Assembly: GCA_963817745.1 (NCBI GenBank)
Contig: CAWFPC010000008.1
Span: 67,009-131,008 of the forward strand
Direction of reading: 5' to 3'
DNA length: 64,000 nt
Source of the DNA: an uncultured Chloroflexia bacterium
GTDB taxonomy: Bacteria > Chloroflexota > Limnocylindria > Limnocylindrales > CSP1-4
Part shown: piece by piece, positions 1 through 64,000 of the stretch
Numbering within the stretch: the stretch's first letter is position 1
How the letters are laid out: every line of letters starts with the position of its first letter
The notes under the pieces: model-generated
Told to the model about the DNA's origin: nothing
Seen by the model: the letters and a program-made list of their open reading frames with translations, nothing else
Databases searched by the model: none
Translations under genes and position numbers: made by a program

Positions 1-294
1 CGAAGCAGACGCCCAACCAGCTGTCCGGCGGCGAGCAGCAGCGGACCGCGATCGCGCGGGCCCTGGTCCACGAGCCTCGGCTGATCATCGCGGACGAGCC
101 GACGGGCAACCTCGACCCGCTCATCAGCTGGGAGATCCTGCAGCTCCTCCTGCGGATCAACGAGCTCGGGGTCACGGTCCTGATGGCCACCCACAACGCC
201 GAGGTCGTGACCGCGCTGCGCAAGCGCGTCGTCGCGCTCGAAGAGGGCCGCATCATCCGTGACGAGGTCGGTGGCGCGTACCACCGCGAGGACT
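1..294 (+). CDS. ftsE: Cell-division ABC ATPase FtsE, 3' portion (5' end lies outside the window)
   Basis: Translation contains the ABC signature LSGGEQQR and the D-loop [11 protein letters not shown]. It stops at TGA 292-294, and ftsX starts 7 nt later. Confidence 0.85.
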
Positions 295-300
295 GACCGC

Positions 301-1192
301 GTGCTCACGTTCATCGTCTTCAGCGTGAAGCGAGCCTGGCAGGGCTTCTGGCGCAACTCGCTCATGAGCCTCGCGGCGACGGCCACGATGGTCCTCATGC
401 TCCTGCTCCTCGCGGGGTTCTGGATCATCCAGACCGGGTTGCTCGCGGGCCTGGAGTTCACCGAGCAGAAGGTCGAAGTCGTCGCCTATCTCGAGCCGAA
501 CGCGACCGAGGGCCAGGTCGCGGCCCTGGCCGAGGAGGTGTCCGCTCGACCCGACGTCGCGTCGGTCACGATCATCTCCCGCGAGGAGGCGCTCGAGCTG
601 TTCCGCGAGCGGATGGTCGCCCAGGGCCGGGAGGACCTCACCCAGTACCTCGACACCAACCCCCTCTACGCGAGCATCGAGGTCAAGCTGACCGACCCGT
701 CGGCCGTCGGCGCCGTGAGCGAGGCGCTCCAGCCCGACCAGCATCCGATCGTCCGCAACGTCATCAACATCGAGGATCTCGTCGATCGCGTGCTGACGAT
801 CACGAACATCCTGCGGACCGCGGGCACGGTGCTGCTCATCGTCGTCGGCATCATCTGCCTGTTCATCATCGTGAACACGATCCGGCTGGCCGTCGTCGCG
901 CGCGCCGAGGAGATCGAGATCATGCGCCTCGTCGGCGCCTCGGACGCGTTCATCCGCTGGCCGTTCGTGTTCGAAGGCGCGTTCGTCGGGTTCCTCGGCG
1001 CCGCCATCACGCTCGGCGTGCTGGCCGCGGCCGCCGAGCCGCTCGGGCGGCTTCATGATCGAGTTCTTCCGGATCCTGCCGCTCGAGATCGGCTCGCTGA
1101 CCCGCGATCTCGTCGCGCTCGTGATGGGGGCGGGCGTCGGTCTCGGGATCATCGGCTCGTGGCTGTCGGTGCGGACCTACCTCATCCGCTGA
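301..1192 (+). CDS. ftsX: Cell-division permease FtsX, read across a single-base indel near 1048
   Basis: N-terminus ([17 protein letters not shown]), 4 TM segments and the large periplasmic loop are FtsX-like. The C-terminal TM part ([12 protein letters not shown]...YLIR*) continues in the +1 frame after a GGG run. Confidence 0.8.
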
Positions 1193-1299
1193 CCGAGCCT
1201 CGGATCCAGGCGATTTACGCCCGGGGGCAATCGAACGAACTCGGTGTAGGCTTGTCGACCACGCGGACGCACCGCTGCTGAGGGGCCTTCACCGAGTCC

Positions 1300-2644
1300 A
1301 TGCAACCGCTCGATCCCGACCCGCGGTCGACCCTCGAGGTCCCGATCGCCCCCGTCGCGCCCGCCGGCCCCGACGCGCCATCCAGCCGCCGCTTCCCGAT
1401 CCTCCCGGTCGCGATCGCCGTCGTCGCGCTCCTGGCCGGCGGCGCGCTGTTCATGTCGGGCTACTCGATGGGCAGCCAGACCTCGTCGGAGCCCGGCACG
1501 CCGCAGACCGAGGAAGAGGCGTTCCGCCCGTTCTGGGACACCTACCACACGATCACCGAGCGGTATGCGGGCGGCGAGGTCGACCGCGACGAGCTCGTGC
1601 AGGGCGCGATCCGCGGCATGATCGAGGCCCTCGAAGACCCGTATTCCTCGTACCTGACCTCGCAGGAGTACCGCGAGAGCCTGCAGAGCATCAGCGGCGA
1701 GTTCGAGGGGATCGGCGCCGAGATCGCGACCGAGGCTCCCGACGGCACGCAGGGCTGCGCCACCCTGAGCGCGGCTTGTCATCTCGTCATCGTCGCCGCG
1801 CTCGAGGGCTCGCCGGCCCAGGACGCCGGCCTGCGCTCGGGCGATCTCGTGCTCGCCACCGACGGCGTCCCGCTCGACGGGCTCACCATGGACGAGGCGC
1901 GTGACCGCATCCGCGGGCCGAAGGGCAGCGTCGTCACGCTCACGGTGCAACGCGACGACGCCGACCCGTTCCCGCTCGAGATCACGCGTGACGTCATCGA
2001 GCAGGAGGAGGTCATCAGCCGCGACTACGACGACGGCGCCGTCGGGTACATCCGGCTGAACGGGTTCTCCGATCGTGGCGCGACCGAGCTCGAGGCGGCC
2101 GTCAGGGCCCACCTGGACGCCGATCGGACGCGGCTCATCCTCGACCTGCGCGGCAACCCGGGCGGGTACGTCACCGCGGCCCGCCAGGTGGCGAGCCAGT
2201 TCATCGGGTCGGGGGTGCTGTTCTACGAGCAGGACGCCGCCGGGACGCAGGTACCCACGGAGGCGCTCGCCGGTGGTGCCGCCACGAACCCGTCGATCAC
2301 CGTGGTCTGCCTCATCGACGGCGGGAGCGCGTCGGCGAGCGAGATCGTCGCGGGTGCGCTGCAGGACAGCGGCCGCGCCACGATCGTGGGCGCAGACCTC
2401 GTTCGGGAAGGGCACCGTCCAGCAGTGGCAGGAGCTCACGGGCGAGGGTGGCGCGTTCCGCCTCACGATCGCCCGCTGGCTGACGCCCGACAAGCGCTGG
2501 ATCCACGACGTCGGCATCGAGCCCGACGTCGCCGTCACGATCCCCGACGACCTTCTCGAGGGTGCCGACCCGATCCTCGATCGTGCCCTGGAGGTCCTGG
2601 GCGAGGCGGCGATCCGGACCGGCTCGCGCCTCCTGGCGGCCTGA
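1300..2644 (+). CDS. ctpA: C-terminal processing (tail-specific) peptidase, S41 family, with PDZ domain; frameshift near 2395
   Basis: N-terminal TM anchor, PDZ region (GIGAEI...LEGSPAQDAGLRSGDLVLATDGVPL) and S41 catalytic region (GNPGGY...DGGSASASEIVAGALQD). The C-terminus (TSFGKGTVQQ...) continues in another frame. Confidence 0.75.
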
Positions 2645-2819
2645 CCCGCTGCGCGGCGCGAGTGCGCACCGGTCACTCTTGCGCTCGCACGCGGCATCGG
2701 GTACGGTTTCTGGGAACGAAAGGAGGTGATGTGCAGTGATCGACAGTACGCGTCAGCTGCACCACCTCGCAGGAGATGGCCGTCTAGTCGGACACCCTGT
2801 GGGTGGGTAAGCAACTCGA

Positions 2820-2844
2820 GCGCCGGTCCGCATAGGACCGGCGT
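2820..2844 (+). terminator. GC-rich hairpin (9-bp perfect stem CGCCGGTCC/GGACCGGCG, 5-6 nt loop) between ctpA and smpB
   Basis: Inverted repeat seen directly in the sequence. The T-tract (TTCGTG) is weak, so a terminator or an attenuator is only a possibility. Confidence 0.3.
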
Positions 2845-2905
2845 TCGTGCGCTCGGCGACATCGCCCGGGCCCTATCCTTCGCCACGACCCACAGGAGCC
2901 ATCCC

Positions 2906-3370
2906 ATGCGCGACAATTCGACCGTCGCCCTCAATCGAAAAGCCCGCCACGAGTTCACGATCGACGAGACGTTCGAGGCGGGGCTCGTGCTGACCGGCAC
3001 GGAGATCAAGTCGATCCGGGCCGGCAAGGCGAACATCGCCAATGCCTACGCCCGCATCGAGAAGGGCGAGGCCTGGCTGATCGGTGCCGACATCGCGCCG
3101 TTCGAGCAGGGGAACCGGTACAACCACGACCCGAAACGGACGCGCAAGCTGCTGCTCCATCGGCGCCAGATCGACGAGCTGCTCGGCCGGGCCAAGGCGA
3201 AGGGCCAGACGATCGTCCCGCTGCGTCTCTACATCACGCGCGGCAAGGCCAAGATCGAGCTGGGTCTCGCCCGCGGCAAGCAGCTCCACGACAAGCGCCG
3301 CGACATCGCCGACCGCGATGCCAAGCGCGACGTCGCCCGCCAGCTCGCGGACATCCAGCGCGGCCGCTAG
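2906..3370 (+). CDS. smpB: SsrA-binding protein SmpB
   Basis: MRDNSTVALNRKARHEFTIDETFEAGLVLTGTEIKSIRAG... is canonical SmpB. AGGAG RBS at 2895-2899. ssrA follows immediately downstream. Confidence 0.9.
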   Translation: MRDNSTVALNRKARHEFTIDETFEAGLVLTGTEIKSIRAGKANIANAYARIEKGEAWLIGADIAPFEQGNRYNHDPKRTRKLLLHRRQIDELLGRAKAKGQTIVPLRLYITRGKAKIELGLARGKQLHDKRRDIADRDAKRDVARQLADIQRGR

Positions 3371-3463
3371 CCCGCGGACCTGTACCGCGTCGGAGGGTCG
3401 AGTGACCGGCCTCCGGCCCGCCTCGTGCTATCCTCTTGATACCGAACTGGTGTTCGGTCCTGT

Positions 3464-3839
3464 GGGGATGCGTGGTTTCGACAGGGCCTGGATACCGGGG
3501 AACGCGAGCCGAGGATGCTGCTCAGGCCTCGTTAATCAGGCAGCAAAACGAAGTACCTGGCAACCGCCAGTCGACTCTCGCCCTCGCTGCTTAGGCAGTA
3601 AGGTGAGCGTGGAAGCTACCTCCGCCTCGTGGGTAGTGGAAGCGTCACTCAGCGAGGCTGCGATCCGGACCAGCGTCACGTAATCCGGAGCCAAGCCCGA
3701 TCTAGGGACACGTGACTGGACCGTCCGGCAGAGTGCCGATGCCCGTCCGGGCGGTCGACGACAAACCATCGGACACGCTCGTAGTGGGCTCCGGCGAAGG
3801 GTTCTGGACGGGGAGTTCGACTCTCCCCCATCTCCACCA
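3464..3839 (+). ncRNA. ssrA: Transfer-messenger RNA (tmRNA, SsrA)
   Basis: 5' end GGGGATGCGTGGTTTCGACAGGG pairs with 3' end ...GGACGGGGAGTTCGACTCTCCCCCATCTCCACCA (tRNA-like acceptor/T-arm with CCA). Internal tag ORF ends ...ACT CTC GCC CTC GCT GCT TAG (…TLALAA*) at 3574-3594. Gene sits directly downstream of smpB. Confidence 0.9.
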
Positions 3840-4068
3840 TGACACATCGCGGCTTGGCCGTCACAGGAGCTCGGCCGCCGATTGCGGCCGCGAGCGGCGA
3901 CCCATCGGAGCGTCGCGGGCGGAGGTGCGGCGGACGCTGTTCTGGGCGGACGGCGACCAGCCTGATTGACCCCTCGCTGCCCCGGTCGATACTGGGCGGA
4001 TGCGACGCCACGGACCAACGGCGATCAGGCTCCTCCCTCAGCGAACGACATCGCCATGGCCGCGGCAC

Positions 4069-5427
4069 GTGACCAGCCGGTGCCTTGCCGTCGCGCTCGC
4101 GGTGCTGCTGGGGCCGGGCGTCGTCGGTGTCCCGGTCGCCCGCGCGGCGGACCCCGTCCTGGTAGGTGCCGGCGACATCGCCACATGCTCGACGTCCGCC
4201 GATGCGGCGACCGCGACGCTGCTCGACGGGATCGCCGGCACTGTCTTCACGTTGGGCGACAACGCCTATCCGAACGGCGCCGGCGTGGAGTTCCGTGACT
4301 GTTACGGGCCGACCTGGGGCCGCCACCGCGACCGCACCCGGCCGGCCGCAGGCAACCACGACTACAACACGCCTGGGGCAACTGGGTATTTCGGGTACTT
4401 CGGGGCGCGCGCCGGGCACCCTACGAAGGGCTGGTACAGCTACGACGTCGGCGCCTGGCACGTCGTAGTCCTGAATTCGAACTGCGCGGCGATCGGCGGT
4501 TGCGGCACCGGCTCGCCCCAGGTGTCGTGGCTCAGGGCCGACCTCGCTGCGCACGCAAAGGCCAATGTCCTCGCTTATTGGCACCATCCGCGATATAGCT
4601 CCGGCGCCCATGGACCGGACCTGTCGGTCCAGGCGTTCTGGGATGTCCTGTATGCGGCCGGCGCCGACGTGGTGCTCAACGGGCACGATCACGATTACGA
4701 GCGGTTCGCGCCGCAGGACCCATGGGGGCGCCTCGATGAGACCCATGGCATCCGACAGTTCGTTGTCGGCACGGGTGGCGTCGCTCTGCGAGCGCTCCGA
4801 TCCAGCGAGCCCAACAGCCAGGTGTTCGCCGTGGCCCATGGCGTGCTCAAACTGACCCTCGGGGCCAGCCACTACGCATGGGACTTCGATCCGATCGCCG
4901 GCGTCACCTTCGAGGACAGTGGCACCGGTTCGACCCACGGCGCGCCGCCGCCGCGCACCCGGGCCTCATTCCTCGCATCCTCGGACGCGACGGTCGATCA
5001 AGCCAGGCCATCGACCAGGTTCGGGGCGTCACCCAGTCTCGTGGTCGATGGTGACACGGGGAACGGCCTTGATCGTCATGCCTACCTGCGGTTTCGAGTC
5101 ACCACCGTGACCGGGAAGGTCGATCGCGCTGTGATCCGCCTCTGGGTGACCAACACAACCCGGGACGGCCCGCGTGTCCGACCCACGACGACCGCCTGGT
5201 CTGGCAGGACCATCACGTGGCGAACGAGACCCGGCCCAACCGGCACCGCGGTTGACGACGTCGGCGCCCTGGTGGCTGGCACGTGGGCGGAGTTCGACGT
5301 CACGTCCGTCGTCGATGGCGACGGTGCGTACGGCTTTGTCCTGCGGCCAACGTCGGGCGACGCACTGGTGGTGTCGTCGCTCCAAGGCGCTCGCGCACCG
5401 CGGTTGCTGGTCGAGACGATCCCATAG
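4069..5427 (+). CDS. Secreted calcineurin-like metallophosphoesterase with a C-terminal beta-sandwich (DNRLRE-like) domain
   Basis: Signal peptide (LAVALAVLLGPGVVGVPVARAADP). Metallophosphatase motifs GDNAY, GNHDY, GHDHDYER and WHHPRYSS. The GTG start at 4069 is inferred. Confidence 0.7.
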   Translation: MTSRCLAVALAVLLGPGVVGVPVARAADPVLVGAGDIATCSTSADAATATLLDGIAGTVFTLGDNAYPNGAGVEFRDCYGPTWGRHRDRTRPAAGNHDYNTPGATGYFGYFGARAGHPTKGWYSYDVGAWHVVVLNSNCAAIGGCGTGSPQVSWLRADLAAHAKANVLAYWHHPRYSSGAHGPDLSVQAFWDVLYAAGADVVLNGHDHDYERFAPQDPWGRLDETHGIRQFVVGTGGVALRALRSSEPNSQVFAVAHGVLKLTLGASHYAWDFDPIAGVTFEDSGTGSTHGAPPPRTRASFLASSDATVDQARPSTRFGASPSLVVDGDTGNGLDRHAYLRFRVTTVTGKVDRAVIRLWVTNTTRDGPRVRPTTTAWSGRTITWRTRPGPTGTAVDDVGALVAGTWAEFDVTSVVDGDGAYGFVLRPTSGDALVVSSLQGARAPRLLVETIP

Positions 5428-5464
5428 CGGGCGCCGTGCCGCGGCTCCGCTCGCGACGGATCGG

Positions 5465-7325
5465 TCAGTCGGCGGCGCGTCCGACCAGGGTGACGCCCGT
5501 GATGCGCTGGTAATTGGAGTAGTACTGATCCTTGTGGATCACGTTGCCCTTGCGATCGCGGACCGTGCGCGTCACCCAGACCTGCTTGCCGTCGACCGGG
5601 TACTCGATGCGCTTCGACTGGCCCGGCCGCAGCGACGACGTGCGCTGGATCGTGTCGGTCGCGTGGCGGACGTTCTTCACGATCGGCCGGCTGAACGAGA
5701 CCTTCCGGCCGGTCGGCACGCTGTAGATCTCGAACCTGACGTAGCCCGCGCTGCCGTCCCGGATCTGGTAGCCGCGGATGAGGACCGGGTAGTTGGTGTC
5801 GTTGGTGAACGACATCGTCTGCTTGGACGCCTGAGCCGCTGATGAAGACCGTCGCGTCGAGGCCGAGCGGATAGCGGTCGATGTAGTAGTAGTGGTTGCG
5901 CCGGGCGCCCATCTCGTAGCCCGCCCGCAGCGCCGCGTTGAACAGCGTCGTGGAGCACGAGCAGATCCCGCCGGCGAGCGCGCCCTGCGGTTCGGTGCGC
6001 CCGTTGATGATCGCGCCGCCCTGGCGGTAGCCACGCGCGCGGGTGACCGGCCCGACCGCGTCCCAGAAGTCGAAGGTGGCGCGCGGCGCGACGACGTAGC
6101 CGTCGATCAGCCGGGCGGGGATCCAGATGTTCGCACCGAACCCGTTCTTCTCGGTGATCGGGAAGTACGTCGTCCAGCTCGAGATCTTGCGCATCTTCGG
6201 CCGGGCGGCCTTGGCCTCGGCCGTCGTCAGGACGGGGTTGGTGACCTTGAGCGAGGGCTCGACGGTGGCGGTCGCGGCGCCGGCCGCGCGCGACGCGAGC
6301 ATCGTCTCGATCTTGCTGACGGTCGCGTCCTGGTCGAGCTTGTAGCCGGCCTTGCTCGGCGTGACGCCGGTGATCTTGCCGCCGTTCGTCTTGAACGAGG
6401 CGTTGACCGCGGGCTTGTCGATCTTCTTGGCGAGCTTCTTGACCGTGGCCGCCAGCTCGGTCGTGTCGATGGACGGGACGAGCCCGCCGTCCGCGGTCGC
6501 GGTGAACTTCACCCAGGTCCGCAGCTTCGTCGCGCTGATGTAGGGCTTGTCGCCCTTCACGCCGTCGATGTCGAGGTACAGGCGCGCGGCGATGCGCTCG
6601 GCCTGTGACTGGGCGAGGTGCGCCTCGATCGTGGTGACGGCCGGCAGCACGGCACTCACCGGGACCGGGACCTCGATGCGCGCCGGGGCGTCGAGGTCGC
6701 CGATGGCGGCGAGCGTCGTGGAGATCGGTACGGTCGCGTCGGCCTCACGGCCGGCGGCACCTGGCACGAGCTGGAAGGCGCCTTCCTCGGGCCGCACGAC
6801 AGCCGCGTTCTTCGGCCGCTTGGCGAGCGATGCCGCGTAGTCGGAGATCTGTGCCGCGAGCGCGTCCGGGTCGTAGGTCACGCGGGGCTCGATGGTCGCG
6901 CCGCGAAGCGCGGTCCGCGCATCGGCGATCACGCGCTCGACCGGGTTGCCATCGCGACCGATGGCCATGGCATCGGCCACCATCGCATCGACGTCCACGC
7001 GTCGGCCGAACGACTCGAACGGGATCGAGTGCTCGCCCTCGGGCCCGATCAGCACGACCTCGCCCTCCGAGAGCGAGGCGTATTCGGCCCGAAGCCGATC
7101 GGCCGCCGTCGTCGGGTCGAGTCCGGACAGGTCGACCGCGCCGGCGCTGACGCCCGGCAGGACCCGTCCGAGGTACTGCTGGTCGTAGGCGTACATCGCG
7201 CCGACACCCACGGCCAGGGCCAGCATCAGCCCGATCAGGAACGCCACCGCGAACCGAAGCCGCGACGACGGGCGCCGCAGCGGTTCGACACCGATGGCGA
7301 TGGTCTCGGGCGTGGTCGTGGTCAT
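5465..7325 (-). CDS. VanW-family protein, membrane-anchored, with N-terminal repeat domains; frameshift near 5830
   Basis: YFPITEKNGFGANIWIPARLIDGYVVAP...GGICSCSTTLFNAALRAGYEMGARRNHYYYIDRYPLGLDATVF is the VanW core. The C-terminal part (SFTNDTNYPVLIRGYQIRDGSAGYVRFEIYS...) continues in another frame. Confidence 0.7.
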
Positions 7326-7440
7326 GGGAGCGACATCCTATCAGCCGACGACGTGGGACTCGTGCGGGAATGGGTCATCACAAGACGACAGGCGCGTTGC
7401 ATCCGTGACGATGTCCCCGACGTCCGTGTTCCCCGCTGGG

Positions 7441-8436
7441 TCAGCCGGCCCGCGGGACCAGCACGACGCGACGGTTCGGCTCCTCGCCGATGGACTGCGT
7501 GGCGACACCCGGGTGATCGCGCAGCGTGAGGTGGATCCAGCGTCGTTCCAGGGCCGGCATCGGCTCGAGCTGGAGCATCTTGCCGGTCTCCACGACGCGG
7601 GCCGCGGCGCGATCGGCAAGCTCACGGAGCTGGCGCTCGCGACGGCCCCGATAGTCCTCGACGTCGACGAGGACCCGGGTCCACGCCCCCATCTCCTTCG
7701 ACAGCATCAGGTTGACGAGATGCTGCAGGGCGGACAGGCGCTCGCCCTTGCGCCCGATGAGCGCACCGAGCGCCTCGCGGTCGTCGCCCTGGGCGACGAC
7801 GTTCAGGCGGCTCGTCTCGCCGGCAGCCACTTCGACGCCCGCCTCGAACCCGAGGTGGCCGATGAGGGTCTCCAGGATGCGCTGGCCGGCGGCAAGGGCC
7901 TCGGGCGAGGCTTCGGCCGCTTCGAGGTCCGCGCGCTCGGCGGCCAGTGAGCCCCGGGCGGCCGCGACTTCGGCGGCCTCCGATGCGGACAGGTCCTGCG
8001 GCGCGGCGCGGCGCGGGCCACGATCGTCACGCCGGGGTGGCCGGTCGTCGCGGCGCGGGGGGCGGTCGTCGCGGCGCGGCGGGCGATCCTCACGGGGTCG
8101 ATCGTCGCGCGGGCGGTCGGCCTGACGAGGCGGCCGGTCGTCGCGGGGTCGGTCGTCCCGGCGCGGCGGGCGGTCATCCGGCTCGCGATCGCGAGCCGGC
8201 GGGGGCGGCGGGAGCGGCGTCGATGCCGCGGCGTCGCGCTTCGGCGCGGCGCCACCCAGGGCGGCGCGCGGCGCGGCGACGATGCGCGCCGGCTCGGCGC
8301 CCATCCCCAGCACGCCACGGCTGCCGGGCGTCAGGATCTCGAAATCGAGGTCGTTGAGCTCCGCCCCGAACTCCTCGCGCGCAAGGCGCAGGGCCTCCTC
8401 GACGGTCTTGCCGGTGAATTCCTTGTAGGCACTCAT
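7441..8436 (-). CDS. jag: Jag/KhpB-family RNA-binding protein (Jag_N, KH and R3H domains) with a long Asp/Arg/Pro-rich linker
   Basis: N-terminus MSAYKEFTGKTVEEALRLAREEFG. C-terminus has KH/R3H (RLNVVAQGDDREALGALIGRKGERLSALQHLVNLML...RRWIHLTLRD). Position directly downstream of yidC is canonical. Confidence 0.8.
   Translation of the reverse strand: MSAYKEFTGKTVEEALRLAREEFGAELNDLDFEILTPGSRGVLGMGAEPARIVAAPRAALGGAAPKRDAAASTPLPPPPPARDREPDDRPPRRDDRPRDDRPPRQADRPRDDRPREDRPPRRDDRPPRRDDRPPRRDDRGPRRAAPQDLSASEAAEVAAARGSLAAERADLEAAEASPEALAAGQRILETLIGHLGFEAGVEVAAGETSRLNVVAQGDDREALGALIGRKGERLSALQHLVNLMLSKEMGAWTRVLVDVEDYRGRRERQLRELADRAAARVVETGKMLQLEPMPALERRWIHLTLRDHPGVATQSIGEEPNRRVVLVPRAG
8004..8184. repeat. 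Coding tandem imperfect repeat (~21-nt units encoding RDDRPPR x about 8) inside jag
   Basis: Repeated GTCGTCGCGGCGCGG-type units are visible in the DNA. The protein reads DRPPRRDDRPRDDRPPRQADRPRDDRPREDRPPRRDDRPPRRDDRPPRRDDRGPRR. Confidence 0.5.
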
Positions 8437-8438
8437 GT

Positions 8439-9608
8439 TCAGCGTCGTCTCCCTCGCCGGCCCTGACGGCCCCGCTCGCGGGGGCGGATCGTCTTGTCAG
8501 CCGTCGTCTTCTTCTCGGCGTCGGTCAGGATGGCCGCACGCTTGCCGGGCTCTGGTGGGGGTGGCATGGCCACCGGGAACTTCGGGATGTGATCGACGGC
8601 GAAGGCGGGCGTCCACCCGAACAGGGGGAACATCGCCCCCCAGCCGACGATCAGGTACTGCTGGATGATCGAGAAGATCGTCGCCGTGATCCAGTAGATG
8701 AACAGGCCAGCCGGCAGGAAGCCGCCGTACACGACCGAGATGAGTGGCAGGAACAGCATCGTCTGGCGCTGGATGCGGGCGTTCGGGTCGTCGTTCTCGG
8801 GATCGGCGGCGGGCAGCATCATCCGCGACTGGACGAGCTGGAGCAGCGCCGAGATGATGGCCAGCACGCTGACCCCGATCCCCACGATCGAGAACAGCGT
8901 CTGCGGGATGGCGATGTCGCCCAGGATCGGCACTTCCGAATTGATGCAGGGGCCGAGCGCCGCATCCGGCATGCCGGTGGCCGGGTTGATGTTCGTGCAC
9001 TGGATGTCGACGACCTGGACGCCGAACACGGTGAGCATCGCGGTCGGGTCGACGTTCGTCAGGCCGTTCTGGATGACCGAATACATGATGAACAGGAGCG
9101 GCAGCTGGAGGAGGAGCGGGAGGCAGCCCGCCAGCGCATTGACGCCGCGCTCCTTCATGAGCTCCTGCTGCGCCATCCGGACTTTCATCGAGTCGCCCTT
9201 GTAGCGCTTCCCGATCTCGCGCAGCTCCGGCTGGAGGAGCTGCATCCGTCGCTGCGACACCAGCTGCTTGCGGTAGAGGGGGATGAGCACCGCGCGGACG
9301 ATGAGGGTCAGCACGACGATGGCCCAGGCGATCGCGCCGGCCAGTCCGAGGTTCGCGAGGAACTGGTAGACCGCGATCAGGATGATGAACATCACCTGGA
9401 AGATCGGCGTGAACAACCAGGCGAGCAGGCTGATGGGGTCGGCCCCGGGCTTGGCCGGCTCGAGGGGCGGTGCCGGAGACGGGGTGATGGGCAGACCGTC
9501 GGAGCCGGTGGGGGTGGTCCCCGGGATGCACGCGGCGACCACGAACGCGACGAGGAGCAGGAACAGCACCGGGGCGAGCCGGCGCAGCGTCTGGCGGAGC
9601 GCGATCAC
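8439..9608 (-). CDS. yidC: Membrane protein insertase YidC/Oxa1
   Basis: Conserved YidC core (LLPLLLQLPLLFIMYSVI..., ...MLFLPLISVVYGGFLPAGLFIYWITATIFSIIQQYLI) and a basic C-terminal tail. Confidence 0.9.
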   Translation of the reverse strand: MIALRQTLRRLAPVLFLLLVAFVVAACIPGTTPTGSDGLPITPSPAPPLEPAKPGADPISLLAWLFTPIFQVMFIILIAVYQFLANLGLAGAIAWAIVVLTLIVRAVLIPLYRKQLVSQRRMQLLQPELREIGKRYKGDSMKVRMAQQELMKERGVNALAGCLPLLLQLPLLFIMYSVIQNGLTNVDPTAMLTVFGVQVVDIQCTNINPATGMPDAALGPCINSEVPILGDIAIPQTLFSIVGIGVSVLAIISALLQLVQSRMMLPAADPENDDPNARIQRQTMLFLPLISVVYGGFLPAGLFIYWITATIFSIIQQYLIVGWGAMFPLFGWTPAFAVDHIPKFPVAMPPPPEPGKRAAILTDAEKKTTADKTIRPRERGRQGRRGRRR

Positions 9609-9623
9609 GAGCGGCGAGCCGCG

Positions 9624-9830
9624 TCAGCGAACGGGGTCATACCCACCCGGGTTCCAGGGGTGACAGCGAGCGATGCGCTTCGCGCCCATCCAGCTCCCTT
9701 TCAGTAGTCCGTACTTCTCGATCGCCTGTTCCGTGTAGCGCGAGCACGTCGGCTCGAAGCGGCACGACGCCGGCAACCAGGCGAACACGATGCGATAGAG
9801 CTTGATGAGCCCGATCCCGATCCGTTTCAT
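9624..9830 (-). CDS. yidD: Membrane protein insertion efficiency factor YidD
   Basis: 68 aa, [41 protein letters not shown]... is canonical YidD. Confidence 0.9.
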
Positions 9831-10159
9831 CGACTGGACCCTCCGAGCACGCCGCCCCGGACGAGCGTCCGGTGCAACGCTCCGACCAGCGCGTCGTGGT
9901 CGGCCTCGACGATCGCGGGCCGGGCGATGATGAGGACGTCCCAGCCGGGCTGGAACGAGGGCGCCATCACCCTGAGCGCCTCGCGGAGACGTCGACGGAC
10001 CCGATTCCTTTCGACTGCTCCGCCGAGGCGGCGGCCGGTCGAAAGGCCGAAACGGGTCGTCTCGAGGTCGGTCCGCACGAACCGGACGGTGAACAGGGGG
10101 TTGGACTTGGTCGTCCCTCTACCCTGGATCGCCGCGAAGTCCTGCGGGCGGGAGAGCAT
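9827..10159 (-). CDS. rnpA: RNase P protein component
   Basis: [31 protein letters not shown]...[11 protein letters not shown] is the RnpA signature. Its stop overlaps the yidD start. Confidence 0.85.
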
Positions 10160-10194
10160 CGCGAGTCGCGGCGTGGGTATGCCGCGCCCGGTCG

Positions 10195-10329
10195 TCAGGC
10201 CGTCAGCCGCTTCCGACCGCGAGCCCGCCGGGTAGCCAGGATGCGGCGACCCGCTGTCGTCTTCATGCGGGCGCGGAAGCCGTGTTCCTTGGCGCGATGG
10301 CGCTTCTTGGGCTGGTAGGTCTGCTTCAT
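10195..10329 (-). CDS. rpmH: 50S ribosomal protein L34
   Basis: Translation [44 protein letters not shown]. Absent from the supplied ORF track, but found in the sequence upstream of rnpA. Confidence 0.9.
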
Positions 10330-10842
10330 CGGGACTGGGGATCCTCTCCATCCGGCCTCGGGGACGGTCGCATCCGTCTTCCCCTAAAGGCACGCAAACG
10401 CGCCGGCACCCCACGGGGCGCATGGCGCGTCGTCGTCCGGCGGATGATATGCCCGGCCCCGAAGGGGTGTCAAACGCCACGGACCGGCGCGCGAGACCCG
10501 TCGGCGCTCGTGCGCGCGCGAGTGCGTGCTCGGCGAACGGCGTCGTCCGCCGGATCCGGGTCCTGGGAACCCATCGACCTGGGCGCTCGGGGGTCCGGGT
10601 CGCGACGTTCGGCGCTCGGGAGCTGGCGAGTTCGGATACCCCATGGGAGTATCGGAGAATCGCCTTGCGACGGCCCGAGCGGCGGTGCTATCCTCTCCGG
10701 GCCCTCGGCGCCGGGACGCCACGGGAGACCCGGTCACCTCGCGTTCGAGGGTCCCGGGACCGCAACGCCCGGATCGCCGGCATGGGTACCTCGAGACACT
10801 CGCGGACCCAGGTTCCCCGACCACGGACGTGGTCAGTCGCTA

Positions 10843-10852
10843 CCTATCCACG
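10843..10852 (+). promoter_or_regulatory. Putative DnaA box (CTATCCACG) in the dnaA promoter region
   Basis: 8/9 match to TTATCCACA, 30 bp upstream of the dnaA start. DnaA autoregulation is established knowledge. Confidence 0.3.
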
Positions 10853-10882
10853 ACCACCGTAGTTCAGGGTCCCATCGATCGA

Positions 10883-12277
10883 ATGGATGCCAAACAGGTC
10901 TGGCGAGCGGCTCTCGGTGAACTCCAGGTATCGCTGTCCCCGGCCAATTACGAGACCTGGCTGCGCGACACGCGACTGGTGGACGTGGAGGAGCATCGGT
11001 TCCGGATCGCCGTCCCCAACGGCTTCGCGAAGGACTGGCTCGAGACCCGCTATCGCTCGCTGATCAGCCAGACCCTCGCCAGGATCGTCGGCTACAGCGT
11101 CCAGGTCGAGTTCGTCGTCGCGGCCCCGGCGGGCGCCGGCGAGACACCGAGCGACGGCGCCGCCACCGTCGGGAGCCAGGCGCCGACCGCAGCCGCGCAA
11201 CCGAGCCAGCACGTCCGCGTGGAGCCGACCCGGGTCGGTGGTGAGGGTGGCGCGACAAACCTCAATCCGCGCTACACGTTCGCCAACTTCATCGTCGGTT
11301 CGGCCAACCGCCTGGCCCACGCGGCCAGCCTGTCCGTCGCCGAACGCCCGGGCCATGCCTACAACCCGCTGTTCCTGTACGGCGGGGTCGGCCTCGGCAA
11401 GACCCACCTGATGCACGCGATCGGCAACCAGGTGATGGCCCGCTTCCCGCGCAAGCGCGTCGTCTACGCGACGTCCGAGAAGTTCACCAACGAGTTCATC
11501 ACGAGCATCCAGCAGGGCAAGATCGACGAGTTCCGGTCCCGCTATCGGCGGATCGACCTCCTCCTCATCGATGACATCCAGTTCATCGCCGACAAGGAGC
11601 GGACGCAGGAAGAGTTCTTCCATACGTTCAATGCCATCCACGAGGACGGCAAGCAGATCGTGCTCTCGTCCGACCGTCCGCCCAAGGCGATCCTGACCCT
11701 CGAGGAGCGGCTGCGCAGTCGGTTCGAGTGGGGACTGATCGCCGACCTGACGGCACCTGATCTGGAGACGCGCATCGCGATCCTTCGGGCGAAAGCCGAG
11801 GAAGGCGCGGTCCCCATCACGTCGGACGTCATCGAGTTCATCGCGCGCAAGGTCGTGAGCAACATCCGCGAGCTCGAGGGCGCGCTCAACCGGATCGTCG
11901 CCTACGCCAGCATGGGCGCGATGCCCATCTCGATCGAGCTGGCCCAGGCCGTCCTCTCGAACGTCCTGTACAACCCCAAGAAGCGCCAGGTCACGCCCGA
12001 GCGGATCGCCCGCGCCGTGTCCGACTACTACAGCGTGCCGATGGACGCCCTGCAGGGCCAGAAGCGCGACAAGGCGATCGTGATGCCGCGCCAGATCGCC
12101 ATGTTCCTGATGCGCGAGGAGACCGACGTCTCGCTGTTGCGCATCGGCGCCGAGCTCGGCCATCGCGACCATTCGACGGTCCTGCACGCCTGCGACAAGA
12201 TCACCCGCGAGATCGCCGTCAATGACGAGCTGCGCCGGGAGATCGCCGCGGTCCGCGAGCTCATCTACGCCGACTGA
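10883..12277 (+). CDS. dnaA: Chromosomal replication initiator DnaA
   Basis: Full four-domain DnaA: N-terminus MDAKQVWRAALGELQ, AAA+ Walker A (GGVGLGKTHL), Walker B (LLIDDIQF), sensor motifs and the C-terminal DNA-binding domain (...RDHSTVLHACDKI...). The ATG at 10883 was chosen over the longer upstream ORF. Confidence 0.95.
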   Translation: MDAKQVWRAALGELQVSLSPANYETWLRDTRLVDVEEHRFRIAVPNGFAKDWLETRYRSLISQTLARIVGYSVQVEFVVAAPAGAGETPSDGAATVGSQAPTAAAQPSQHVRVEPTRVGGEGGATNLNPRYTFANFIVGSANRLAHAASLSVAERPGHAYNPLFLYGGVGLGKTHLMHAIGNQVMARFPRKRVVYATSEKFTNEFITSIQQGKIDEFRSRYRRIDLLLIDDIQFIADKERTQEEFFHTFNAIHEDGKQIVLSSDRPPKAILTLEERLRSRFEWGLIADLTAPDLETRIAILRAKAEEGAVPITSDVIEFIARKVVSNIRELEGALNRIVAYASMGAMPISIELAQAVLSNVLYNPKKRQVTPERIARAVSDYYSVPMDALQGQKRDKAIVMPRQIAMFLMREETDVSLLRIGAELGHRDHSTVLHACDKITREIAVNDELRREIAAVRELIYAD

Positions 12278-12734
12278 GCGCCGGCCCGCCACGGTCGGTC
12301 CGGGCACCCGTGCGACCCCGGGATTGTCGATAACCCCTGTCTGGCGGTGGACAACCGTCTCCCACTGTGGACATCTCGGCCGCGGCGCGTGGGCGAGCGG
12401 CCGGGTCGAGGTGGACGATCAGGGCCGATCCGGCGGTCGCCCGCGCCGGCGGGGTCCGCTGTCCACCGTGGGTCCCCGGGCGTGCCCCCGGATGGCGGCG
12501 TCCCGTCCACGGGGCACCCGTCATGGTCCACCGTCGATCGCCGCACGACCACGCACGACCATCCACGCGGTCCACACCATGATGACGGTGATGACGGAGT
12601 GAGAAGATAGAGAGAAGATACCCACGACCCGGTGGAGGCCCGGCCCGTGTCGCTTCGAACCCGCGACCAGCCCGTCTCGACCCCCGGTCGACCCCGCGAT
12701 CCCATCCGCAATCATTGTCTGGAGTGAACCCGAC
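12278..12734. other. Chromosomal replication origin (oriC) in the dnaA-dnaN intergenic region
   Basis: At least 7 DnaA-box-like 9-mers (GTGGACAAC, TGTGGACAT, GTGGACGAT, TGTCCACCG, GTCCACGGG, GTCCACCGT, GTCCACACC) lie in 12320-12580. Downstream is the lowest-GC stretch of the window (GAGTGAGAAGATAGAGAGAAGATACCC, ~12598-12626), a candidate DNA-unwinding element. Confidence 0.7.
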
Positions 12735-13853
12735 GTGAGACTCTCGGTCATGCAGGAGAACCTGGCGCGCGGCCTGTCCGTCGTCAGCCGCGCCGTGTCC
12801 AACCGGAGCACCCTGCCGGTCCTGGCGAACGTCCTGCTCAAGACCGAGGATGCCGGTCTCAAGCTCACCGCGACCAATCTCGAGATCGGGATCACCTACT
12901 GGGTCCCGGGCAAGATCGACGAGGATGGGGCGACCACGGTCCCGGCCAAGCTCCTGACCGACCTGGTCAACTCGCTCCCGGCCGGCGACAAGGTCGAGCT
13001 CGAGGTGACGGCTGGCGACACGCTGCACGTCAAGGCCGGCCGGTTCCAGACACACATCAAGGGCATCGACGCCGAAGAGTTCCCGGCGATCCAGACGGCG
13101 GGCGACCGGCCCACCACGCGGATCGCGCAGAACGTCCTCCGACGCGCCCTCGCCGAGACGGCCTTCGCGGCTGCCAGCGACGAGGCGCGACCCATCCTCA
13201 CCGGGGTCCTGGCCCGATTCGAGGGCGACCAGCTCACACTCGCCGCCGCCGACAACTACCGGATCGCGGTCAAGACCCTGCCGATCCTGGATCCCGTGCC
13301 CGAGACGAGCGTCGTCATCCCGGCCCGGGCGCTGACCGAGCTCGGTCGGGTGCTCGCCGACGTCGACGACCCGGTCGAGGTGGTCCTCGCCGCCGGTCGC
13401 AACCAGGTGCTGTTCCACCTCGACGGGATCGATCTCGTGAGCCGTCTCATCGACGGCCAGTTCCCGAACTACCAGCAGGTCATGCCGCAGGCCCATGCGA
13501 CACGCGCGGTGCTCGATCGCGAGGAGTTGCTGCGCGCCGTCCGCCCGGCGGCGCTCATCGCCCATGAATCGGCCAACATCGTGAAGCTCCAGATCGGCGG
13601 GGACGGCGAGAACGGGATCACGGTGAGTGCGAACGCGGAGGTCGGCGACCATGTCGGCCAGGTCGAGGCGGCGGTCGAAGGCGACGGAACGACGATCGCG
13701 TTCAACGCGCGCTACCTCGCCGACGTGCTGACCAACGTGACGGCCGACCAGTTCGCCCTGGAGCTCAACGGGCCGCTCTCACCCGGCGTCTTCAAGCCGA
13801 TCGGCGATGACCACTATGTGCACGTCGTCATGCCGGTCCGGACGACCTCGTAG
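12735..13853 (+). CDS. dnaN: DNA polymerase III beta sliding clamp
   Basis: Three-domain clamp, 372 aa, MQENLARGLSVVSRAVS...LPVLANVLL... The start may be the ATG 15 nt inside the GTG-initiated ORF. Confidence 0.95.
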   Translation: MRLSVMQENLARGLSVVSRAVSNRSTLPVLANVLLKTEDAGLKLTATNLEIGITYWVPGKIDEDGATTVPAKLLTDLVNSLPAGDKVELEVTAGDTLHVKAGRFQTHIKGIDAEEFPAIQTAGDRPTTRIAQNVLRRALAETAFAAASDEARPILTGVLARFEGDQLTLAAADNYRIAVKTLPILDPVPETSVVIPARALTELGRVLADVDDPVEVVLAAGRNQVLFHLDGIDLVSRLIDGQFPNYQQVMPQAHATRAVLDREELLRAVRPAALIAHESANIVKLQIGGDGENGITVSANAEVGDHVGQVEAAVEGDGTTIAFNARYLADVLTNVTADQFALELNGPLSPGVFKPIGDDHYVHVVMPVRTTS

Positions 13854-13945
13854 ATCGTCGGATCCTCGGGCCGATGGGGTCGCGGAGCTCCCCCTCGGAC
13901 CTCGGAGCGCGAGCGGCAGCTCACTGTTGAGGGTGCCGGTACCAC

Positions 13946-15083
13946 GTGCTTGATTCGATCTCGGCGCACGGACCTGCGCGGCTACGTGACGCTGGAGGCG
14001 ACGTTCGCGCCCGGGCCGCACCTCGTGTGGGGACCGAACGCCGCGGGCAAGACGAGCCTGCTCGAGGCGATCGCCCTGCTCGGCTGGGGGCGCTCGCACC
14101 GGACGTCGGCCGACGGGGAGCTGATCCGCTGGGGCCAGCCCGTCGGGCGGGTCGAGGGCCACGTCGGTGGCGAGGTGCTGGAGGTCGCGATCACGCGCTC
14201 CGGGGCCGACGGCAGCGGCGGGCGCAAACGGATCCGGATGAACGGCGTCGGCCGGCGCTCGAGCGTGCTGGGACGGACGCTGCGGGTCGTGCTGTTCGCG
14301 CCCGAGGAGATGCTGCTCGTCATCGGCTCGCCGTCGCTGCGGCGGACCGCGATCGACAGCCTGGCGGCCGCGCGTTCGCCGGCCTACGCAGACGATCTCG
14401 CCACGTACGGGCGGACGCTCCAGCAGCGCAACAGCCTGCTGCGCGCCATCCGCGAGGAGACGGCGACCCGCGACCAGCTCCGGTTCTGGGACGGCTCGTT
14501 CCTCGAGACCGGCGGACGGATCGTCGAGGCCCGGCTCGCCCTGCTCGACGCGATCGCCGAGCCGCTCGCCGCGGCGCATCGCGAGATCGCCCCGGACGAG
14601 GCCGCCGACGGTCTCACGCTCCGCTACGTGACCAACGCCCCGACGCTGGCCGGCGAGACGCCGCGTGAGGCCCTGGCGCGTCGGCTCGTCGAGACGGCCG
14701 ACAAGGAGGTCTGGAACGGGGCCACGCTCGTCGGGCCGCATCGTGACGACATCGCGTTCGAGCTCGGTGGTCGCGAGCTCGCCGGGTTCGCGTCGCGCGG
14801 CCAGCAACGGACGGCGATCCTCGCCTTCAAGCTCGCCGAGCTCGACCTGCTCACCGCCCTCGACGGCCGCGCCCCGTTGCTCCTGCTCGACGACGTCTTC
14901 AGCGAGCTCGACCCGGACCGGCGGGCCCACCTCGTGCGACGGATCGCGGCGCTGCCACAGGCGTTCGTCACGACGACCACCCTCGACGACCTCGACCCGG
15001 GCCTGCGGGCCATCGCGACGACCTGGGAGGTCCGTGCCGAGCCCGATGGCGCGACCCTCACCCGCGGACCGGGACCCGCATGA
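13946..15083 (+). CDS. recF: DNA replication and repair protein RecF; probable single-base indel in the first ~10 codons
   Basis: Walker A (GPNAAGKTSLLEAI), SMC-like signature and D-loop (LLLLDDVFSELD). The N-terminus reads VLDSIS... in one frame and ...TDLRGYVTLEATF in the next, consistent with an M-x-L-x-L-TDFR-type RecF start. Confidence 0.85.
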
Positions 15084-15100
15084 CCAGCCGGCGCCGCCCG

Positions 15101-15400
15101 ATGACGCGTGTCGGCGACCTCATCCCCGATGCCGCCCGCGCAGCTGGGCCTGGAGGACGAGCTGCGGCTGGCCCGCGCGATCGCGACGTTCGAGCGGCTC
15201 GTCGGGGAGCGCGTGCCCGCCGCGGCAGGGTCGTGCCGCGTCATCCGGCTCGAGGGGTTCGCGATCGATGTCGAGGCCGATGCGCCGATCGTCGCCCAGG
15301 AGCTGCGCCTGCGGGCGCCCGAGCTCCTGACGGCCTTCGCGAGCGCGCCGGGGGGCATCGGCGTGCGCGGAACTGCGTGTCCACGTCCGCCGCGCAGGTC
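15101..15400 (+). CDS. DUF721-family protein (RecF-associated, Zn-ribbon/RNA-binding-like); frameshifted, ends approximate
   Basis: MTRVGDLIPDAARA... followed in the adjacent frame by LGLEDELRLARAIATFERLVGERVP...RLEGFAIDVEADAPIVAQELRLRAPELL, typical of DUF721 downstream of recF. Confidence 0.45.
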
Positions 15401-15501
15401 CCCGCGTATAATCCCCGACACCTGCCAGCCATCTCGGGGCGAGTGTCCGCCGATCCGGCTTGGATCGTCCCGTCGCCCGTCCATATCTACGAGACGCCCG
15501 C

Positions 15502-17769
15502 ATGGCCGCCCGACTCCAGTTGAAGCTCGGTCTCGTCGCCGAGCATGACCGCCTCCCCGACTCGCCCGACACGCTCGTCGTCGTCGAGCCGAGCGTGGGT
15601 TCGGTCGCGCGCTCCAAGGGGCACCTCTACCTGCTCGTGACCTCGCGGGTGAGCTCGCGCCACGCGCTCGAGGCGACGCGCCTCGCCGCCGAGACCATCC
15701 GCAACGAGTACTACTACGACGAGTCCGCCGGGATCCGGGTCTGCCTCCAGAAGGCGATCGCCACGGCCAACAAGCGACTGATCCACCAGGCCGACCGGCT
15801 CGGACTGCGCTCGCCCGAGGGCAACGGCCCGATCGGCGTCGGCGTCGCGGTCGTCCGCGGCAACGAGATGTACGTCGCCACGGTCGGCCCTGCCGAGGCG
15901 TACCTGATCCGCCAGGCGCGCCTCTCGACACTGCCGGACCCGCATCGCGAACGCGGCCTGCCGTCGAGCGGCCTGGAACCCGACGTCTGGCGTGGCGAGA
16001 TCTCGGTCGGCGACTCGCTCGTGCTCGTCTCGCCCGAACATGGTCGCGCGGCTCGGGGCGGACGAGCTCAAGGACGCGATGCTCACGCTCCACCCGCAGT
16101 CCGCGATGGAGCACCTCCACCAGCGGTTCGTGGCGGCCGACGGCTCCGGGTCGCGACGGCGCGATCGCGTTCGAGGCGACCGAGGTCGCGCCGACCACGC
16201 GGGCACGGACCCTCGTCCCGGTCCGCCCGTCAGAGCCGCTTGCCGGTGCGCCGGACCGCTCGCCGATCCCGCTGGCCGACAACGTGCAGGCAGGCGCCGC
16301 CGCGCATGACCGCCGCCGCCGGCAACGCCCGGGAGGCCGCCGGCGGGGCGCTGGAACGGGTCGTGGGCCGCGTCCAGGAGCTGATGCCCCGGCGCAAGCC
16401 GGCCTACCGCCGGGTGACGCCGCTGGCGTCCCGGCGCGAGACGCAGCGCCGGGCGGCGGTCGCCGCACTCGCGCTCATCACCGTGGTCGGCGGGCTGGGT
16501 CTCGCGGTCTACGCCTTCGGCGGTACCGACCAGGAGGGCGCGATCGGGTCGGTCAACGCCGGCCAGGCCGCGCTCGACAAGGCGCGCGCCAACCTGGCCG
16601 AGGTGTCGGGCCCCGGGATCGACCTCATCGAGGACGACCCGAACGAAGCCAGGAACCTGCTGACCGAGGCATACGAGGAGCTCGAGAAGGCCGAGACCGC
16701 CAAGGTCAGTGCGCGGGTCGTCGATCCGTTGCGGGCCAAGGTCATCGACGGGCTGGACCAGCTGGCCGGCGTGGTGCCCATCACCTCCGCCGAGCTGTTC
16801 GCCTTCACCCCGGAGGAGGGCGCCGAGCCGTTCGACCTGCACGCCCTGGTCCGCGGGCCTGACGGCGCCCCATACGTCATCGATGGCACGACCAAGACCG
16901 TCTACCGGGTGGACCTCAAGCGCAAGAAGGCGACGGCCGTGTTGCGCGCGGGCCGCGAGGTCGGCGACACGAAGGTCGCGGAGCCGCGCTTCCTCGCCGT
17001 CGGCGGACGCGACCTGCTCATCCTCGATGCGAAGAACGTGTTGTGGCGCTGGCGCCCGTCCAACGACGCGGGCAAGGGCACGCTCGGCAAGGTCAGCGTC
17101 AACGGATCGCGCGGCTGGGGCGACGACATCGCCGCCATCGGGACGTTCCTGCGAGACGTCGATCGCGGGCTCTACAACCTCTACGTCGTCGACCCCTCGG
17201 AGCAGCAGATCCGGGCGTACTCCCCGGCCGCGGATGGCGGCGGCTTCCCGGCCGCGGCGACCGGCTGGCTGGCCACCGCCCGTGCCGTCGACCAGATGAA
17301 GTCGCTCTACATCGATGGCGACATCTTCATCGCCGAGGGCGGTCTCCTCGAGCGGTTCACCCGCGGCAAGAACGACGGCTGGGACGCCGGGCTGCCCGAC
17401 GACGTCCTCCTGCGCCCGGCGCCGGTGTTCAGCCTGCTGACGGGCTGGGGCGGGCAGCGCGAGGGCATCGTGTACGGCTACGACAAGCCGAACGAACGGG
17501 TCGTCGCCGTCGACAAGGCCAACGCCGAGTACGTCGCCCAGTATCGCCTCGACAGCCCGGCCTCCGAGGACGGCCCGAGCTGGGACGACCTGCGCGGGAT
17601 GTACGTCGTCCCCGGCGTCGACGAGGCGCCCCCGACCGTCTTCTGGGTGTCGCCGACGGGGCTGCACGAGGCGACGCTCGGGTCGCTCGAGACACCCGAC
17701 GCGAGCGGCGCCCCATCGGGCGACCCGGACGCGAGCGCGGAAGCCTCGGCCGAGCCGACGACGCCGTAG
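15502..17769 (+). CDS. PstP-like Ser/Thr phosphatase: cytoplasmic PP2C domain, one TM helix, large extracytoplasmic domain; at least 2 frame changes (~16030, ~16290)
   Basis: PP2C-like region GHLYLLVTSRV...GVGVAVVRGNEMYVATVGPAEAYLIR with its end (LVLVSP..MVARLGADELKDAMLTLHPQ) in the adjacent frame. Then a TM helix (AAVAALALITVVGGLGLAVYAF) and a ~430-aa extracellular domain. Confidence 0.6.
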   Translation: MAARLQLKLGLVAEHDRLPDSPDTLVVVEPSVGSVARSKGHLYLLVTSRVSSRHALEATRLAAETIRNEYYYDESAGIRVCLQKAIATANKRLIHQADRLGLRSPEGNGPIGVGVAVVRGNEMYVATVGPAEAYLIRQARLSTLPDPHRERGLPSSGLEPDVWRGEISVGDSLVLVSPEHGRAARGGRAQGRDAHAPPAVRDGAPPPAVRGGRRLRVATARSRSRRPRSRRPRGHGPSSRSARQSRLPVRRTARRSRWPTTCRQAPPRMTAAAGNAREAAGGALERVVGRVQELMPRRKPAYRRVTPLASRRETQRRAAVAALALITVVGGLGLAVYAFGGTDQEGAIGSVNAGQAALDKARANLAEVSGPGIDLIEDDPNEARNLLTEAYEELEKAETAKVSARVVDPLRAKVIDGLDQLAGVVPITSAELFAFTPEEGAEPFDLHALVRGPDGAPYVIDGTTKTVYRVDLKRKKATAVLRAGREVGDTKVAEPRFLAVGGRDLLILDAKNVLWRWRPSNDAGKGTLGKVSVNGSRGWGDDIAAIGTFLRDVDRGLYNLYVVDPSEQQIRAYSPAADGGGFPAAATGWLATARAVDQMKSLYIDGDIFIAEGGLLERFTRGKNDGWDAGLPDDVLLRPAPVFSLLTGWGGQREGIVYGYDKPNERVVAVDKANAEYVAQYRLDSPASEDGPSWDDLRGMYVVPGVDEAPPTVFWVSPTGLHEATLGSLETPDASGAPSGDPDASAEASAEPTTP

Positions 17770-17783
17770 CCTGGCGGGGCGCC

Positions 17784-18527
17784 ATGATCCCGCTGCGCGA
17801 CGCCAACCCGACGCGGCGCCAGCCGTTCGTGACGATCGGGCTCATCCTGACCAGCTTCGTGGTCTTCGCGTGGGAGCTCGGGCTGCTGGCGAGCGGCGGA
17901 TCCGCGGCCCTTGACGCCTTCATCACGACCTACGGCGTCGTGCCCGCGGAGCTGACGGCCGCGTGGGCCGCCGGGGACGTGGCGTCGTTCGAGACGGTGA
18001 CCCTGATCACGAGCCAGTTCCTGCATGGCGGCTGGCTGCACGTCCTGGGCAACCTGCTGTTCCTGTGGATCTTCGCCAACAACATCGAGGACCGACTGGG
18101 GCGGGTCGCGTTCCTCGGCTTCTACCTCGCGGGCGGCGTGGTGGCCGGGCTGGCCCAGGTGTGGATCGATCCGACATCGACCGTCCCCACGATCGGGGCA
18201 TCGGGCGCGATCGCCGCCACCCTCGGCGCGTACCTCGTCCTGTTCCCGCGAGCCCGCATCACCTCGCTCGTGTTCCTCGGGTTCTTCTACCAGCTCATCG
18301 ACGTGCCGGCCGTCATCGTCCTCGCCTTCTGGTTCGTGCTCCAGCTCATCGACGGGATCGCCACGATCGGGGCGACCGAGATGGGCGGCGGGATCGCCTT
18401 CTTCGCCCATATCGGCGGGTTCGTGTTCGGGGCGGTGGTCGCCGGCATCATCCGCTGGTGGTCCGGCCGGTCGCGGGGCGGGCGGATGACCGCGGGCGAG
18501 CCGGCCGAGCCGGCGGCCGTGGGATAA
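17784..18527 (+). CDS. Rhomboid-family intramembrane serine protease
   Basis: Six TM helices, GASGAI motif (catalytic Ser) and a FAHIGGF-type catalytic His motif. Confidence 0.85.
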   Translation: MIPLRDANPTRRQPFVTIGLILTSFVVFAWELGLLASGGSAALDAFITTYGVVPAELTAAWAAGDVASFETVTLITSQFLHGGWLHVLGNLLFLWIFANNIEDRLGRVAFLGFYLAGGVVAGLAQVWIDPTSTVPTIGASGAIAATLGAYLVLFPRARITSLVFLGFFYQLIDVPAVIVLAFWFVLQLIDGIATIGATEMGGGIAFFAHIGGFVFGAVVAGIIRWWSGRSRGGRMTAGEPAEPAAVG

Positions 18528-18534
18528 TCACGCC

Positions 18535-19089
18535 ATGGACGACGGACTGATCGAGATGGTCGTCGAGAGCGTTCGGGTCCACATGCTCTCCAGCCGCCAC
18601 GTCGTCATCCTCAAGGAGACCGGTCGCGAGCGGTATCTGCCGATCTGGATCGGGCAATGGGAGGCGAGCTCGATCGCGATGCGCCTCCAGGGACTGACGC
18701 CCGAGCGCCCCCTCACCCACGACCTGTTCGCGAGTGCGCTCGAGGCGCTCGACGCCCGGGTCGCCCGGGTCGTGATCTCCGAGCTCGCCGACGAGACGTT
18801 CCACGCGCGGCTGTTCGTCGAGCGTGACGGCCACACCGGGGAGGTCGACGCGCGCCCGTCCGATGCGCTCGCGCTGGCGGTTCGGGTCGGGGCGCCCATC
18901 TTCGCCTCGGAAGCCGTGCTCGAGCAGGCGGGCCTGGGCGCTGACGGCGGCCTTGGCGAGGACGGCGAGGAGACCGGTGGCTATCTCGAGACCACGGGCG
19001 AGCAGATCGTCGACGAGCGACTCGATGTCTTCCGCGAGTTCGTGAACTCGCTCGACGTGGATCCGGACGCCGACAGCCGGACGGGCTAG
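18535..19089 (+). CDS. Bifunctional nuclease family protein (BFN / DUF151)
   Basis: MVVESVRVHMLSSRHVVILKETGRERYLPIWIGQWEASSIAMRLQG...RPLTHDL...DARPSDALALAVRVGAPIF is the DUF151 signature. Confidence 0.75.
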   Translation: MDDGLIEMVVESVRVHMLSSRHVVILKETGRERYLPIWIGQWEASSIAMRLQGLTPERPLTHDLFASALEALDARVARVVISELADETFHARLFVERDGHTGEVDARPSDALALAVRVGAPIFASEAVLEQAGLGADGGLGEDGEETGGYLETTGEQIVDERLDVFREFVNSLDVDPDADSRTG

Positions 19090-19870
19090 CCCTCGAGCGT
19101 CTCGCCGAGGATCGGCCCGCCGCGCCGCAGCGCCCGGCCGCGGTTCACCCACATCCGCAGCCGAAGCCACCAGAAGTCGCGCACCGCGCGCAGGATCACG
19201 GTCGGTTTCGCACCCGTCGGCGATCCGGCGGTCCGCGGGTAATGCGGGACTCCGACCTCGACCACCGAGGCGCCGGCCGCCCGCAGCTTGATGAGCAGCT
19301 CGGCGGAGAAGAACGCGCCGCCCGATTCGACGTGCAAGGCCCTCGAGCGCCTCGCGCCGGAAGAGCTTGCACGCGCAGTCGACGTCCGTGACGCGGAGGC
19401 CGAAGAAGATGCGGTTCGCCAGCCGGTAGGCGCGGGCGTAGATCGTCCGGATGAGCGGGTCGGCGCGCTTGATCCGGAAGCCGGCGACGACGTCGGGCCG
19501 GTCTGTCGGCGGCGAGACGCGCCGTCAGCCGGCCGAGGTCCGCGACCTTGAACTGGCGATCCCCATCCGTGAACGCGACGAGGTCGAAGCGTGCGGCCCC
19601 GAACCCCGAGCGCAGGGCCGCGCCGTACCCGAGGTTGGTCGGATGATGGACCGCTCGCACGATGCCCGGATGCCGTGCGGTCAGCTCGTCCGCGATGGCC
19701 TGGGTCCGGTCGCGCGACCCGTCGTTGACCGCGATGATCTCGAACGTGTCGGCGAGCGCCGGCAGCGCCGCGAGCGCCTCCTCCACCAGCCCTTCGAGGT
19801 TGGCCTCCTCGTTGTGCGCCGGAAAGAAATACGACAGGCGCGGGACCCGGGCAGTCGTCGGCTCGGTCAC
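19086..19870 (-). CDS. GT2-family polyprenol-phosphate mannose synthase-like glycosyltransferase (Ppm1/Dpm1-like); 2 frame changes
   Basis: N-terminal GT-A fold LSYFFPAHNEEANLEGLV...IIAVNDGSRDRT...DLVAFTDGDRQF. C-terminus (...GGAFFSAELLIKLRAAGASVVEVGVPHYPRTAGSPTGAK...) is in a second frame. Confidence 0.7.
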
Positions 19871-21471
19871 GCGCCCGCCTCACGCGGGCCGACGACGCGC
19901 GTCAGGCCGGAGGCGTCCTGGCCGTCGAGGAAATCGAGGACGTAGCGCTCATCGAGGAGGCGCAGCTCCGCCGGGTCGAGGCGGATCACGTACACGGGAC
20001 GCACGGGCAGGTTGGCGTCGATCACGTCGGTGAGCTCTCCAAGGTGTTCGTCGAGGCGGGTGCGATCGTCGACGATGGCCACGTCCGGCCGTCGACCCTC
20101 GACATGCTGTGCGTACCATAGCGGCGTCGAGTAACTCCACCACGACAGGACCATCGCGTCGGGCGCCATCTCGAGCAGGGCGTTGTCGACCCAGCGCGCC
20201 GCCGTGTCGTCCCGCGACCGGTCCACGCGGGCGTGGCGGGCCTCCAGCGCCAGGGCGGTCGGAGCGAGCAGGATCACCGCGAGGGCCACGGCGAGCAGCA
20301 CCTGCGCGGCGTCGGGGCCACCGCTGCGCACCCTCGCGGGCCACCCGCGCTTCCTCGTCGCTGGTGGGGTCGGCCCCGAGCGCCGCGCCGACCGCGTCGA
20401 TCGCGAGCGCGCCGAGGATCGCCAGCCAGGTCCAGCCGATGAAGACCGGCACGAGGTAGTAGCGCTCGATATCGGCGTTGGTGTAGGACGCCGCGAAGAA
20501 GCAGGTGATCAGGGCGGCCGAGCCGGTCAGCAGGGCGTAGCGGGGCCGGCGGAGGATCGCCGCCACGAGGCCGAGCGGGACGAGCGCGGCGAGCGGTCCG
20601 AACGCCACGACAGCGCGGTTCGCGAGGTCGGCGAGCTTGCCGCTGAGGTCGCCGAACGGATCCACGAGACTGCCGCGGAACTGCTCGGCGAGGACGATGT
20701 ACCAGAACCCGTCCCAGGTCTGCGGCGTGCCGTACACGAGCGGTGCTCGGAACGGTCCGGCGCGCAGGGGCAGCTCCAGGAAGACGAGCACCACGGTGAT
20801 CGCCAGGGCGCCGGCGCAGGTGGCCACGAATCGCGGGCGACGCACGATCCCGGGCTCCACGGCCACGACGTACAGCGCGACCGGGAGTGCGAGGAGGAGC
20901 GTCAACGAGTGATTGCCGACGGCCAGCCCGAACACGACCGCCGCAGCGACAGGAATCGTTCGGCGCGGCGCGTGCCGGCAGTGTCGGTCGTGTCGCCCAT
21001 GCCCGCCGGGCCGGTCCCGCCGGTCGCGCGAGCGTCCTCCCAGGCCACGAGCAGGCGCACCAGGACGACGACGAGCAGCAGGTGGAGCGCGTGTGCCTCC
21101 GCATGCGTGCCGATGGACCACACGACCTCGGTGAAGGCCAACCCGAGCCCCGCCACCACGCCGAGCACCGTGGACCGCGTCAGGGCCCGGACGAGATCGA
21201 CCGTGATCCCGGCGGCCGCCGCGACGCACAGCGCCGCCAGGAGGTTCATCCGGAGCGCCGGCTCGCCGAAGGGCGACAGGACGATCGATGCGAGCCACGC
21301 CAGCAGCACATACGTCGGATACCCGGTGGGATGGGCGGTCCCCATGAGCGGGCCGACCACCTGCAGCTCGCCGGTGTCCCAGAACCCAACGCCCGGCATC
21401 AGCGCGACGCGCACGCCGATGAAGGCGACGATCGCGACCGCGACCGCCGGGATCGATCGTCGCGGATTCAC
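19867..21471 (-). CDS. DUF2723 (TMEM260-like) polytopic membrane protein, putative GT-C mannosyltransferase; frameshifted
   Basis: WDTGELQVVGPLMGTAHPTGYPTYVLLAWL motif plus multiple TM helices, spread over three overlapping frames (ORFs 20902-21516, 19949-21298, 19867-20331). Confidence 0.6.
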
Positions 21472-21475
21472 GACC

Positions 21476-22925
21476 TCACCACCCGAGCAGCACGCCCCAC
21501 GCCACGCCCCATGCATTGACGGCCACGGAGATGATCACGAGGCCGATGCCGAGCGGCATGGCCCAGCGGCGGCCACCCGCGACCAGGGCCTCGAACCCGA
21601 TGGCCACGAGGAGCAGGGCGAACGGCACGGCGTCGTTGCTGAACCGATAGCCGAACTGGACCCAGCCCTGGCTGAAGTGCATCAGGTTGACGATGACCAC
21701 GGCCAGGACCGCGAGCACCGCGCCGCTGACGAGCCGGCTCTGGCCGTAGCGACGGAGCGCCGGGATCAGCAGCAGGAACGCGGGGCTCGTCAGGAGCACG
21801 CTCGTGCCGATGTCGCGTGGCACGGCGAGCGGACAGTCGATATCGAATAGGCCACGTGCGGCGCCAGGTTCGGTGCACACCGGGTCGTCGTGGACCCCCA
21901 GTGAGTCGGGCAACGCCGTCGGGAACACGTCGGGCAGGGCGAGGAACATGATCGCAGCGTTCTGGGGCAGGTAGCGCGGATCCTCGACGGACCACGACGG
22001 CTCGTAGCCGAGGGCCGTGTAGGCGCGTGACTCGAGCTGGTAGAGGTAGTCGTAGGCCGGATGCAACGGATGCCCGGCCGTCACGAGGTTGTAGCCGAGC
22101 AGCAGCGCGACCGGGATGACCGCCCCGAGCCCGGCGGACCAGCTCCGCCGCCACCACGTCCCACCCGCGCCCACGAGCATGAAGAATGGAGCGGCGAAGA
22201 CCACGGTCAGTCGTGCGGTGCACGCGAGTCCGAACAGCAGGCCGATCAGGAACTGGCGCCGATCGATCGCCAGGCGGGATCGCCACGGCGTGGGGGCGGC
22301 GAGCGCGTCGGCGTCGACAGGGTCATGCGGCGCGTCGGTGCCTGCATCGACCTCGTCGTACGGCGGCTCGTCATCGGCTGCCGCAGGGTCCGCACGGATC
22401 GCGAGACCGACGGCGAGCATCGTCAGGCCGACGGCAACGATGTGCGCCTGGTACCACGTCGTGGCGAGCTGGGCGGTGTACCAGAAGACCGTCCCGAAGG
22501 CGAAGAAGATCGTCGTCGCGAGCCGCACCGGCGCTCGGACCGGGAGCCGACCGAGCATCCACCAGCAGATCGCGACGTCCGCCGCGGCAAGGATCGTGAA
22601 CAGCGTCTGATCGTCGGTGGCGAGACCCCAGATCGCCACGAACGGGACGAGCAGCAGCGCCGGGAGGGGCGGGAAGGGGAGCAGGCCGCGCGACACGCCA
22701 TCGGGTCGATACGACAGGCAGGACGTCCTGGAAGAAGGCGTTGCCGAACGAACCCGCCGTCCCGGCGACCGGGTAGCGGATCGCCGCGTGGCCCTCGAGG
22801 AATGCCGCGGCCTGCCACACGAAATGGTCGTAGTAGCGGTCGGTCCGGGTCGCGAGGTAGATCGAGCCGGCCGCCACGGCCAACAGCACGCCGGCGAGGA
22901 TGACCAGCCGGCGCTCCGTCCGGGC
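21476..22925 (-). CDS. GT-C-fold membrane glycosyltransferase (PMT_2 / ArnT-like); frameshift near 22680
   Basis: About 12 TM helices. N-terminus MDARTERRLVILAGVLLAVAAGSIYLATRTDRYYDHFVWQAAAFLEGHAAIRYP lies in one frame and the body (...LLPFPPLPALLLVPFVAIWGL...) in another. Confidence 0.55.
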
Positions 22926-22997
22926 ATCGAGCCACCCGTCCGCCGCGGGGTCCGCCGGGCGACCCTGTGCTACGCTCCGATCCACCTTCCCACGCTC

Positions 22998-24488
22998 ATG
23001 CAGGAGCCGCTTATCCCGGTGACTGGCCCCGTACCCGGTGGGTCCGAGCGAGGCACGGGCGCGCCGTCGCGGTCGACCGGGACGCAGGGAGCCGTTGGCG
23101 CGATCCTGATCATCCTCGCGCTCGGGCTCGCCCTCCGCCTCATCATCGCATACCTGCTCCCAGGCTCCGGGTTCGAGGTCGACCTCCAGGCGTTCCGCTT
23201 CTGGGCGCACAACCTCGCCACGGAAGGCCTGCACGGCTTCTACGAGCGCGATTTCTTCCACGACTACACGCCCGGCTACCTGTACGTCCTGTGGCTGGTC
23301 GGCCTGGCCGCGCAGGCGATGGAGAGCGGGGTCGGCGATCTGATCAAGATCCCGCCGATCCTCGCCGACCTCGCGATCGGGTGGCTCGTCTGGTCGATGG
23401 TCCGCGAGCTGGGTGGGCGCGATCGCCTCGCCCTCGCTGCCGGCGCGGTCGCGGTCTTCAATCCGATCTCGTGGTTCGACAGCGTCGTGTGGGGGCAGGT
23501 CGATGCCTTCGGGGTCGTCTTCGTCCTGCTCGCGTTGCGAGAGCTCTGGCGTGACCGCCCGGAACGCGCGGCGATCTTCACGGTCATCGCCGCGATCATC
23601 AAACCGCAGCTCGGCATCCTGGTCCTGCTCGTCGCGGTCGTCACGATCCGGCGGGCTCTGTGGCCGACCGGCGGCGGTGGACGGCAGGTCAGCGCGCAGC
23701 CGTGGCGGATCGTGACGACCGGTCTCGCAGGCTTCCTCACGGCGGTCGTCGTGTGCCTGCCGTTCGGGCTGTCGGTCATCGAGTTCACCGCGGAGGCGCC
23801 CTTCGTGCGCTCCGGCCTCGTCGAGCAGATCGCCGTGGCGGGTGGCGGCTACCCGTACGTGACCGTGAACGCGTACAACCCCTGGGCGTTGATCCCCTCC
23901 GAGACCGGCGAGACGCTGGCCAACGCCGGCGCCTGGGTGTGCGATGCGGCCGGGATGCCGGCTGCCACCTGCGGCGCCGGCGTCGCGGTGTTCGGCGCCA
24001 TCCCGGCGGTCGTCCTGGGCGCCGTCCTGCTGGTCCTCGCGATGGGGCTGATCCTGTGGATCGCGGCACGCCACCCCGACCGGCTGACGCTGCTGGTCGC
24101 CCTCGCGCTGCTCGCCCTCGCCTTCTTCGTCGTCCCGACGCGCGTCCACGAGCGCTACGGCTTCCCGTTCTTCGCCATGGGGGCGATCCTCTTCGCCGTG
24201 TCCGGTCGCTGGCGGATCGCGTACGTCGTCCTGTCGATCGCGACGTTCGCGAACATGTACGTCGTCCTGACCACGCTCTACCCCGACAACCCATCGGTCG
24301 AGGATTGGCTCGGGATCGGCGGTCTCCTCCGCTCCGAGCTCGGCGTGACGACGGTCGCCCTGGTCCACGGTGCCGTCTTCATCTGGGGCGCTGGCGCAGC
24401 TCCGCGATCGGGGCCCGGCAACGGCTGGCCGACGAGCTCGTCGCTGCCAGCGGCCCGATCCGGCGCGATGGCCGGCGGGCCGCGCTGA
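22998..24488 (+). CDS. GT-C-fold membrane glycosyltransferase (DUF2029/GT87-like mannosyltransferase); C-terminus uncertain
   Basis: MQEPLIPVTG..., polytopic, with RLIIAYLLPGSGFEVDLQAFRFWAHNLATEGLHGFYERDFFHDYTPGYLYVLWLVGL. Transcribed divergently from the three minus-strand glycosyltransferases. Confidence 0.55.
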   Translation: MQEPLIPVTGPVPGGSERGTGAPSRSTGTQGAVGAILIILALGLALRLIIAYLLPGSGFEVDLQAFRFWAHNLATEGLHGFYERDFFHDYTPGYLYVLWLVGLAAQAMESGVGDLIKIPPILADLAIGWLVWSMVRELGGRDRLALAAGAVAVFNPISWFDSVVWGQVDAFGVVFVLLALRELWRDRPERAAIFTVIAAIIKPQLGILVLLVAVVTIRRALWPTGGGGRQVSAQPWRIVTTGLAGFLTAVVVCLPFGLSVIEFTAEAPFVRSGLVEQIAVAGGGYPYVTVNAYNPWALIPSETGETLANAGAWVCDAAGMPAATCGAGVAVFGAIPAVVLGAVLLVLAMGLILWIAARHPDRLTLLVALALLALAFFVVPTRVHERYGFPFFAMGAILFAVSGRWRIAYVVLSIATFANMYVVLTTLYPDNPSVEDWLGIGGLLRSELGVTTVALVHGAVFIWGAGAAPRSGPGNGWPTSSSLPAARSGAMAGGPR

Positions 24489-24744
24489 TCGACGCCGCGG
24501 GATCCGGGTCGCCGCCGGCCGAGGATCGGACGTGACCGGCATCGTCACCGCTGCCCGAGCCGTCCCCGCCGTCGCCCGCCGTGGTCGGCGATCGCGAGCG
24601 GGGCTGCCGGGGCTGGGTCGAGCATGCGCCGTGTCGGCTCCGCTGGCGCTGGTGCCCGCGCCCGCCGGATCTGCCGGATCCGCCGCGGCCGTGTCCGGCG
24701 CGTCGGCCGCGACGATCGCCGCCGCGCCGGCGCCGATCGTCCGG

Positions 24745-27700
24745 ATGCCCAGCTGGGCGCCGACCACGACCTTCGCCGACCTCGGATTCGTCGGCTGGTT
24801 CCGCGCTCGCTTCCGCGATCAACCGATCCGGCCCGACCGCAGCCGGCTGCTCGTCGGCGAGCGTGGCGGCCGCTTCGACCGCCTCGACGTGTGGATCCTC
24901 ATCGTCCTCCTGCTGGCCACGTTCGGCCTTCGCCTGTTCCGGCTGGCGGAGCCCTACCAGATGCACTTCGACGAGGTCTATCACGCACGGACCGCGACCG
25001 AGTTCCTGCAGTCGTGGCGCTACGGCATCGACAAGGAGATCTACGAATGGACGCATCCGCACCTGGCCAAGTACGCGATGGCGGGCGGGCTCGTCCTCTG
25101 GGGCGCGGACCATGTCGATGGCGAGAGCGAGCTCGGCGTGCCGGCACGCGCGGCCATCATCGAGCCACGCCGCGACGATCCCGAGGCGCCCGGCGACCGC
25201 GCCGGTGAGCGTCTCCATATCGCGACCGGCGACGAGATCCGGACCTTCGACCTGCGCACCCGCGAGCACGTCGGCACCATCGCGGCGGTCGGCTCGTCGG
25301 CGCTCGCCTACGACCAGGAGGCGCTCCAGCTCGTCGTCGGCTTCGATGACGGACGCATCGGCACCAGCGGCGTCGAGGGACTGTTCGCGGATGCGGCGTC
25401 GGGTGCCGTCCTCGACGACATCGCCGACCTTGCGGTCGTGGACCACCCGGTCCGGCACCTGCTGGTGGCCGACGGCGGGGCCACGATCATCGCCGCCTCG
25501 GACGACCAGCTGACGGCCGTCGACAGCGAGACCGGCGAGGTCCTGTTCACCGAAGGCGATGGCCGGGATCGCCGACCTGTCGGCGGGAGGCACCGGGGCG
25601 ACCATCGTGGCCGATCCGGCGGCCGTCGAGGATCCGGCGGCGGTCGCGGCACGCCTCGCCGAGATCACCGAAGGCGACGCCGCCGACCTCGAGGCGCGCC
25701 TGACGGAGGGCACCGGCGCGCAGGTCGTGCTCGGCATCCCGGGTGACAAGCTGACCCGCACCGAGCTCGACACCGCGCTGGAGGCCGGCGAGCTCGACGG
25801 GCGTCGACATCGTCGATCTCCCGCGGGTCGCCGTCGCGATGGCGGACGGCGTCACGTTCATCGATCCGACGACGGGCGGGGTCATGACCAGCATCGCGAT
25901 GGCCGGCGGCGCGCACGGGATGGCGATGATCCTGGACATCGGCGATCCGAAGCTGTACGTGACCGCCGGCGACACCGTCGAGCCGCGGTACGAGGTCGTC
26001 GCCGTCGGTGGCGACTCGGCCGTGGACGGACCCCGACACCTGCGGGCGAACACGTTGCCCGGTCTCGGCAGCCGCGTCGCGTACGACGACGCGAGCCAGC
26101 AGGTCCACATCCTGGGCCACGTGCCGGACGGCGGGGCCGACAGCCCGTGGACGGTGTATGTCATCGAGCCGCACGCGGAGGACGCGGTCTACGCGGATGC
26201 GGCCCTGCCGGTCGAGATGGAGCCGACGGCCTGGGCCATGGACGTGGAGGCGCGCTACGCCAGCGACGACCGCCAGCAGCTGCTCGTGTTCGGCGCGGAC
26301 GGCGCCAACGTGAGCATCGACGTCGGCTCGCACGCGTTCGCCTGGCGTCTGCCGGGCGTCATCGCGGGCGTGCTCATGGCCGCCTGCCTGTACCTCCTCG
26401 CCCGGATCCTGTTCCGGCGGCGGCTCGTCGCGGGGATCGTCGCCGCGCTCGTGCTGCTCGACGGGATGCTCTTCGTCCAGTCGCGGATCGGGATGAACGA
26501 CGTCTACGTCGGGCTGTTCATCATGGCCGCGTACACGGTCTTCGCCGCGGTCTGGACGGGCTGGTGGCGCGGCCGGTCCGCGTTCTGGGTGGCGATGCCG
26601 GTGATCGGCGTGCTGCTCGGTCTCGCGCTCGCATCGAAGTGGGTCGCGGCCTATGCCATCGGGGCGCTGGTGCTGTTGCTGCTCGCCCGCAGCGCCCTCG
26701 GTCGGGCGGTCGCGATCCTGGGGCTCATCGGCATCACGAGCGTCCTCGGCTACATGGCGATCAGCGTCCCGGAGGGGGAGGGGATCGGCAACCTGACGTT
26801 CCTGATCATCATGGTCGGGCTGACGCTGGTGGCGACGGTGGTCAACGTCCTCCATCCGGTCGCCTGGTCCGATGACGAGATGCGCTTCGCGCTGCTCGCA
26901 CCGGCGGCGCTCGGGTGTCCTCGTGTTCTTCGGGGCGCTCGGGACCGGTCAGCTCGATCGCGAGATCGTGCTCGGCCCGGTCACGGTGACCCCGCTGCTC
27001 GTCGGCCATCGCCCTGTCGGCGGGCTCGCTCGTCGTCTACGCGATCTTCTGGGCGAGCGGCCGGGTGGGGTTCGGGCCACTCGCGCCGCCGCCCGGCTCC
27101 GGACGACCCGATCCGCCTGCTGGAGCCGCCCGAGCCCTGCCCCGACGGCTGGCTGCGGCCGGGCTGGCTCGCCGGGCTGCCCGTGGTCTGGGCCGCCGCG
27201 TGCCTCCTGGTCGTCCCGATCGTGGTCTACGTCGTCTCGTACATCCCGTGGGCGCTGCATCGAGAACCACCAGCTCTGGGAGGGCTGGCCGGCCGGTCAC
27301 GACGGGCAGACGCTCCTGGCCCTGACGCAGCAGATGTACGGCTACCACAACGGGTTGTCCAGCGCGCACGCGGCGTCGTCGCCGTGGTGGGCGTGGCCGT
27401 TCGATCTGAAGCCCGTCTGGTTCTACCAGGACAGCTTCGCCGGGAACACGAGTGCCGCGATCTACGATGCCGGCAGCCTCGTGATCTGGTGGTTCGGGGT
27501 CGCGGCGATCGCCTTCGCCTCGATCATGGCGTACCGCCGCAAGAGCCTCGCCCTGGCGCTCATCACGGTCGGCTTCGCCGCCCAGTGGATCCCGTGGGCC
27601 CGGATCGATCGCGCCGCGTTCCAGTACCACTACTACACCGCCCTGCCGTTCCTGATCCTGGCCCTCGCCTACCTCGTCGCCGAGCTGTGGCACGGCGCGT

Positions 27701-28520
27701 CGCGCCGGACGTGGGCGATGGCCAGGATCGCGGCGGCCGTCGCGATCATCGCCCCGGCGGCGATGTGGCTGTTCTCACGGCCGCTGTGCGCGTTCGTGGA
27801 GGTCACATCGGTCAACCCGGGTTCGCAGGCGTGTCCGGCCGTGATCCCCGAGGCGGTCATCACCGTCCGCACGATCGGGCTGCTCGTCGTCGTGTTGATC
27901 GGGGCGATCGCGCTGATCCGGGCCGTGCTCGCGCTGCAGCGGCCCCCCGATCCCGATGCGCTCGACGCGGGCGGCGTGACCGCGGGTGGGCTGCGCTCGC
28001 TCGTCATCTCGGCGATCGGTGTGGCGATCGGGTTCGCCGCGGTCGCGCTGCTCCCGGACACCGCGGTCCTGACGTTGACCAGCATCCCGGTCGAGCCGAT
28101 CGCGCTCATCGTCGGCCTGCCGCTGGCGCTACCTCGCGCTGCAGGTGTTCGCCTCGCGCGACGCCCGCCGATTCGTCACGGGCTACATGGTGGCCGTGGT
28201 GGGCTGGTTCGTCGATCGTGTACCCGAACATCTCGGCGCTGCCGCTGCCGTCGGCCGTCGTGAACGCGTACCAGGGCCTGCTGCCGACCTACCTGTACGC
28301 GTTCCAGTTCCCGGTGAGCACGGCCAGCCGGGCGGTGCCCGACCCGCTGCTCAGCCCCACGCTGCTGATCCTCGCCGCGGGGATCACGGTGACCTGTCTC
28401 GTGCTCGCCTACTCCGCGTGGGTCTGGCGGCTGGCACTCGCGGAGTCGAAGGCACCGACCGGCTCCGAGGCGGGCGAGGCGGACACGCCCGACGGTCTCG
28501 CGCGCAGCGGCGGCGCCTGA
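24745..28520 (+). CDS. Giant (~1250 aa) PMT-family (GT39) protein O-mannosyltransferase with a ~430-aa beta-propeller-like insertion in loop 1 and a C-terminal 4TMC-like region; at least 4 frame changes
   Basis: TM1 and loop-1 motifs HFDEVYHARTATEF / THPHLAKY. Then repeated ~40-aa blade-like units (…LVVGFDDGRIGTSGV…LLVADGGATIIAASDDQLTAVDSETGEVLF…YVTAGDTVEPRYEVVAVGG…). Then the PMT core (LLDGMLFVQSRIGMNDVYVGLFIMAAY) and the 4TMC-type segment (SSPWWAWPFDLKPVWFYQD). Frames switch near 25560, 25840, 27240 and 28150. Confidence 0.6.
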
Positions 28521-28529
28521 GGGATCGTC

Positions 28530-29673
28530 GGCCGCGAAACCGCTCGGCAGCGTGCCGTTGGCCGCCAGGCGACGGATGACGAAGCCGTAGTACTCCTCGA
28601 CCTTGGCGGTGACGCGCGGCCAGCTGAACTCCTCCGCGCGCGCCTGGCCCGCGGCGCCCATCTGCTCGCGGAGCGCCGGGTCGCGCAGCAACCGATCGAT
28701 CGCGATCGCCAGCGGCCGCGGCTCGCGCGGCGGCACGAGCATGCCCTCGCGGTCACGACGCACGACGCCCTTGTAGCCGTGGATGTCCGACGCGACGATC
28801 GGGGTCCCGGCGGCCATCGCCTCGAGCAGCACGATCCCGAACGACTCGCCGCCGGTCGCCGGGGAGGCGTACACGTCGGCCGTCCGGAAGAGCTGGGCCT
28901 TCTCGGCGTCCGACACGCGTCCCAGGAACTCGACCTCCTGCAGCCCGCGGGTCGCGACGTAGCGCCGCGCCTCGCGCTCCTGCGGCCCGGAGCCCACGAC
29001 GAGGAGCCGCGACCCGGAGCCGGTCTTGCGCAGGATCCGGTGCGCCTTGAGCAGCGTCAGCAGGCCCTTGCGCGGCTCGTGCCGCCCGACGAACAGGACG
29101 TTGGGCGTGCCGTCCTGCCAGCGGGCGATCGGGACCGCGTTCGCGTAGCGCGCGATATCGACGCCGTTGGGGATGACCTTGTAGTCGCCGGGGAAGAACC
29201 GATCGATGAAATGCCGCGCCGCGGCGCTCACCGCGATGCGGCCGTGGAGCCGGCCCGGCGTACCCGCGCAGGGCCCGGCTGCCGAACTCGTACGACGGCG
29301 AGAAGCCCGCGAACGCGTGGAACGTGGCGATGTTGACGCTGGTCGATTCGCGCAGCAGGAACAGCGACAGGAACGGGATGAACGGCTCGTGGAAGTGCAG
29401 GACGTCGAACCGTTCGCGCTCCAGCATGTCGCCGATCTGGCCGAGGTAGCGCGGCGAGAACGTCAGCGTCCCGACGGACGCGTTGATCGGCACGGAGAAC
29501 CCGACGCCGAGCCGGATGATGTCGCCCTCGGACGAGCGCTGCGGTCCGTGGCTGGCGGTGATGATCCGGACGTCGTGGCCGCGCAGGCGCAGGTTCTCGT
29601 ACAGGTAGCGGACGTGCTGCGCGACCCCGCCGTTCTCGGGGTAGATGTACGGGCAGACGAGACCGATCTTCAT
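28530..29673 (-). CDS. GT4-family glycosyltransferase, PimA-like mannosyltransferase; frameshift near 29230, 3' end approximate
   Basis: N-terminal half MKIGLVCPYIYPENGGVAQHVRYLYENLRLRGHDVRIITASHG. C-terminal half has GRHEPRKGLLTLLKA...ASPATGGESFGIVLLEAMAAGTPIVASDIHGYKGVV, the GT4 EX7E region. As read, the ORF would run antisense into the PMT gene, so the true stop is probably near 28530. Confidence 0.7.
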
Positions 29674-30508
29674 GCGTCGTCCAGCCGGTCGGTGCGCCGC
29701 GGCCGGCCCCGCGGGCTCGTAGCGCGGCGGTCGCACGCGCCCACCCGGGTAGCCGTGGTCGCGCCCGGTGCCGTCCCGCCGCAGCCGGCCGCCGACCTCG
29801 TCGCGTGCATCCAGCGCGCGTTTGCGCAGCTGCCGCCCGAACACCCCGACCTGGCCGGCCGTGCCGTGGAACGAGCCACCGTGCGTCGTCGCGCCCGTCT
29901 CGATCGCCCGCCGAAGGTCGGCCGCCGTCCGGCCGTCGAAGGTCGTCCAGCCCGCTGCCGATCGCGTCGAGGGCGTGGGCGTCGCTGTTCCCGACCCGCG
30001 CCAGGCCATGCTGCTCGGCGAAGCGCACGACGCGCGCGTGCCATGGGCGCCCGAGCGCGGTCGGGTTGAACGCCTCGATCGCGTCGGGGTGGACGTCGGG
30101 ATCCGGGTCGTCGAGCAGGCGGCGGATGACCCAGCCCTGGGCGCACAACGGGAACGGGACGAGCGGATGCGCCGGGATCGCGAGCCCGCCGGCCGCATGC
30201 ACCGCGGCGATCGTCGAACGCAGCGAGCGGTACGGCCGGATCGGACGATCGAGGTAGAGCGCCAGCAGGTGCCCGCCCAGGGTCGTCACCTCCTCGCCGA
30301 CGACGACCTCCACGCCGAGCCCGCGATCGGCCGCGATCGCCTGCGCGGCGAGGGCCGCATCGATCCGTTCGTGGTCGGTGATGGCGATGACGTCGAGGTC
30401 GCCGCGGGCCGCGACGTGGTCCAGGATCGCGACGACGTCGGCGGTCCCGTCGGACGCGACGGTGTGGATGTGGAGATCGGCCCGGCCCGGGCGGTCGGGG
30501 TCGCTCAT
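29670..30508 (-). CDS. PHP-domain metal-dependent phosphoesterase (TrpH/YciV-like)
   Basis: MSDPDRPGRADLHIHTVASDGT...IAITDHE...GNSDAHALDAIGSG. After a late frame change the +2 frame ends ...RLDDA* with TGA overlapping the pimA-like ATG (ATGA). Confidence 0.7.
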
Positions 30509-31483
30509 GCGACGCGGGCCTCCGGCGCCGCTGCCGGCGCCTCCGCCTCGGCCGCCTCGAGATCGGGCCAGATCGGGAAGAAGACCGCCCACCACTGCTC
30601 GGGCGCGTCCTCGACGATGCGCTCGAACGCACGGGCGATCGCCTCGGTCGTCGCGGTGACCCGTTCGCGGCGCTTGCCGTCGAGCGGGATGGCGATGGGC
30701 TCCAGCCGACCGCGATAGCGACCCCGACCGGCTCGCCGCACGCCGACGACGTACGCCCTGCACGTCGGCCTCGACCGCGAGCATGGCGGGCCCAAGGGGG
30801 AGCGCGGCCGGGGCGCCGAACAGCGTGGTCAGCGTCCCGCCGCCGGTGAGGTCGCGATCGCCGACCAGGCCCACGCTGCTGCCCGCCCGCAGCGCCGCCA
30901 GCAGCTCGCGGCGCGCCGCGCGGAGACCCACGATGCGGACGCCCGCGGCCCCGCGGGTCCGCACGAACCAGTCCTGCAGCCCCTGGTCGTCGATCAATTC
31001 CATCGGCGCGACCGCGCCCCCGACGCGACTCGCGAGCAGCAGCGCGGGCAGCTCGATCGCCCCGAAATGGAGGCCGACGAAGATGACCGGGCCGCCGCTG
31101 AAGGCCGCGTCGACGACGTCCGGCGTCTCGACGAGCATGAGGCGGTCGATGTCGCCTGGTCCCAGCGCCGGGGTGCGGGCGACCTCGAGGTAGTACAGCG
31201 CCGCGTGGCGGAATGCCCGTTTGACGAGTCGCTCCAGGGCTCGTGGGTCCGTCGCCGCGGCGCGGGCCGCCGCCGACCCACGCTCTCGCGCGGCGAGGTC
31301 GACCGCGACCCGGCGCAGGTTCCGGCGCGCCTGTGCCGCGCGATCGGGTGCGAACCGGTACCAGGCGTCGCCGGCGAGCTCCGCCGCACGGATGAGCGGC
31401 GCCTCGGGCAGGTGGCAGACGAGCCACGACCCGCCGATCAGCAGGCGACCGCGCAGCCACGAGCCCACGCCGCGCCGGGTCAT
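30505..31483 (-). CDS. LPLAT-family acyltransferase, PatA/HtrB-like (copy 2)
   Basis: MTRRGVGSWLRGRLLIGGSWL...VIFVGLHFGAIELPALLLA (HX4D-type motif)...PIAIPLDGKRRERVTATTEAIARAFERIVEDAPEQWWAVFFPIW. Frameshift near 30795. Confidence 0.65.
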
Positions 31484-31486
31484 GGC

Positions 31487-32514
31487 GGGCCGGGGTCCGG
31501 CGTGCCGGCCTGCATCAGGAGGCGCGCGGCGCTCGAGATCGGCCGCCTCCTCGGCGGTCGCCGGCCAGATCGGCTTGAAGCTGTACCACTGCTCCGGCGC
31601 GGCCGCGATGCTCAGCGCCAGCGCGTCGGCCATCGCCTGGCTCGCGCGCTGGAGCTCGGCCGGATCGGCCGACGTGAGGTCGATCGGTCCGGCCCAGGTG
31701 ACGCTGAACGTGCCGTCGGCGAGCCGGCGCGTCGTGACCGGGAGGATCCGCGCGCCGGTCTTGGCCGCGAGCGTGGCCGGTCCGGCGGGCAGCGTGGTCC
31801 AGGCACCGAACAGGCGGACCGGGATGCCGTCCGCGCGATAGCCCCAGTCCACGAGCAGCGCGAGCATCTCGCCGCGGCGCAGGACGTCGTAGATGCGGCG
31901 CAGGTTGCGCCAGGCGATGACGCGGACGCCCCAGGATTCGCGCTCCGCGCGCAGGTGCGCGAACAGCTCGGGGAACGACGAGTCGTCGGCGATGACGCTG
32001 ATCGGCATGCCATGGCGGGCGATGGCGGCGGCCACGGCATCGTTGTTGCCGACGTGACCCACCGAGAAGATGAGCCCGCCGCCGGCAGGGTTCCCCGTCC
32101 ACAGGCGCCGGATGTCGTCGGCGTCGATATCGGGCACCAGGGCGGCCCGCGTGTCGGGCGGAGCGCCGGCAGTCGCATGAGCTCGACGAGGTAGCGGCCG
32201 TAGCCGTAGTAGGCGCGCAGGGCGACGGCGCGCACACGTCGATCGCCCTGGGGAAGGCCCAGCACGTGGCCGAAGTTGCGATCCGACCAGTGGCGCTTGG
32301 TCCCCCAGGCGAGATAGGACGCCTGCGACAGCCGGCCGATCACGGCCGCCGCGAAGTCGGCCGGCAGCGTCTGCAGGAGCCAGGCAGTCGCCTTGTAGGC
32401 GACGACGGCGACGCGCTCGACGATGCGCGGACGCTGGCCGCCGCGGCGATGGGGTGCCTCGAGGGGCCGTTCGGGCGCCCTCGGGGCCACGCGCGGTTCG
32501 TTGCCGACGGTCAC
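31487..32514 (-). CDS. LPLAT-family acyltransferase, PatA/HtrB-like (copy 1, tandem paralogue); frameshift near 32140, 3' end approximate
   Basis: N-terminus [10 protein letters not shown]...[13 protein letters not shown]...[16 protein letters not shown]-terminal half ...[31 protein letters not shown]...[41 protein letters not shown]...[12 protein letters not shown]. Confidence 0.6.
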
Positions 32515-33753
32515 GACGCCGCGGCGGTCTCGACCTTGGCGCGAGCGCCCGCGAGCCTGCGGAGCTTGCGCTTCTCCGGCTTCTCGGTGCCCACCAGCGT
32601 CTCGGAGTCATCGCCGCGGATGAACGCTTCCACCCGGTTGAACGCGATGTCGTCGTGGATCTGGTGCGGCGGGCTCTTCATGAAGTACGCCGAGGGCGCC
32701 ACGAGCGTGCCGCTCAGGCCGCGATCCAGCCCGAGCTTGAGGCAGCGGATGGCGTCCGTGATGACGCCCGCGCTGTTGGGGCTGTCCCAGACCTCGAGCT
32801 TGAGCTCCGCGTTGAGCGGCACGTCCCCGAAGGTCGTGCCCTCCATCCGGATGTAGCACCACTTGCGATCGAGCAGCCACGGCACGTGGTCGCTGGGGCC
32901 GACGTGGACGTCGTCGGGGTCGAGCTCGTAATCGAGCATCGAGGTGACCGCGTTGGTCTTGGAGATCTTCTTGGACTCGAGTCGCTCGCGTTCGAGCATG
33001 TTGAGGAAGTCGGTGTTGCCGCCGAAGTTGAGCTGGTACGTCCGGTCGAGGCGGACGCCGCGATCCATGAACAGGCGGGTCAGCACGCGGTGGCTGATCG
33101 TCGCGCCGACCTGGCTCTTGATGTCGTCGCCGATGACCGGCAGGCCGGCCGAGGCGAACCGCCGCTGCCAGTACGGCTCGCGACCGATGAACACCGGGAT
33201 CGCGTTGACGAAGCCCGACACCCGCGGCCAGCGCCTGCTCCGCGTACCACTTGGTCGCCTCCTCGCTGCCGACCGGCAGGTAGGAGACCATGACGTCGAC
33301 CTCGCGCTCCTTGAGGATGCCGACGATGTCGGCCGTCTCGCCCGGCGCCTTCTCGATGATCTGGCTGAGGTACTTGCCGAGACCGTCGTGGACCATGCCG
33401 CGCTCCACGGTCACCCCGGTCCGCTTGACCTTGTGGAAGGTGTACGTGTTGTTCGGCTTCGTGTAGATCGCCTCGGCGAGGTCCTTGCCGACCTTGTTCT
33501 TGTCGATGTCGAAGGCGGCGACGAAGTCGATGTCGCGGACGTGGTAGCCGCCGAGGTTGACGTGCATCAGCCCGGGGACGAAGTCGTCGTCCGCGGCATC
33601 CTCGTAGTAGTAGCGCCCCTGGACGAGGCTGCTCGCGCAGTTGCCGACGCCGACGATCGCGACGCGGATCTTGCCGTCGCCGCGTCGGGCGGAGCCCGCC
33701 CAGGTGTTCGACGGCGTCGCGCCGTTCTTGCCGTTGCTGCCGTTCTTGCTCAC
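32511..33753 (-). CDS. ino1: myo-Inositol-1-phosphate synthase
   Basis: [27 protein letters not shown]... is the hallmark Ino1 NAD-binding N-terminus. The C-terminal half (...[28 protein letters not shown]...) is in a second frame (shift near 33220). GTG start overlaps the pgsA stop (GTGA). Confidence 0.85.
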
Positions 33754-34472
33754 GTGTTCGGTTCTCCGCTGCTCGCCGGCGAGCCGGCATCTGGGGTCGT
33801 GGACTGTCGTTTGGCCTGGGCACGGACGTGGACGATCCGCTGGATGACGGTGATGGTGGCGCCGAGGGTGATGATCCCGAGGGCGATGAACAGGGCGAGC
33901 AGGCCGGGCGCGATGGCCCCGCCGCCGGCTCCCTCGCCGCCCGTGGTCGGCGTCGTGCCGAGCAGCCCCGCGAGGAGGAGCCCAAGGCTCAGGATGACCA
34001 GGCGGATCTCGCGCGGCATGATCCCGACGGCCGCCATGCCGGTGCCCTCGGTGAACCCGAGTCCCTCCGACTTGGCCCGCGCGTAGCTGACCATGACGGC
34101 CGACCCGAGGGCGGCGGCCGCCAGGAGCGGGCCGTCGGCCACGCCCACGGCCTGGAGCCCGGCGACGATGCCGATGTAGACGATGACCTCGCCGGCCCGA
34201 TCGAAGACCGAGTCCATGAACGCGCCGAGCTTGCTGACCTGGCCGGTCGCCCGGGCGAGCGTCCCGTCGAACATGTCGAAGACGCCGCCGACGAAGACGA
34301 CGATCCCGCCGATCAGCCATTGCTGCATCCCGAGCAGGATCGCGCCGACCACGGTGATGCCGAAGCCGATCAGGGTCAGCCCGTCCGGCGTCAGCCCGGC
34401 CCGGCCCATCGCGAGGGCGATCGGCTCGAAGATGGCCTTGACGCGTGAGCGGGACTCGTTGGAGATGGTCAC
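33750..34472 (-). CDS. pgsA: CDP-alcohol phosphatidyltransferase, phosphatidylinositol(-phosphate) synthase-like
   Basis: CDP-OH-P transferase motif [28 protein letters not shown] plus 5-6 TM helices. GTG start at 34472 with preceding sequence [17 protein letters not shown]. Confidence 0.8.
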
Positions 34473-34475
34473 GAG

Positions 34476-34778
34476 GCCGACCCGAGCTCGGCGAGGCCGA
34501 GGATGGCGCGCTCGCGCTCGGCGACCTCGCCGAACGCCTCGGGGCGGAGCGTGCAGATGGTCTCGCGTCCCGACGCGGCGGGTGGCGACCAGGCCGGCCA
34601 CGCGGAGCCGCTTGAGGTGATGGCTCACGAGCGGCTGCGACAGGCCGACGTGGCGGATGAGCTCGGCCACGCTGGCCTCACCCTCGGCCAGGCGGCGGAC
34701 GATGCGCAGGCGGTTCACGTCGGCGAGCGCCTTGTGGAAGGCGCGCAGGTCGCGGAGGTCGTCCGGCTGGAGGACCAT
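34476..34778 (-). CDS. ArsR/SmtB-family transcriptional regulator; 3' end unresolved (frameshift)
   Basis: [68 protein letters not shown] is the ArsR winged-HTH. Confidence 0.55.
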
Positions 34779-34845
34779 CGACGCGAGCGTCGAACGGATG
34801 CGGGCGGGCGTCGGCACGAGGGAGGGGACTCCTGGGGATGTCGTA

Positions 34846-34877
34846 TCAACGGCGGTTGATATCAACGAATGTTGATG
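34846..34877. promoter_or_regulatory. Two abutting perfect palindromes ATCAACggcgGTTGAT | ATCAACgaatGTTGAT, ~70-100 bp upstream of arsR; candidate ArsR/SmtB operator
   Basis: Seen directly in the sequence. ArsR-family repressors bind 12-2-12-type inverted repeats overlapping their own promoters (established knowledge). A role as the DyP transcription terminator cannot be excluded. Confidence 0.5.
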
Positions 34878-34911
34878 CTACGGCGCTCGAACCGCCGATG
34901 TCAAGGCCGGC

Positions 34912-36553
34912 TCAGGCGTCCCCGAGCGTGTCGCGCAGCGCGCTGATGGAGGGGCTGAAGAAGTAGCCGCCACCGGTCGGGATCACGAAGTCCTCCGTCG
35001 TCGTGATCGTGCCGACCGCGAGATCCCGCCCGAACAGGACGCACCTGCGCTGCCGGCCCTGGCCCGGATGGCCGTTCTGGCCGACGAGCATGTCGAACCC
35101 GCTCGGGCCACGAGGATTGATCGGGTCGTTCATCCAGTTCGTGGTCAGGAACTCGAACTGGTCGGCGATCGAGGTCTGGTACGACACGAACAGCAGTCCC
35201 CGGTCACCTGCCACCGGATCGGATCCGATCGGGATCGAGCGGCGGACCGAAGGGCAGTCCACGGCGGAGGATCCGGCGATCCAGCGCCGCCCGGGCACCG
35301 CCGAAGTCGTTCGACGACTCGCGTGGATTCACGTTCCGGATGTGCGCGGCGAGCGGGCACACGAGGCCGACCGGGTCGGGCTTCGCGTTCGACCACCGCC
35401 CGTTCGTCGTCGTGCCGTCGGTCAGCTCGAGCGTGCCGGACTCCGTCGCGTAGCCGAAGATGTTGTTCGCCTCCCGGTCGACGCCGAGATCCGGGTCGTC
35501 GCCGTCCGGGGCGCGACCGAGCGGGGCGCCACTCTTCCAGCGGCCGACCAGGGCGGCGGCCAGGCGGTCGCTCGTCCAGTCCTCGAAGCCGGGCTCGCGA
35601 CCGAGGTCGACCGCCGCGTCGTCGACGAAGCGCCAGAACGCGGCGACATCCTGGCGCAGCCGCCGGTAGACCACGTACGACCCGTTCCGGCTCCACGTCG
35701 GTCCCGCCTCCTTCACGGGACCCGGCACCAGCGGATCGGCGGACACGCCCGGATAGCCGAACACGAACTCGCCGGGCCAGATCAGCAACTGGCCGGGGAG
35801 GTCGTACAGCCAGGCGTCCGGGAGCTGGTGCGGGGCGATGACCCGGTGACCCAGGAAGTCGTCCGGCGCATCCGACAGCCGACCGCGCACACCGGGCTGG
35901 GAGATCCCGTCCTGGAAGCCGAAGTGCTCGGCGCCGATGTCGTCGAACTTGGCGCCGCGCTGTTCGTGGAGGACCGTCAGGCCGCCGGCGACGGCATCGG
36001 CACGCAGCGCATCGACCCCTTGCGCGACGTGGTCGGCCTGGTCGCCGGCCACGATGCACAGGACGTCGGCCTCGCGTTCCGGTCCGCCGACGACCCAGTT
36101 GGACCGGTGGCCTTCCGCATGCGGGATCGGTCGGGTCGCCGAGGAGCGACGACCGAGCGGCCAGGCCCGAGCCGGAACGCCTGATCCTCGAACTGGTCCA
36201 GGTCGGCGGCGAGCCGCGTGCGGCCGTCGGCCAGTCGCTGCAGGCCGGCGTAGCTGATGGCGATGTTCAGCCAGACGTCGTCGACGGCAGCCGGTACCGC
36301 GCCGACGCGCGCACCCTTCGGGCGGAGGGTCCGGGCCGCACGGACGAGCCGGCGAGAGGCCATGACCCCCTCCAGGGTCGTGACCTGGGGTGCGATCGCG
36401 CCGAGCCAGCGCCGCGCGCGATCCACGTCCTCGATCGCGAGGGCGACCAGGACCATGTTCGGCTTCATGAAGCCCGGGAGCGCGTTGCCCTGGATGTCGT
36501 GGACGTCCAGGACGGGTTCGAGCGGCGCGGTCCTGGTCGTGTCGGCCGTCATG
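34912..36553 (-). CDS. DyP-type haem peroxidase; 2 frame changes (~36100, ~35250)
   Basis: EHFGFQDGISQPGVRG (DyP GXXDG region), C-terminal LLFVSYQTSIADQFEFLTTNW...GTITTTEDFVIPTGGGYFFSPSISALRD, and N-terminus MTADTTRTAPLEPVLDVHDIQGNALPGF. Confidence 0.75.
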
Positions 36554-36639
36554 ACGCACGCGTCCAGCGGCGCGCTGGCGGAACGCTGCGCGGGAGCTCC
36601 GGCCGCGCGACCACGCGCGCCGAGGTGATGGCCTCGGGG

Positions 36640-37864
36640 TAATCGAAGATCGGGATCGATCCGGACGGACACGCCTCGCCGGCGAGGACCGAGAACACGA
36701 CCGACGGGTTCGCCGCGTCGGCGCACGCGCGATACGGCAGACCCGGCCGGTCGATTCCGGAAGCCGGCGCCCACCGCCGCGAGGCCCACGATCTTGATCG
36801 TCATGTGCTCGGCGAGCTGGCCGCCCGTCCGGATGGGCTCGCCACCGATGCGCAGGTCGCTGACCGTCAGCCCCTCGCCGGCCGGCACCTCGAACACGGC
36901 ACGGGCGACGAAGCCGGGCGTGCCGCGCACGATCCGGAACCAGTCGGGATCGATCGGCTCGTCGTTGGGCAGCGTCCAGCCGGTCATGTCGAGGTGGTCC
37001 ATGTACAGCCCGACCGGGTCCTGCAGCGTGACGGCGTATCCGAGCGCCGCGAGGTGGTTCACGCTCGCGCCGATCGTCGGATCGCTGCAGCGATCGTTCC
37101 CGCCGTAGCCGGCGCCGACGATCAGGGCGTCAGGATCGCCCGTCAGCCGCCGCTCCCGGGCGCGCAGGACCGTCGCATCGGCCCCGAGCGTGATCTCGGC
37201 CCGCAGCGTGTTGCTGGGATGCGTGAGGTGCATGATCCCGTCGACCGTGTTCCAGCGGTTGTAGGGGTCGTAGCGGCCGTCCCTGCGCAGGTCCGCCAGC
37301 TGCACGGACGGGTCGACATGCTCGCGATAGAGCTCGAGCAGGACCTGCGGGTCGCCCGGGAACGACGACGACGGCTGGTCCGGCGTCTCCGCCGGCAGGT
37401 CATCGCCGTGCAGGGCCTGCCAGTACTCCGGCGGCTCCGAGGTGAACGTGACGCGGACGATGCGCCCGGCGGCATCCCGCTCCACCCGCCACTCGCAGTA
37501 CTCGTCCTGGGGCCGGTAGAACGCCCGCGGCGACGCATCGGCGTGCACGGGCGGCGCGGAACCCTGACCCGCCACGCCCGCCCATCGACGCAGCGGCACC
37601 GGATCGTCGGCCGTGGCCAGCGCGGCGGCGCGTCCCACGCGTCGGCGAAGCGTGCCCGGGAACGCGTTCCAGGTGATCTCCTGCTCGATCGCGGGTCCGG
37701 CGGGCGTGCTCGTCGAGCTGGTCGTAGTACTGGCAGGGCTGGCCGTCGAGAGCGTCGGCCTGGCGTCCGATCGCCTCCGCGAACCAGCGCGAGACGGCAT
37801 CGCTCCACGTGCTCACGCTGCCCGGGGATCGCGTCGAAGTCGGTGAGATGCGCGGGCGGGTCAT
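36640..37864 (-). CDS. Conserved hypothetical protein immediately upstream of the DyP peroxidase; both ends uncertain
   Basis: ~400-aa ORF with protein-like composition (…YCEWRVERDAAGRIVRVTFTSEPPEYWQALH…DPYNRWNTVDGIMHLTHPSNTLRAEITLGAD…YGGNDRCSDPTIGASVNHLAALGYAVTLQDPVGLYMDHLDMTGW…). No family recognised. It shares a frame with DyP with no stop between them, which implies an indel. Confidence 0.35.
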
Positions 37865-37870
37865 GCATGT

Positions 37871-39630
37871 GTGTTCGCTCCCCCAGCTGATGACCTGCCC
37901 CGAGTCTACTGGCCTTCGGTCGGGTTATGGCCGACACTCGGGGCATGGCTCCCCGGTACGCGCTCGTGCTTGCTCGGCGTCTTCGGCACGGGGGTGTTCC
38001 TCGCCGGTCTCGAGCTCATGATCACGGCCGTCGCGCTGCCCTCGATCCTGGCCGACCTCGTCGTCGCCGATGGGTCCTCGGCCTGGGTCGAGCTGCGCCG
38101 GGCGAGCTGGATCATCAACGGCTACCTGCTCGTGTACATCGTGGTCATGCCGCTGGCCGGCGGCCTCGCGGACCTGTGGGGCGCCCGCCGCCTGTTCCTC
38201 GGTGCGCTGACGGTGTTCGTGGTCGGGTCCGCGCTGGCGGGCGCCGCCCAGGACCTCGACCAGCTCATCGCGGCGCGGCTGGTCCAGGCGGTCGGTGGCG
38301 GCGTCCTCGTGCCGGTCGGGACGGCGGCCGCTGCCCACCTGTACGACGGCCCGGCGCGGGCACGGGCGCTCGGGGTCATCGGCGCGCTCACGTTCCTCGG
38401 GATGGCCGCGGGACCGTTCCTGGGTGCCGCGATCCTGTCGACGGTCCAACCCGACGACGCGCTGGCCGCCGCCGGCCTCGCGGGCACGCGCGATCGCCGA
38501 CGTGTTGGCACCCGCCTGGCGCTGGATCTTCTACGTCAACGTGCCGATCGGCATCTGTGCGCTGGTGCTGGCCTGGGCCGCCTCGACCGGATGGGAGACG
38601 CCGCGTCGGCAGGGCCGGCTGGACGTGCTCGGTGCGGGGCTGTTCGGGCTCGCCCTCGCGGCCGGGCTCATCGCGCTGACGCTCGTCGGCAGCGCCGCGC
38701 CGGTCGTGGTCGATGCGCGCCGAACAGGCGGCCGGTGGCGGCCCCCTCGCCGGGCTCGATCCCACCGCCGTTTCGATCGCCCTGGGGGTCGTTGCGGTCG
38801 TCGCCACGATCCTGGCGATCTTGCGCGCCCTGCGCATCCCCGACCCGTTCCTCGACGTGCGCCTCTTCCGGCGTCTCGCGATCAGCAGCGCGGCGGTCGT
38901 GTCCCTGCTCACGGGGTACGCGTTCGCGACCGCGATCATCGGCGGGGCGGTCTTCGTCGATCGCGTGCTCTACGGCGGTCCGGACGACCAGCGGCTGGCG
39001 CTCGGCGCGCTGGCCGGCGCGACGGCGGTCGGGGCACTCGTCTCGGGCTTCCTCGTCCGCCTCGCGAGCTACCGGGTCGTGACCCTCATCGGCCTCGCCC
39101 TCAGCGTGGGCGGGCTCATCGCGATGTCGGCCTGGACGCCGAGCGTCGACATCGCCACCGTCGCGCTCGGTCTGGCGGTCTTCGGCCTGGGGTTCGGGTT
39201 GACGGTGACGCCACGGTCCACCGCGGCCGTGGAGGCGGCAGGCCGGACGGCGTTCGGGGCAGCCTCGTCGATCGTGACGGTCGCCCGGATGCTGGGCATG
39301 GCCGTCGGGCTCGCGATCCTGACGGCCTACGGCTCGACCACGATCGATCGGCTCTCGGCGCAGATCTACGCCACCCCGGACGCCTACCTCGCGATCATCC
39401 CCGAATCGCTGCGCGACCGTCCGTTGCGCGACCCGCTCGTCGTCGAGGCGCTCGAGTCCTGGGCGTCCCGTGAGGCGGCATCGATCATGGTCGGGCTGTT
39501 CGTCGTGGCGGCCGTCGTGACGGTCGCGGCCGCGCCCGCGGCGATCGCCCTCGGCGGCGGGTCGCGACGGGCCAGGACGGCGCGTATGCTGGCGCCCGAT
39601 GGCGACCCAGAACCCGGCCTCATCCTCTGA
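37871..39630 (+). CDS. MFS transporter (DHA2-like, ~14 TM); 2 frame changes (~38490, ~38720)
   Basis: LGVFGTGVFLAGLELMITAVALPSILADL..., conserved MFS motif region (LADLWGARRLFLGAL), and TM helices continuing across three frames. Confidence 0.7.
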
Positions 39631-40639
39631 CCGATCAGCCGAACGCGCGGTCGCGCGTCGGCGGTACGCCGCGGGTCACCGGGATCCCGGACCGCTGCGG
39701 GTCGTGGCGGTCGTCGGTGGGACGACCCAGGAATGGGAGGGCACGTCGGCGCTGGCCCATCTCCCCGAGTTGCTGCGGCAGCCGGACGCGCAGGTGTGGG
39801 TCGACCTCACCGCGCCGGCCGATGCGCAGGTGGAGCAGATCGGCTCCATCCTGTCGCTCCATCCGCTCGTCGTCGAGGACATCCTCGAGGGCAACCAGCG
39901 CGCCAAGATCGAGACGACGGACGGCGTCATCCACATCGTGCTGTTCCGCCTCGAGTACGGCGACCGCGTGGTCGCCACCGAGATCGACATCGTCCTGGGT
40001 CTCGGGTATCTGCTCACGGCCCACGAGGCGGGCTGGGACCCGCGGACGTCCCATCACCTGCGTGGCGACCCGGGCAAGATGCTCGCGCACGGGCCGGACC
40101 ACCTGCTGTGGGCCATCGCCGACGACATCGTCGACGAGTACTTCCCCTTCGCGGATCGCCTCGGTGACGCGATCGACGCGGTCCAGGACGAGGTCGTGCG
40201 GACGACGTCGCCCGACGCGCTCGAGCGCCTGTTCGCGCTGAAGCGCGAGCTCATCGAGGTGCGTCGATCGGCCGGGCCGGTCCGCGAGGTGTTCAGCCAG
40301 CTGACGAACCGCGACCTGTCGCTCATCGACGACGAGGAGGTCGTCTACTTCCGCGACGTGTACGACCACGTGATCCGCCTGACCGACGAGCTCGACAACT
40401 ACCGCGAGCTCGCGGCCGCCACGCTCGACGTCTACCTGACGCAGGTCAACAACAACCTGTCGGTGATCATGAAGCGGCTGACCGGGGTGACGGTCATCCT
40501 CGCCGGCATCGGCGCCGTGGGCGGCATCTTCGGGATGAGCGAGGCCAGCAACGCCGGCGGGTTCTGGGTCGTGGCCGCGATCACGATCGGGCTGTCGCGC
40601 GGCCGCGGCGGTGTGGCTGCGCAGGATCGGCTGGATCTA
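39599..40639 (+). CDS. corA: Magnesium/cobalt transporter CorA; frameshift near 40595 restores the C-terminus ...AAAVWLRRIGWI*
   Basis: Cytoplasmic funnel domain followed by 2 C-terminal TM helices with a GMSE variant of the GMN motif region (GIFGMSEA). Confidence 0.8.
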
Positions 40640-40680
40640 GCCGAGCGTCCGTGGTGCCCGCCGGTCGGGCCCGGCGAGCG

Positions 40681-41364
40681 TCAGCAGCGGACCGGTTTCG
40701 CCTTCGGGTTCGCGTCCTTGTGATCGGCCGTCTCGACCGAGATCGGCATCGCGATCACCTGCGTCTTGCCGGGCGTGCCGGCCGGACCCTCCGAGGTCTG
40801 GAGCCAGAGCTGCTCGGTCTCCGCGGCCTGGGCGTCGTGCAGGGTGCGCTGATCGCGGCGGACCTCGGTGATCTCGTACAGGAAGCGCAGGTCGTCGCTC
40901 GTCCAGACCTCGACCACCATGCCGAGCTGCTTCTTGCCGCTCGTCCTGAGCAACGGCTCGAACATCTTCGGGCGGGCGTGGGCGTACAGGTAGGTCGCGC
41001 GACCCTGGCCCGGCTGCCCGAGCTCCTTGATGTACATCGCCACGTTGCAGAACGGGTAGTCGTTCGTGCCCTTGATGACCGCAAGGTCGATGTCGAGCGC
41101 CGCGATGCGGACCCGCGTCGCCGTGCGATCGGGATCGCCGCTGGGGCTCGCCGACGGCGCGATCGACGACAGGGGCGGCAACGTGATGAGCGGCGACGGC
41201 GTCGGCGCGGCCGTGGCCACCGCGGTCGGCTCGTCCGACGGCGCGGGTTCGGCCGCGACCGGTGTCGTGTACGACAGGAGACCGGCCGCCAGCAACGTCA
41301 CCCCGAGCGCCGCGAGCAGCGCGGGCAGGAGGCGTGTCCGGATCCGCTCGGTGAGGTCGGCCAT
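40681..41364 (-). CDS. Sortase-like membrane-anchored protein with Cys-to-Ser substitution in the TLxTC position (possible pseudo-sortase)
   Basis: Order of elements mirrors class E/F sortases: N-terminal TM, RIAALDIDLAVIKG (beta strand 1), PGQG...LYAHAR (His region), MVVEVWTSDDLRFLYEITEV, then LWLQTSEGP where LxTC is expected. Low-identity recognition only. Confidence 0.35.
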   Translation of the reverse strand: MADLTERIRTRLLPALLAALGVTLLAAGLLSYTTPVAAEPAPSDEPTAVATAAPTPSPLITLPPLSSIAPSASPSGDPDRTATRVRIAALDIDLAVIKGTNDYPFCNVAMYIKELGQPGQGRATYLYAHARPKMFEPLLRTSGKKQLGMVVEVWTSDDLRFLYEITEVRRDQRTLHDAQAAETEQLWLQTSEGPAGTPGKTQVIAMPISVETADHKDANPKAKPVRC

Positions 41365-41434
41365 GGGCGGCGAATCCTAGCAGCGGTCCCCCGTAGACGC
41401 CGTGGGCCGCTGGTACTGGTACCCTCCGCCCGAT

Positions 41435-42111
41435 ATGTGGCCCCGACTCGCGATCGTCGCCGGTCTGGTCGCCGGTATCGCGGCCGCAGTGCTGGTCCTT
41501 GGGGGGATCCTCGCCTTCGCGCCCGAGCCGTCGCCGTCGGCGACGCCTGTCCCGCAACCGTCGCTCGCGACACCCGAGCCGTCGGCCGTGGCCACCACGA
41601 GCCCCGACGCCCGGGAGCCTCGGCGTCGCCGGCCGGCGCGTCCGGGTCACCCGACGCCAGTGCGGCGGGCCTGTTCCACATCGGCGAGACGGCCCCGGCG
41701 CTCGTCGTGCCGCAGGTCGGGGGCGGCACCATCGACCTCACGAACCTGCGCGGCAAGCCGGTCTGGGTCAACTTCATGGGCACCTACTGCCCGCCGTGCC
41801 AGGACGAGTTCCCGTTGATGAACGGGTTCGCGGCACGGTACGCGGACGACGGCCTCGTGGTCCTCGCGATCGACGTCAAGGAGGAGGAAGGGCTGGTCGC
41901 CGCCTTCGCCGAGAGCCTCGACGCGATCTTCCCGCTGGGCCTCGACACGGACGGCTCGGCCGCCGAGCGATGGGATGCCGTCGTCCTGCCGGTCCACTTC
42001 TGGATCGATGGGGACGGGGTGATCCGCGATGGGGCACTGGGCGGGATCGGCCCCGACGTCATGGCCCGCGGCCTCCAGGCGATCATGCCGGACGTCACCG
42101 TCACGCCGTGA
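41435..42111 (+). CDS. TlpA/ResA-like membrane-anchored thiol:disulfide oxidoreductase (thioredoxin fold, CPPC); frameshift near 41620
   Basis: N-terminal TM (MWPRLAIVAGLVAGIAAAVLVLGG) and a Pro/Ser linker. The thioredoxin domain ...LRGKPVWVNFMGTYCPPCQDEFPLM... is in the adjacent frame. Confidence 0.7.
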
Positions 42112-43058
42112 CCGGGGCGGCACCCGAGGTCTCGCCGGGGCCGGAGGTGGCGGCCGCGATCGCGGCACTCGTCGCGGCACGACCGCCGCTCCTCGTCGTG
42201 GCGGATTTCGACGGGACGCTCGCGACCGGATCGCGCGATCCGGCCGCGGCGACGATCGAACCGCTGGCCCAGCGCGCGTTGCGCGCGCTCGTCCGCCGGT
42301 CCGTCGCGCAGCCGGGCCGGCTCCATCTCGCGATCCTCACCGGACGGACGGTCGCCGACGTCGTCGCGCGGGTCCGGGTCGGTGGCCTCGAGTATCTCGG
42401 CGATCACGGGCTGCAGGGTGCGGTCGCGCCCCGTGGCGTCAGGCCGGGCCGCCTGACGGGGAGCCCGCAGCCGGGCTTCGAGGGCTACCGCGATCCCGCG
42501 GAGCTGCTCGCGACCGGGGTGGCCGCCACGCTCGGCGATCCGCCATGGCTGTTCGTCGAGCGCAAGGGACCGTCCGTCGCCTTCCACGTCCGCCAGGCCG
42601 ACGACGTCCCGGTGGCCCGTGCCGCGGTCCTCGATGCGATCGTCGCCGTGGAGCAGGCGTACGGCCTCGCGGACCACGGCCTGCTCCCGTATCGCGGCCG
42701 CTCGGTCGTGGACCTGCGGCCGGAGCACGCCGGCGGCAAGCGCGAGGCGATGGAGCGACTCATCGAGCGGCACGATCCGGGTGGGGTCGTCGTCCTGGGC
42801 GACGAGCTGAGCGACGTCGATGCGTTCGAGGCGGTCGTCGCCGCCGGGTCCGGCATTGGCGCCGGGTCGGCCGCCGTTGCGACCGGCGGCGGCGTCCGTC
42901 GCGGGCCGCCCGTCGCGGTGACGGTCGCGGTCCATGCCCATGGAGGACGCCCGGCCCCGGCGGAGCTGCTCGAGCTGGCGAGTGTCCGGCTGGCCTCGCC
43001 GCACGAGGTCGGACGGTTCCTGTCGGCGTTGGGTCGGGAGCTGGCGCGCGCCGGTTGA
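42108..43058 (+). CDS. HAD-IIB hydrolase, trehalose-6-phosphate phosphatase-like
   Basis: Motif I LLVVADFDGTLA, a cap-domain region, and motif IV GDELSDVDAF. GTG start overlaps the upstream stop. Confidence 0.55.
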   Translation: MTGAAPEVSPGPEVAAAIAALVAARPPLLVVADFDGTLATGSRDPAAATIEPLAQRALRALVRRSVAQPGRLHLAILTGRTVADVVARVRVGGLEYLGDHGLQGAVAPRGVRPGRLTGSPQPGFEGYRDPAELLATGVAATLGDPPWLFVERKGPSVAFHVRQADDVPVARAAVLDAIVAVEQAYGLADHGLLPYRGRSVVDLRPEHAGGKREAMERLIERHDPGGVVVLGDELSDVDAFEAVVAAGSGIGAGSAAVATGGGVRRGPPVAVTVAVHAHGGRPAPAELLELASVRLASPHEVGRFLSALGRELARAG

Positions 43059-43092
43059 GGCCGTCGGGGCAGGTGCGCCTGGCGTCGGGAGC

Positions 43093-44616
43093 CTAGTGCG
43101 CCGCGCCGCCGCTCCGCGGCCGCGCGCGCCGTCCGCCTAGCCCGGCGGGATCGTCGCGATCGCCTGCGCGGCCTGCGTCGACCATGTCGAGGAGCGTCGT
43201 CGGGAACAGGCCGAACAGGATCGTGAGCGTGGTCGCGGCCGCGAGTCCGCCCCACAGCAGCGCCCCGTGGCGCAGCGCGGGCGCATCCGATGCGGGTTCG
43301 CGCATGAACATGTACACCACGACGCGCAGGTAGTAGAACGCGGCGGCCGCGGCGTTGAGGACCAGCAGGACGGCGAGCCAGGTCATCGCGCCACCGGCTT
43401 CCACCGCGGAGACGATCACCTCGTACTTCGCGAAGAACCCGGCGGTCGGCGGGATGCCGATCAGGGACAGCAGGAACAGGGTCATGAGCGCGGTCAGCAG
43501 CGGCTCGCGCCGCGCCAGCCCGGCGAACGTCTCGAGCGACGACGTCACCCCGGCCCGCTTCTGGAGCGCCGCGATGACCGCGAAGGCGCCGAGGTTCATG
43601 AACGCGTACGCCGCGGCATAGAAGAGGAGCGCGGTCAGGCCCTCGATCTGGCCGGCGGCGTAGGCCGCGAGCCCGACCAGCATGTACCCGGTGTGGGCGA
43701 TCGAGCTGTACGCGAGCATCCGCTTGACGTTGTCCTGCGTCAGCGCCACGAGGTTGCCGAGCGTCATCGTCAGGGCCGCGAGCACGATCACGATCGGCAG
43801 CCAGAACTCGGCCAGCGGGCCGAGGGCCTCGACGAACAGCCGCAGGATGAGCGCGAACGCCCCGACCTTCGGACCGACCGACAGGTAGCCCGTGATCGGG
43901 GTCGGGGAGCCCTGGTACGCGTCAGGCGTCCAGTAGTGGAACGGCACCGCGGCGATCTTGAACGCCACGCCGGTCGTCAGGAACGCCAGCCCCATCGCGA
44001 GGCCGGCGGACAGCGGCTCGTTGCCGGCCACGATGTCGGCCAGCACGCTGGCCACGCCGTCGACCCGGGTCGTGCCGGTCAGCCCCCACACGAAGGCGAG
44101 CCCGAACAGGAAGATCGCCGAGCTGAACGAGCCGAGGAGGAAGTACTTGATCGCGCCCTCGGTCGAGTAGGAATCGGTCTTGTGGTAGCCCGCGAGCAGG
44201 TAGCCCGGCAGGACCATGAGCTCGAGTCCGAGGAACAGCAGCAGGAGATCCGTGGAGCCGGCGATGAGCATCGCGCCACTCATCGCGAACACGAGGATGG
44301 CGGCGAACTCGGCGATCGGCAGGTTGCGTGGCAGGAGGTAGTCCGGCGCGAAGAGGATCGTCAGCACGATGATCGAGATGAACAGCACGTCGAGGAACGT
44401 CGTGAGCGCGTCGACCGTGTACGCACCGTCGAACGCCGTGGCCTCCGTCGCGCCGACGGCGATCGTCAGGAGGGCCGTGATGCCCAGTCCGAACAGCGCG
44501 GTCGCGATCGCGGCCGACGATCGACCGGGCCAGGCGATGTCGACGATCACGATCGCCGCGGCCGTGAGGATGGCCGCGATCAGCGGCGAGAGCGTGACGA
44601 TGTCCTGGAAGCTCAA
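43093..44616 (-). CDS. nuoN: NADH-quinone oxidoreductase subunit N
   Basis: 14-TM antiporter-like subunit with ...FHYWTPDAYQGSPTPITGYLSVGPKVGAFALILR...MLAYSSIAHTGYML. Last gene of the operon. Confidence 0.85.
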   Translation of the reverse strand: MSFQDIVTLSPLIAAILTAAAIVIVDIAWPGRSSAAIATALFGLGITALLTIAVGATEATAFDGAYTVDALTTFLDVLFISIIVLTILFAPDYLLPRNLPIAEFAAILVFAMSGAMLIAGSTDLLLLFLGLELMVLPGYLLAGYHKTDSYSTEGAIKYFLLGSFSSAIFLFGLAFVWGLTGTTRVDGVASVLADIVAGNEPLSAGLAMGLAFLTTGVAFKIAAVPFHYWTPDAYQGSPTPITGYLSVGPKVGAFALILRLFVEALGPLAEFWLPIVIVLAALTMTLGNLVALTQDNVKRMLAYSSIAHTGYMLVGLAAYAAGQIEGLTALLFYAAAYAFMNLGAFAVIAALQKRAGVTSSLETFAGLARREPLLTALMTLFLLSLIGIPPTAGFFAKYEVIVSAVEAGGAMTWLAVLLVLNAAAAAFYYLRVVVYMFMREPASDAPALRHGALLWGGLAAATTLTILFGLFPTTLLDMVDAGRAGDRDDPAGLGGRRARPRSGGAAH

Positions 44617-46275
44617 TGGGCCGCCGCGCCTTCCGTGGCCCCGGTCTCGGTCGGTCGGCCCTGGGCCAGGACCCAGCCGATCCGTCCGAGGATCCCGACG
44701 ACGAGCAGGCCCAGGATGACCAGCACCATGGTCGGGTCGAGCGCGATCGCCGCGCCGGAGCCCGCGGCCTCGAGCGTCGTCGTCGACGTGCCCGGCAAAC
44801 AGGTCGAGCAGGAGGCCCGGGCTGGATCCCGAACACCACGACGAGCGTGGCCAGCGGCACGAGGGTGAGGACCTCGGTCGGCGTCATGTCCGTCAGGTGG
44901 TCACCGAGGCTGGCCAGGAAGTCGGACACCTCGCCGAACACGATCCGGCCGTACATGTACAGCAGGTAGCCGGCCGCCAGCACCATCACGACGGTCGCGA
45001 TGGCGGCCGCCAGCCGGACTCACCTCGAACGTGCCGACGAGGGTCAGGAACTCCCCGACGAAGCCCGACAGCCCGGGCAGGCCGGCCGACGCGAACACGA
45101 AGAACCCGAACACCGCGGCATACACCGGCATGCGCGCCGAGAGGCCGCCCATCTTCGCGATCGTCCGGTCGTGGGTCCGTTCGTAGATGACGCCGACGAG
45201 CAGGAACAGGGCGCCGGTGATGAGGCCGTGGTTGATCATCTGCAGGATCGCGCCCTGGATGCCCTGCTCGGTGAAGACGAACAGGCCGAGCGTCACGAAG
45301 CCCATGTGGCTGACCGACGAGTAGGCGACCAGCCGCTTGAGGTCGGGCTGGACGAGGGCGACGATCGCGCCGTAGATGATCGCGATGAGCGAGAGCACGA
45401 TGATCGCCGGTGCGAACGTCTGCGCGGCGTCGGGGAAGAGCGGGATCGCGAACCGGATGAAGCCGTACGCCCCGAGCTTGAGCATGATCGCGGCCAGGAT
45501 CACCGAGCCCGCGGTCGGCGCCTCGGTGTGGGCGTCGGGCAGCCAGGTGTGGAACGGGAACATCGGCACCTTGATCGCGAAGGCGAGGAAGAAGGCCAGG
45601 AACGCCCCGAGCTGGAGCGCCGGTGCGAAGCCGCCGGTCGGGCTCATCGCGAACTCGCGCAGGACCTCGAAGTCGAACGCGCCGGTCCAGTCGCCACCCT
45701 GCGTCGTCGAGAAGGCGTACGCCGTCGCCAGGATCGCCACGAGCATGAGCAGCGAGCCGACGAGCGTGTACAGGACGAACTTGATCGTCGCGTAGATGCG
45801 GTTCGCGCCACCCCAGATCCCGATGATCAGGTACATCGGGACGAGGACGATCTCCCAGAAGATGTAGAACAGGAACATGTCCAGCGCGAGGAAGACGCCG
45901 ATCATGCCGACCTCGAGGACCAGGAACGCGATCATGTATTCCTTGATCCGGGTCGTGATCGGCTTGAAGCTCGCCAGGATGCTGATCCAGGAGAGCGTCG
46001 TGGTGAGCACCAGCAGGGCCGCGGACAGCCCGTCGAGCCCGAGCTTGAACTGGATGCCGAAGACCGGGATCCAGTCGTACGTCTCCTCGAACTGGAACCC
46101 GGGCGACGTCGGCAGGATAGCCCAGCAGGATCCACAGCGAGACGACCCAGGTCGCGAGCGCGAAGCCGAGCGCCACCGGTCGGGCGTACGACGCCGGCAG
46201 CACGGCCACGGCGATCGCGCCCAGCAGCGGCAGGAACGTGACGAGCGTGAGGATCGGCAGGCTGCTGATGTCCAT
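44613..46275 (-). CDS. nuoM: NADH-quinone oxidoreductase subunit M; 2 frame changes (~45995, ~44800)
   Basis: MDISSLPILTLVTFLPLLGA... then ...FHTWLPDAHTEAPTAGSVILAAIMLKLGAYGFIRF...LVAYSSVSHMGFVTLG. Confidence 0.8.
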
Positions 46276-46277
46276 CG

Positions 46278-48276
<1,999 letters not shown>

Positions 48277-48280
<4 letters not shown>

Positions 48281-48588
48281 TGGCGCATCGCGTCGTATTC
48301 GTCGACGAGCGGCGTCTTCTTGTTGCGGTAGATCGCGATGACGATGGCGAGGCCGACGGTGGCCTCGGCGGCCGCGACGGCCATGACCATCAGCGCGATC
48401 ACCGAGCCCTGCGCACCGAGGGCCGGGATGAAGGCCCCGAACGCGACGATGGAGAGGTTGACCCCGTTGAGCATCAGCTCGATCGACATGAGCATGCTGA
48501 TCGCGTTGCGCCGCGCCAGGAAGCCGAACGTCCCGATCGCGAAGAGGATCCCCGACAGGACCAGGTATGCGTCGAGGCTGTCGCTCAC
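48277..48588 (-). CDS. nuoK: NADH-quinone oxidoreductase subunit K
   Basis: 103 aa, 3 [39 protein letters not shown] is canonical NuoK. Confidence 0.9.
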
Positions 48589-49175
48589 GACGGGCCGCCC
48601 GGCTCGCGCTTGGCGAGGAAGACGGCCCCGATGACCGCCGCCAGCAGCAGCACGCTCACGATCTCGAACGCGAGCACGAAGTCGGTGAACAGCACCTGCG
48701 ACATGGCGTCGGTCGCCAGCCGGATGCGCTTGTCGACCTCGCCCCAGTCGGTCGCCGAGATCGCGAGCGCGATGAGGACCGCGATCACGACCGCCGCGAT
48801 CGCCGCGGGACCCGCCTGCGTCTGGAAGACGAGCCGCGCCGGCGCGTCCTTCGTCTGGGTGAGCATGATCGCGAAGAGGACGAGGACGCTGATGGCGCCG
48901 ATATAGACGATGACCTGCGCCGCACCGATGAGCGGGGCGCCCATCAGCACGTAGATCCCGGCGAGCGCCCCGAAGCAGACGATCATCGCGAGACCGCAGC
49001 GGATGATGTCGCGCATCGTCACGACGAGGAAGCCGGCGCCGATCATCACCGCGGCGAGGATCCAGAACAGCGCGTCCTCCCAGTCCTGGCCGAGGAACAC
49101 GAGCATGAGCACGGCGACGCCAAGGACGGTGCCCAGGACCACCAGCGCGACGAGGATGGCGAGGAGCGTGCGCAT
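48585..49175 (-). CDS. nuoJ: NADH-quinone oxidoreductase subunit J
   Basis: [24 protein letters not shown]...; 5 TM. ATG at 49175 was chosen within a longer upstream ORF. Confidence 0.85.
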
Positions 49176-49185
49176 CGGGCGGGCG

Positions 49186-51829
49186 CTACTCGTGCCCGCC
49201 GGGGCCGAGGGCGGCGACCGCCCCGTGGCCATCACCATGCCCGTGATCGTGGCCATGGCCGTTGCCACCGTTTCCGGCCGGGGTGCCCGCGACCGCGGCC
49301 GGGAGCACCGGGAGGAATCTGGTCGTGTCGATGACGCGGCCCTCGGCCGCGGCCCGGCTCGCCCAGTCGCGCTCGCGCCGGATGTAGGTGACCTCGGTCT
49401 CGCGATCGATCGACGCGAGCGCCATGAGATCGATGGTCGGCTCCGCCCGACCGGTATGGGCGAGCTCGATGTCGCCGCCGTCGCGCAGCGCGTCGTACGG
49501 GCAGGCATCGACGCAGATGCCGCACAGGATGCAGCGGCTCTCGTCGACCTCGTACTTCTCGAGGACGCGCGGCTTGGGCATGAGCGCGCCCGTCGGGCAC
49601 GTCTCGGCGCAGCGGCCGCACGACACGCACGGGGTGTCGTTCAGGCTCATGTCGAGCGGCGTGGTCACGAGCGTGTCGAAGCCGATCCGCATGAAGTCGT
49701 AGCACGCCGCGCCGACGACCTCGGAGCAGACCTGGGCGCACCGGCCGCAGTCGATGCAGCGTGACGGCTCGCGCAGGATGAACGCGTGGGAGTCGTCGCG
49801 GATGTAGTCGTGGTTGACGCCCGTGAAGCGGTTCTCGGTGACGCTCCGATAGCCCGCGCCCTGGTGGTGCGCCGGTTCGAGGGTCTGGAGCGTCGTGCCG
49901 TACTCGATGCCCAGCCGTCGCAGGTCGCAGAAGCCGATCGCCTCGCAGGTGCACTGCAGGCAGCGGGTCGACTCCGCGATGGCGGCCTCGCGGGTGTACG
50001 GCAGCTCGTACTCGATATAGCTGCTGTTGCGGAGGTCGGCCTCCAGCGCGGTCATCCGGTAGCGCGGTTCCTTGACCTCGCTCGTGAACGGCACGATCGA
50101 CAGGAACTCCGGCTGCGGCTCGGCCAGCGTCTGGCGCGTCCGGATCGCCGACAGGTCCAGGCCCTTGAGGAAGGCATCCACCGCGTACGCGGAACGCCGT
50201 CCCTCGGCGACGGCCTGGACCACGGTCGCCGCGCCGATGCGCACGTCACCCGTGCCGAAGACCCCCGGTCGTCCGGTCTCGAAGGTGACGGCGTCCGCCT
50301 TCAGGCGCCACTGCTTGGTCTTCTCTGGCCCCTCGTTGCCGGGCTGCTCCAGCCAGTCGAGCTCGGGGCCCTGGCCGATGGCCAGCAGCACCCGGTCGCA
50401 GGGGATCGTGAACTCGGTCCCGGGCGCGGGCTCCGGCCGTCGGCGTCCGGACGCGTCCGGCGCACCGAGCGCCATCCGGATGAACTCCACGCCGGTCACG
50501 TTCCCGTCGTCGTCGACCATGACCCGCGTCGGGCCGGCCTGGAAGATGGCGGTCACGCCCTCCTCGATGGCCTCGTGGACCTCGTCGGCGGCCGGCATGT
50601 CCTTCATGTCGCGGCGGTAGACGAGCGTGACCTCCTTCGCGCCCTGGCGGACCGAGGTGCGCGAGCAGTCCATCGACGTGAACCCGCCACCGATGACGAC
50701 GACCCGCTTGCCGACGTGATCGGGATACGGCAGCCCGAGCGTGGCCGTCCGCAGGTACTCGAGGCCGTCGAGCACCTCGGCGGCGTCCTCGTTGGGGATG
50801 CCGAGCTTGTTCGTGTCGTAGCAGCCGATGGCGACGACGACGGCATCGAAGCCCTGGTTCGGTCAGGTCGTCGAGCGAGAAATCGCGCCCGAGTCCCGCG
50901 TTGCAGACCATCTTCCCGCCGAGACGGGTGACCAATTCGTACTCCGCCTCGAGCACCTCGACCTTCGGCAGGCGGTACTGCGGGATCCCGTAGCGGAGCA
51001 TGCCGCCGGGCGCCGGGTCGCGCTCGAAGACCGTCACGTCGTGGCCGGCGATCAGGAGGTAGTAGGCGGCGCTCATGCCGGCCGGCCCTGACCCGATGAC
51101 CGCGGCCCGACGGCCCGACTTCACCTGCTGCTCGAACGGGACCGGCGGGTCCACGCCGTCGTCCAGCATGGACTTGAGGACCTGGTCGCCCGCGTAGCGA
51201 TGGGTGTCGCGGATGGCGATCGCCTCGTCGACCTCGTCGCGCCGGCAATGCTCCTCGCACGGTGCCGGGCAGACCCGGCCGAGGACGCTGGGGAACGGGA
51301 TCGTCCGCTTGAAGATCCGTGCCGACTCGCGGAAGTCGCCCTCGGCGTTGGCCTTGAGGAAGCCCGGGATGTCGATGTGGCTCGGGCACTTGTTCTGGCA
51401 CGGCGGCAGGCAGTAGGCGTTGTGGTCGCTGAAGATCAGCTCCAGGTTGGTCCGGCGCAGCCGGCGGACCTCCTCGGTCTGCGTCTGCACCTTCATCTCG
51501 GGCTCGCAGGTGCGCGAGCACGAGATCGGCGGATGCTCCTCGCCCTCGACCTCGACGACGCACATGCGGCACGCCCCGAACCCGGGCAGCTTCGGCTCGT
51601 AGCACAGGGTCGGGATCTCGATGCCGTTGTCGCGGCAGACCTCGAGGATCGTCTGGCCCTCGTAGCCCTCGACGACGCGGCCGTCGACCTCGATACGGAT
51701 CCGCGGGGTGGACTGCGGCCGCTGCGGCGACTGGGTGTCGAGCAGCCGCTCCGCCAGCGAATCGGCGTTCGTTCGGGCCGTCGTCGTCGGAAGGGGGCGG
51801 CCGTCGGGGCGGGCGATGGTGTCGGTCAT
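49186..51829 (-). CDS. Multi-cluster flavoprotein replacing canonical NuoG: NuoG-N-terminus-like [2Fe-2S] + His-ligated [4Fe-4S], a GltD-like FAD/NAD(P)H oxidoreductase core, a C-terminal 2x[4Fe-4S] ferredoxin domain and a His-rich tail; one frameshift near 50822
   Basis: IRIEVDGRVVEGYEGQTILEVCRDNGIEIPTLCYEPKLPGFGACRMCVVEVEG (N1b-like). SDHNAYCLPPCQNKC (H-x3-C-x2-C-x5-C, N5-like). GltD dinucleotide folds RRAAVIGSGPAGMSAAYYLL and KRVVVIGGGFTSMDCSRT. Then CIDCGRCAQVC..., CVSCGRCAETCP and CILCGICVDACP, ending PAGNGGNGHGHDHGHGDGHGA. ATG overlaps the nuoF stop (ATGA). Confidence 0.6.
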
Positions 51830-53122
51830 CAGGAGGCCTCGGTCGCGGCCGGCACGGGTGGGCGGGCAGGGTCCAACTCGGATGCGAAGTATCGCATCCC
51901 GCTGGTCAGCGGAAGGGTGGCCAGGCGCTCGTGGTCGCACAGGGCGGACGCCACGATGTCGGCGGCGAGATCGATGGCCAGGGCGTCGTCGGTGGGGCGG
52001 GTCAGGCCGCGCTCGCGGCGATCGACGATCTCGGCGAGGCGCTTCGTGCCGATCCGGCACGGGATGGTCTTGCCGCACGCCTCGGTGGAGCAGAAGCGGG
52101 TCAGCACCCCGATGAGCTCCACGAGATCGGTCCGGTCGTCGACGACGACGAGGGAACCCGAGCCCGAGATGCGCGCCCGCGGCGCGCAGGGTCGCGAAGT
52201 CATAGGGCGTGTCGAGCGCATCCGGGGGCAGCAGCCCGCCCGACGGGCCGCCGACGAGCACCGCCTTGAGCGTTCGCCTGGCCGGCAGCGCCCCGCCGAG
52301 GCCGACGATGTCGCGCAGCGGCGTCCCGAGCGGGACCTCGGCGATGCCCTGGCCGCTCGGCGTGCGAACCTGGACGAGCACGGTGCCCGGGCTGTCGCTC
52401 GTGCCGATCGCCCGGAAGGCGTCGGGGCCGTGGCGCACGATCCAGGGGACGGCGGCCAGCGTCTGGACGTTGTTGACGACCGTCGGCATGCCGAACAGCC
52501 CGCGTTCCGCCGGATGGGGTGGCCGCTGCTCGGGCTGTCCACGCTTGCCCTCGAGGGCCTTGAGCAGGACGGTCTCCTCGCCGAGCATGTACGCGCCCTG
52601 CACGGGCCGCACCGTGATGTGCAGGTCGTGCCCCGACGCGAGGACGTTGCTGCCCAGGAAGCCGGCATCGGTCGCGGCGCCGATGGCCGCGGCGACGCTC
52701 GCGATGACCTCGCTGTCCTCGGCGCGGACGGCGATGAACGCCTCGGTCGCGCCCACGGCGTACGCCGCGATCGCGAGGCCCTCGACGACGGCGAACGGGT
52801 CGCGGACGAGCAGCGTGCGATCGGTATGCGAGGCGGGATCCGCCCCGTACCCGTTGGCCACCACGTAGCGACGGGGCGCCTCCGTCCGGACCGCGGTCCG
52901 CCACTTCTCGCCGGTCGGGTAGCCGGCACCGCCTCGCCCGCGCAACCCTGACGCGGCGATCGTGGCGATCACCGCGGTCCCGCCGAGATCGCGCAGGGCC
53001 ATCCGGAGCGCGTCGAAGGCGCCGTCCGCCACCGCGGCATCGAGGTCCGTGGGATCGGTGGCGCGCGCCCGCGCGAGGAGGATCGTCGGCCAGTCGGCCG
53101 GCGTCGTGAGGAGTTCGGTCAT
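51829..53122 (-). CDS. nuoF: NADH-quinone oxidoreductase subunit F (51-kDa FMN/NADH-binding subunit); frameshift near 52135
   Basis: GLRGRGGAGYPTGEKW (FMN/NADH site), GYGADPASH..., LAIAAYAVGATEAFIAVRAED, and a C-terminal SLBB/4Fe-4S region (...RFCSTEACGKTIPCRIGTKRL...SALCDHERLA). Confidence 0.85.
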
Positions 53123-53841
53123 GGCGTTACGCCCTGGCCGGAGCGCCGGAGCGCCCGCCCCCATCCGACGTCTTGCCGCGCCCGCCGCGCCGGCCACCGC
53201 CGAGCGCGCTGTCGAGGGCCGCGAGATAGCTCGACTTCGGGCGGACGTTGGTCGCTCACCGCGGTCGCCTGCTCGACCGATGCCGGTGGCTCGAAGCGCA
53301 GGTGCGCGTAGTAGCTCGCCGTCCCGTAGATCATCGCGTACCAGGCGCCGGTGGCGTGGCTGATGCGCTTGAGCGCCGCCACCGGGAGGTAGCCGTAGGC
53401 CGTCTGCGTCGCCTCGAGGATCTCGAGCATGCGGGCCGGATCGTGGTCGTACTCCTCGAGGATCGTGTCCACGACGGCGAGGTCGACCGGCGCGAACGGC
53501 ACGTACGCCGGATCGGGCACGGGCCGGCCGGAGCGACGCAGCGCGGATTCCTCGCGGCGCTCGCCGTACGTCTCCGACGCGCCCCAGTGGACGTGGTAGC
53601 GCCCGCGGGTGTCGATGCCGCCCATGTCGATGCATTCGATCGGACACGCCTGGGCGCACTGGAAGCAGGTCTCGCACTTGAGCGTGCCCCACTCGTCGTA
53701 GAGCAGCTGCAGCCGGCCGCGGAACTTGTGCGGGACGTCGACCCGCACCTCGGGGTACATGACGGTGACCTTGGGCTCGAAGAAGCGGCGCAGGGTCAGG
53801 GCCATGCCCTTCGCGATGCCCAGGCCCGGGATGAGCGTCAT
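53119..53841 (-). CDS. Chimeric ORF: NuoI N-terminal half (one [4Fe-4S] motif only) fused in frame to a NuoE-like N-terminal helical domain that lacks the thioredoxin-like [2Fe-2S] domain
   Basis: MTLIPGLGIAKGMALTLRRFFEPKVTVMYPEVRVDVPHKFRGRLQL...LKCETCFQCAQACPIECIDMGGIDTRGRYHVHW is NuoI up to just before cluster 2. Then ...VDLAVVDTILEEYDHDPARMLEILEATQTAYGYLPVAALKRISHATGAWYAMIYGTASYYAHLRFEPP is the NuoE N-domain. No Cys occurs in any frame between 53123 and 53300. ATG overlaps the nuoH stop. Confidence 0.5.
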   Translation of the reverse strand: MTLIPGLGIAKGMALTLRRFFEPKVTVMYPEVRVDVPHKFRGRLQLLYDEWGTLKCETCFQCAQACPIECIDMGGIDTRGRYHVHWGASETYGERREESALRRSGRPVPDPAYVPFAPVDLAVVDTILEEYDHDPARMLEILEATQTAYGYLPVAALKRISHATGAWYAMIYGTASYYAHLRFEPPASVEQATAVSDQRPPEVELSRGPRQRARRWPARRARQDVGWGRALRRSGQGVTP

Positions 53842-55187
53842 GGCCGCAGCGTCTTGAAGACGACGATGGCCGTCGCGGTGACGAACAGGTTCAGCAGCGA
53901 CGCCGGCAGCAGCCACTTCCAGGCGAAGTCCATGAGCTGGTCGATGCGCACGCGGGGCAGCGTCCCGCGCATCCACACGAACGTGAACACGAAGACGTAC
54001 GTCTTGCCCATGAACCAGAGGATACCGGCGACCCAGTCGAGGCCGATGTACGCCCACGCACCGATCAACGTCACGATGAACAGGTTGGCGAGGACGAACC
54101 CGGCGATGAGCGCCTGCCAGCCCTTGACGCGTGAGCTCGCGAGCCACACGGGCGCCGCGAAGAGCAACGTCAGGACGACCGGCACGATCCCGATGAACAG
54201 CAGCAGGCCGATCCCGGCGGATCCGGGGTCGATGTTCAGCTCGATCGGCCACGGCCACGGGAACGGCGCGTTCCAGCCACCGAAGAACAGCGTGACCATC
54301 AGCGCCGACATGATGAAGACGTTCACGTACTCGGCGAAGAAGAAGAAGCCGAAGCGCATCCCCGAGTACTCGGTCGCGAAGCCGGCCACGATCTCGGAGT
54401 CGGCCTCGGTCAGGTCGAACGGCGTGCGGTTGGCCTCCGCGGTCGCGGCGATGAAGAAGATCAGGACACCCAGCGGCTGCTGGAAGACGTACCACTCGGT
54501 GAACCAGCCGGACTGGTTCAGGACGATCTGGTTGAGGCTCATCGTGCCGGCCAGCAGGATCAGTCCCACGACCGACAGCGTCAGCGGGATCTCGTAGCTC
54601 ACGACCTGCGCCGCGGCCCGCAGGCCACCGAGCAGCGAGTACTTGTTGTAGCTCGCCCAGCCGCCCATCAGCAGCCCGACGACCCCGAGCCCGCCGATCG
54701 CGAAGAAGTACAGCAGCCCGAGGTTGAAGTCCTGGCCGTAAAGGCCCGGGGCGAAGGGGATGACGAGGAGCGTCATCACGCTGGCGAGGTAGACCACCAC
54801 CGGCGCCCAGGTGAAGACGATGGGATCGGCCCCGGTCGGGGTGAAGTCCTCCTTCATGAGGACCTTGAGCCCGTGCACGACCGACAGGAGCGAGCCGAAC
54901 GGTCCGACCCGGTCAGGGCCGATCCGCAGGTTCATGAGGGCGATGCCCTTCATCTCCATGTAGATGATCAGGAACGCCGTCGGGATGGTCATCAGCAGGA
55001 TGACGGTGACCGCCACGACGAAGCGGACGATCGGCAGGTTGTCCTCGAGGATGGCGAGGATCGGCCCGCCGAGGATGGCGATCGCCGCGACGAGCCCGAT
55101 CGTCATCGCGATCAGCAGCGGGACGATCGTGAACACGACCTTCCCCGGGAGGGTCAGCCGCCCCCAGCCCTTGGCGATGACCGTCAT
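53838..55187 (-). CDS. nuoH: NADH-quinone oxidoreductase subunit H (with a ~75-aa N-terminal extension carrying 2 extra predicted TM helices)
   Basis: EMKGIALMNLRIGPDRVGPFGSLLSVVHGLKVLMKEDFTP... (canonical NuoH entry), ...AEANRTPFDLTEADSEIVAGFATEYSGMRFGFFF. Confidence 0.9.
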   Translation of the reverse strand: MTVIAKGWGRLTLPGKVVFTIVPLLIAMTIGLVAAIAILGGPILAILEDNLPIVRFVVAVTVILLMTIPTAFLIIYMEMKGIALMNLRIGPDRVGPFGSLLSVVHGLKVLMKEDFTPTGADPIVFTWAPVVVYLASVMTLLVIPFAPGLYGQDFNLGLLYFFAIGGLGVVGLLMGGWASYNKYSLLGGLRAAAQVVSYEIPLTLSVVGLILLAGTMSLNQIVLNQSGWFTEWYVFQQPLGVLIFFIAATAEANRTPFDLTEADSEIVAGFATEYSGMRFGFFFFAEYVNVFIMSALMVTLFFGGWNAPFPWPWPIELNIDPGSAGIGLLLFIGIVPVVLTLLFAAPVWLASSRVKGWQALIAGFVLANLFIVTLIGAWAYIGLDWVAGILWFMGKTYVFVFTFVWMRGTLPRVRIDQLMDFAWKWLLPASLLNLFVTATAIVVFKTLRP

Positions 55188-55319
55188 GTCGATGCCCCAA
55201 GCCGGTGCTCGGACGAGTCAGGCGAAGGCGGCGGGGAGCACGAGAGCGAGCGCACTCCAATGTGCGTGAGCGAGCGCGCGGACCCGTCAACGCACGCATC
55301 GGCCGTCCCAGTGCCGGCG

Positions 55320-56550
55320 TCACTTGTCGACGCCGCCCATGATCGGATCCAGCGAGGCCATCACGGCCATGGTGTCGGCGATGAGGTGACCTGGCGTCAT
55401 CACGCCGACGGCCTGGAGGTGGATGAACGAGGGATCGTGGATGCGCATGCGGAACGGCTGGTCGGTCCCGTCGCTCATGACGTACGCCGCGTACTGCCCG
55501 CGCGGTCCTTCGATGCCGGCGTAGGCGCGTCCCGGACGCGGGCGGAGCAGCCGCGGTAGCTTGGCCGTGACCGGCCCGTCGGGCATCTCGTGGAGGCACT
55601 GGTCGATGATCCGCAGGCTCTGCTTGATCTCGTCCATCCGCAGCAGGTAGCGCGCGAGGCAGTCGCCCTCGGTCCGCGTCGGGATGTCGAAGTCGAGCTC
55701 GGGGTAGGCGCTGTACGGATGCGCCCGCCGCACGTCGAAGGGCACGCCCGGTCGCCCGCAGGTTCGGGCCGGTCATCACCATCCGCAGCGCCGTCGCCGA
55801 TCGATCTTGCCGAGGTCGCGCATCCGGCGGACGAAGATCTCGTTCTCGTTGAGCAGCGCGTTCCCGGCCTCGATCTGCTCGGTCGCGTGGCTCATCCAGT
55901 CGCCGAGACGGCTCAGGAACTCGTGGTTGAGGTCGCCGTTCACCCCGCCGATGCGGAAGTAGTTGAAGAGCATCCGCTGGCCGGTGAGCGACGCGAGCAT
56001 GTCGACGATCTCGTCACGCTCGATGAACGACCACAGGATCGGGGTCAACCCGCCAAGGTCGAGCGCCATCCAGCCGAGGAACAGGGAATGGCTGGCGATC
56101 CGGTTGAGCTCGGCCGAGAGCACGCGGATGTACTCGGCCCGGCGCGGGACCTCGACGTCCAGGAGCTTCTCGAAGGCCATGACGCCGGGCCATTCGCAGA
56201 ACAGCGAGCTGACGTACTCGAGCGGGTCGAGGTAGCAGATCGCCTGGTGGTAGTCCGCGTTCTCGCACAGCTTCTCGACCCCGCGATGGAGGTAGCCGAG
56301 CACCGGGTCGAGGTCGACGACCTTCTCGCCGTCGAGCTTGAGCACGACGCGGAGCACGCCGTGCGTCGACGGGTGCTGCGGGCCCATGTTGATGAGCATC
56401 TCGCCGTCGCGCAGCGTGTAGAACTCGGCCTCGCGCTCGGTCCGCGGCGGGTACGGCGGGACGGGCTCGAACACGCCGAGCTCGCGGTCGAGCGTGACGC
56501 GCGGGTCGTCGGCGGAGGCGTGGCCGGGTCGCGGGGTCGTGGCGGTCATC
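55320..56550 (-). CDS. nuoD: NADH-quinone oxidoreductase subunit D (49-kDa); short segment near 55745-55780 in a third frame
   Basis: LINMGPQHPSTHGVLRVVLKLDGEKVV...YLHRGVEKLCE...TGPNLRATG...C-terminal ...RIHDPSFIHLQAVGVMTPGHLIADTMAVMASLDPIMGGVDK*. Confidence 0.85.
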
Positions 56551-56580
56551 TCGGGTCCTTGGCGGTCGCTGGGGCGGGGG

Positions 56581-57128
56581 TCAGCTGCCGGACCGGCGGA
56601 CCGGGGCGGCCACCGGTGCATCGTGCGGGGTATGGGTCCGTTCCATCGGCCGAACGCCGCCACCCGGCGAGCGGGCCGCGTCGTCCGCGAGATAGAAGTC
56701 CTTGCGCAGCGGGAAGCTCGTGTAGTCGGGCGGCATGTAGATCCGGCGCAGGTCGCGATTGCCCTCGAACGTGATCCCGAACATGTCGTACGCCTCGCGC
56801 TCCATCCACTCGGCGCCCTTCCACAGGAAGGTCACCGACGGGACGCGCGGATCGTCGCGCGGCATGCCGTCGGCGATCACCCGCAGCCAGTCGCTCGTGG
56901 AGTCGCTCCACAGGTGGTAGACGACCTGCATCACGCTGCCGGTGTCGACCCCGGCGAGATCCGCCAGGAACTCGAACCGCAGGTCGGGCTCGTCGTGCAG
57001 CGCGGACATCACGCGGACGACGTCGCCCGGCGCGATGCGCATCTCCGTCTCGTCGTGGCGCTGACGGATGGGTCCGGTCAGCTCGGCGGCGAAGCGCGCC
57101 TCGAGACGCGCCTTGAAGGCGACATCCA
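56581..57128 (-). CDS. nuoC: NADH-quinone oxidoreductase subunit C (30-kDa)
   Basis: ...VMQVVYHLWSDSTSDWLRVIADGMPRDDPRVPSVTFLWKGAEWMEREAYDMFGITFEGNRDLRRIYMPPDY. GTG start 3 nt after the nuoB stop. Confidence 0.85.
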
Positions 57129-57131
57129 CGC

Positions 57132-57773
57132 CTAGACGTCCTCCGGCACGTTCGGTCCGATCGCACGCTCCGGCCAATGACCGCGGCGGTCCTTGACGAG
57201 CTGCTGGAGCTTCATCATCCCGTAGATCAGGCCCTCGGGCCGCGGCGGACAGCCCGGCACGTAGACATCGACGGGCATGACGCGATCGATCCCCTCGACC
57301 GTCGCGTAGCTCCGCTTGTAGCGGCCGCCCGAACAGGTGCAGTCGCCCATGGCGACGCACCACTTCGGCTCGGGCATCTGCTCCCAGAGCCGGACGAGGG
57401 GGCCGGCCATCTTCGTCGTCAGCGTGCCGGCGACGATGAGCACGTCGGCCTGCCGCGGACTGGCGCGGAACGGGAACATGCCCCAGCGATCCATGTCGTT
57501 CTTGGATGTCGCCGTCGACATCATCTCGATCGCGCAGCACGCGAGCCCCGACAGCAACGGCCACAGGCTGTTCATCCGGATGAGGTCGAGGACGTAGTCC
57601 GCCTTGGTGGGGATGACCTCGAGGACGCCGCTCCAGCGGCCGTCGTCGCGCCGCCCGAGGCCGCTCGCCTCGTATTCGCGCAGGTGGGTGATGTCGCTCT
57701 CGCGGCCGCCGTCGTAGGCGGCGGGATCGGCCGCCTGCCAGAGCGTGTTCGGGACGACGATCGGCGCGAGCAC
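57132..57773 (-). CDS. nuoB: NADH-quinone oxidoreductase subunit B (20-kDa, N2 cluster)
   Basis: [18 protein letters not shown] and PGCPPRPE, the canonical N2-cluster ligand motifs. Confidence 0.9.
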
Positions 57774-57845
57774 GTCGCGCGAGGACGTCGTCGCGACCGC
57801 GCTGTCCGGAAGCCTTCGTACCCTTGCCGCTCCGTGTCTTCGGGG

Positions 57846-58208
57846 TCATCGCCACGACAGGGCTCCCTTCCGCCAGGCGTAGGCCAGGCCGAGCAGCAGG
57901 ATCACGACGAAGATCAGCATGCTGATCAGGCCACCAAGCAGCAGGTCCTGGAAGGCGATCGCCCAGAGGTAGATGAACACCACCTCGATGTCGAACGCCA
58001 CGAACAACAGGGCGTAGATGTAGAACGACAGGCCGAACCGGCCGTGGGTGTCGCCGTAGGTGTCGATGCCCGATTCGTAGGGCAGGCCCTTGTGGACGTC
58101 GCCTCGGTTGCGGTGGGAAACGAGCCACGCGGCGCCGATCGTCAGGAAGACGAAGCTGACGCCCGCGAAGGCGAAGCCCACGACGTACCAGATGCCAGTC
58201 AATCGAAC
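57846..58208 (-). CDS. nuoA: NADH-quinone oxidoreductase subunit A (alternative longer start at 58277)
   Basis: 3 TM; GLPYESGIDTYGDTHGRFGLSFYIYALLFVAFDIEVVFIYLWA is canonical NuoA. Confidence 0.8.
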   Translation of the reverse strand, partial: VRLTGIWYVVGFAFAGVSFVFLTIGAAWLVSHRNRGDVHKGLPYESGIDTYGDTHGRFGLSFYIYALLFVAFDIEVVFIYLWAIAFQDLLLGGLISMLIFVVILLLGLAYAWRKGALSWR

Positions 58209-58600
58209 TCCCTTGCGGGGGCTCGCCACCGGCGCCGAGGCCGGACCCGAGACCCCCTGGGCGGGCGTGGGGCGCACCGCACGTCGGTCGCCCGTGCCCA
58301 GTCCATTCTAGCAGCGGGCACGCTCGCGCCGGGGCGACGGCGAGGGTGGGCGATCGGGGGTTTCGGAGCCGGGACGACGCTCGGTGTCGGGCGCGTCACG
58401 GGAGTGGGATCCGCGCGCGTGGCCAGGGGCGCGCGGCGACATCTGGGTCCCGGCGATGGAGGAGGTCGGGGAACGAAGCGCGCCGAGCGCGCGTGCAGGT
58501 TCGCGCTCCGTTCCCCGGCGGTGGGCCGTGCGACGGCCATGGCAAGCGTGGCGGAGCGGGCCTCCGGGCTGCAATAGGGCATTCGCCCTATATCGCCTAC

Positions 58601-59868
58601 TGATCCGGTGGGAGATCGGCGCTCCCCCGGCGGCGGTTCGGCATGCGGAACGCGAACAAGCCGAGCGGCGGGTAGTCGGCCGATCCCGGCCAGTCGCGCC
58701 CGAACGCCATCACCCGGAACCGGCCCATCGCCCCGGGATCCAGGAGCCGCATGAGCGATGCGCGCAGCGAGGCGTAGGCCTCGAACGTCGTCGCCGGGAT
58801 CGCGCTGGATGCGTCGCAGCCGATCCTCGATCCCGAGGCCGATGAGTGCCTCGGCCTGCGTCGTGATGCCGACCGTCGTGAGGTCCGCCGCCCGGGCGGC
58901 CCGTTCCACGGCCGTCACGTCGACGTGGGCGGTCAGGTCCTGGCGGCCGACGTGCCGGTACGGATCGTCGTGGACCTGGTGACGGACGTACGCCCGGAGC
59001 GTGCCGTCCCGACGCCGGATCGGGTCGTACAGCTCCACGGCGGGTGCCCCGTAGTCGATGCACAGGAGCAGCCCGCGTCGGAGGGTCGCCGCCGCCCCTG
59101 CGATCCAGCCGTCGAGCGCCAGGCAGACCTCGGCCGTCTGGCCGTCGACGAGCTCGATCCGCTCGGCGGCGAGCCGGACCGCGAGATCCGGCGTCGACGT
59201 GGCGGTCTCGACCTCGGCGAAACTGTCGCCGTCCAGCCCGACCGAGACCTCGACCAGCGCGTCGCCCCGTCGACGGACGCGATGCACGGGGAGGGCGTCG
59301 AGGACCTCGTTCGCGAGGACGATGCCCTCGATCGTCGGTCGGGACGTGGCATCGCCGCGGACCGGACGTGCGGCCGTCGTCGTGCGCGGCGATCCGCGAG
59401 GCGTGGCCGGCGTCCTCGAGCGCGTCCCGGAACTGGAGCAGCCGCCGCGGGTCGACCTCCACCGGCTCCCAGCGAACCGCCGTCGGCCAGCCCGGAACGG
59501 TCGGCGACGAGCCCGTCGAGCACGGCCGTCGCGAGGGCGCCGGTCCCGGCGCCGTGCTCGCGGATGACGAACGGGTCGGGCCGCCCCAGCCGCTCCCAGA
59601 CCTCGGTGAACCCGCTCGCCAGCGTGTAGCCGAAGATCGGGTGGAGCTCGGGCGCGGTCAGGAAGTCGCCGTCGCGGCCGGGCCGCGCCGCCTCGGCCCG
59701 GTAGTACCCGCCATCCGGGTCGTACAGCGCGAGCTCCATGAACCGGGCGAACGTGATCGGCCCGTCTCGCCGGATCTCGTCGCGGATCCGCTCGGCGAGC
59801 GCCTCGTCCTGTCCGACGTCGGCACGGTCGGTCGGCGGCTCGCGGCGGAGCTCGATGCGTGGATCCAT
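58601..59868 (-). CDS. MidA-family (DUF185) SAM-dependent methyltransferase, homologue of the mitochondrial complex I assembly factor NDUFAF7; frameshift near 59470, 3' end inferred
   Basis: N-terminus ...IRRDGPITFARFMELALYDPDGGYYR...GDFLTAPELHPIFGYTLA...VIREHGAGTGALA. C-terminal half LANEVLDALPVHRV...LLCIDYGAPAVELYDP...GTLRAYVRHQVHDDPYRHVGRQDLTAHVDVTAVERAA. Confidence 0.65.
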
Positions 59869-59880
59869 CGCCTGCGGATG

Positions 59881-60909
59881 CTAGCCGGGTCGCGCGGGCG
59901 CGGCGTGCGCGCCACCTCGGGCCTGCCGCCGAGGGCGAGGCGGAGCCCGGGACCCACGAGCGTGTGCCCACCAGCAGCACCGGGATCGGTGCGGTGGCGG
60001 CCGCGGCCGTGAGCTCGCGCAGCCATGGGTCGACGATGCGTTCGTGGAGCAACAGGTCGGACGCGAAGCGATCCTCCGACGAGGGCCAGCCGGACTCGTC
60101 GGCGCCGAGGCGGTGGGCAAGGAGCACGCGCGTGTCGAGCACGGCCGCCTCGCCGAGTCGCGCGAGGTGCGCGCCCAGCGACGAGGGGCCGTCGCGCTCG
60201 AGGAGCAGCCCGAGACTCGACGCCGGGTGCCGCTGACCGGGTCGCGGGGCCGCTGCGGAGGCCGCGCTCCTCGACGAGCGCCCGTGTCCGCGATGCGGTC
60301 CCGCCTTCGAGCCAGCGCAGGGTGTCGCTCGAGAGACGACCGGCGACCAGCAGCTCCGCCCCGGGGTCCGCGGCGATCCGCCGGACGGCGGCCAACCGCT
60401 CGTCGACCCTGGACCGACGTCGCCCGGCAGCGAGCCGGCCCAGCGCGCCCCGAGGAGGACGAGATCCAGCGGCCCGTCGATATCGACCCCGAGCCGCCAC
60501 GATCGACGACGGTCGGCGACCGGCACGCCCGCGACATCGGCCAGCCAGCGCGGCAGCGCGTTGTCGGTGGCGAGGTCCGGCAGGTCGGCGAGGGTCGTGT
60601 GCGCCCGGGCGATGGCCACGACGTCGGCCGAGTAGCGGTTGTTGGCGAGGGCGCCCGGATCGCGGCGCCGGCGACGGCCACGAATGCCCGCCGGTCGGCC
60701 GCCGTCGCCAGCGGGATGGCCCCGGAGCCGAGGACGACCAGCCCGCCGTCCGGCGGAACGTCGCGAAGCAGCGCCCGCAGCCGAGCGCCGAACGGCCTGG
60801 CGTCGAGCGGATCCGAGACGATGCGGACCGATCCCGCGCCGGCGGCCAGGAACCCATCGCGATGGCGCGCCGCGAGGCGGGCCCGGGCATCCGAGACGCA
60901 CCGCGTCAA
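59881..60909 (-). CDS. Hypothetical protein, possibly CofC/MobA-like nucleotidyltransferase fold; spread across at least 2 frames
   Basis: Frame A: MTRCVSDARARLAARHRDGFLAAGAGSVRIVSD...GGLVVLGSGAIPLATAADRRAF. Frame B: ...ALANNRYSADVVAIARAHTTLADLPDL...RLGVDIDGPLDLVLLG...LGADESGWPSSEDRFASDLLLHERIVDPWL. Family assignment is weak. Confidence 0.3.
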   Translation of the reverse strand: MTRCVSDARARLAARHRDGFLAAGAGSVRIVSDPLDARPFGARLRALLRDVPPDGGLVVLGSGAIPLATAADRRAFVAVAGAAIRAPSPTTATRPTSWPSPGRTRPSPTCRTSPPTTRCRAGWPMSRACRSPTVVDRGGSGSISTGRWISSSSGRAGPARCRATSVQGRRAVGRRPADRRGPRGGAAGRRSSLERHPALARRRDRIADTGARRGARPPQRPRDPVSGTRRRVSGCSSSATAPRRWARTSRDSARRPCSTRACSLPTASAPTSPAGPRRRIASRPTCCSTNASSTHGCASSRPRPPPHRSRCCWWAHARGSRAPPRPRRQARGGAHAAPARPG

Positions 60910-61005
60910 CGGCCCCGCGCCGGGATCCGCGCTGGGGGTGCAGGATGACGACGGTCACATCGTTCGGTGGCACCGGGCGAGTCTAGAGGCAGGTCGGAGG
61001 GTGAC

Positions 61006-61635
61006 GTGGTCGAGCGCCGGGTCCGCGCCTACATCGGCCTCGGGGCCAACGTCGGCGATGCCGCGCGCACGCTGACCGATGCGGTCCATGCCCTGGCCGC
61101 GCTGCCGGGCTGCCGACTGCGCGGGGTGTCGGCGCTGTACGCCACCGCGCCGTGGGGCGTGGCTGATCAACCCGAGTTCCGCAACGCCGTCGTCGCACTC
61201 GACGTGCCGGCGGGACCGACGCCCGAAGCGGGAGCGCTTGCCCTGCTCGCCTCGCTCAAGGATCTCGAGCGAGGGGCCGGACGGCGCCAGCGGGCGCGTT
61301 GGGGCCCGCGCGAGCTCGATCTCGATGTCCTCGTGTTCGGGCGGCACCGGATCTCGGTCGAGCGAACGCCGGCGGCCGCGTCGCTCGATGCCGCCGTCGA
61401 TCCGGCGAAGGCCGCGCGCCGGCTCGAGGTCCCGCACCGCGACGCGCGGGAGCGCCTGTTCGTCCTCGCGCCCGCTGGCCGATCTTGCCCCGGTCTCGTG
61501 CCGCCGGGCTGGGGCGAGACCGTCGAGACCGCGCGTCGACGCGTCGCGGCCGCGGAACCGCCGGACGCCGTCCGGCGTGTCGGCGCCTGGGATGCCGCCG
61601 CGGGTCGCTGGCGGCCGGTCGCTCAGCCGAGGTAG
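61006..61635 (+). CDS. folK: 2-Amino-4-hydroxy-6-hydroxymethyldihydropteridine pyrophosphokinase (HPPK)
   Basis: AYIGLGANVGDAARTL...LYATAPWGVADQPEFRNAVVAL...GRRQRARWGPRELDLDVLVFG...LEVPHRDARERLFVLAPL is canonical FolK. Confidence 0.85.
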   Translation: MVERRVRAYIGLGANVGDAARTLTDAVHALAALPGCRLRGVSALYATAPWGVADQPEFRNAVVALDVPAGPTPEAGALALLASLKDLERGAGRRQRARWGPRELDLDVLVFGRHRISVERTPAAASLDAAVDPAKAARRLEVPHRDARERLFVLAPAGRSCPGLVPPGWGETVETARRRVAAAEPPDAVRRVGAWDAAAGRWRPVAQPR

Positions 61636-62315
61636 CGCGTCGGCAGCGTCGTCTCGTTGACCGTGCCGTCGGGCGCACGCTCGACCCGGTATCCGCGCGC
61701 GTCCGGCCGGGACGCGACCACCTCGGCGAGTCGATCGCCGTCGAACACGAGCGCGGCGCCGTCGTCGGCGGCGTACCCGTCGCCCAGCCGACCCTCGGCG
61801 ATGAGCCGGTGGTACGTGGGGCGGCGGGTCGGTTCGCCGTCGTAGTGCGGGCTGTGGCTGCCCGGCACCAGCCCGAGCCCGTCCTGGAGGGCGTCGAGCT
61901 CCAGCCCGAACGAATCGGTCGTGCCGCCCTCGAACCAGCACAACGACCCGGCCGACAACCCGGTCATCACGACCCCGGCCATCCACGCGACACGCAGCGC
62001 GGCATCGACGCCGTGGACCCGCCAGACCGCGAGCATGTCGGCCGTGTTCCCGCCACCCACGTACACGACGTCCTGGTCGAGCAGGAACGAGCCGATGTCG
62101 GGCACCGTCCGCTTGAACAGCGCGAGGTGGGTCGCCTCGGCCCTGCGCGCGAATGCCGCGTAGAAGCTCGCGACGTAGCTGTCGGAATCGCCACTGGCGG
62201 TGCCCAGGAAGCAGATCCGTGGCCGCTCCCGACCGCGGTTCGCCCGTGCCAGCGCGAGCACGTAGTCATCGAGTGACGGATCGTCGCCATCCATCGAGAA
62301 CCCGCCGCCGCCCAT
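61623..62315 (-). CDS. S51-family peptidase (peptidase E / cyanophycinase-like, class I glutamine amidotransferase-like fold)
   Basis: MGGGGFSMDGDDPSLDDYVLALA...ICFLGTASGDS...VYVGGGNTADMLAVWRVHGVDAALR...GLSAGSLCWFEGG (nucleophile Ser region). ATG at 62315 chosen inside the longer ORF. Confidence 0.6.
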   Translation of the reverse strand: MGGGGFSMDGDDPSLDDYVLALARANRGRERPRICFLGTASGDSDSYVASFYAAFARRAEATHLALFKRTVPDIGSFLLDQDVVYVGGGNTADMLAVWRVHGVDAALRVAWMAGVVMTGLSAGSLCWFEGGTTDSFGLELDALQDGLGLVPGSHSPHYDGEPTRRPTYHRLIAEGRLGDGYAADDGAALVFDGDRLAEVVASRPDARGYRVERAPDGTVNETTLPTRYLG

Positions 62316-62346
62316 GGCGACGATGCTCCGCCGTGGAGCGCCGAGA

Positions 62347-63321
62347 TCAGGGAGTGACGACGCGGAACCCGATGTGCTCGTCGGCATAGTTGGGCGGATC
62401 CTCGTAGTGGCGGTACGCGGCGCGGGCGACGAACGGGTTGCTGCCCCACCAGCCGCCCTTCTCGACCTTGTTGCGGCCGCCGTCGGGACCGGTCGGATCG
62501 ACCGCCGGACTGTCGGCGTAGTATCCCGCGTCCAGCCAGTCCGCCACCCATTCCATCGCGTTGCCGGCCATGTCGAGCGCCCCGACCCAGCTCGCCCCGT
62601 CCGGATAGCTGCCGACCGGTGTCGGGCCGGTGCTGTCGACGACGTTGGCGAGCGCCGGATCGAACGTCGCGCCCCACGGATAGGTCCGCGAGTCGGGTCC
62701 GCGCGCCGCGAACTCCCACTCGGCCTCGGTCGGGAGCCGGCCACCGCGCCACGTCGCGAACGCCTCGGCCTCCCACCACGACACGCAGCGACGCGGATGC
62801 TCGGGCAGGGTGCCCTCGCAGGTCGCCGGCAGCGTCGCGGCGTCACGGTGGCCCAGCCACTTCCAGCCGCCCTCCGACCAGAGGGCCTCCGTGGTGTAGC
62901 CCCCGGCATCGACGAAGGCCGCGAAGTCGGCGTTGGTCACTTCGTCGACGATCGAGCCAGAACCCCGTTCGAGAGCGTGACCTCGTGCTGTGGCTGCTCG
63001 CTCGGGAACTCGTCGACGACCCACGCCGGCGGCGTCTCGGCGGTGAGTGCCTCGATGGTCGCCGCGTCCGTGCCCATCAGGAACGTGCCGGCCGGGACCC
63101 AGACCTGCTCGGCACCGGTCGGATCCGTGCGGACATCGCCGAGCGCCCCGGGCGCGGTCGAGGTGCGGCGCTCGGGGCGACGGCCGCCGACGGCGAGGCC
63201 GCCTGGCTGGCGCCGCTCCGAGGCTGACGGTGCACCGGCTGGGCGCAACGCTGCCGACGGCCGGACCACTGCATGCGGCAAGGAAGAGGACGATCGGGAT
63301 GAGCGTCAGGCGGGCACGCAT
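62347..63321 (-). CDS. Formylglycine-generating-enzyme (FGE-sulfatase/SUMF1) family lipoprotein; 2 frame changes (~63250, ~62940)
   Basis: Lipoprotein signal MRARLTLIPIVLFLAACSG. Then VWVPAGTFLMGTD... (adjacent frame) and the C-terminal FGE core ...RLPTEAEWEFAARGPDSRTYPWG...GNAMEWVADW...HIGFRVV. Confidence 0.65.
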   Translation of the reverse strand: MRARLTLIPIVLFLAACSGPAVGSVAPSRCTVSLGAAPARRPRRRRPSPRAPHLDRARGARRCPHGSDRCRAGLGPGRHVPDGHGRGDHRGTHRRDAAGVGRRRVPERAATARGHALERGSGSIVDEVTNADFAAFVDAGGYTTEALWSEGGWKWLGHRDAATLPATCEGTLPEHPRRCVSWWEAEAFATWRGGRLPTEAEWEFAARGPDSRTYPWGATFDPALANVVDSTGPTPVGSYPDGASWVGALDMAGNAMEWVADWLDAGYYADSPAVDPTGPDGGRNKVEKGGWWGSNPFVARAAYRHYEDPPNYADEHIGFRVVTP

Positions 63322-63471
63322 CGGGGGCTCCTCCCTGGGGGTCGGTGGGCAGGCCGATCACACCGAGGCGACCACCCGGTGTCGCGGCGCAGACGCCGGG
63401 GAACGGGGCCGGGTTCCCGCGGGGGTTCCCCTCGGTCGCGCGGTCGGGGGCCGGCTCGCCGCCGTGAGCCC

Positions 63472-64000
63472 TCAGCCGAGCCGCAGGTTCGGCAGGACCT
63501 CCTTGCCGAAGACCTCGATCCACTCCGGCTGGTTCCGGCCGACGTGATGCAGGTGGATCTCGTCGAACCCCAGGTCGACGTAGTGCTGGATGTTCTCGAT
63601 GTGGCGGTCGAGGTCGCGAGCTGATGAGCATCCGGTTGACGAAGTTCTCCGGCCGGACGAGCTTCGCCATCGCGGCGAAGTCCTCGGGGTTGCGGATGTC
63701 CTGCTTGGGGAAGGCCATCCCGCCGTTCGGCCACTCCTTGATGGCGATGTCGGTGGCCTCCTCGTCCGTGTGCGCCCAGCTCATGTGCAGCTGCAGGATC
63801 TTCGGCATGTTCGTGGGGTCCTTGCCGGCCTCGCGCGCCCCGAGGTCGTTGTTCTCCCACAGCTCCTTGAGCTTCGCGTCGGCCGCCCGACCGTGATCAT
63901 CCCGTCGGCCAGCCGGCCGGTGCGCTTGGCGTTGAGCGGGCCGGCCGTCGCGACGTAGATCGGCACGGGTCGCTCGGGCAGGGTGTAGAGCTTGGCGCTC
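63472..64000 (-). CDS. fgd: F420-dependent glucose-6-phosphate dehydrogenase (LLM-class oxidoreductase), C-terminal ~175 aa; 5' end beyond the window; 2 frame changes
   Basis: ...YVATAGPLNAKRTGRLADGMITVG...MPKILQLHMSWAHTDEEATDIAIKEWPNGGMAFPKQDIRNPEDFAAMAKLVRPENF...EIHLHHVGRNQPEWIEVFGKEVLPNLRLG* is near-colinear with mycobacterial Fgd1. Confidence 0.85.

Follow-up and report, generated by a model that had tools for sequence, protein, structure and literature searches.

The window, the whole 64,000-nucleotide stretch of DNA analysed, contains a divergent set of putative membrane glycosyltransferase genes, and raises the question of whether one of them encodes an unusual protein O-mannosyltransferase (PMT) and, if so, what such an enzyme would modify. 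A first-pass annotation had described five genes of actinobacterial origin, among them a PMT of ~1250 residues with a propeller-like insertion. The homologue hits point instead to Limnocylindria, and on this sequence evidence the source genome is a Limnocylindria-type Chloroflexota.

Mapping of intact homologues by tblastn revealed ~25 frameshifts between 19.1 and 39.6 kb of the window. The frame changes span 12 consecutive genes, reaching 39.6 kb, and are not confined to the glycosyltransferase locus. They look like sequence errors rather than gene decay or biology. It could be argued that they are genuine, and that the genes here have lately become pseudogenes or are translated as separate fragments: some 25 changes fall within 20 kb, 11 of them in a single gene, while the five genes directly upstream (13971–19080) contain none, and the junctions do not lie at long homopolymers. 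This is nevertheless very improbable. Every gene across the 20 kb is affected, including Ino1, which is still 94% identical to its homologues, and PimA, which is 88–92% identical. Other signs of decay are absent, sequence identity and GC3 being maintained in every frame segment (GC3 >0.85 in each). About 22 of the 25 shifts share the +1 direction, which resembles a systematic technical error, and similar breaks are present in some related long-read metagenome assemblies.

Read through these breaks, the plus strand carries one long gene (22998–28520, ~1,800 aa, ~11 frameshifts) whose product consists of a GT-C_B (GT87-like) module and, after a linker, a PMT/GT39 module into which a beta-propeller is inserted. 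An intact homologue, P0001 (1,790 aa), is collinear with positions 23019–28517 through 11 frame changes, in the frame order 3>1>2>1>2>3>1>2>3>1>2>3, and the best match to the fused protein shows 68% identity over 100% of the query. A single ORF holds both modules in 73 of 84 related loci. What had been taken for a GT87-like gene and a PMT gene is, judging from these alignments, almost certainly one ORF encoding a single membrane enzyme of ~1,800 residues; the locus therefore has four genes rather than five. The PMT part, with its frames stitched, comes to ~1,260 aa, so that the length first given for it was about right, but it belongs to the larger fusion and is not a standalone protein. The fused protein has more than 1,300 homologues, and 110 of the 120 best are 1,405–1,862 aa long, i.e. 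fused. A relative of the propeller insert is encoded in 179 species-level genomes; among the 80 best of these, all but one are labelled Chloroflexota. Intact counterparts are frequent in metagenome-derived Limnocylindria genomes, not in Actinobacteria. The fused gene encodes a three-module inner-membrane glycosyltransferase typical of Limnocylindria.

The N-terminal module (22998–24390, plus strand) has a GT-C_B fold with ~10–12 transmembrane (TM) helices and an invariant Asp right after TM1. Its structural neighbours are ALG6, ALG3, GPI mannosyltransferase I (PIG-M) and PimE; PimE is in the top five structural matches, with ALG6 and ALG3 closer. Its earlier assignment as a GT87-like GT-C protein was right as to fold class, but the GT87 match is below threshold in Pfam and the module has no separate gene. 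The linker that follows (24391–24882) is low-complexity, rich in Arg, Pro and Ala, and has a predicted cytoplasmic location. Of all segments its conservation is lowest (mean majority-residue frequency 0.60 per column). In the window the linker contains three frameshifts and an apparent stop at 24488; in a three-frame read, the homologue motif WALxQLR...RxRLAxxLxAAGP runs on across the frames. The linker of P0001 has 108 aa, 15 of them K/R, and this K/R-rich segment, together with the positive-inside pattern of a P0001 hydropathy scan, places both catalytic loops at a predicted extracytoplasmic position.

The PMT module begins with TM1 (24883–24939) and the catalytic motifs of loop 1, DE (24970–24975) and HPHLAK (25054–25071), all within 24883–25104 of the plus strand. 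It resumes at 26331–28520 with TM2 onward, the PMT_4TMC region and ~5 extra C-terminal TM helices, a count backed by the P0001 hydropathy scan. Both PMT (PF02366) and PMT_4TMC (PF16192) score above their gathering thresholds. Across all 120 homologues the motifs FDEVYHAR and THPHLAKY vary little or not at all, and they align with FDEVHFGK...HPPFAK of yeast Pmt4. Against NF058602, the actinobacterial Pmt equivalog of NCBIfam, the score is 34 bits where the cutoff is 800, and sequence matches to PMTs in the PDB are confined to the 4TMC region (E about 1e-4). The module is a distant GT39 relative, and its acceptor could differ.

Between the two parts of the PMT module lies an insertion of ~408 aa (25105–26330, plus strand), exactly between the DE/HPxLAK motifs of loop 1 and TM2, at a site aligning to the variable stretch that precedes TM2 in yeast Pmt4. 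When the insert was deleted in silico, the Pfam PMT match ran unbroken across the junction (profile positions 3–199) and its score rose from 35.7 to 58.1 bits. An AlphaFold2 model from a 40-sequence alignment (pLDDT 88.9, pTM 0.86) has ~30 strands plus helices. Foldseek with this model gave more than 1,250 PDB matches at E<1e-3, and nearly all of the best 50 listed are beta-propellers, of the WD40 or another type (TMq up to 0.58). The insert is modelled as a folded beta-propeller of 7–8 blades with a small three-helix subdomain (~60 aa, ~25560–25800). The insertion in catalytic loop 1 had thus been correctly recognised. It is predicted to be folded rather than disordered or of low complexity, and correction of the frames did not split it from the PMT. 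Insert length is conserved in the family (433–464 aa in 120 homologues); in the window the insert has ~410 aa, the figure first given being ~430 aa.

Three genes diverge from the fused gene on the minus strand. A GT2 polyprenyl-phosphate-sugar synthase of the Ppm1/DPMS/ArnC/GtrB-like type (19086–19870; PF00535, 80 bits; two frameshifts) has ArnC (E=8e-14), archaeal Dol-P-Man synthase (2e-9) and GtrB as its best PDB sequence matches. Its start overlaps by 4 nt the stop of a TMEM260-like (DUF2723) GT-C transferase gene (19867–~21474; PF11028, 62 bits, cutoff 24.2; two frameshifts), consistent with translational coupling of the two. An intact homologue of the latter matches the GT-C core of human TMEM260 (9rql) with E=1.2e-20 over residues 13–447; the bacterial protein is shorter, at 511 aa against 729 residues in the solved chain. 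The third gene (21476–~22985) encodes an unclassified polytopic membrane protein of ~465–500 aa. A search for Pfam, PDB or profile relationships found none, and a GT-C-like layout can only be inferred for it. The L002 homologue matches this gene at 72–79% identity in two frames (tblastn), with one frameshift near 22690, so that the N-terminus of the 483-aa ORF at 21476–22927 is out of frame and ATG 22927 is a false start. The 72-bp shared promoter region proposed at 22926–22997 is therefore incorrect; the divergent gap is between 12 bp, with GTG 22985 as the start, and about 117 bp. A polyprenyl-phosphate-sugar synthase does cluster with several GT-C-type modules, as the PF00535, PF11028 and PF02366/PF16192 matches attest, and two of the minus-strand trio were correctly named, but the third is at most a candidate GT-C transferase. 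To speak of four different GT-C mannosyltransferase families was an overstatement, with this gene unclassified, GT87 below threshold and mannose no more than the probable sugar.

The closest parallel to the fused protein is the mycobacterial Pmt holo-complex, which comprises Pmt (Rv1002c), the GT87-like Rv0051, the eight-bladed propeller Rv3212 and the DivIVA-like Rv1209; the association of Pmt, Rv0051 and Rv3212 was reported from pulldown and AlphaFold3 (bioRxiv 10.64898/2026.07.15.738315, a July 2026 preprint). Both systems combine a DE-bearing GT39 catalytic subunit with a membrane partner of the GT-C class (GT87-type) and a periplasmic propeller predicted to lie at the active-site face. 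The N-terminal, PMT and propeller parts, which are separate proteins in mycobacteria, are almost certainly joined here in one chain, and the Chloroflexota fusion would represent a one-chain form of those recently reported parts. Its propeller lies inside PMT loop 1 and is likened to Rv3212 by architecture; Rv3212 is a separate periplasmic protein whose predicted place is above the active site of Pmt (bioRxiv 10.64898/2026.07.15.738315), an independent parallel for the suggestion that the insert may serve in substrate recognition as MIR domains do. Rv0051 is reported to be without catalytic residues (same preprint), whereas the partner module here keeps an invariant loop-1 Asp, and no DivIVA-like component was identified. 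Rv1002c itself is also a bacterial GT39 enzyme, one that uses polyprenyl-phosphate-mannose, but at ~520 aa and without a large periplasmic domain it differs from the window protein, with its ~7 extra TM helices and propeller. GT87–GT39 translational fusions are described in Paenibacillus (UniProt V9WAU2; bioRxiv 10.64898/2026.07.15.738315), with a propeller insertion unmentioned for V9WAU2. Eukaryotic Pmt1–Pmt2 and Pmt4 (6p25, 9e61) share the GT39 fold, the loop-1 DE, the 4TMC region, a GT-C pair and, close to the active site, a soluble domain on the lumenal side; this domain, however, has the beta-trefoil MIR fold and belongs to loop 5, and their partner is another GT39 protein rather than a GT-C_B module.

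The fused protein probably, though by no means certainly, acts as a natural single-chain version of the mycobacterial Pmt complex and O-mannosylates envelope proteins. This is supported by the GT39, GT87-like and propeller triad of mycobacteria, by the donor synthase next door and by the retained DE/HPHLAK motifs. The divergent GT2 protein would charge polyprenyl phosphate with a sugar, most likely mannose, at the cytoplasmic face. The lipid-linked sugar would then be flipped, and the PMT module would pass the sugar to Ser/Thr residues of envelope proteins after their export. From its insertion point, the propeller is placed as an acceptor-selecting lid above the DE site. The N-terminal module may be a Pmt2-like structural partner, or an elongating mannosyltransferase like PimE, which elongates protein O-mannose in mycobacteria; in structure, it is nearer to ALG6 and ALG3 than to PimE (9dm5), which tells against protein O-mannosylation, as do the recency of the supporting preprint and the distance of the PMT module from other GT39 proteins.

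The main rival, possible but less probable, is that phosphatidylinositol mannosides (PIMs) are lengthened to a lipomannan-like lipoglycan by the fused protein together with the remaining membrane transferases of the locus. Polyprenyl-phosphate-mannose would be used at the membrane's outer face, with the PMT-like module acting on a glycolipid and the propeller binding the growing glycan. The strongest evidence for it is a convergent PIM-synthesis operon (28412–34865, minus strand, mapped by tblastn) which at its 3′ end shares ~110 nt with the fused gene, an adjacency kept in 76 of 84 loci. The operon encodes an HTH regulator, PIP synthase, inositol-1-phosphate synthase (Ino1), two PatA-like acyltransferases, a PHP phosphatase and PimA. 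It was absent from the first-pass annotation, which did raise the lipoglycan option. PimA matches structures 2gej and 4n9w over its full length (E=4e-63), and the acyltransferases and PIP synthase have as their best NCBIfam matches the models for PIM acyltransferase and PIP synthase, with scores under the cutoff in both cases. Such a neighbour suits a glycolipid acceptor at least as naturally as a protein; enzymes of the GT87/PimE type act as mannosyltransferases in PIM synthesis, and the relationship between the PMT module and those protein mannosyltransferases that have been characterised is a distant one. The two sets of genes converge, however, instead of sharing a transcript, and the origin-proximal region from recF to an MFS transporter is syntenic across these small genomes, so the adjacency may only mirror conserved gene order. 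Every characterised GT39/PMT enzyme targets Ser/Thr of proteins, the module here has kept DE, HPxLAK and the 4TMC region, and the triad parallels a protein-mannosylating complex.

It is rather unlikely that the lipid-linked sugar is not mannose (e.g. glucose, N-acetylhexosamine or an aminoarabinose-type sugar) and that a different envelope glycosylation system is built on PMT-like and TMEM260-like scaffolds. In its favour, the locus yielded no gene of the GDP-mannose pathway, and among the sequence matches of the GT2 protein ArnC (which transfers Ara4FN to undecaprenyl phosphate) and PpgS rank above Dol-P-Man synthase, its NCBIfam matches all falling far below the equivalog cutoffs. The sugar specificity of a GT2 enzyme is, however, unreadable from such scores, and the GT39, TMEM260 and GT87-like families, like the neighbouring PimA, are mannose enzymes wherever characterised.

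The plus strand carries one fused gene at 22998-28520, which encodes about 1,800 residues and joins a GT87-like module, a linker and a PMT/GT39 module bearing a propeller insert. Read in three frames, the stretch 24370-28560 encodes a PMT-like protein that carries on from frame to frame, and once the pieces are stitched together the PMT part is 1,258 residues long. Over 1,300 homologues are retrieved with this stitched query, and the top ones are 61–68% identical across its entire length; most homologues are about 1,780–1,860 residues long, with some 530 additional residues at the N-terminus. An intact homologue of 1,790 residues, P0001, is collinear with window positions 23019-28517, and its tblastn segments together with the three-frame reading trace the frame path 3>1>2>1>2>3>1>2>3>1>2>3 along the gene. 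The stop at 24488, where the upstream gene appears to end, is very probably an artefact, because the homologue motif WALxQLR...RxRLAxxLxAAGP continues there over two frame changes. Separately, tblastn alignments that pass through the linker in frame 3 beyond this stop were discounted as low-complexity artefacts.

The fusion is conserved. Of the top 120 proteins, 110 are longer than 1,400 residues and have the GT39 enzyme covalently joined with a second GT-C module, and in 73 of 84 related genomic loci both modules lie within one ORF (median stop-to-stop length 1,847 codons). Among the remaining loci, either the parts adjoin one another in overlapping frames or the ORF is interrupted at some other point; most of these come from the ‘MFD’ MAG series. 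The first-pass annotation had counted five genes at the locus, treating the GT87-like and PMT proteins as separate products; the collinearity of P0001 and the 73 intact loci make them one conserved gene. The interval that had been proposed as a promoter shared with the divergent genes (22926-22997) likewise needs correcting.

The apparent splitting of the gene belongs to a wider pattern. The G+C content of the window is about 72%, which renders mechanical ORF lists unreliable, and a GC3 frame plot has the coding frame switching repeatedly within apparently single genes. When proteins from L002, an intact syntenic locus, are mapped onto the window, frame changes are seen in 12 consecutive genes at 19.1–39.6 kb (19086-39627), amounting to about 25 shifts of which about 22 are in the same +1 direction. 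PimA is 88–92% identical to the L002 protein, and one segment of inositol-1-phosphate synthase reaches 94%, yet both are frame-broken. Identity and GC3 are high throughout all frame segments. Long homopolymers, which were sought at the frameshift junctions as a sign of long-read error, are absent. Since 12 genes in a row are affected, PimA and inositol-1-phosphate synthase among them, with identity and GC3 kept, the frameshifts look like technical errors in the sequence. The five genes immediately upstream (13971-19080) contain no shifts at all, so that the error rate of the contig looks uneven between 13971-19080 and 19086-39627. In error-prone assemblies, automatic annotation will often split or truncate the fused protein, owing to its size and to frameshifts. 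A 1,127-residue ORF on the minus strand (29228-32611) was rejected as a gene: it is an open frame crossing portions of the genes for PimA, the PHP phosphatase and the two acyltransferases, and it stays open because of the high G+C content and the frameshifts.

By its sequence, the PMT half is a GT39 module whose catalytic motifs are intact. PF02366 matches the window fragment with 41 bits and intact P0001 with 35.7 bits (gathering cutoff 22.7), and the score for P0001 rises to 58.1 bits, as a single continuous match to profile positions 3–199, when the propeller is deleted in silico. The C-terminal four-TM region matches PF16192 with 64–67 bits (cutoff 32.4) and aligns with yeast Pmt4 and with another PMT structure. 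The motif FDEVYHAR (24967-24990) opens extracytoplasmic loop 1, right after TM1; its counterpart in Pmt4 is FDEVHFGK, and its D and E are invariant in all 120 homologues, as is the HPHLAK motif. Against the actinobacterial Pmt equivalog of NCBIfam (NF058602) the module scores 34.2 bits with a cutoff of 800, which does not indicate orthology. Hydropathy points to two additional TM helices midway through the module, before loop 5 (P0001 residues 1246–1370, window ~26900-27260), and to about five more past the four-TM region (residues 1551–1760, window ~27830-28450). Bacterial PMTs have so far been regarded as small stand-alone enzymes; the unusual size of this protein is due to the extra TM helices and the propeller.

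The propeller insert (25105-26330) is predicted to be a propeller fold lodged in loop 1 of the PMT. AlphaFold2, supplied with a 40-sequence alignment, models the insert with a pLDDT of 88.9 and a pTM of 0.86, as about 30 beta-strands grouped into sets of four, together with a helical subdomain of about 60 residues. A Foldseek search of the PDB with this model gives more than 1,250 matches at E<1e-3, and the best 50 of these are nearly all WD40-type or other beta-propellers, including Tup1, RACK1, Sqt1 and BamB. Counting from the secondary structure, the model would have seven or eight blades. Among 120 homologues the insert is 433–464 residues long and less conserved than the flanking catalytic regions, the mean majority-residue frequency per alignment column being 0.69 versus 0.86–0.88. 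A profile search with the propeller gives 845 matches, the best 150 of which are close family members or fragments and are uninformative on distant propellers such as Rv3212. Alignment with yeast Pmt4 locates the insertion in the short variable segment that separates the HPPFAK helix from TM2, about 30 residues past the DE motif and within the same extracytoplasmic loop. The core observation of the first-pass annotation, an oversized PMT with a propeller-like insert in loop 1, is therefore upheld, and both this alignment and the in silico deletion place the insert exactly where it had been put; the corrected PMT keeps the propeller in its chain and the insert is predicted to be folded.

The N-terminal module is a GT-C_B partner. 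Its resemblance to GT87 is weak: PF09594 gives 17.7 bits for the window ORF and 23.6 bits for the P0001 module, both below the cutoff of 25, and a weak match recurs in 37 of 50 members of the module, with a best E of 1.5e-6. In the raw ORFs, Pfam returns weak signals for both GT87 and PIG-U. Searching the PDB with its sequence and its profile returns no match. Two aspartates, D55 and D82, are invariant directly after TM1 and are candidates for the counterpart of the catalytic Asp of PimE. A hydropathy scan separates the two modules by a K/R-rich linker of about 108 residues, and the positive-inside pattern predicts that both catalytic loops and the propeller lie on the extracellular side.

The divergent genes upstream are less constant. 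The GT2 enzyme (19086-19870, minus strand) matches PF00535 with 80 bits, and its top sequence matches in the PDB are ArnC, Dol-P-Man synthase and GtrB, all polyprenyl-phosphate glycosyltransferases. Its scores against the NCBIfam equivalogs all fall far under the cutoffs, with ArnC ahead of DPMS. These matches mark the neighbour of the fused gene as a lipid-linked-sugar synthase. The TMEM260-like gene (19867-21474, minus strand) matches PF11028 with 62 bits (cutoff 24.2), and phmmer aligns its intact homologue with the human TMEM260 structure 9rql over residues 13–447 (E=1.2e-20). The third gene (21476-22985, minus strand) appears in the window as a 483-residue ORF; its 465-residue membrane-protein homologue gives no Pfam family and no PDB match in sequence and profile searches, and its sole match is NF047440, at 23 bits against a cutoff of 200. 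Comparison by hhalign with the GT87-like and TMEM260-like profiles yields probabilities of 0.1–1.1%, indicating no relationship, and sequence and profile searches place the gene in no GT-C family. Pfam searches of the raw ORFs thus bear out most of the families named earlier (GT2 as PF00535, TMEM260-like/DUF2723 as PF11028, PMT as PF02366 and PMT_4TMC as PF16192), while GT87 is weak and the 483-residue ORF matches no Pfam family; two of the earlier family labels need to be corrected. The TMEM260-like, 465-residue or GT2 gene is missing in some lineages (variants include loci L017–L022, L035, L038 and L050), with the fused gene and the PIM operon constant.

When a single genome for each GTDB species was scanned with the insert alignment, 179 genomes proved to encode a relative of the insert. 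With one exception, the best 80 of these are labelled Chloroflexota MAGs, mostly Candidatus Limnocylindrales/Limnocylindria, and the actinobacterial origin assumed earlier was rejected. At the DNA level the nearest locus shares only about 76% identity, so the source species is absent from the scanned relatives. Limnocylindria genomes are small and have a G+C content of about 69% (PMC10608941), in agreement with the window.

In mycobacteria, protein O-mannosylation is started by a PMT of family GT39 and elongated by the GT87 enzyme PimE, with polyprenyl-phosphate-mannose as donor (PMC12757957, a 2025 review). Pulldowns and AlphaFold3 modelling in a preprint of 16 July 2026 indicate that mycobacterial Pmt acts in a complex with Rv0051, an apparently inactive GT87-family protein, Rv3212 and a small DivIVA-like protein; Rv3212 is a periplasmic eight-bladed beta-propeller positioned directly above the Pmt active site (bioRxiv 10.64898/2026.07.15.738315). 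The same preprint describes Paenibacillus GT39 enzymes fused to GT87. Whereas GT39, GT87-like protein and propeller are separate proteins in the mycobacterial complex, in Limnocylindria they form one chain. Literature searches on Limnocylindria glycosyltransferases, Chloroflexi PIMs and GT39 with GT87 turned up no earlier account of such a three-part protein. By analogy, the propeller and the partner module would correspond to Rv3212 and Rv0051, the propeller may cap the active site, and the fused protein would be a single-chain form of this only-just-described complex. The sugar is probably mannose and the acceptor probably protein. A bolder proposal, which we put forward tentatively and consider somewhat doubtful, is that GT39, a second GT-C protein and a propeller lid make up an ancient, obligatory unit of bacterial protein O-mannosylation in Actinobacteria and Chloroflexota, of which Limnocylindria have a single-chain holoenzyme, with a propeller homologous to Rv3212 and a partner module that is an active chain-elongating mannosyltransferase.

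The main rival to protein O-mannosylation is that the locus elaborates phosphatidylinositol mannosides (PIMs) into a lipoglycan. Its attraction lies in the PIM operon (28412-34865, minus strand), which overlaps the 3' end of the fused gene and is kept beside it in 76 of 84 loci. This operon encodes PimA, a PHP phosphatase, two acyltransferases, inositol-1-phosphate synthase, PIP synthase and an HTH regulator; the PimA homologue matches the solved enzyme at E=4e-63, and the best NCBIfam match of the two PatA-like acyltransferases is the PIM acyltransferase model. It is, by sequence, a complete-looking PIM starter pathway. PIMs are best known from Actinobacteria, and an operon of PimA, PatA-like, inositol-1-phosphate synthase and PIP synthase genes adjoining the locus suggests that Limnocylindria may also make glycolipids of this type. 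The two gene sets are convergent, however, the region is generally syntenic, and the known chemistry of the PMT family also speaks against a lipoglycan product.

For bacterial glycosylation, the interest of protein O-mannosylation by a fused enzyme is that a three-part fusion conserved in a distant phylum provides ‘Rosetta-stone’ evidence that the parts work together. The proposal that Pmt belongs to a multi-subunit complex, alongside a GT87-like protein and under a propeller lid, dates only from July 2026 and comes from mycobacteria; the fusion lends it independent support. Chloroflexota would then also have this machinery and, probably, protein O-mannosylation as such. As a single chain, the protein is also a convenient target for studying, by structure and biochemistry, how bacterial PMTs select their acceptors.

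The whole 64 kb yielded no tRNA gene. A full-length tmRNA lies at 3464-3839 (plus strand; Rfam, 117.6 bits) and is not reported by ARAGORN. The whole region of divergent genes, fused gene and PIM operon adjoins recF in the window and comes after dnaN-recF in relatives. On the plus strand, a conserved 755-residue protein with no Pfam family (15502-17772), a rhomboid protease (17784-18452) and a BFN-domain (bifunctional nuclease) protein (18538-19080) precede the glycosylation locus, and in relatives these three always lie between recF/DciA and that locus.

What the first reader, a model, noticed from the sequence alone, without database searches (positions are those of the whole stretch)
29670..30508. 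PHP-family phosphoesterase translationally coupled inside the ino1-pgsA-patA-pimA operon: candidate for the missing phosphatidylinositol-phosphate phosphatase
The minus-strand genes arsR, pgsA (CDP-alcohol phosphatidyltransferase), ino1 (inositol-1-phosphate synthase), two PatA-like acyltransferases, the PHP phosphoesterase and a PimA-like GT4 are packed with overlapping stop/start codons (GTGA, ATGA).

In Actinobacteria, PI is made by a PgsA-type PIP synthase from CDP-DAG plus inositol-1-phosphate, followed by a dephosphorylation whose enzyme is not firmly assigned.

A metal-dependent PHP phosphoesterase sits exactly between the lipid acylation and mannosylation genes. That makes it a logical candidate for the PIP to PI step, or less likely for inositol-phosphate dephosphorylation. 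This role assignment is inference from gene context.
Basis: inference. Interest (0 to 1): 0.7.

Follow-up and report, generated by a model that had tools for sequence, protein, structure and literature searches.

The report
Candidate lipid phosphatase in PIM operon
A small metal-dependent PHP-family hydrolase sits inside a tightly packed operon for making phosphatidylinositol mannoside lipids in a soil Chloroflexota bacterium, and it is the only plausible candidate in that operon for the unassigned step that removes the phosphate from phosphatidylinositol phosphate, though this rests on gene context only.

Summary
On the minus strand, ArsR, a PIP-synthase-like PgsA, Ino1, two PatA-like acyltransferases, a PHP/PHP_C hydrolase (30508-29670) and a PimA orthologue follow each other, and all six junctions have overlapping stop/start codons.

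Two corrections:
- The organism belongs to Chloroflexota (class Limnocylindria), not Actinobacteria.
- The window carries many 1-nt indels typical of long-read assemblies. They break the PHP frame (839 nt). An intact 281-aa orthologue is 97% identical.

PatA-PHP-PimA synteny is kept in every informative one of 80 Limnocylindria species genomes. It recurs, with PgsA moved, in Ktedonobacterales, Dehalococcoidia and Dormibacteraeota (10 of 11 informative distant contexts).

PgsA keeps both arginines that bind the phosphate of inositol phosphate, so a PIP intermediate is expected. No other hydrolase is in the operon. The PHP keeps all nine metal ligands. It lacks the insertion domain of TrpH/RNase AM and pAp phosphatases and scores far below their family thresholds.

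Against this, only 15 of 60 PimA-anchored metagenome clusters carry the PHP, and its presence tracks the PatA module. No biochemical data exist.

Verdict: a good, testable, apparently unpublished candidate PIP (PI-3-P) phosphatase, confidence about 0.5. It does not answer the mycobacterial question.

The parts
29670..30508 (-). PHP + PHP_C metal-dependent phosphoesterase gene, the finding itself. The frame is broken in this assembly by +1 nt at 29953 and by -8 nt in the tail at 29701-29693.
   Evidence: Pfam PHP_C scores 49.7 bits (cut-off 21.3) and PHP 23.7 bits on the frame-corrected protein. It is 97% identical to the intact 281-aa P0001. Indels were mapped. The AlphaFold2 model has pLDDT 91.3 and a PHP barrel fold.
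28409..29673 (-). PimA orthologue (GT4, GDP-mannose:PI alpha-1,2-mannosyltransferase type). Its ATG overlaps the PHP stop (ATGA). The 3' end is uncertain because of indels at 29258 and 28526.
   Evidence: GT4 domains in two frames. The intact homologue from L082 matches M. smegmatis PimA 4n9w/2gej at E 2e-61 over its full length; the next family is at 1e-25. Junction shown.
30505..31515 (-). PatA-like acyltransferase 2. Its stop overlaps the PHP start (ATGA). The exact start is uncertain (ATG at 31515 or 31483), and there are indels at 31388, 31254 and 30760.
   Evidence: Pfam Lip_A_acyltrans. The best NCBIfam hit for the L001/L082 orthologues is PIM acyltransferase PRK07920. Junctions.
31515..32514 (-). 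PatA-like acyltransferase 1. Its GTG start overlaps the ino1 stop (GTGA). Several indels.
   Evidence: Pfam Lip_A_acyltrans at 1.4e-47 over both copies. NCBIfam PRK07920 is the best hit for the L082 orthologue..
32511..33753 (-). ino1, myo-inositol-3-phosphate (= L-myo-inositol-1-phosphate) synthase. One +1 indel at about 33213.
   Evidence: Pfam Inos-1-P_synth at 8.4e-36. TIGR03450 scores 480 bits for the L001 orthologue..
33750..34472 (-). CDP-alcohol phosphatidyltransferase of the PIP/AIP-synthase type (pgsA).
   Evidence: Pfam CDP-OH_P_transf. Best NCBIfam hits are archaetidylinositol-phosphate synthase and PIP synthase, both below cut-off. Best PDB hits are the PIP synthases 5d92 and 6h53. 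The RxxR motif (PREIRL) and the QRIV arginine, equivalent to RsPIPS R153 and R191, are present.
34469..34817 (-). ArsR/SmtB-family regulator, first gene of the operon. Its stop overlaps the pgsA start (GTGA).
   Evidence: Pfam HTH_5 at 2.1e-15. NCBIfam HTH_metalloreg at 84 bits. Present in 57/57 Limnocylindria loci with enough flank.

Best explanation
The gene encodes a soluble or peripherally membrane-bound, metal-dependent PHP-fold phosphomonoesterase. It most likely removes the inositol-3-phosphate group from phosphatidylinositol phosphate, the product of the operon's PIP synthase, giving phosphatidylinositol. PimA then mannosylates PI, and the two PatA-type enzymes acylate the product.

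Proposed pathway:
1. Ino1 makes inositol-3-phosphate.
2. PgsA joins it to CDP-diacylglycerol to give PIP.
3. PHP converts PIP to PI.
4. PimA converts PI to PIM1.
5. The two PatA enzymes give Ac(1-2)PIM1.

Shown here: the gene content, the translational coupling, the conserved synteny, the intact catalytic metal site, the PIP-synthase signature of PgsA, and non-membership of the nucleotide-specific TrpH clades.

Inferred: the substrate and the position of the step. The enzyme could equally act on mannosylated PIP.
For: 1. **One gene per step.** Every other enzyme of a PI-to-acyl-PIM pathway is present and assignable. PgsA best matches PIP/AIP synthases, PimA matches at E 2e-61, and PatA is the best NCBIfam hit. 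The PHP is the only hydrolase in the operon.
2. **A phosphorylated intermediate is expected.** PgsA keeps both arginines (RsPIPS R153/R191) that bind the phosphate of inositol phosphate. [quoted passage not shown]
3. **Synteny within Limnocylindria.** In 80 species genomes with PHP identity 55-86%, the counts are PatA2 75/75, PimA 79/79, PgsA 60/60 and Ino1 62/63.
4. **Synteny survives rearrangement.** The order Ino1-PatA-(PatA)-PHP-PimA-PgsA occurs in Ktedonobacterales, Dehalococcoidia and Dormibacteraeota and in other homologues at roughly 35-45% identity.
5. **Catalytic competence.** The ligands H13, H15, D20, H46, E73, H80, H114, D176 and H178 are invariant or nearly so in three alignments and align with the ligand motifs of Cv1693 and RNase AM. 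The model is confident, with pLDDT 91.3.
6. **Chemistry fits.** Characterised PHP enzymes hydrolyse phosphomonoesters such as histidinol phosphate and the 3'-phosphate of pAp (established knowledge; families listed).
7. **Precedent.** In Bacteroides the PIP phosphatase BT_1525 is encoded in the same cluster as the inositol-phosphate synthase and the PIP synthase (PMC9246714).
8. **Weak support.** A basic, partly amphipathic C-terminal helix is present in most members.
Against: - There are no biochemical or genetic data for any member.
- In clusters found through PimA, independently of the PHP, only 15 of 60 carry the PHP. Thirty are minimal Ino1-PimA-PgsA clusters flanked by housekeeping genes, and 10 have PatA without PHP. 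The phosphatase step is therefore often unlinked or done by something else.
- PHP presence tracks PatA (12/1/5/28). That could point to a role tied to acylation rather than to PIP synthesis, or it could simply reflect shared ancestry.
- One homologue (P0252) has no PI context.
- The PHP fold also hosts diesterases, nucleases and even an oxidative decarboxylase, PsfC, which appears among the structural neighbours.
- The membrane-binding evidence is weak, and there is no transmembrane segment.
Confidence: 0.5

Rival explanations
1. The PHP enzyme is an accessory phosphoesterase of the acylation module. It would act on some other phosphoester linked to PatA function or PIM remodelling, such as a lyso-lipid or phosphodiester head group, rather than on PIP.
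For: In PimA-anchored loci the PHP is almost only present when PatA genes are present (12 with both, 1 with PHP only, 5 with PatA only, 28 with neither). It always sits between PatA and PimA. Thirty Ino1-PimA-PgsA clusters do without it.
Against: No such step is known in PIM biosynthesis, whereas the PIP dephosphorylation step is known and unassigned. The association is not corrected for phylogeny. PHP occurs next to the GT4 without PatA in L162 and in the P0206 context, and with a single PatA in a Dehalococcoidia genome.
Confidence: 0.2
2. It is a soluble inositol-monophosphate phosphatase that supplies free inositol.
For: It is adjacent to the ino1-containing operon, and PHP enzymes hydrolyse small phosphomonoesters (families listed).
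Against: PgsA carries the two arginines specific for the phosphorylated acceptor, so free inositol is not needed and an inositol monophosphatase would drain the substrate. L052 keeps the PHP although ino1 is absent from that operon. The PHP sits between PatA and PimA, not next to ino1.
Confidence: 0.08
3. It is a TrpH/RNase AM-like nucleotide phosphoesterase (pAp, short RNA, or a nucleotide by-product such as CMP, GDP or CoA derivatives) that happens to ride in the operon. This is what automatic annotation says ('TrpH').
For: JGI names many members 'predicted metal-dependent phosphoesterase TrpH'. The closest solved sequences are RNase AM and Cv1693. The mycobacterial operon also carries a nucleotide-type hydrolase (Nudix Rv2609c; from my own knowledge, not checked here).
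Against: NCBIfam scores are 47.6 against a cut-off of 375 (RNase RNM) and 31.9 against 400 (pAp phosphatase). The roughly 86-residue insertion domain of those enzymes is absent: query residues 89 to 95 align to chain residues 84 to 171. The strict lipid-gene context across phyla is not expected for a housekeeping nucleotidase.
Confidence: 0.07
4. The PHP-fold protein carries out non-hydrolytic or non-phosphoester chemistry, such as carbamate or ester hydrolysis of the CehA/McbA type or PsfC-like oxidation.
For: The best NCBIfam hit is the CehA/McbA metallohydrolase domain at 68.8 bits. PsfC (7rty) is among the structural and sequence neighbours.
Against: The CehA/McbA score is below its cut-off of 80. 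The full nine-ligand trinuclear phosphoesterase site is conserved. No substrate for such chemistry is suggested by the operon.
Confidence: 0.05
5. In this genome the gene is a decaying pseudogene, because the frame is broken twice.
For: The interval is 839 nt, with +1 nt at 29953 and -8 nt in the tail.
Against: Every gene of the operon and its neighbours shows similar single-base indels. The near-identical assembly L001 has a different set of them (66 events in 14 kb). The corrected protein is 97% identical to an intact orthologue, and the 8-nt difference lies in a non-conserved tail.
Confidence: 0.03

Closest known systems
BT_1525, the phosphatidylinositol-phosphate phosphatase of Bacteroides thetaiotaomicron (PgpA family; PMC9246714)
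   Same: It catalyses the reaction proposed here (PIP to PI). It is encoded in the same cluster as the inositol-phosphate synthase and the PIP synthase.
   Different: The fold is unrelated: PgpA family versus PHP barrel. There is no Pfam or NCBIfam similarity. BT_1525 has genetic evidence (PIP accumulates in the deletion); the PHP has none.
TrpH/YciV clade of PHP enzymes: RNase AM (7ug9, 9etk) and Cv1693 3',5'-nucleoside bisphosphate phosphatase (2yb1)
   Same: Same PHP barrel and the same nine metal ligands. These are the closest solved sequences.
   Different: The protein here lacks their roughly 86-residue insertion domain and scores 8-13% of the equivalog thresholds. It has a PHP_C extension plus a basic C-terminal helix, and a lipid-gene context instead of a nucleotide context.
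TM0559 of Thermotoga maritima (2anu), a minimal PHP protein of unknown function
   Same: Best structural match over the whole length of the target (TM-score 0.73 normalised to the target; about 20% identity). Similar size and no insertion domain.
   Different: Function unknown and no PI context known; only about 20% identity.
Mycobacterial pgsA1-patA-pimA operon (Rv2612c-Rv2610c) and its unassigned PIP phosphatase (EphE proposed in 2026)
   Same: Same pathway logic and orthologous PIP synthase, PatA and PimA. The phosphatase step is still called 'long-sought'.
   Different: From my own knowledge, not tested here: the mycobacterial operon has no PHP gene and no ino1, and carries HIT-like and Nudix genes instead. 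EphE is an alpha/beta-hydrolase. The Chloroflexota operon adds ino1, a second PatA paralogue and an ArsR regulator.
PHP-type histidinol-phosphate phosphatases (HisK/HisJ; 2yxo, 4gyf, 3dcp)
   Same: PHP-fold phosphomonoesterases acting on a small alcohol phosphate. They show the chemistry is within the fold's repertoire.
   Different: Only a distant match (E of about 1e-4 or worse, TM-score about 0.37-0.4) and a different context.

Membership tests
PHP superfamily (Pfam PF02811 PHP / PF13263 PHP_C) | Sequence match to the Pfam models above the gathering score | tested here: met
   PHP_C scores 49.7 bits against 21.3 on the frame-corrected window protein. The PHP N-terminal model scores 23.7 against 26.4, just below, but PF02811 is among the precomputed hits of many orthologues.
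PHP superfamily (Pfam PF02811 PHP / PF13263 PHP_C) | Distorted (beta/alpha)7 barrel fold | tested here: met
   The AlphaFold2 model has pLDDT 91.3 and pTM 0.88. The top 38 Foldseek PDB matches (E up to 1e-3) are all PHP-domain proteins.
PHP superfamily (Pfam PF02811 PHP / PF13263 PHP_C) | Nine His/Asp/Glu ligands of the trinuclear metal site | tested here: met
   H13, H15, D20, H46, E73, H80, H114, D176 and H178 are invariant or at least 90% conserved in A1, A2 and A3. They align to the HxH, D, DH, E, H(P) and DxH motifs of 9etk, 7ug9 and 2yb1.
TrpH/YciV (RNase AM) and 3',5'-nucleoside bisphosphate phosphatase equivalogs | Score at or above the NCBIfam equivalog cut-off | tested here: not met
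   NF047791 scores 47.6 against 375, and NF041577 scores 31.9 against 400.
TrpH/YciV (RNase AM) and 3',5'-nucleoside bisphosphate phosphatase equivalogs | Insertion domain of about 85 residues between the third and fourth barrel strands | tested here: not met
   Profile positions 89 to 95 align to chain residues 84 to 171 of 9etk. Gaps of the same size appear against 7ug9 and 2yb1.
CehA/McbA family metallohydrolase (NF038032) | Score at or above the cut-off of 80 bits | tested here: not met
   68.8 bits for the window protein and 65.8 bits for the L082 orthologue. This is the best NCBIfam hit but is sub-threshold.
Bacterial PIP phosphatase (functional class; only characterised member is PgpA-type BT_1525) | Homology to BT_1525 / PgpA family | tested here: not met
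   No PgpA-type family appears among the Pfam or NCBIfam hits at E up to 0.1. If it is a PIP phosphatase, it is a non-homologous one.
Bacterial PIP phosphatase (functional class; only characterised member is PgpA-type BT_1525) | The organism's pathway produces PIP, meaning the CDP-alcohol transferase is a PIP synthase with both phosphate-binding arginines | tested here: met
   The RxxR motif (PREIRL) and the QRIV arginine align to RsPIPS R153 and R191 (residues defined in PMC4634129). The best families are AIP/PIP synthase at 129 and 115 bits, below the cut-offs of 180 and 170.
Bacterial PIP phosphatase (functional class; only characterised member is PgpA-type BT_1525) | Conserved genomic linkage with the PIP synthase and inositol-phosphate synthase | tested here: met
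   Limnocylindria: PgsA 60/60 and Ino1 62/63. Also seen in Ktedonobacterales, Dehalococcoidia, Dormibacteraeota and others.
Bacterial PIP phosphatase (functional class; only characterised member is PgpA-type BT_1525) | Present wherever the linked PI/PIM cluster is present | tested here: not met
   Only 15 of 60 PimA-anchored metagenome clusters have it.
Bacterial PIP phosphatase (functional class; only characterised member is PgpA-type BT_1525) | Hydrolysis of PIP to PI plus phosphate | not testable with these tools
   Needs an enzyme assay or lipidomics of a deletion or reconstitution.
Inositol monophosphatase family (IMPase/SuhB) | Sequence membership | tested here: not met
   No such family appears among the Pfam or NCBIfam hits.

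The most novel reading that the evidence does not exclude
The PHP enzyme is a dedicated PI-3-phosphate 3-phosphatase. The phosphate left by the PIP synthase is on the D-3 hydroxyl of inositol. In mycobacterial Ac2PIMs that same hydroxyl carries the second acyl chain, and the transferase responsible is unknown (PMC9490103). In Chloroflexota and Dormibacteraeota the PHP is co-inherited with a pair of PatA paralogues. The operon would therefore encode a complete cytoplasmic route to di-acylated PIM1: the PHP uncovers the 3-OH, and one PatA paralogue is an inositol-3-O-acyltransferase. This would give both a new PIP phosphatase family and a first candidate type for the unidentified inositol acyltransferase. 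It would also show that PIM-type glycolipids are widespread outside Actinobacteria.
Probability: 0.15. Interest if true: 0.8.

Novelty: new variant of a known kind. Interest (0 to 1): 0.6.

Why it matters
Bacterial and archaeal PI synthesis goes through PIP. The phosphatase is known only in Bacteroides (PgpA type, 2022) and was still described as 'long-sought' in mycobacteria in July 2026.

A PHP-family PIP phosphatase would be a second, unrelated solution to this step. It would give a concrete function to a large, mis-annotated ('TrpH') protein family that is abundant in soil metagenomes: thousands of clusters in Limnocylindria, Ktedonobacteria, Dehalococcoidia and Dormibacteraeota.

It would also complete a PI-to-acyl-PIM pathway in phyla where such glycolipids have not been described genetically. 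Cultured Ktedonobacteria do have PI as a major lipid.

The hypothesis is directly testable. The predicted substrate has the head group of PI-3-P, and E. coli lacks PI.

It does not resolve the mycobacterial enzyme.

Tried and rejected
- **PHP-GT4 'fusion' proteins** (P0124, P0254, P0262, P0132) looked like Rosetta-stone evidence. Their sequences contain long Arg/Pro-rich wrong-frame stretches, so they are frameshift read-throughs from error-prone assemblies. Rejected. The in-frame read-through from PHP into PimA in the window, seen after correcting the 29953 indel, is treated the same way.
- **Pseudogene reading** of the broken frame: rejected, because the indels are assembly-wide and differ between two 95.7%-identical assemblies.
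- **Alignment A1** (42 diverse sequences) was too diverse for the search for related loci, so the narrower A2 was used. As a result the genome scan returned only Limnocylindria. Wider taxa had to be reached through single look-ups.
- **Search for a cultured host** via cluster names gave only metagenome-assembled genomes.
- **The afdb50 fold library** was unavailable, so no UniProt organisms could be listed.
- **Alternative phosphatase in PHP-less clusters.** The minimal clusters are flanked by infB-rbfA-truB and purA, with no hydrolase. An MBL-fold hydrolase follows PgsA in only 2 of 80 loci, too few to argue for displacement.
- **C-terminal amphipathic helix** as a membrane anchor: the hydrophobic moments are mixed (0.3-0.9) and the helix is mostly basic, so this is only weak support.
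- **Literature searches** for any PHP/PI link, or for PimA in Chloroflexi, found nothing relevant.
Full report
**What is in the sequence**

The window is about 71% G+C. Six-frame ORF lists are crowded with spurious ORFs.

Pfam on the long minus-strand frames between 28.2 and 35.3 kb gives, in order of transcription:
- an ArsR-type HTH
- a CDP-alcohol phosphatidyltransferase
- myo-inositol-1-phosphate synthase
- two Lip_A_acyltrans domains
- PHP plus PHP_C
- a GT4 glycosyltransferase

Mapping through a near-identical public contig (L001, ENA ERZ25039504 contig_139981; 95.7% identity over 14 kb, collinear) gives these coordinates:

| Gene | Window coordinates (minus strand) |
|---|---|
| ArsR | 34817-34469 |
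| PgsA | 34472-33750 |
| Ino1 | 33753-32511 |
| PatA1 | 32514-31515 |
| PatA2 | ~31515-30505 |
| PHP | 30508-29670 |
| PimA | 29673-~28409 |

All six junctions overlap (GTGA, GTGA, GTGA, TGATG, ATGA, ATGA).

**Quality of the sequence**

The PHP interval is 839 nt, so it cannot be one ORF. Compared with L001, the window has an extra G at 29953 and is 8 nt shorter in the C-terminal tail.

The two assemblies differ by 66 indel events in 14 kb. Each repairs breaks found in the other. For example, ino1 is shifted at 33213 in the window, while the window is right and L001 wrong at 32729. Contig names of the 'contig_NNN' type and the many 'MFD' genomes among relatives point to long-read assemblies; that link is my inference.

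I therefore treat the frameshifts as errors. The frame-corrected protein is 97% identical to the intact 281-aa P0001.

**Organism**

The closest proteins and 80 of 80 related genome loci are from Candidatus Limnocylindria/Limnocylindrales or are labelled Chloroflexota. This is not an actinobacterium.

**Identity of the neighbours**

- **PgsA.** It best matches the archaetidylinositol-phosphate and PIP synthase models (129 and 115 bits, below the equivalog cut-offs) and the solved PIP synthases of Renibacterium and M. tuberculosis. It keeps the CDP-alcohol signature. In the 5d92 alignment it keeps both arginines (RxxR = PREIRL, and QRIV). [quoted passage not shown] A phosphorylated lipid intermediate is therefore expected.
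- **GT4.** It is a clear PimA orthologue: E 2e-61 over the full length to M. smegmatis PimA, with the next family at 1e-25.
- **Acyltransferases.** Both best match the PIM acyltransferase PatA model.

**The PHP protein itself**

- PHP_C is above threshold, and PHP is just below it.
- The nine canonical metal ligands are conserved in close, medium and distant alignments. They align to those of RNase AM and Cv1693.
- The AlphaFold2 model is confident (pLDDT 91.3). Its PDB neighbours are all PHP proteins: the RNase AM PHP domain, TM0559, BVU_3505, PsfC, BAD_1165, and the PHP domains of DnaE and PolC.
- It is not an orthologue of the nucleotide-specific enzymes. NCBIfam scores are 47.6 against 375 and 31.9 against 400. 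The roughly 86-residue insertion domain of those enzymes is missing.
- The C-terminal helix is basic and variably amphipathic.

**Forward synteny test**

In 80 species-level Limnocylindria genomes (PHP identity 55-86%), the following are found wherever the flank allows:

| Gene | Present / informative loci |
|---|---|
| PatA2 | 75/75 |
| PatA1 | 71/71 |
| PimA | 79/79 |
| PgsA | 60/60 |
| ArsR | 57/57 |
| Ino1 | 62/63 |

Look-ups of homologues at roughly 35-45% identity gave these contexts:

| Homologue | Lineage | Context |
|---|---|---|
| P0133 | not named | ArsR-PgsA-Ino1-PatA-PatA-PHP-GT4 |
| P0166 | Dormibacteraeota | Ino1-PatA-PatA-PHP-GT4-PgsA |
| P0182, P0306 | Ktedonobacterales | ArsR-Ino1-PatA-PatA-PHP-GT4-PgsA |
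| P0210 | not named | Ino1-PatA-PatA-PHP-GT4-PgsA |
| P0214 | not named | PatA-PatA-PHP-GT4 |
| P0234 | not named | PatA-PatA-PHP |
| P0206 | not named | GT4-PHP |
| P0465 | Dehalococcoidia | Ino1-PatA-PHP-GT4-PgsA |
| P0252 | not named | no PI genes |

Linkage that survives changes in gene order across classes and phyla is strong evidence for a shared function.

**Reverse test**

I anchored on PimA instead, using alignment A4 against metagenome contigs. Sixty loci have at least 900 nt upstream. They fall into four groups:
- 15 have the PHP directly upstream of PimA.
- 10 have PatA but no PHP.
- 30 are minimal Ino1-PimA-PgsA clusters, set between infB-rbfA-truB and purA, with no hydrolase.
- 5 have none of these.

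Among loci with at least 2 kb upstream, PHP and PatA co-occur 12/1/5/28 (Fisher p = 1.8e-6, not corrected for relatedness). The PHP is therefore a lineage-specific component that travels with the acylation module. It is not a universal part of PI clusters.

**Interpretation**

The most economical reading is that the PHP is the PIP phosphatase of this operon. The pathway needs that step, every other gene has an assignable step, the PHP is the only hydrolase, and its chemistry fits. Bacteroides sets a precedent for a cluster-encoded PIP phosphatase.

The reverse test lowers confidence. It leaves room for a different, acylation-linked role. It also suggests a refinement. The phosphate of PIP sits on inositol D-3 (from the nomenclature: L-Ins-1-P is the same compound as D-Ins-3-P). 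That hydroxyl carries the second acyl chain in mycobacterial Ac2PIMs, and the enzyme responsible is unknown. A 3-phosphatase co-inherited with two PatA paralogues would fit.

**What is known**

- The phosphatase was 'as-yet-unidentified' in 2015.
- It was identified as the PgpA-type BT_1525 in Bacteroides in 2022.
- It was still 'long-sought' in mycobacteria in July 2026, with EphE proposed.
- Full-text searches found no paper linking PHP enzymes to PI synthesis, nor PimA to Chloroflexi.
- Cultured Ktedonobacteria have PI as a major polar lipid, along with unidentified glycolipids and phospholipids.

**Verdict**

It is relevant to Chloroflexota and Dormibacteraeota rather than to Actinobacteria. 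It would be a new functional variant within the known PHP superfamily.

Noticed in passing
window 24000-38000 (whole window likely): Single-base indels are dense relative to a 95.7%-identical public contig: 66 events in 14 kb. Almost every gene here appears frameshifted (ino1, both patA genes, PHP, pimA, the PMT gene, the DyP gene). The other assembly has its own, different set. Gene calls and 'fusion' proteins from such assemblies are unreliable.
   Followed up: yes
window 25559-28520 (+) and L001 10981-17516: A PMT-family GT-C glycosyltransferase (PF02366/PF16192) lies convergent to pimA. In L001 a GT87-family protein lies a few kb further on. GT87 is the family of the polyprenol-phosphate-mannose-dependent mannosyltransferases of mycobacteria (from my own knowledge). 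This hints that the PIM anchor may be extended into a lipomannan-like glycan in Limnocylindria.
   Followed up: no
window 34912-37868 (-): Immediately upstream of the operon is a roughly 983-aa protein combining DUF8225, DyP_N and a DyP peroxidase C-terminal domain (L001 gene call). It is also frameshifted in the window.
   Followed up: no
L103-L182 (e.g. L129, L147, L176 at 5800-8900): A minimal three-gene cluster, Ino1-PimA-like GT4-PgsA, lies between infB-rbfA-truB and purA. It has no PatA, PHP or other hydrolase, and is common in marine and sediment metagenomes (30 of 60 informative loci; 44-58% G+C in the four examples checked). Its taxon and lipid product are unknown.
   Followed up: partly
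L107 4885-5652 and L159 ~6400-7147: In two PHP-less clusters an MBL-fold hydrolase (Lactamase_B_2; the two are 42% identical) directly follows PgsA. In L107 a second CDP-alcohol transferase follows it. It may be an alternative phosphoesterase in the same slot, but it was seen in only 2 of 80 loci.
   Followed up: partly
L094 4033-4797 (-): The P0210 genome has a second, divergently transcribed PHP-domain gene (254 aa) directly upstream of ino1, in addition to the PHP inside the operon.
   Followed up: no
L052 (JBJOLT010000032.1): This is the one Limnocylindria-type locus where ino1 is missing from the operon (ArsR-PgsA-PatA1-PatA2-PHP-PimA). The PHP is retained.
   Followed up: no
window 3464-3839 (+): Rfam finds a full-length tmRNA (117.6 bits, E 2.7e-45), but ARAGORN reports no tmRNA or tRNA anywhere in the 64 kb. 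The cause may be indel errors or an unusual tmRNA.
   Followed up: no
window 29673-29953 (-): After the single extra G at 29953 is removed, the PHP frame runs without a stop into the pimA ATG, an apparent PHP-PimA fusion. I regard this as an artefact of the 8-nt difference in the tail. It explains why similar chimeric proteins populate the protein databases.
   Followed up: partly

Follow-up and report, generated by a model that had tools for sequence, protein, structure and literature searches.

A putative phosphatidylinositol and PIM-type lipid operon in Limnocylindria with a PHP-family hydrolase as candidate phosphatidylinositol-phosphate phosphatase

The seven-gene unit described here is best read as one promoter-to-stop Limnocylindria operon for phosphatidylinositol (PI) and an acylated, glycosylated PIM-type derivative, with a PHP-family phosphoesterase as the candidate phosphatidylinositol-phosphate (PIP) phosphatase. 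We put the probability of this reading as a whole at about 0.6. In the proposed pathway, Ino1 would convert glucose-6-phosphate to inositol phosphate, which the PgsA1-type synthase would join to CDP-diacylglycerol to form PIP. The PHP protein would then remove the phosphate group from the inositol of PIP to give PI, a step that we infer from its gene neighborhood and by elimination of the other steps. A hexose, probably mannose, would be added to PI by a PimA-like GT4 enzyme, and acyl chains by two PatA-like paralogues, perhaps with the sugar acylated by one and the inositol by the other. The locus would represent a variant of a known pathway, and the PHP hydrolase is a candidate for the PIP phosphatase.

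The unit occupies the minus strand from 34904 to 28409 of the 64,000-nucleotide stretch of DNA analysed (the window). Its genes are co-directional and follow one another in the order ArsR, PIP synthase (pgsA-like), ino1, the two acyltransferases AT1 and AT2, PHP and GT4 (Table 1). The first-pass annotation had proposed these seven genes as one translationally coupled unit. All seven were found, with their domains confirmed by Pfam and NCBIfam, and all six junctions between them are four-base start/stop overlaps (three GTGA and three ATGA). The consolidation of ino1, PIP synthase, PatA-like and PimA-like genes behind an ArsR-family gene and palindromic sites was also borne out. The extent given at that time, 28530-34880, marked a real unit with misplaced ends, since GT4 runs to the TAG at 28409-28411 and the unit starts at the promoter-like site 34904-34875. 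GT4 and a convergent PMT-like gene share about 110 bases at their 3' ends, and the same overlap is seen in a 3.1-Mb relative (L002). The gene arrangement is far beyond chance and appears again in dozens of species-level genomes. Of the seven genes, PHP is the most informative, a point that the first-pass annotation did not make.

Table 1. Features of the putative inositol-lipid operon (window coordinates)
Feature	Coordinates	Strand	Details
Sigma-70-like promoter	34875..34904	-	TTGACA 34904-34899, 18-nt spacer, TAGCAT 34880-34875
Putative operator, two abutting 16-bp palindromes	34845..34876	.	ATCAAC-N4-GTTGAT at 34861-34876 and 34845-34860
ArsR/SmtB-family winged-helix regulator	34469..34817	-	HTH_5 60 bits; NF033788 84.5 bits (cutoff 55)
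Phosphatidylinositol-phosphate synthase (PgsA1-type CDP-alcohol phosphatidyltransferase)	33750..34472	-	PF01066; only unbroken frame in unit
myo-Inositol-1-phosphate synthase (Ino1)	32511..33753	-	PF01658 122 bits; TIGR03450 534 bits
AT1, PatA-like LPLAT / Lip_A_acyltrans	31480..32514	-	PF03279 111 bits; PRK07920 145 bits; PatA 5F2T 93 bits
AT2, second PatA-like LPLAT paralogue	30505..31483	-	PF03279 99 bits; PRK07920 112 bits; PatA 5F2T 51 bits
PHP-family metal-dependent phosphoesterase, candidate PIP phosphatase	29670..30508	-	PHP_C 49.7 bits
PimA-like GT4 glycosyltransferase	28409..29673	-	Glyco_transf_4 + Glycos_transf_1; stop TAG 28411-28409

The PIP synthase gave its top NCBIfam matches to AIP synthase and PIP synthase, and its closest solved relatives were RsPIPS (5D92) and Mtb PgsA1 (6H53). 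The signature catalytic motif was invariant, as were the inositol-phosphate-binding Arg and Ser residues, which in Mtb PgsA1 hold the phosphate of inositol phosphate (PMC6506517). Therefore, the product should be PIP, and a phosphatase would be needed.

To survey the PHP association, we retrieved 80 species-representative loci with PHP as the sole query, 50 of which had enough flank. A PIP synthase was present in all 50, ArsR in 49, GT4 and acyltransferase in 48 each, and Ino1 in 46. The gene set persisted across classes while its order varied, and PHP homologues down to 34% identity still lay within an inositol-lipid operon at nearly every locus with enough flank. In the reduced clusters (L074, L077, L091-L093, L098), GT4 and the acyltransferases were lost and ArsR, PHP and PIP synthase remained; L074 and L077 shared the NYN-flanked context of L071. 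One distant PHP homologue adjoined a LytR_cpsA_psr gene on a short contig that carries no inositol genes. In the reverse survey, with PIP synthase as the query, PHP was absent from the ArsR-Ino1-AT-AT-GT4-PIPS operons L117, L121 and L131 and from the Ino1-GT4-PIPS loci L113, L136, L139, L159, L163 and L164, and no PHP gene was found near the Ktedonobacteria-like PIP synthase of L090.

The likely metal ligands of the PHP protein (H12, H14, D44/H45, E72, H113, D175 and H177) were invariant, and D19 and H79 were nearly so. The AlphaFold model (pLDDT 88.9) matched PHP folds in the PDB, the nearest solved relatives being either uncharacterised or active on nucleotides or RNA (RNase AM, pAp phosphatase Cv1693). 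The protein shares with the TrpH/YciV-type phosphoesterases (RNase AM 7UG9/9ETK, Cv1693 2YB1, TM0559 2ANU) the fold and the likely metal-ligand pattern HxH...D...H...E...H...H...DxH. However, identity is 18-25%, the TrpH/RNase AM inserted domain is absent, and the context is lipid synthesis rather than nucleotide or RNA metabolism. It scored 47 bits with the RNase RNM model (cutoff 375). The protein also has an additional long C-terminal helix and basic tail (net charge +6 for residues 211-273, -1 for the full-length protein), which are compatible with membrane association.

We consider it unlikely, though worth weighing, that PHP accompanies the operon but takes no catalytic part in the lipid pathway and that the PIP phosphatase is encoded elsewhere. 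PHP would then be an accessory protein or an unrelated hydrolase, such as a phosphatase of nucleotides or pAp, a nuclease of the RNase AM kind or a scaffold like Rv2609c. The PHP-less related operons of the reverse survey, both the L117, L121 and L131 type and the Ino1-GT4-PIPS loci, are presumably functional, RNase AM and a pAp phosphatase come closest among solved structures, and the mycobacterial operon also contains an accessory hydrolase-domain protein, proposed to be a scaffold (bioRxiv 10.64898/2026.07.15.738315). The persistence of orthologues as distant as 34% identity in inositol-lipid operons argues against this, as do the retention of PHP beside the PIP synthase in the reduced clusters, the missing inserted domain and the score far below the RNase cutoff.

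Somewhat less probable is a role in the pathway before the transferase, as an inositol-monophosphatase analogue releasing free inositol, or on a different intermediate, for example glycosylated PIP. The minimal ArsR-PHP-PIPS cluster would fit a soluble-substrate phosphatase equally well, and small soluble phosphoesters are the substrates of those PHP relatives whose activity is known. However, the synthase retains the phosphate-holding Arg and Ser residues, its top family matches are PIP and AIP synthases, and the characterised prokaryotic enzymes of this type take inositol phosphate as substrate (PMC9246714, PMC9385802). Therefore, free inositol would be unnecessary. The helix and basic tail, being compatible with membrane association, also count against such a role.

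The steps assigned to the glycosyltransferase and acyltransferases agreed with their closest matches. The L002 orthologue of GT4 aligned with PimA (2GEJ/4N9W) over its full length at 1e-60, against 6e-20 for PimB' and 5e-15 for MshA; on these values, GT4 is far nearer PimA than either. Both acyltransferases kept the His and the acidic residue of the PatA catalytic site: AT1 has an H-x4-D motif, with Asp where PatA has E200, and AT2 has an H-x4-E motif and a DRDLT motif like the ERDLT of PatA. The two did not collapse into one gene after indel correction, the TGA stop of AT1 overlapping the ATG of AT2 (ATGA), and their L002 counterparts are two distinct genes (356 and 344 aa). The tandem duplication proposed earlier, if read as a recent event, is not supported, because AT1 and AT2 share about 25% identity and each resembles its positional counterpart in Thermogemmatispora more than its neighbor. 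They also occur paired across Chloroflexota classes. Judged from these comparisons, AT1 and AT2 are old paralogues.

The promoter matched 10 of 12 consensus positions (0.2 expected by chance) and was the sole promoter-like match on both strands between 28200 and 35100. The palindromes that had been noted near 34846-34877 are real, and the pair overlaps the -10 box and the likely transcription start. ATCAAC-N4-GTTGAT has just these two matches across the 64-kb window. About 35 Limnocylindria loci have this pair, likewise phased at 16 bp, at a distance of 80-130 bp upstream of ArsR, and in other classes related AT-rich palindromes directly followed the -10 box in several loci. The regulator starts at GTG 34817, preceded by AGGAG, or alternatively at ATG 34778, and stops at TGA 34471-34469. 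It would act as a dedicated autorepressor of the operon, with the palindrome pair as its probable operator. Like the repressors SmtB, CmtR, BigR and SdpR, it is a winged-helix HTH_5 protein of about 100-115 aa with a putative palindromic operator overlapping its own promoter. In contrast to these, the operon controlled would be one for lipid synthesis rather than metal efflux or sulfur genes, and the BigR-type Cys pair is missing. An alignment of 64 orthologues contained neither the α3 CxC site nor the α5 His/Asp/Glu site and only one semi-conserved Cys, which leaves the metal- or redox-sensing role first suggested without support. The regulator probably answers to something other than a metal.

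In the window as assembled, single-base indels interrupt all the genes but PIP synthase, a feature absent from the first-pass annotation; the ORFs are whole only once these are corrected. Extra bases shift the frame at about 34572 in ArsR, 33213 in ino1 (giving two ORFs, 80-94% identical to L002 Ino1), 30760 in AT2, 29953 in PHP, and 29258 and 28527 in GT4. AT1 has frame errors at about 32152-32161 and 31522-31534, and the C-terminal tail of PHP has an indel near 29694-29702. At least eight frame-breaking indels within 6.4 kb might suggest a decaying pseudogene array in a host losing the pathway. We regard this as very improbable. Relative to a 95.7%-identical contig (L001), the frameshifts are single-base insertions, and L001 has its own, different indels at other sites in the same genes; the 20.9-kb alignment has 80 gap openings distributed across all genes. 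The GC3 coding signal is 0.9-0.98 on either side of each shift, and no premature stops occur inside the corrected frames. The related contigs are long-read 'MFD' assemblies, and the orthologous seven-gene operon of L002 is intact in all genes. The frameshifts look like assembly or sequencing errors, not gene decay.

The first-pass annotation had assigned the locus to an actinobacterial, PIM-producing organism. The host is a soil Chloroflexota (Limnocylindria), not an actinobacterium; the nearest proteins and loci belong to Candidatus Limnocylindria and other Chloroflexota. The full earlier version, an actinobacterial PIM operon with a metal- or redox-sensing ArsR repressor and a patA duplication taken as recent, shares its gene families with the mycobacterial pgsA1-patA-pimA operon but is the least probable reading, being refuted on taxonomy by the named homologues and the 80 genome loci (Chloroflexota or Limnocylindria) and opposed by the missed actinobacterial equivalog cut-offs, the ArsR without metal-site residues and the divergent acyltransferases paired across classes.

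The mycobacterial pgsA1-patA-pimA-Rv2609c operon (Rv2612c-Rv2609c) has the same co-directional PgsA1-type synthase, PatA-type LPLAT and PimA-type GT4, and the same pathway logic (inositol phosphate to PIP, PI, PIM and acyl-PIM). It differs in phylum, in having one acyltransferase rather than two, and in the location of ino1 (Rv0046c) elsewhere, whereas ino1 and a regulator are inside the operon here. The PHP phosphoesterase replaces the mycobacterial Nudix/LemA protein, and a second mannosyltransferase (PimB') is absent from the unit. None of the proteins reached the curated NCBIfam equivalog cut-offs for PIPS, PatA or Ino1, and scores lay below all the actinobacterial ones. In cultured Ktedonobacteria, PI is a major lipid, next to unidentified glycolipids (PMC12453558).

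Bacteria can encode a PIP phosphatase beside the synthase, as in Bacteroides thetaiotaomicron BT_1522-BT_1526, where MIPS, PIP synthase and a dedicated PIP phosphatase are clustered (PMC9246714). That phosphatase (BT_1525) is of the PgpA family, whereas the sole hydrolase here is of the PHP family, and the Bacteroides cluster serves inositol sphingolipids and lacks PimA-like, PatA-like and ArsR genes. A 2022 review listed the archaeal PIP phosphatase as unidentified, and in 2026 the mycobacterial one was still called 'long-sought' (PMC9246714, PMC9385802, bioRxiv 10.64898/2026.07.15.738315), the current mycobacterial candidate being EphE (Rv3670) (bioRxiv 10.64898/2026.07.15.738315). EphE and PHP are candidates for one and the same step, both on indirect evidence. 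Unlike PHP, EphE has an alpha/beta hydrolase fold and is not operon-linked, and no homology is implied. If both proposals were true, the PIP phosphatase step would have been solved at least three times independently. The role of the PHP hydrolase as a lipid phosphatase is a directly testable proposal for the enzyme still sought in mycobacteria and archaea.

The window has a GC content of about 72%, and its raw ORF lists were crowded with spurious long frames. A third-position GC (GC3) plot revealed continuous coding on the minus strand from ~34870 down to ~28500, with more frame switches along this span than gene boundaries permit. The rejoined pieces were identified as seven genes by three-frame translation and Pfam/NCBIfam searches. 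After frame correction, the six gene junctions read GTGA, GTGA, GTGA, ATGA, ATGA and ATGA, all of them 4-base overlaps. There were no intergenic gaps between the co-directional genes, one promoter-like site lay upstream, and no convincing internal terminator was found within the operon region. The seven genes are one predicted transcription unit, and very probably a functional inositol-lipid operon. The pathway and operon architecture proposed in the first-pass annotation were correct. The gene set also stood; the end assigned there to GT4 (28530) did not, the actual end being about 120 bases further. This 3' end runs into that of a PMT-like gene on the opposite strand, both in the window and in L002, the 3.1 Mb contig of a relative. 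Long raw frames, such as one of 1127 aa (29228-32611) and an apparent ArsR-PgsA fusion (33750-34865), proved to be frame-error artefacts when examined in GC3 plots and by tblastn searches with intact orthologues.

Genes of the operon and its immediate neighbours in the window
Gene	Coordinates	Strand	Assignment and remarks
ArsR	34817 (or 34778) to 34469	minus	ArsR/SmtB HTH_5; coordinates after frame correction
PIP synthase	34472 to 33750	minus	CDP-alcohol phosphatidyltransferase; top models archaetidylinositol-phosphate / phosphatidylinositol-phosphate synthase
Ino1	33753 to 32511	minus	inositol-phosphate synthase; corrected coordinates
AT1	32514 to 31480	minus	Lip_A_acyltrans; top curated model PIM acyltransferase PatA
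AT2	31483 to 30505	minus	Lip_A_acyltrans; top curated model PIM acyltransferase PatA
PHP	30508 to 29670	minus	PHP / PHP_C phosphoesterase; corrected coordinates
GT4	29673 to 28409	minus	two-domain GT4 glycosyltransferase; corrected coordinates
PMT-like	23019-28520	plus	giant PMT/GT-C-type glycosyltransferase (~1800 aa in L002); convergent to operon, overlaps its 3' end
494-aa protein	21479-22985	minus	conserved; no Pfam match
504-aa GT-C	19870-21459	minus	PMT_2/TMEM260-like
DyP	34912-~37800	minus	DyP-type peroxidase directly upstream of operon; in L001 983 aa, DUF8225 + DyP_N + Dyp_perox_C

A homology search with PHP recovered proteins on two contigs, one of 97% identity on L001 (347 kb) and one of 83% on L002. 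The L002 genes are all intact, with overlapping stops and starts, and encode 97, 217, 413, 356, 344, 273 and 418 aa. In tblastn searches with these clean proteins, frame changes were located in the window genes for ArsR, Ino1, AT1 (two), AT2, PHP and GT4 (two), and none in that for PIP synthase. Window positions 19662-40512 aligned end to end with L001, a contig of the same species, and were 95.7% identical to it over 20.9 kb; the alignment had 80 gap openings, nearly all of single bases. The extra single bases of the window are at 34572, 33213, 30760, 29953, 29258 and 28527. The frameshifts were treated as sequencing errors and not as pseudogenisation, because L001 carries single-base indels elsewhere in these genes, GC3 stays at or above 0.9 on both sides of every shift, and many related contigs are long-read 'MFD' MAGs. 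The raw-frame fusion of AT1 and AT2 was due to two compensating indels near 31522-31534; after correction they are separate genes, as had been claimed, matching the intact pair of 356 and 344 aa in L002. Frameshifts occurred in nearly every gene examined from ~19.9 kb to 37 kb, the PMT-like and DyP genes among them, so that ORF-based reading of the window needs indel-tolerant methods. Elsewhere, Rfam identified a full-length tmRNA at 3464-3839 on the plus strand (117.6 bits), and ARAGORN reported neither a tmRNA nor a tRNA in the whole window; its miss may reflect indel errors or an unusual tmRNA.

The synthase of phosphatidylinositol phosphate (PIP) contains the signature D1xxD2G1xxAR...G2xxxD3xxxD4 (DMFDGTLAR... 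in the window protein), and D66, D69, G70, A73, R74, G83, D87 and D91 were invariant in two alignments (A4 and A5). In M. tuberculosis PgsA1, the phosphate of inositol phosphate is bound by R94, S132, R152, R155 and R195 (PMC6506517). Alignment to 6H53 gave R92, S129, R154, R157 and R194 as the equivalents in this basic pocket, all of them invariant. Since the enzyme keeps both the signature motif and these phosphate-binding residues, its product should be PIP. The scores fell below the equivalog cut-off (NF045883, 115 bits vs 170) and that of the archaeal AIP synthase model (130 bits vs 180), and the top alignments were with PIP synthases of Renibacterium and M. tuberculosis. By these scores, the enzyme is a distant member of the family outside the curated clades.

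GT4 has the GT-B two-domain arrangement, and Pfam and solved-structure comparison gave PimA as its nearest characterised relative over the full length. The match to PimA (2GEJ/4N9W; 208 bits, 1e-60, residues 1-363) far exceeded those to PimB' (75 bits, 6e-20) and MshA (58 bits, 5e-15), and the difference between the PimA and MshA matches ruled out mycothiol-type GlcNAc-Ins synthesis. Synthesis of the compatible solute di-myo-inositol-phosphate was ruled out by the missing cytidylyltransferase domain, an IPCT/DIPPS model score of only 48 bits and the presence of lipid acyltransferases.

AT1 has the Lip_A_acyltrans fold with the motif HVGNND + D and features corresponding to PatA H126 and E200. 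In AT2, the motif is HFGAIE, with the D lying within a DRDLT motif. The catalytic His (H-x4-D/E) and its acidic partner were kept in all 26 aligned orthologues of AT1/AT2. Among solved structures, both matched PatA only (93 and 51 bits), and the PatA model PRK07920 scored 145 bits for AT1 and 112 bits for AT2, below its cutoff of 209. Identity between AT1 and AT2 was about 25%. Against Thermogemmatispora, they were 33% and 28% identical to their positional counterparts and 22% and 25% to the other copy. The low mutual identity, with each protein nearer its positional counterpart than its neighbour, argued against the recent tandem duplication suggested earlier, and the pair was present in all classes sampled. 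HMM and phmmer scores favoured AT1 as the PatA orthologue, the ERDLT-like motif favoured AT2, and the placement of PatA in a neighbour-joining tree with an LpxL outgroup had bootstrap values of at most 43%. In a distant operon version (L088), a single acyltransferase (8072-8983) takes the place of the pair, so the second copy is dispensable in some lineages.

In the pathway that we propose, Ino1 would act first, followed by PIP synthase, by PHP as PIP phosphatase, by PimA-like glycosylation and by two acylations, and an ArsR-type autorepressor would govern the whole unit. Of the known early steps, the operon lacks an assigned gene for one only, the dephosphorylation of PIP to phosphatidylinositol (PI). 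PHP is a candidate for this step because every other step is accounted for and exactly one gene, a phosphoesterase, is left. Judged from this gene context, there is about an even chance that PHP is the PIP phosphatase.

One genome from each GTDB species was scanned with the PHP alignment as the query, which gave 80 loci. These were labelled Limnocylindria, Dehalococcoidia, Anaerolineae, Ktedonobacteria (including the cultured Thermogemmatispora tikiterensis T81) and Dormibacteria, and the named homologues were Candidatus Limnocylindrales / Chloroflexota. Acylated PI-glycosides of the PIM type are regarded as characteristic of actinobacteria, and the first-pass annotation had taken the locus to point to an actinobacterial host. 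That host is wrong: the homologues and loci are Chloroflexota, and Ino1, PIP synthase and PatA fail to reach the actinobacterial equivalog cut-offs. Seven operon contigs (L006, L013, L018, L054, L055, L063 and L069) are publicly labelled Patescibacteria, Sulfomarinibacteraceae, Verrucomicrobiia, Steroidobacteraceae, Zixiibacteriota or Actinomycetes, probably through binning contamination or mislabelled MAGs.

Gene content was counted in the 50 loci with at least 5 kb upstream and at least 3 kb downstream of PHP. PIP synthase was found in all 50, ArsR in 49, GT4 and acyltransferase in 48 each, and Ino1 in 46. The order was ArsR-PIPS-Ino1-AT-AT-PHP-GT4 in Limnocylindria (PIPS, PIP synthase) and ArsR-Ino1-AT-AT-PHP-GT4-PIPS in the other classes. 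PHP homologues of 34% identity still lay within Ino1-AT(-AT)-PHP-GT4-PIPS operons. One reduced form (L058) had Ino1-PHP-GT4-PIPS without acyltransferases, and ArsR-PHP-PIPS alone was seen in L074, L077, L091-L093 and L098. L077 is a deletion derivative that kept PHP and the synthase, because its NYN-flanked position is the same as that of the full Thermogemmatispora cluster. The large NYN-domain protein (650-890 aa) adjoins the PIP synthase gene downstream in L004 (13832-15799), L071 (T. tikiterensis T81; 13468-16017), L077 (12091-14775) and L090 (8948-11224), two of them labelled Ktedonobacteria and two unlabelled metagenome contigs, and it is kept with or without the rest of the operon. A distant operon version, L089, has a second, divergent PHP-domain gene (5033-5797, minus strand) head to head with Ino1, and an epimerase and a GT2 after PIP synthase. 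'Rosetta-stone' PHP-GT4 and PHP-LPLAT fusions among 50%-identity cluster representatives mostly looked like read-through in noisy high-GC assemblies, and were kept as weak adjacency evidence only.

A reverse scan of metagenome contigs with PIP synthase as anchor had a mixed outcome, the loci including operons without PHP, with ArsR-Ino1-AT-AT-GT4-PIPS in L117, L121 and L131 and Ino1-GT4-PIPS in others. The Ktedonobacteria-like locus L090 (dUTPase-PIPS-NYN) had neither ArsR nor PHP. PHP is therefore a lineage-restricted operon member, not a universal partner of the synthase, and L117, L121 and L131 show that the link between ArsR and ino1 is broader than the PHP-containing clade. No phosphatase was found inside the L121 operon; a Cof-type HAD phosphatase gene (~4 kb) and a PIG-L gene (GlcNAc-PI deacetylase family) lie 4-5 kb downstream. 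This patchy presence would fit non-orthologous solutions to the same step and, equally, an accessory role. We consider an accessory or passenger role for PHP unlikely, and the PIP phosphatase assignment is the one we favour.

The PHP protein itself scored 49.7 bits for PHP_C (cutoff 21.3), and its structural model (pLDDT 88.9) matched PHP proteins with a Foldseek probability of 1.0. H12, H14, D44/H45, E72, H113, D175 and H177 were invariant, and D19 and H79 nearly so; these are probable metal ligands, as in the PHP family generally. The model ends in a long C-terminal helix and a basic tail. Its structural neighbours were RNase AM, TM0559, BVU_3505, PsfC and Cv1693, with no lipid phosphatase among them. 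Membership of the TrpH/RNase AM/pAp phosphatase subfamily was not indicated by the models (RNaseRnm, 47 bits vs 375; nucleoside bisphosphate phosphatase, 31 bits vs 400), and the domain inserted between the barrel halves in that family was not found, the alignments to 9ETK and 7UG9 skipping chain residues ~90-170. Action of PHP on a soluble or other pathway intermediate seems improbable to us.

Across both strands of 28200-35100, a single sigma-70-like site was found, TTGACA-18-TAGCAT at 34904-34875. Two perfect abutting palindromes, ATCAAC-N4-GTTGAT (34861-34876 and 34845-34860), overlap its -10 box, with no further copy in the 64-kb window; a gathering-threshold Rfam search found no RNA elements in the leader. 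The pair recurs with a constant 16 bp spacing in ~35 related loci, where it precedes the ArsR gene by 80-130 bp. In other Chloroflexota classes, several loci have a palindrome of related sequence (such as ATAAAC-N4-GTTTAT, ATAAAG-N4-CTTTAT or ATAAGC-N4-GCTTAT) directly after a TTGACA...TAnnAT promoter, which supports an autoregulated unit of old origin. ArsR scored above the cut-offs of HTH_5 (PF01022, 60 bits vs 22) and the ArsR/SmtB model (NF033788, 84.5 bits vs 55). It had been described as a metal- or redox-sensing repressor. However, a 64-sequence alignment contained none of the canonical sensory sites (alpha3 CxC, alpha5 D/HxH...H..E, Cys pair), and the sole cysteine, Cys75, was present in 50 of the 64 sequences and missing in L002.

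In 38 of the 64 loci with enough flank, the PMT-like gene was no more than 6 kb downstream of GT4. The PMT/GT-C block may serve to build the PI-glycolipid up to a lipoglycan, or may mannosylate proteins; in L002, a GT2 comes next after the PMT_2/TMEM260-like gene. On the other side, the DyP gene, frameshifted near 35250, has its stop only 8 bases before the operon -35 box. This neighbour is missing in L002 and is therefore not part of the conserved unit.

So far, the only bacterial PIP phosphatase assigned is the PgpA-type BT_1525 of Bacteroides (2022, PMC9246714), to which PHP is not homologous. The archaeal enzyme was called unidentified in a 2022 review (PMC9385802), and a preprint of July 2026 still called the mycobacterial one 'long-sought', EphE being its indirect candidate (bioRxiv 10.64898/2026.07.15.738315). 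In cultured Ktedonobacteria, PI is a major lipid, beside unidentified glycolipids and phospholipids (PMC12453558). Our literature search returned nothing that connects PHP proteins with PI synthesis, or Chloroflexota with PIMs. Taken together, we tentatively propose, with a probability of about 0.4 for the whole, that PHP serves Chloroflexota as their PIP phosphatase, a third non-homologous solution distinct from BT_1525 and from the EphE proposed in mycobacteria; that Chloroflexota make acylated PI-glycosides of the PIM type with two dedicated acyltransferases; and that all of this is controlled by a non-metal-sensing ArsR-type repressor, conserved with its operator across several classes of the phylum.

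The operon is a variant, not described before, of a known pathway architecture. Its chief value is a concrete candidate for the conversion of PIP to PI, a gap in prokaryotic inositol-lipid synthesis, and the possibility that PIM-type lipids extend to Chloroflexota. With this locus, a conserved pair of ArsR-type regulator and operator is defined for lipid synthesis, the two acyltransferases are an entry point to the second acylation of PIMs (on inositol), and a cultured carrier of the cluster is available in T. tikiterensis T81. The findings suggest that glycolipids resembling PIMs may be common across Chloroflexota, a phylum that is dominant in soil and freshwater and has a poorly known envelope chemistry.

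Follow-up and report, generated by a model that had tools for sequence, protein, structure and literature searches.

A Chloroflexota complex I operon with NuoI split around an StnABC-like electron-input module

In a 64,000-nucleotide stretch of DNA from an uncultured Chloroflexia bacterium of soil (GCA_963817745.1 CAWFPC010000008.1:67009-131008; hereafter the window), the nuoI gene of a complex I operon is cut at the loop that separates its two cysteine motifs, with an StnABC-like module of NuoE-, NuoF- and NuoG-type components lying between the halves. Hundreds of related Chloroflexota species carry such a complex I, in which the core Fe-S subunit NuoI has been halved and the halves fused to a borrowed flavoprotein module of the NADPH type. 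A literature search found no published description of this arrangement, in agreement with a preliminary description of the window, made from its sequence, which had called it undescribed.

Organization of the operon

On the minus strand the genes run nuoABCDH, gene 1, nuoF, gene 3 and nuoJKLMN, with no separate nuoE, nuoG or nuoI within the operon. None of the flanking genes (nuoA, B, C, D, H and nuoJ, K, L, M, N) is missing, and their order is collinear. Directly upstream of the rewired module is nuoH (449 aa; 53838..55187, minus strand; Pfam NADHdh, E 8e-106), whose product is 85% identical to its counterpart in locus L001, and directly downstream of gene 3 is nuoJ (196 aa; 48585..49175, minus strand; Pfam Oxidored_q3; collinear with L001), followed by nuoK, L, M and N. 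The preliminary description had therefore correctly reported canonical, collinear flanks and a module embedded in a complex I operon, and the coordinates and strand that it gave for the three genes are confirmed.

Gene 1 reads as an ORF of 240 aa (53841..53119), in which a 1-nt indel near 53235-53245 throws the final ~35 residues out of frame; the true stop is the TAA at 53129-53127, giving 237 aa (53127..53841, minus strand), with ~225 aa in relatives (2939 homologues; the top 120, likewise of ~225 aa, share 84-92% identity with it). Profile and structure matches identify a fusion of the N-terminal half of NuoI to the N-terminal domain of NuoE, so that the NuoI/NuoE fusion with a single cysteine motif proposed earlier stands, and only its length of 240 aa does not. 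The NuoI half (aa 1-95; 53557..53841, minus strand) matches TIGR01971, positions 13-87 of 180 of an NCBIfam NuoI profile (with residues 9-82) and residues 5-68 of the Nqo9 chain 2fug_9; it retains the NuoI-specific N-terminal segment and holds the sole CxxCxxCxxxCP motif of the protein, C56-x2-C59-x2-C62-x3-C66-P. The second part (aa 118-187; 53281..53490, minus strand) is an N-terminal helical domain of the NuoE/StnA type, closest to 9bov_C (best match, residues 20-89, E 9.5e-12) and StnA, in which residues 125-187 cover only positions 2-64 of 145 of the 2Fe-2S_thioredx/NuoE profile PF01257. A frame scan found no cysteine past residue 70 and none in the other frames before nuoF, as had been claimed for the site of the NuoE [2Fe-2S] domain; the thioredoxin-like [2Fe-2S] (N1a) domain of the NuoE/StnA homologue has been lost.

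The nuoF-like gene (51829..53122, minus strand; Pfam Complex1_51K and NADH_4Fe-4S, core only) is interrupted by an extra G at 52163-52165, without which it encodes 430 aa, and its stop shares one base with the start of gene 3 (TGATG). It had been described as ordinary, which does not hold. Among solved structures it matches Bfu B subunits best (9bov_B, E 1.9e-96, over residues 107-508 of 584), and it lies nearest to 9bov_B, NfnB, HydB and StnB (E ~1e-96, versus ~1e-78 for the best respiratory NuoF). Pfam and structure alignment detected no additional Fe-S domains, N3 being its only cluster. The canonical N-A-D-E-x-E-P-G is replaced by N-G-Y-G-A-D-P-A, with loss of Glu95, a residue reported to be strictly conserved, and the N3 cysteine spacing is unusual (C-x4-C-x5-C). 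These variant motifs are kept in relatives: N-[AG]-Y-G-A-D is common to L085, L087 and the Limnocylindria, and most of its carriers lack the thioredoxin-like domain of NuoE or have an atypical one, while relatives with a canonical NuoE retain the canonical NuoF motif. Conserved across the lineage are the FMN phosphate loop GLRGRGGAGYP, GAYMLGEET and the four N3 cysteines; overall, conservation within the module is lowest for NuoF (61-83% identity).

Gene 3 (49186..51829, minus strand) encodes 880 aa once one extra base at 50856-50857 is removed, and is the most conserved member of the module (85-93% identity across 61 loci). Pfam places Fer2_4 at 43-118, Fer4_20 at 140-219, Pyr_redox_2 at 242-543, Fer4_Nqo3 at 684-749 and Fer4 at 759-782, and the protein is collinear with 9bov_A over residues 44-776 (E 2.6e-160) and with StnC (8oh5_C) over 43-779 (E 1.1e-139). 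It begins with a NuoG/HydA-type [2Fe-2S] domain (aa 43-118; 51476..51703, minus strand; PF13510 Fer2_4, E 8.3e-20; C76, C87, C90, C104), followed by a GltD/NfnB-like core (aa ~125-630; 49939..51457, minus strand) that is recognised by Fer4_20, Pyr_redox_2, PRK12814 (E 3.6e-162) and NfnB/GltD structures. This core carries [4Fe-4S] motifs (C140/144/148 and C187/191/195), an FAD fold (GSGPAG, 246-251), a second dinucleotide fold (GGGFTSMD, 380-387) with YRR at 404-406, and ends in C623-x2-C-x-C-x5-C634. A NuoG/HydA-type ferredoxin-like dicluster domain follows (aa 684-752; 49573..49779, minus strand; positions 4-66 of 67 of PF22117 Fer4_Nqo3), whose cysteines (C691/694/697/701 and C734/737/740/744) align to those of HydA, StnC and Nqo3, and then the C-terminal half of NuoI (aa 753-835; 49324..49572, minus strand). 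The size, [2Fe-2S] domain and GltD FAD/NAD(P)H core reported for this fusion were confirmed, but the N5-type motif was matched only partially (NADH-G_4Fe-4S_3, 19.8 bits against a 27-bit cut-off), and the supposed C-terminal 2x[4Fe-4S] ferredoxin consists of three cysteine motifs, namely the dicluster pair and the unpaired motif of the NuoI half. The protein ends in a tail rich in His, Gly, Asn and Asp (GNGGNGHGHDHGHGDGHG...GPGGHE; 49189..49272, minus strand; His/Gly stretch at 852-869), which is variable in sequence, usually with 5-8 His, and present in nearly all of the Limnocylindria-type loci recovered (about 55).

A NuoI in two halves

The two NuoI-like segments are complementary. Against TIGR01971, gene 1 covers positions 1-63 of 121 and the C-terminus of gene 3 positions 71-114 (50.6 bits each), and when joined in silico the halves cover positions 1-114 in one stretch. 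The joined halves score 100.1 bits in the window, 117.1 in L084 and 103.8 in L087, which puts L084 above the profile's cut-off of 113.05 bits and the window just under it. They also align without a break to the 169-residue solved TYKY chain 7ar7_I, over its residues 23-158 (E 1.4e-21). A single-sequence AlphaFold model of the joined halves had a pLDDT of 32, too low to be informative. Taken separately, the gene 3 half matches TIGR01971 and residues ~99-158 of many solved NuoI/TYKY chains, its motif (C766-x2-C769-x2-C772-x3-C776-P) being followed by the NuoI-specific C-terminal segment. The motif count also supports the split: the dicluster domain takes up two of the motifs of gene 3, so that genes 1 and 3 are each left with a single unpaired one. 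The eight NuoI cysteines are invariant across lineages that are only 30-40% identical, and among the more distant versions, those with an intact or almost intact downstream gene (L084, L085 and L087) all have NuoI split in the same way.

The NuoI half at the end of gene 3 had been overlooked in the preliminary description. The NuoI part of the Fe-S relay, which had been thought incomplete, has its second CxxCxxCxxxCP motif at the C-terminus of the 880-aa protein; of the incomplete NuoI and NuoE relay once proposed, only the N1a cluster of NuoE is truly missing in this lineage.

Sequencing errors and conservation

The contig is error-prone: single-base indels number one each in gene 1 (in its tail), nuoF, gene 3 and nuoM and two in nuoL, and the sequence of nuoD is garbled in one patch. 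It could be argued from this, as was considered earlier, that the chimeric ORFs arose through a misjoin, through collapse of a repeat or through sequencing errors, in a genome with normal nuoI, nuoE and nuoG. The indels, however, do nothing but break reading frames, and comparison with relatives, whose genes are intact, identifies the three in the stretch from gene 1 to gene 3 as sequencing errors. A frameshift-free contig of 2.36 Mb has the identical gene order, and its proteins are collinear with and 77-88% identical to the corrected ones. The order nuoH–fusion–nuoF–GltD fusion–nuoJ and the fusions themselves recur in 61/61 related loci long enough to be informative, from independent short- and long-read assemblies, as well as in distant relatives. 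The comparative data refute the artefact reading, to which we assign a negligible probability: the arrangement is real.

Relatives were found in at least 516 species-level genomes, those examined belonging to the Limnocylindria/Chloroflexota; distant versions are located in nuo operons, some with the NuoE cluster intact and some with GltD fused elsewhere. This spread, the recurrent gene order and the conservation of the gene 3 fusion indicate a genuine, conserved complex I variant of Limnocylindria-type Chloroflexota that is under selection.

Comparison with known complexes

The membrane arm and quinone module genes are those of the canonical 14-subunit complex I (NuoA-N; Thermus Nqo1-14, E. 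coli, mitochondrial core), in collinear order, and a NuoF-type flavoprotein, NuoG-type N-terminal clusters and the eight NuoI cysteines are likewise shared. In contrast to the canonical enzyme, NuoI is made as two separate chains, each as part of a fusion with another subunit; of NuoE only the helical domain is left, without N1a; NuoG lacks the entire molybdopterin-like C-terminal domain and contains a GltD FAD/NAD(P)H insertion; the Glu95 region of NuoF is altered; and the E-F-G genes interrupt nuoI and are found between nuoH and nuoJ instead of between nuoD and nuoH.

The subunit logic is that of Stn/NfnABC (Bfu-related) enzymes, as had been suggested, and 9bov, 8oh5 (StnABC) and 9n5u (NfnABC) are the best solved matches for all three proteins. 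The order of an E-like protein, an F-like protein and a [2Fe-2S]-GltD-NuoG-cluster protein is the same, gene 3 follows StnC and 9bov_A collinearly from residue 44 to ~755 (E 1e-139 to 1e-160), up to where the C-terminal domain of those proteins starts, and the FAD-site Arg (StnC R239) is conserved. Unlike these soluble transhydrogenases, the module lies within a membrane complex I operon, half of NuoI takes the place of the formate-dehydrogenase-like domain of StnC, and the A/C-type subunit lacks its [2Fe-2S] cluster. StnC K170, a cluster ligand reported to be strictly conserved (PMC10482914), is replaced by His, and C114 by Ile. The B-type subunit lacks the N-terminal [2Fe-2S] and C-terminal 2x[4Fe-4S] domains of StnABC/NfnABC, so that both a ferredoxin site and a bifurcating core are missing.

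A GltD-type NAD(P)H flavoprotein also occupies the position of NuoI in Mbx-like operons, which are related to that of complex I (Degli Esposti 2015, PMC4758237). There, the gltD-related protein is described as replacing NuoI in an Mbx-type complex that reduces NAD(P)+, whereas here NuoI is retained in split form, together with a NuoF/NuoG-type module and the full Nuo membrane arm.

Proposed electron path and alternatives

The complex is likely to be a two-flavin NAD(P)H:quinone oxidoreductase that pumps protons, in which quinone would be fed through a NuoI reassembled from its halves, without ferredoxin or bifurcation. The halves would associate in trans to give a NuoI with the usual two clusters, N6a and N6b, each of which requires three cysteines of one motif and a fourth supplied by the other. 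The input module would thereby be covalently tied to the quinone module, replacing the scaffold of NuoG's large C-terminal domain; the NuoI C-half joins exactly where the inactive formate-dehydrogenase-like domain of StnC would begin. Electrons would enter at the GltD FAD, probably from NADPH by analogy with Stn, Nfn and GltD, a specificity suggested by homology and the retained YRR motif, with a second entry probably at the NuoF flavin, from NADH. Both inputs would converge at the hub of NuoG-type clusters and exit by the C1/C2 branch, a dead end in Stn (PMC10482914), continuing via N6a/N6b and N2 to quinone and driving proton pumping. Whether the putative NuoF site oxidises NADH is open to question, given the loss of Glu95, the odd N3 spacing and the low conservation.

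These same features would suit an enzyme in which the GltD FAD is the sole working site (for NADPH or NADH), and the NuoF- and NuoE-like parts serve mainly as scaffold and tether for the NuoI N-half. Neither the Glu95 region nor the adjacent N1a cluster has been kept, conservation within the module is lowest in NuoF and highest in the GltD fusion, and the N-[AG]-Y-G-A-D variant mostly tracks with a missing or atypical thioredoxin-like domain; a pure scaffold would nevertheless be expected to have decayed further than a protein with an intact FMN loop, GAYMLGEET and N3 ligands, and we regard this as rather unlikely. Still less probable is an energy-linked transhydrogenase equilibrating NADH and NADPH through the shared hub, or a PMF-driven reduction of NADP+ by quinol. 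Stn, with FAD and FMN on one cluster chain, has NADPH:NAD+ activity and without ferredoxin equilibrates NADH and NADPH at a low rate (PMC10482914). Both flavin sites are apparently retained in the module, but the operon encodes a full proton-pumping complex I and no result here indicates reverse flow. That complex I context, in host MAGs which we take to be mostly aerobic soil heterotrophs, counts against such a mode.

An electron-confurcating complex I of the Bfu type, oxidising NAD(P)H together with reduced ferredoxin, would fit the finding that all three subunits are closest to Bfu-family structures. Nuo-Bfu complexes have been predicted in Geobacter, Planctomycetes and Nitrospirae, and Mbh-Bfu in Dehalococcoides (Schut et al. 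2022, PMC9304861), and that work likewise describes a NuoEFG-like/Bfu module in the middle of complex I- or Mbh-type genes, proposed to feed the membrane module. Those are 14-subunit (A-N) and 9-subunit clusters with a full BfuBC core, whose B and C subunits hold five clusters and one, respectively, and the available text makes no mention of a split NuoI or of a GltD domain for Nuo-Bfu. Here the core is absent, the F subunit having N3 only (equivalent to BfuB residues 107-508 of 584) and the E-like part being cluster-free, so that membership of the bifurcating Bfu enzymes is rejected, the ferredoxin link proposed earlier finds no support, and the confurcating reading retains very little probability. 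Only marginally more credible is that the terminal motif of gene 3 is a generic ferredoxin and the NuoI part of gene 1 a decayed remnant, leaving a complex without N6a/N6b that would be inactive or otherwise wired. Ferredoxin motifs are promiscuous in searches, and the top structure matches of the C-terminal region include polyferredoxins. The NuoI match nevertheless runs past the motif into the NuoI-specific C-terminal segment (7ar7_I residues 99-158), the halves cover non-overlapping parts of the profile, and the invariance of the eight cysteines and the N-terminal segment kept in gene 1 likewise speak against decay.

Gene order and sequence errors

The genes of interest all lie on the minus strand of the window, which has a G+C content of about 70%. 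In a frame plot of third-position G+C the coding frame switches more often than gene boundaries permit, and three-frame translations trace these switches to single-base insertions in short homopolymer runs. Specifically, there is an extra G in nuoF (52163-52165), one extra base in the fusion gene downstream of it, gene 3 (50856-50857), and a one-base indel in the tail of the gene upstream of it, gene 1 (near 53235-53245). When the proteins of an intact relative are mapped on the window, two indels appear in nuoL (near 46826 and 46390), one in nuoM (near 46110) and a garbled patch with two in-frame stops in nuoD (about 55773-55778). Single-base indels are numerous across 43100-58300. The preliminary description had rightly called this contig error-prone; since the genes are intact in relatives, the indels are sequencing errors of the kind typical of long-read assembly, and their effect is limited to broken frames.

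In the corrected order nuoA, B, C and D lie 5′ of nuoH (55187..53838), followed by gene 1 (53841..53127; 237 aa corrected, 240 aa as read), nuoF (53122..51829; 430 aa corrected) and gene 3 (51829..49186; 880 aa corrected). Directly after gene 3 comes nuoJ (49175..48585), with nuoK, L, M and N on its 3′ side, all on the minus strand. Pfam matches cover NuoA, B, D, H, J, K, L and one antiporter-like subunit, and all 13 gene products of an intact reference locus (C, M and N included) are collinear on the window at 69-93% identity. As in complex I, NuoA, B, C, D, H, J, K, L, M and N are encoded together; the window operon has no nuoEFG between nuoD and nuoH, their usual site.

A NuoI subunit divided between two genes

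Over residues 9-82 the gene 1 product matches NuoI in its N-terminal half (profile positions 13-87 of 180), with a single CxxCxxCxxxCP motif and with Nqo9/TYKY as the best solved matches. Its second part is most similar, among solved structures, to the NuoE-like subunits of 9bov and StnABC (8oh5), and residues 125-187 cover only the first 64 positions (2-64) of the 145-position NuoE/thioredoxin-like ferredoxin profile. No cysteine follows the NuoE helical part in any frame, and relatives of gene 1 stop at about 225 aa, so the thioredoxin-like [2Fe-2S] (N1a) domain of complex I NuoE is absent, as had been noted from the sequence at the outset. At E ≤ 0.001 gene 1 has 2939 homologues in the database. 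The top 120 are 84-92% identical and about 225 aa long; their source records call them 'ferredoxin', 'NuoE' or 'hypothetical', and several are from Candidatus Limnocylindrales.

The missing part of NuoI lies at the other end of the module. After its dicluster domain the gene 3 product carries a third CxxCxxCxxxCP motif (C766-C776), which with its flanks corresponds to positions 71-114 of 121 in the NuoI profile TIGR01971, and dozens of solved NuoI/TYKY chains match this C-terminal region with their residues ~99-158, the NuoI-specific segment behind the motif included. The final two Cys motifs of gene 3 were not taken for a single dicluster domain: Fer4_Nqo3 already pairs 691-701 with 734-744, which leaves C766-C776 unpaired, like the lone motif of gene 1. 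In dicluster ferredoxins each cluster is held by three Cys of one motif and a fourth from the other, and therefore neither NuoI half can bind a normal cluster alone.

For an in-silico construct, residues 1-80 of gene 1 were joined to residues 752-841 of gene 3. Against TIGR01971 the separate halves score 50.6 bits each, whereas the joined halves score 100.1 bits (cut-off 113.05) in one stretch over positions 1-114 of 121. They also align as a single stretch to residues 23-158 of the 169-residue TYKY chain 7ar7_I (E 1.4e-21). Halves joined in the same way from two distant relatives reach 117.1 bits (L084) and 103.8 bits (L087), each in one end-to-end stretch. An AlphaFold2 model of the joined halves, made without an alignment, has a pLDDT of 32, too low to be of use. 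Where complex I has a single-chain NuoI with two CxxCxxCxxxCP motifs (clusters N6a and N6b), the window has two halves in two proteins 3.8 kb apart, with all eight NuoI cysteines present, in trans only. Judged by its sequence, nuoI is split between its two cysteine motifs, with the genes of the NuoE-like, NuoF-like and NuoG-like parts (E′, F and G′) inside it, rather than truncated. The rewired module of the preliminary description is thus borne out by the gene anatomy in corrected frames, while its incomplete NuoI relay becomes a split one, with the second half at the C-terminus of gene 3.

The StnC-like core of the fusion protein

The gene 3 product begins with a [2Fe-2S] domain, continues with a GltD-type core (two [4Fe-4S] motifs and two dinucleotide folds) and a four-Cys motif, and then enters a NuoG/HydA-type dicluster domain. 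The product is collinear with the first ~700 residues of 9bov_A over its residues 44-776 (E 2.6e-160) and with StnC over its residues 43-779 (8oh5_C, E 1.1e-139); residues 40-574 align with the NfnA chain 9n5u_A, and PRK12814 matches with E 3.6e-162. This is the StnC/NfnA layout: [2Fe-2S], GltD (two [4Fe-4S], FAD and NADPH), then NuoG-type clusters. The motif HNAYCLPPCQNKCP, initially described as N5-type, does have a Pfam match, but this is partial, below the cut-off and runs into the GltD Fer4_20 domain, and it was not retained as a clean N5 motif.

The molybdopterin-oxidoreductase-like C-terminal domain of complex I NuoG is absent. No Molybdopterin or Molydop_binding match occurs among the best 25 of 30 Pfam families, residues 43 to ~835 are all taken up by other domains, and the alignment to StnC and 9bov_A ends at the start of their C-terminal domain.

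Conservation of the GltD FAD site is good: the counterpart of the Arg R239 of StnC is kept, and a YRR motif still follows the second Rossmann fold. By homology with Stn, Nfn and GltD this site probably uses NADPH. Lys170, a ligand of StnC cluster C7, is reported to be strictly conserved in StnC sequences (PMC10482914); the gene 3 product differs in having His210 at this position (about 51200-51202), as do the relatives L085 and L087 in having His, and StnC Cys114 is replaced by Ile154. These two exchanges may tune the potential of the cluster beside the FAD.

The protein ends in a low-complexity His/Gly/Asn/Asp tail (49189-49272, minus strand; GNGHGHDHGHG...), usually with 5-8 His and often ending in GPGGHE. 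Almost all of the recovered Limnocylindria-type loci (about 55) have a tail of this kind, variable in sequence; the distant relatives L084 and L087 have none. The tail might bind a metal or have a role in assembly.

Flavin site and N3 cluster of NuoF

The nuoF product has the FMN domain Complex1_51K (E 5.7e-40) and the N3 domain NADH_4Fe-4S (E 2.2e-15) in Pfam, and scores 350.9 against TIGR01959 (cut-off 558.65). Its nearest solved relatives are Bfu-type B subunits (9bov_B, NfnB, HydB and StnB; E ~1e-96), ahead of the best respiratory NuoF (E ~1e-78). Since it aligns only to the core of these subunits (residues 107-508 of 584 in 9bov_B), their extra Fe-S domains are missing; the whole protein has four Cys, enough for one cluster. 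The N3 cysteines (residues 344-355, about 52060-52095) are spaced C-x4-C-x5-C...C instead of the usual C-x2-C-x2-C...C.

It is at the NADH site that the two-flavin enzyme proposed below meets its strongest rival, a single-flavin enzyme, which rests on doubt whether this NuoF still oxidises NADH. The site motif (residues 90-102, about 52817-52855) reads NGYGADPAS instead of NADExEPGT, that is, N-A-D-E-x-E-P-G has become N-G-Y-G-A-D-P-A with loss of Glu95. The FMN phosphate loop, the GAYMLGEET motif and the four cysteines are retained, and both the N3 spacing and the NADH-motif variant are kept across Limnocylindria loci. A similar NAYGAD is found in L085 and L087, and the canonical motif is kept in L082 and L084, relatives with a canonical NuoE. 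Glu95 has been called strictly conserved, its peptide bond flipping between FMN and the N1a loop (PMC6560083), and the sequence comparison makes the loss of Glu95 and the loss of N1a look like a coupled change.

Conservation and variants in relatives

The preliminary description had raised an assembly artefact as one explanation of the arrangement and had proposed searching related genomes for the same order. An unbroken 2.36-Mb contig of a relative carries nuoABCDH, a NuoI-N/NuoE fusion (225 aa), NuoF (432 aa), an 886-aa fusion protein and nuoJKLMN without frameshift. A scan of one genome per species, with a five-sequence alignment as the query, yielded a relative in at least 516 genomes. The best 80 loci were compared together with the locus on the 2.36-Mb contig, and in all 61 loci long enough to show the order it is nuoH, NuoI-N/NuoE, nuoF, the fusion gene with the NuoI C-half, and nuoJ. 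The contig and the 61 concordant loci refute an artefact. Across loci the fusion protein is best conserved (85-93% identity) and NuoF least (61-83%). Organism names, where the sources give one, are Chloroflexi/Chloroflexota or Limnocylindria.

A profile-free search of 1.8 billion cluster representatives recovered full-length NuoI-N/NuoE fusions down to 30% identity. All of these distant fusions have a single Cys motif and again sit in nuo operons; in their NuoE part the cluster motif (VCxGTxC...CxGxC) is intact in some, degenerate in some and missing in others. The low-G+C locus L084 (Logan SRR22388304, 1321-6023) represents another sub-type, with nuoH, a NuoI N-half fused to a complete NuoE, a 1048-aa protein, a 265-aa protein and nuoJKLMN. 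The 1048-aa protein combines a thioredoxin-like 2Fe-2S domain, NuoF and GltD, so that GltD is on NuoF and not inserted in NuoG, and the 265-aa protein joins a NuoG N-terminus to the NuoI C-half. This sub-type is rare, since the 265-aa protein has only one close relative (78% identical) among 5.8 billion sequences, the other matches being ordinary short NuoG/FdhA-like proteins. L087 and L085 resemble the window arrangement. In all three sub-types examined NuoI is split, with the N-half joined to NuoE and the C-half to the NuoG-type cluster protein, and the position of GltD varies.

Two loci depart from the common order. In L087, from a distant Chloroflexi MAG (GCA_016190715.1, JACPPZ010000003.1, 6481-14281), nuoABCDH, the NuoI-N/NuoE gene, nuoF and the fusion gene are followed not by nuoJKLMN but by genes for a flavin reductase, a GYD protein, a ferredoxin and a pyruvate:ferredoxin oxidoreductase, and the membrane-arm genes must be elsewhere or absent. 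L060 (JANOTJ010000375.1, 5046-9981; same MAG as L016) has a second NuoI-N/NuoE-nuoF pair without nuoH upstream, preceded by the gene of an 856-aa GltD-like protein with C-terminal dicluster motifs of its own and only 32% identity to gene 3. It may represent a second locus with different wiring, a mixed bin or a misassembly of short reads.

Comparison with known systems

The usual picture of complex I is one of 14 core subunits that do not vary from bacteria to mitochondria. The window system would work like complex I, but it departs from four of the textbook subunit definitions, namely a single-chain NuoI, a NuoE with N1a, the NuoG C-terminal domain and the canonical NuoF motifs. In subunit logic and sequence the module is like Stn/NfnABC, from which it differs in lacking the FdhF-like domain in gene 3, with the NuoI C-half in its place. 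Assembly of the Stn tetramer needs this C-terminal FdhF-like domain (PMC10482914).

What defines the Bfu family (Schut et al. 2022, PMC9304861) is a BfuBC core that does not vary, BfuB having five Fe-S clusters and BfuC one [2Fe-2S]. The window module differs: the nuoF product has the cysteines of one cluster, E′ has no cluster domain, and the domains credited with ferredoxin binding are missing. Since the BfuBC cluster set is lacking, bifurcation or confurcation linked to ferredoxin is unlikely. The published ideas that come nearest are the 'Nuo-Bfu' and 'Mbh-Bfu' complexes, which have been predicted (PMC9304861), and mbx-like operons in which a gltD-like gene takes the place of NuoI (PMC4758237); the available portions of these two papers describe neither a split NuoI nor a module of the window type. 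No description of a split NuoI, a NuoI-NuoE fusion or a Limnocylindria complex I was found in open-access papers and bioRxiv.

Proposed mechanism and origin

In StnABC electrons pass from NADPH over FAD, C7, C6, C5, C4 ([2Fe-2S]) and C3 to B1 and FMN, and a side branch (C2, C1) leads into an inactive formate-dehydrogenase-like domain that has been called a non-functional remnant (PMC10482914). The NuoI C-half begins in gene 3 exactly where this domain would begin. In the proposed mechanism electrons would enter at the GltD FAD, probably from NADPH, the two NuoI halves would reassemble into N6a/N6b, and the 'dead-end' branch would become the exit, through N6a/N6b and N2 to quinone. The halves would also serve as covalent tethers, the N-half through E′ to NuoF and the C-half to G′, keeping the input module on the quinone module and replacing the scaffold of the lost NuoG C-terminal domain.

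The E-F-G′ gene order is that of stnA-B-C, and each of the three products resembles Bfu/Stn subunits more than respiratory NuoE, F and G. In the simplest history an stn-like operon would have inserted in frame into nuoI of an 11-subunit-type complex I, in the loop between the two motifs; loss of the FdhF-like domain would have followed and, later and in the window lineage, loss of the N1a domain. If so, the N-module was gained independently of the canonical one. Taken as a whole, the reading is a tentative one, with the balance leaning somewhat against it: an 11-subunit ancestor would have acquired an NAD(P)H-oxidising head independently of nuoEFG, by an stnABC-like operon in frame in nuoI, giving a natural proton-pumping two-flavin NADPH-/NADH-quinone oxidoreductase held together by a split NuoI. 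This enzyme may serve Limnocylindria as their main or sole complex I.

Limnocylindria are a globally abundant soil and freshwater class, and the complex I variant is new and widespread in this abundant but uncultured lineage. This variant has a natural split in a core Fe-S subunit and can dispense with N1a and the large NuoG domain, and a second flavin, of NADPH type, appears wired into the chain. Should the enzyme work as proposed, it would be a native NADPH-respiring proton pump, something similar having so far been approached, to our knowledge, only by engineering NuoF, and a second, independent joining of an electron-input module to the ancestral 11-subunit enzyme. It offers a natural test case for the purpose of N1a and the NuoG scaffold, for N-module docking and for use of the Stn 'dead-end' branch. 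In a very abundant soil lineage, annotation that depends on separate nuoI and nuoG would probably rate complex I as incomplete.

Genomic setting

By eye, from translations only, a YidC-like gene (8442-9623, minus strand) is seen in the window, followed on the plus strand by dnaA (10448-12274), dnaN (12603-13850) and recF (13854-15080). From these genes, a chromosomal replication-origin region seems to lie inside the window, about 30 kb from the nuo operon.
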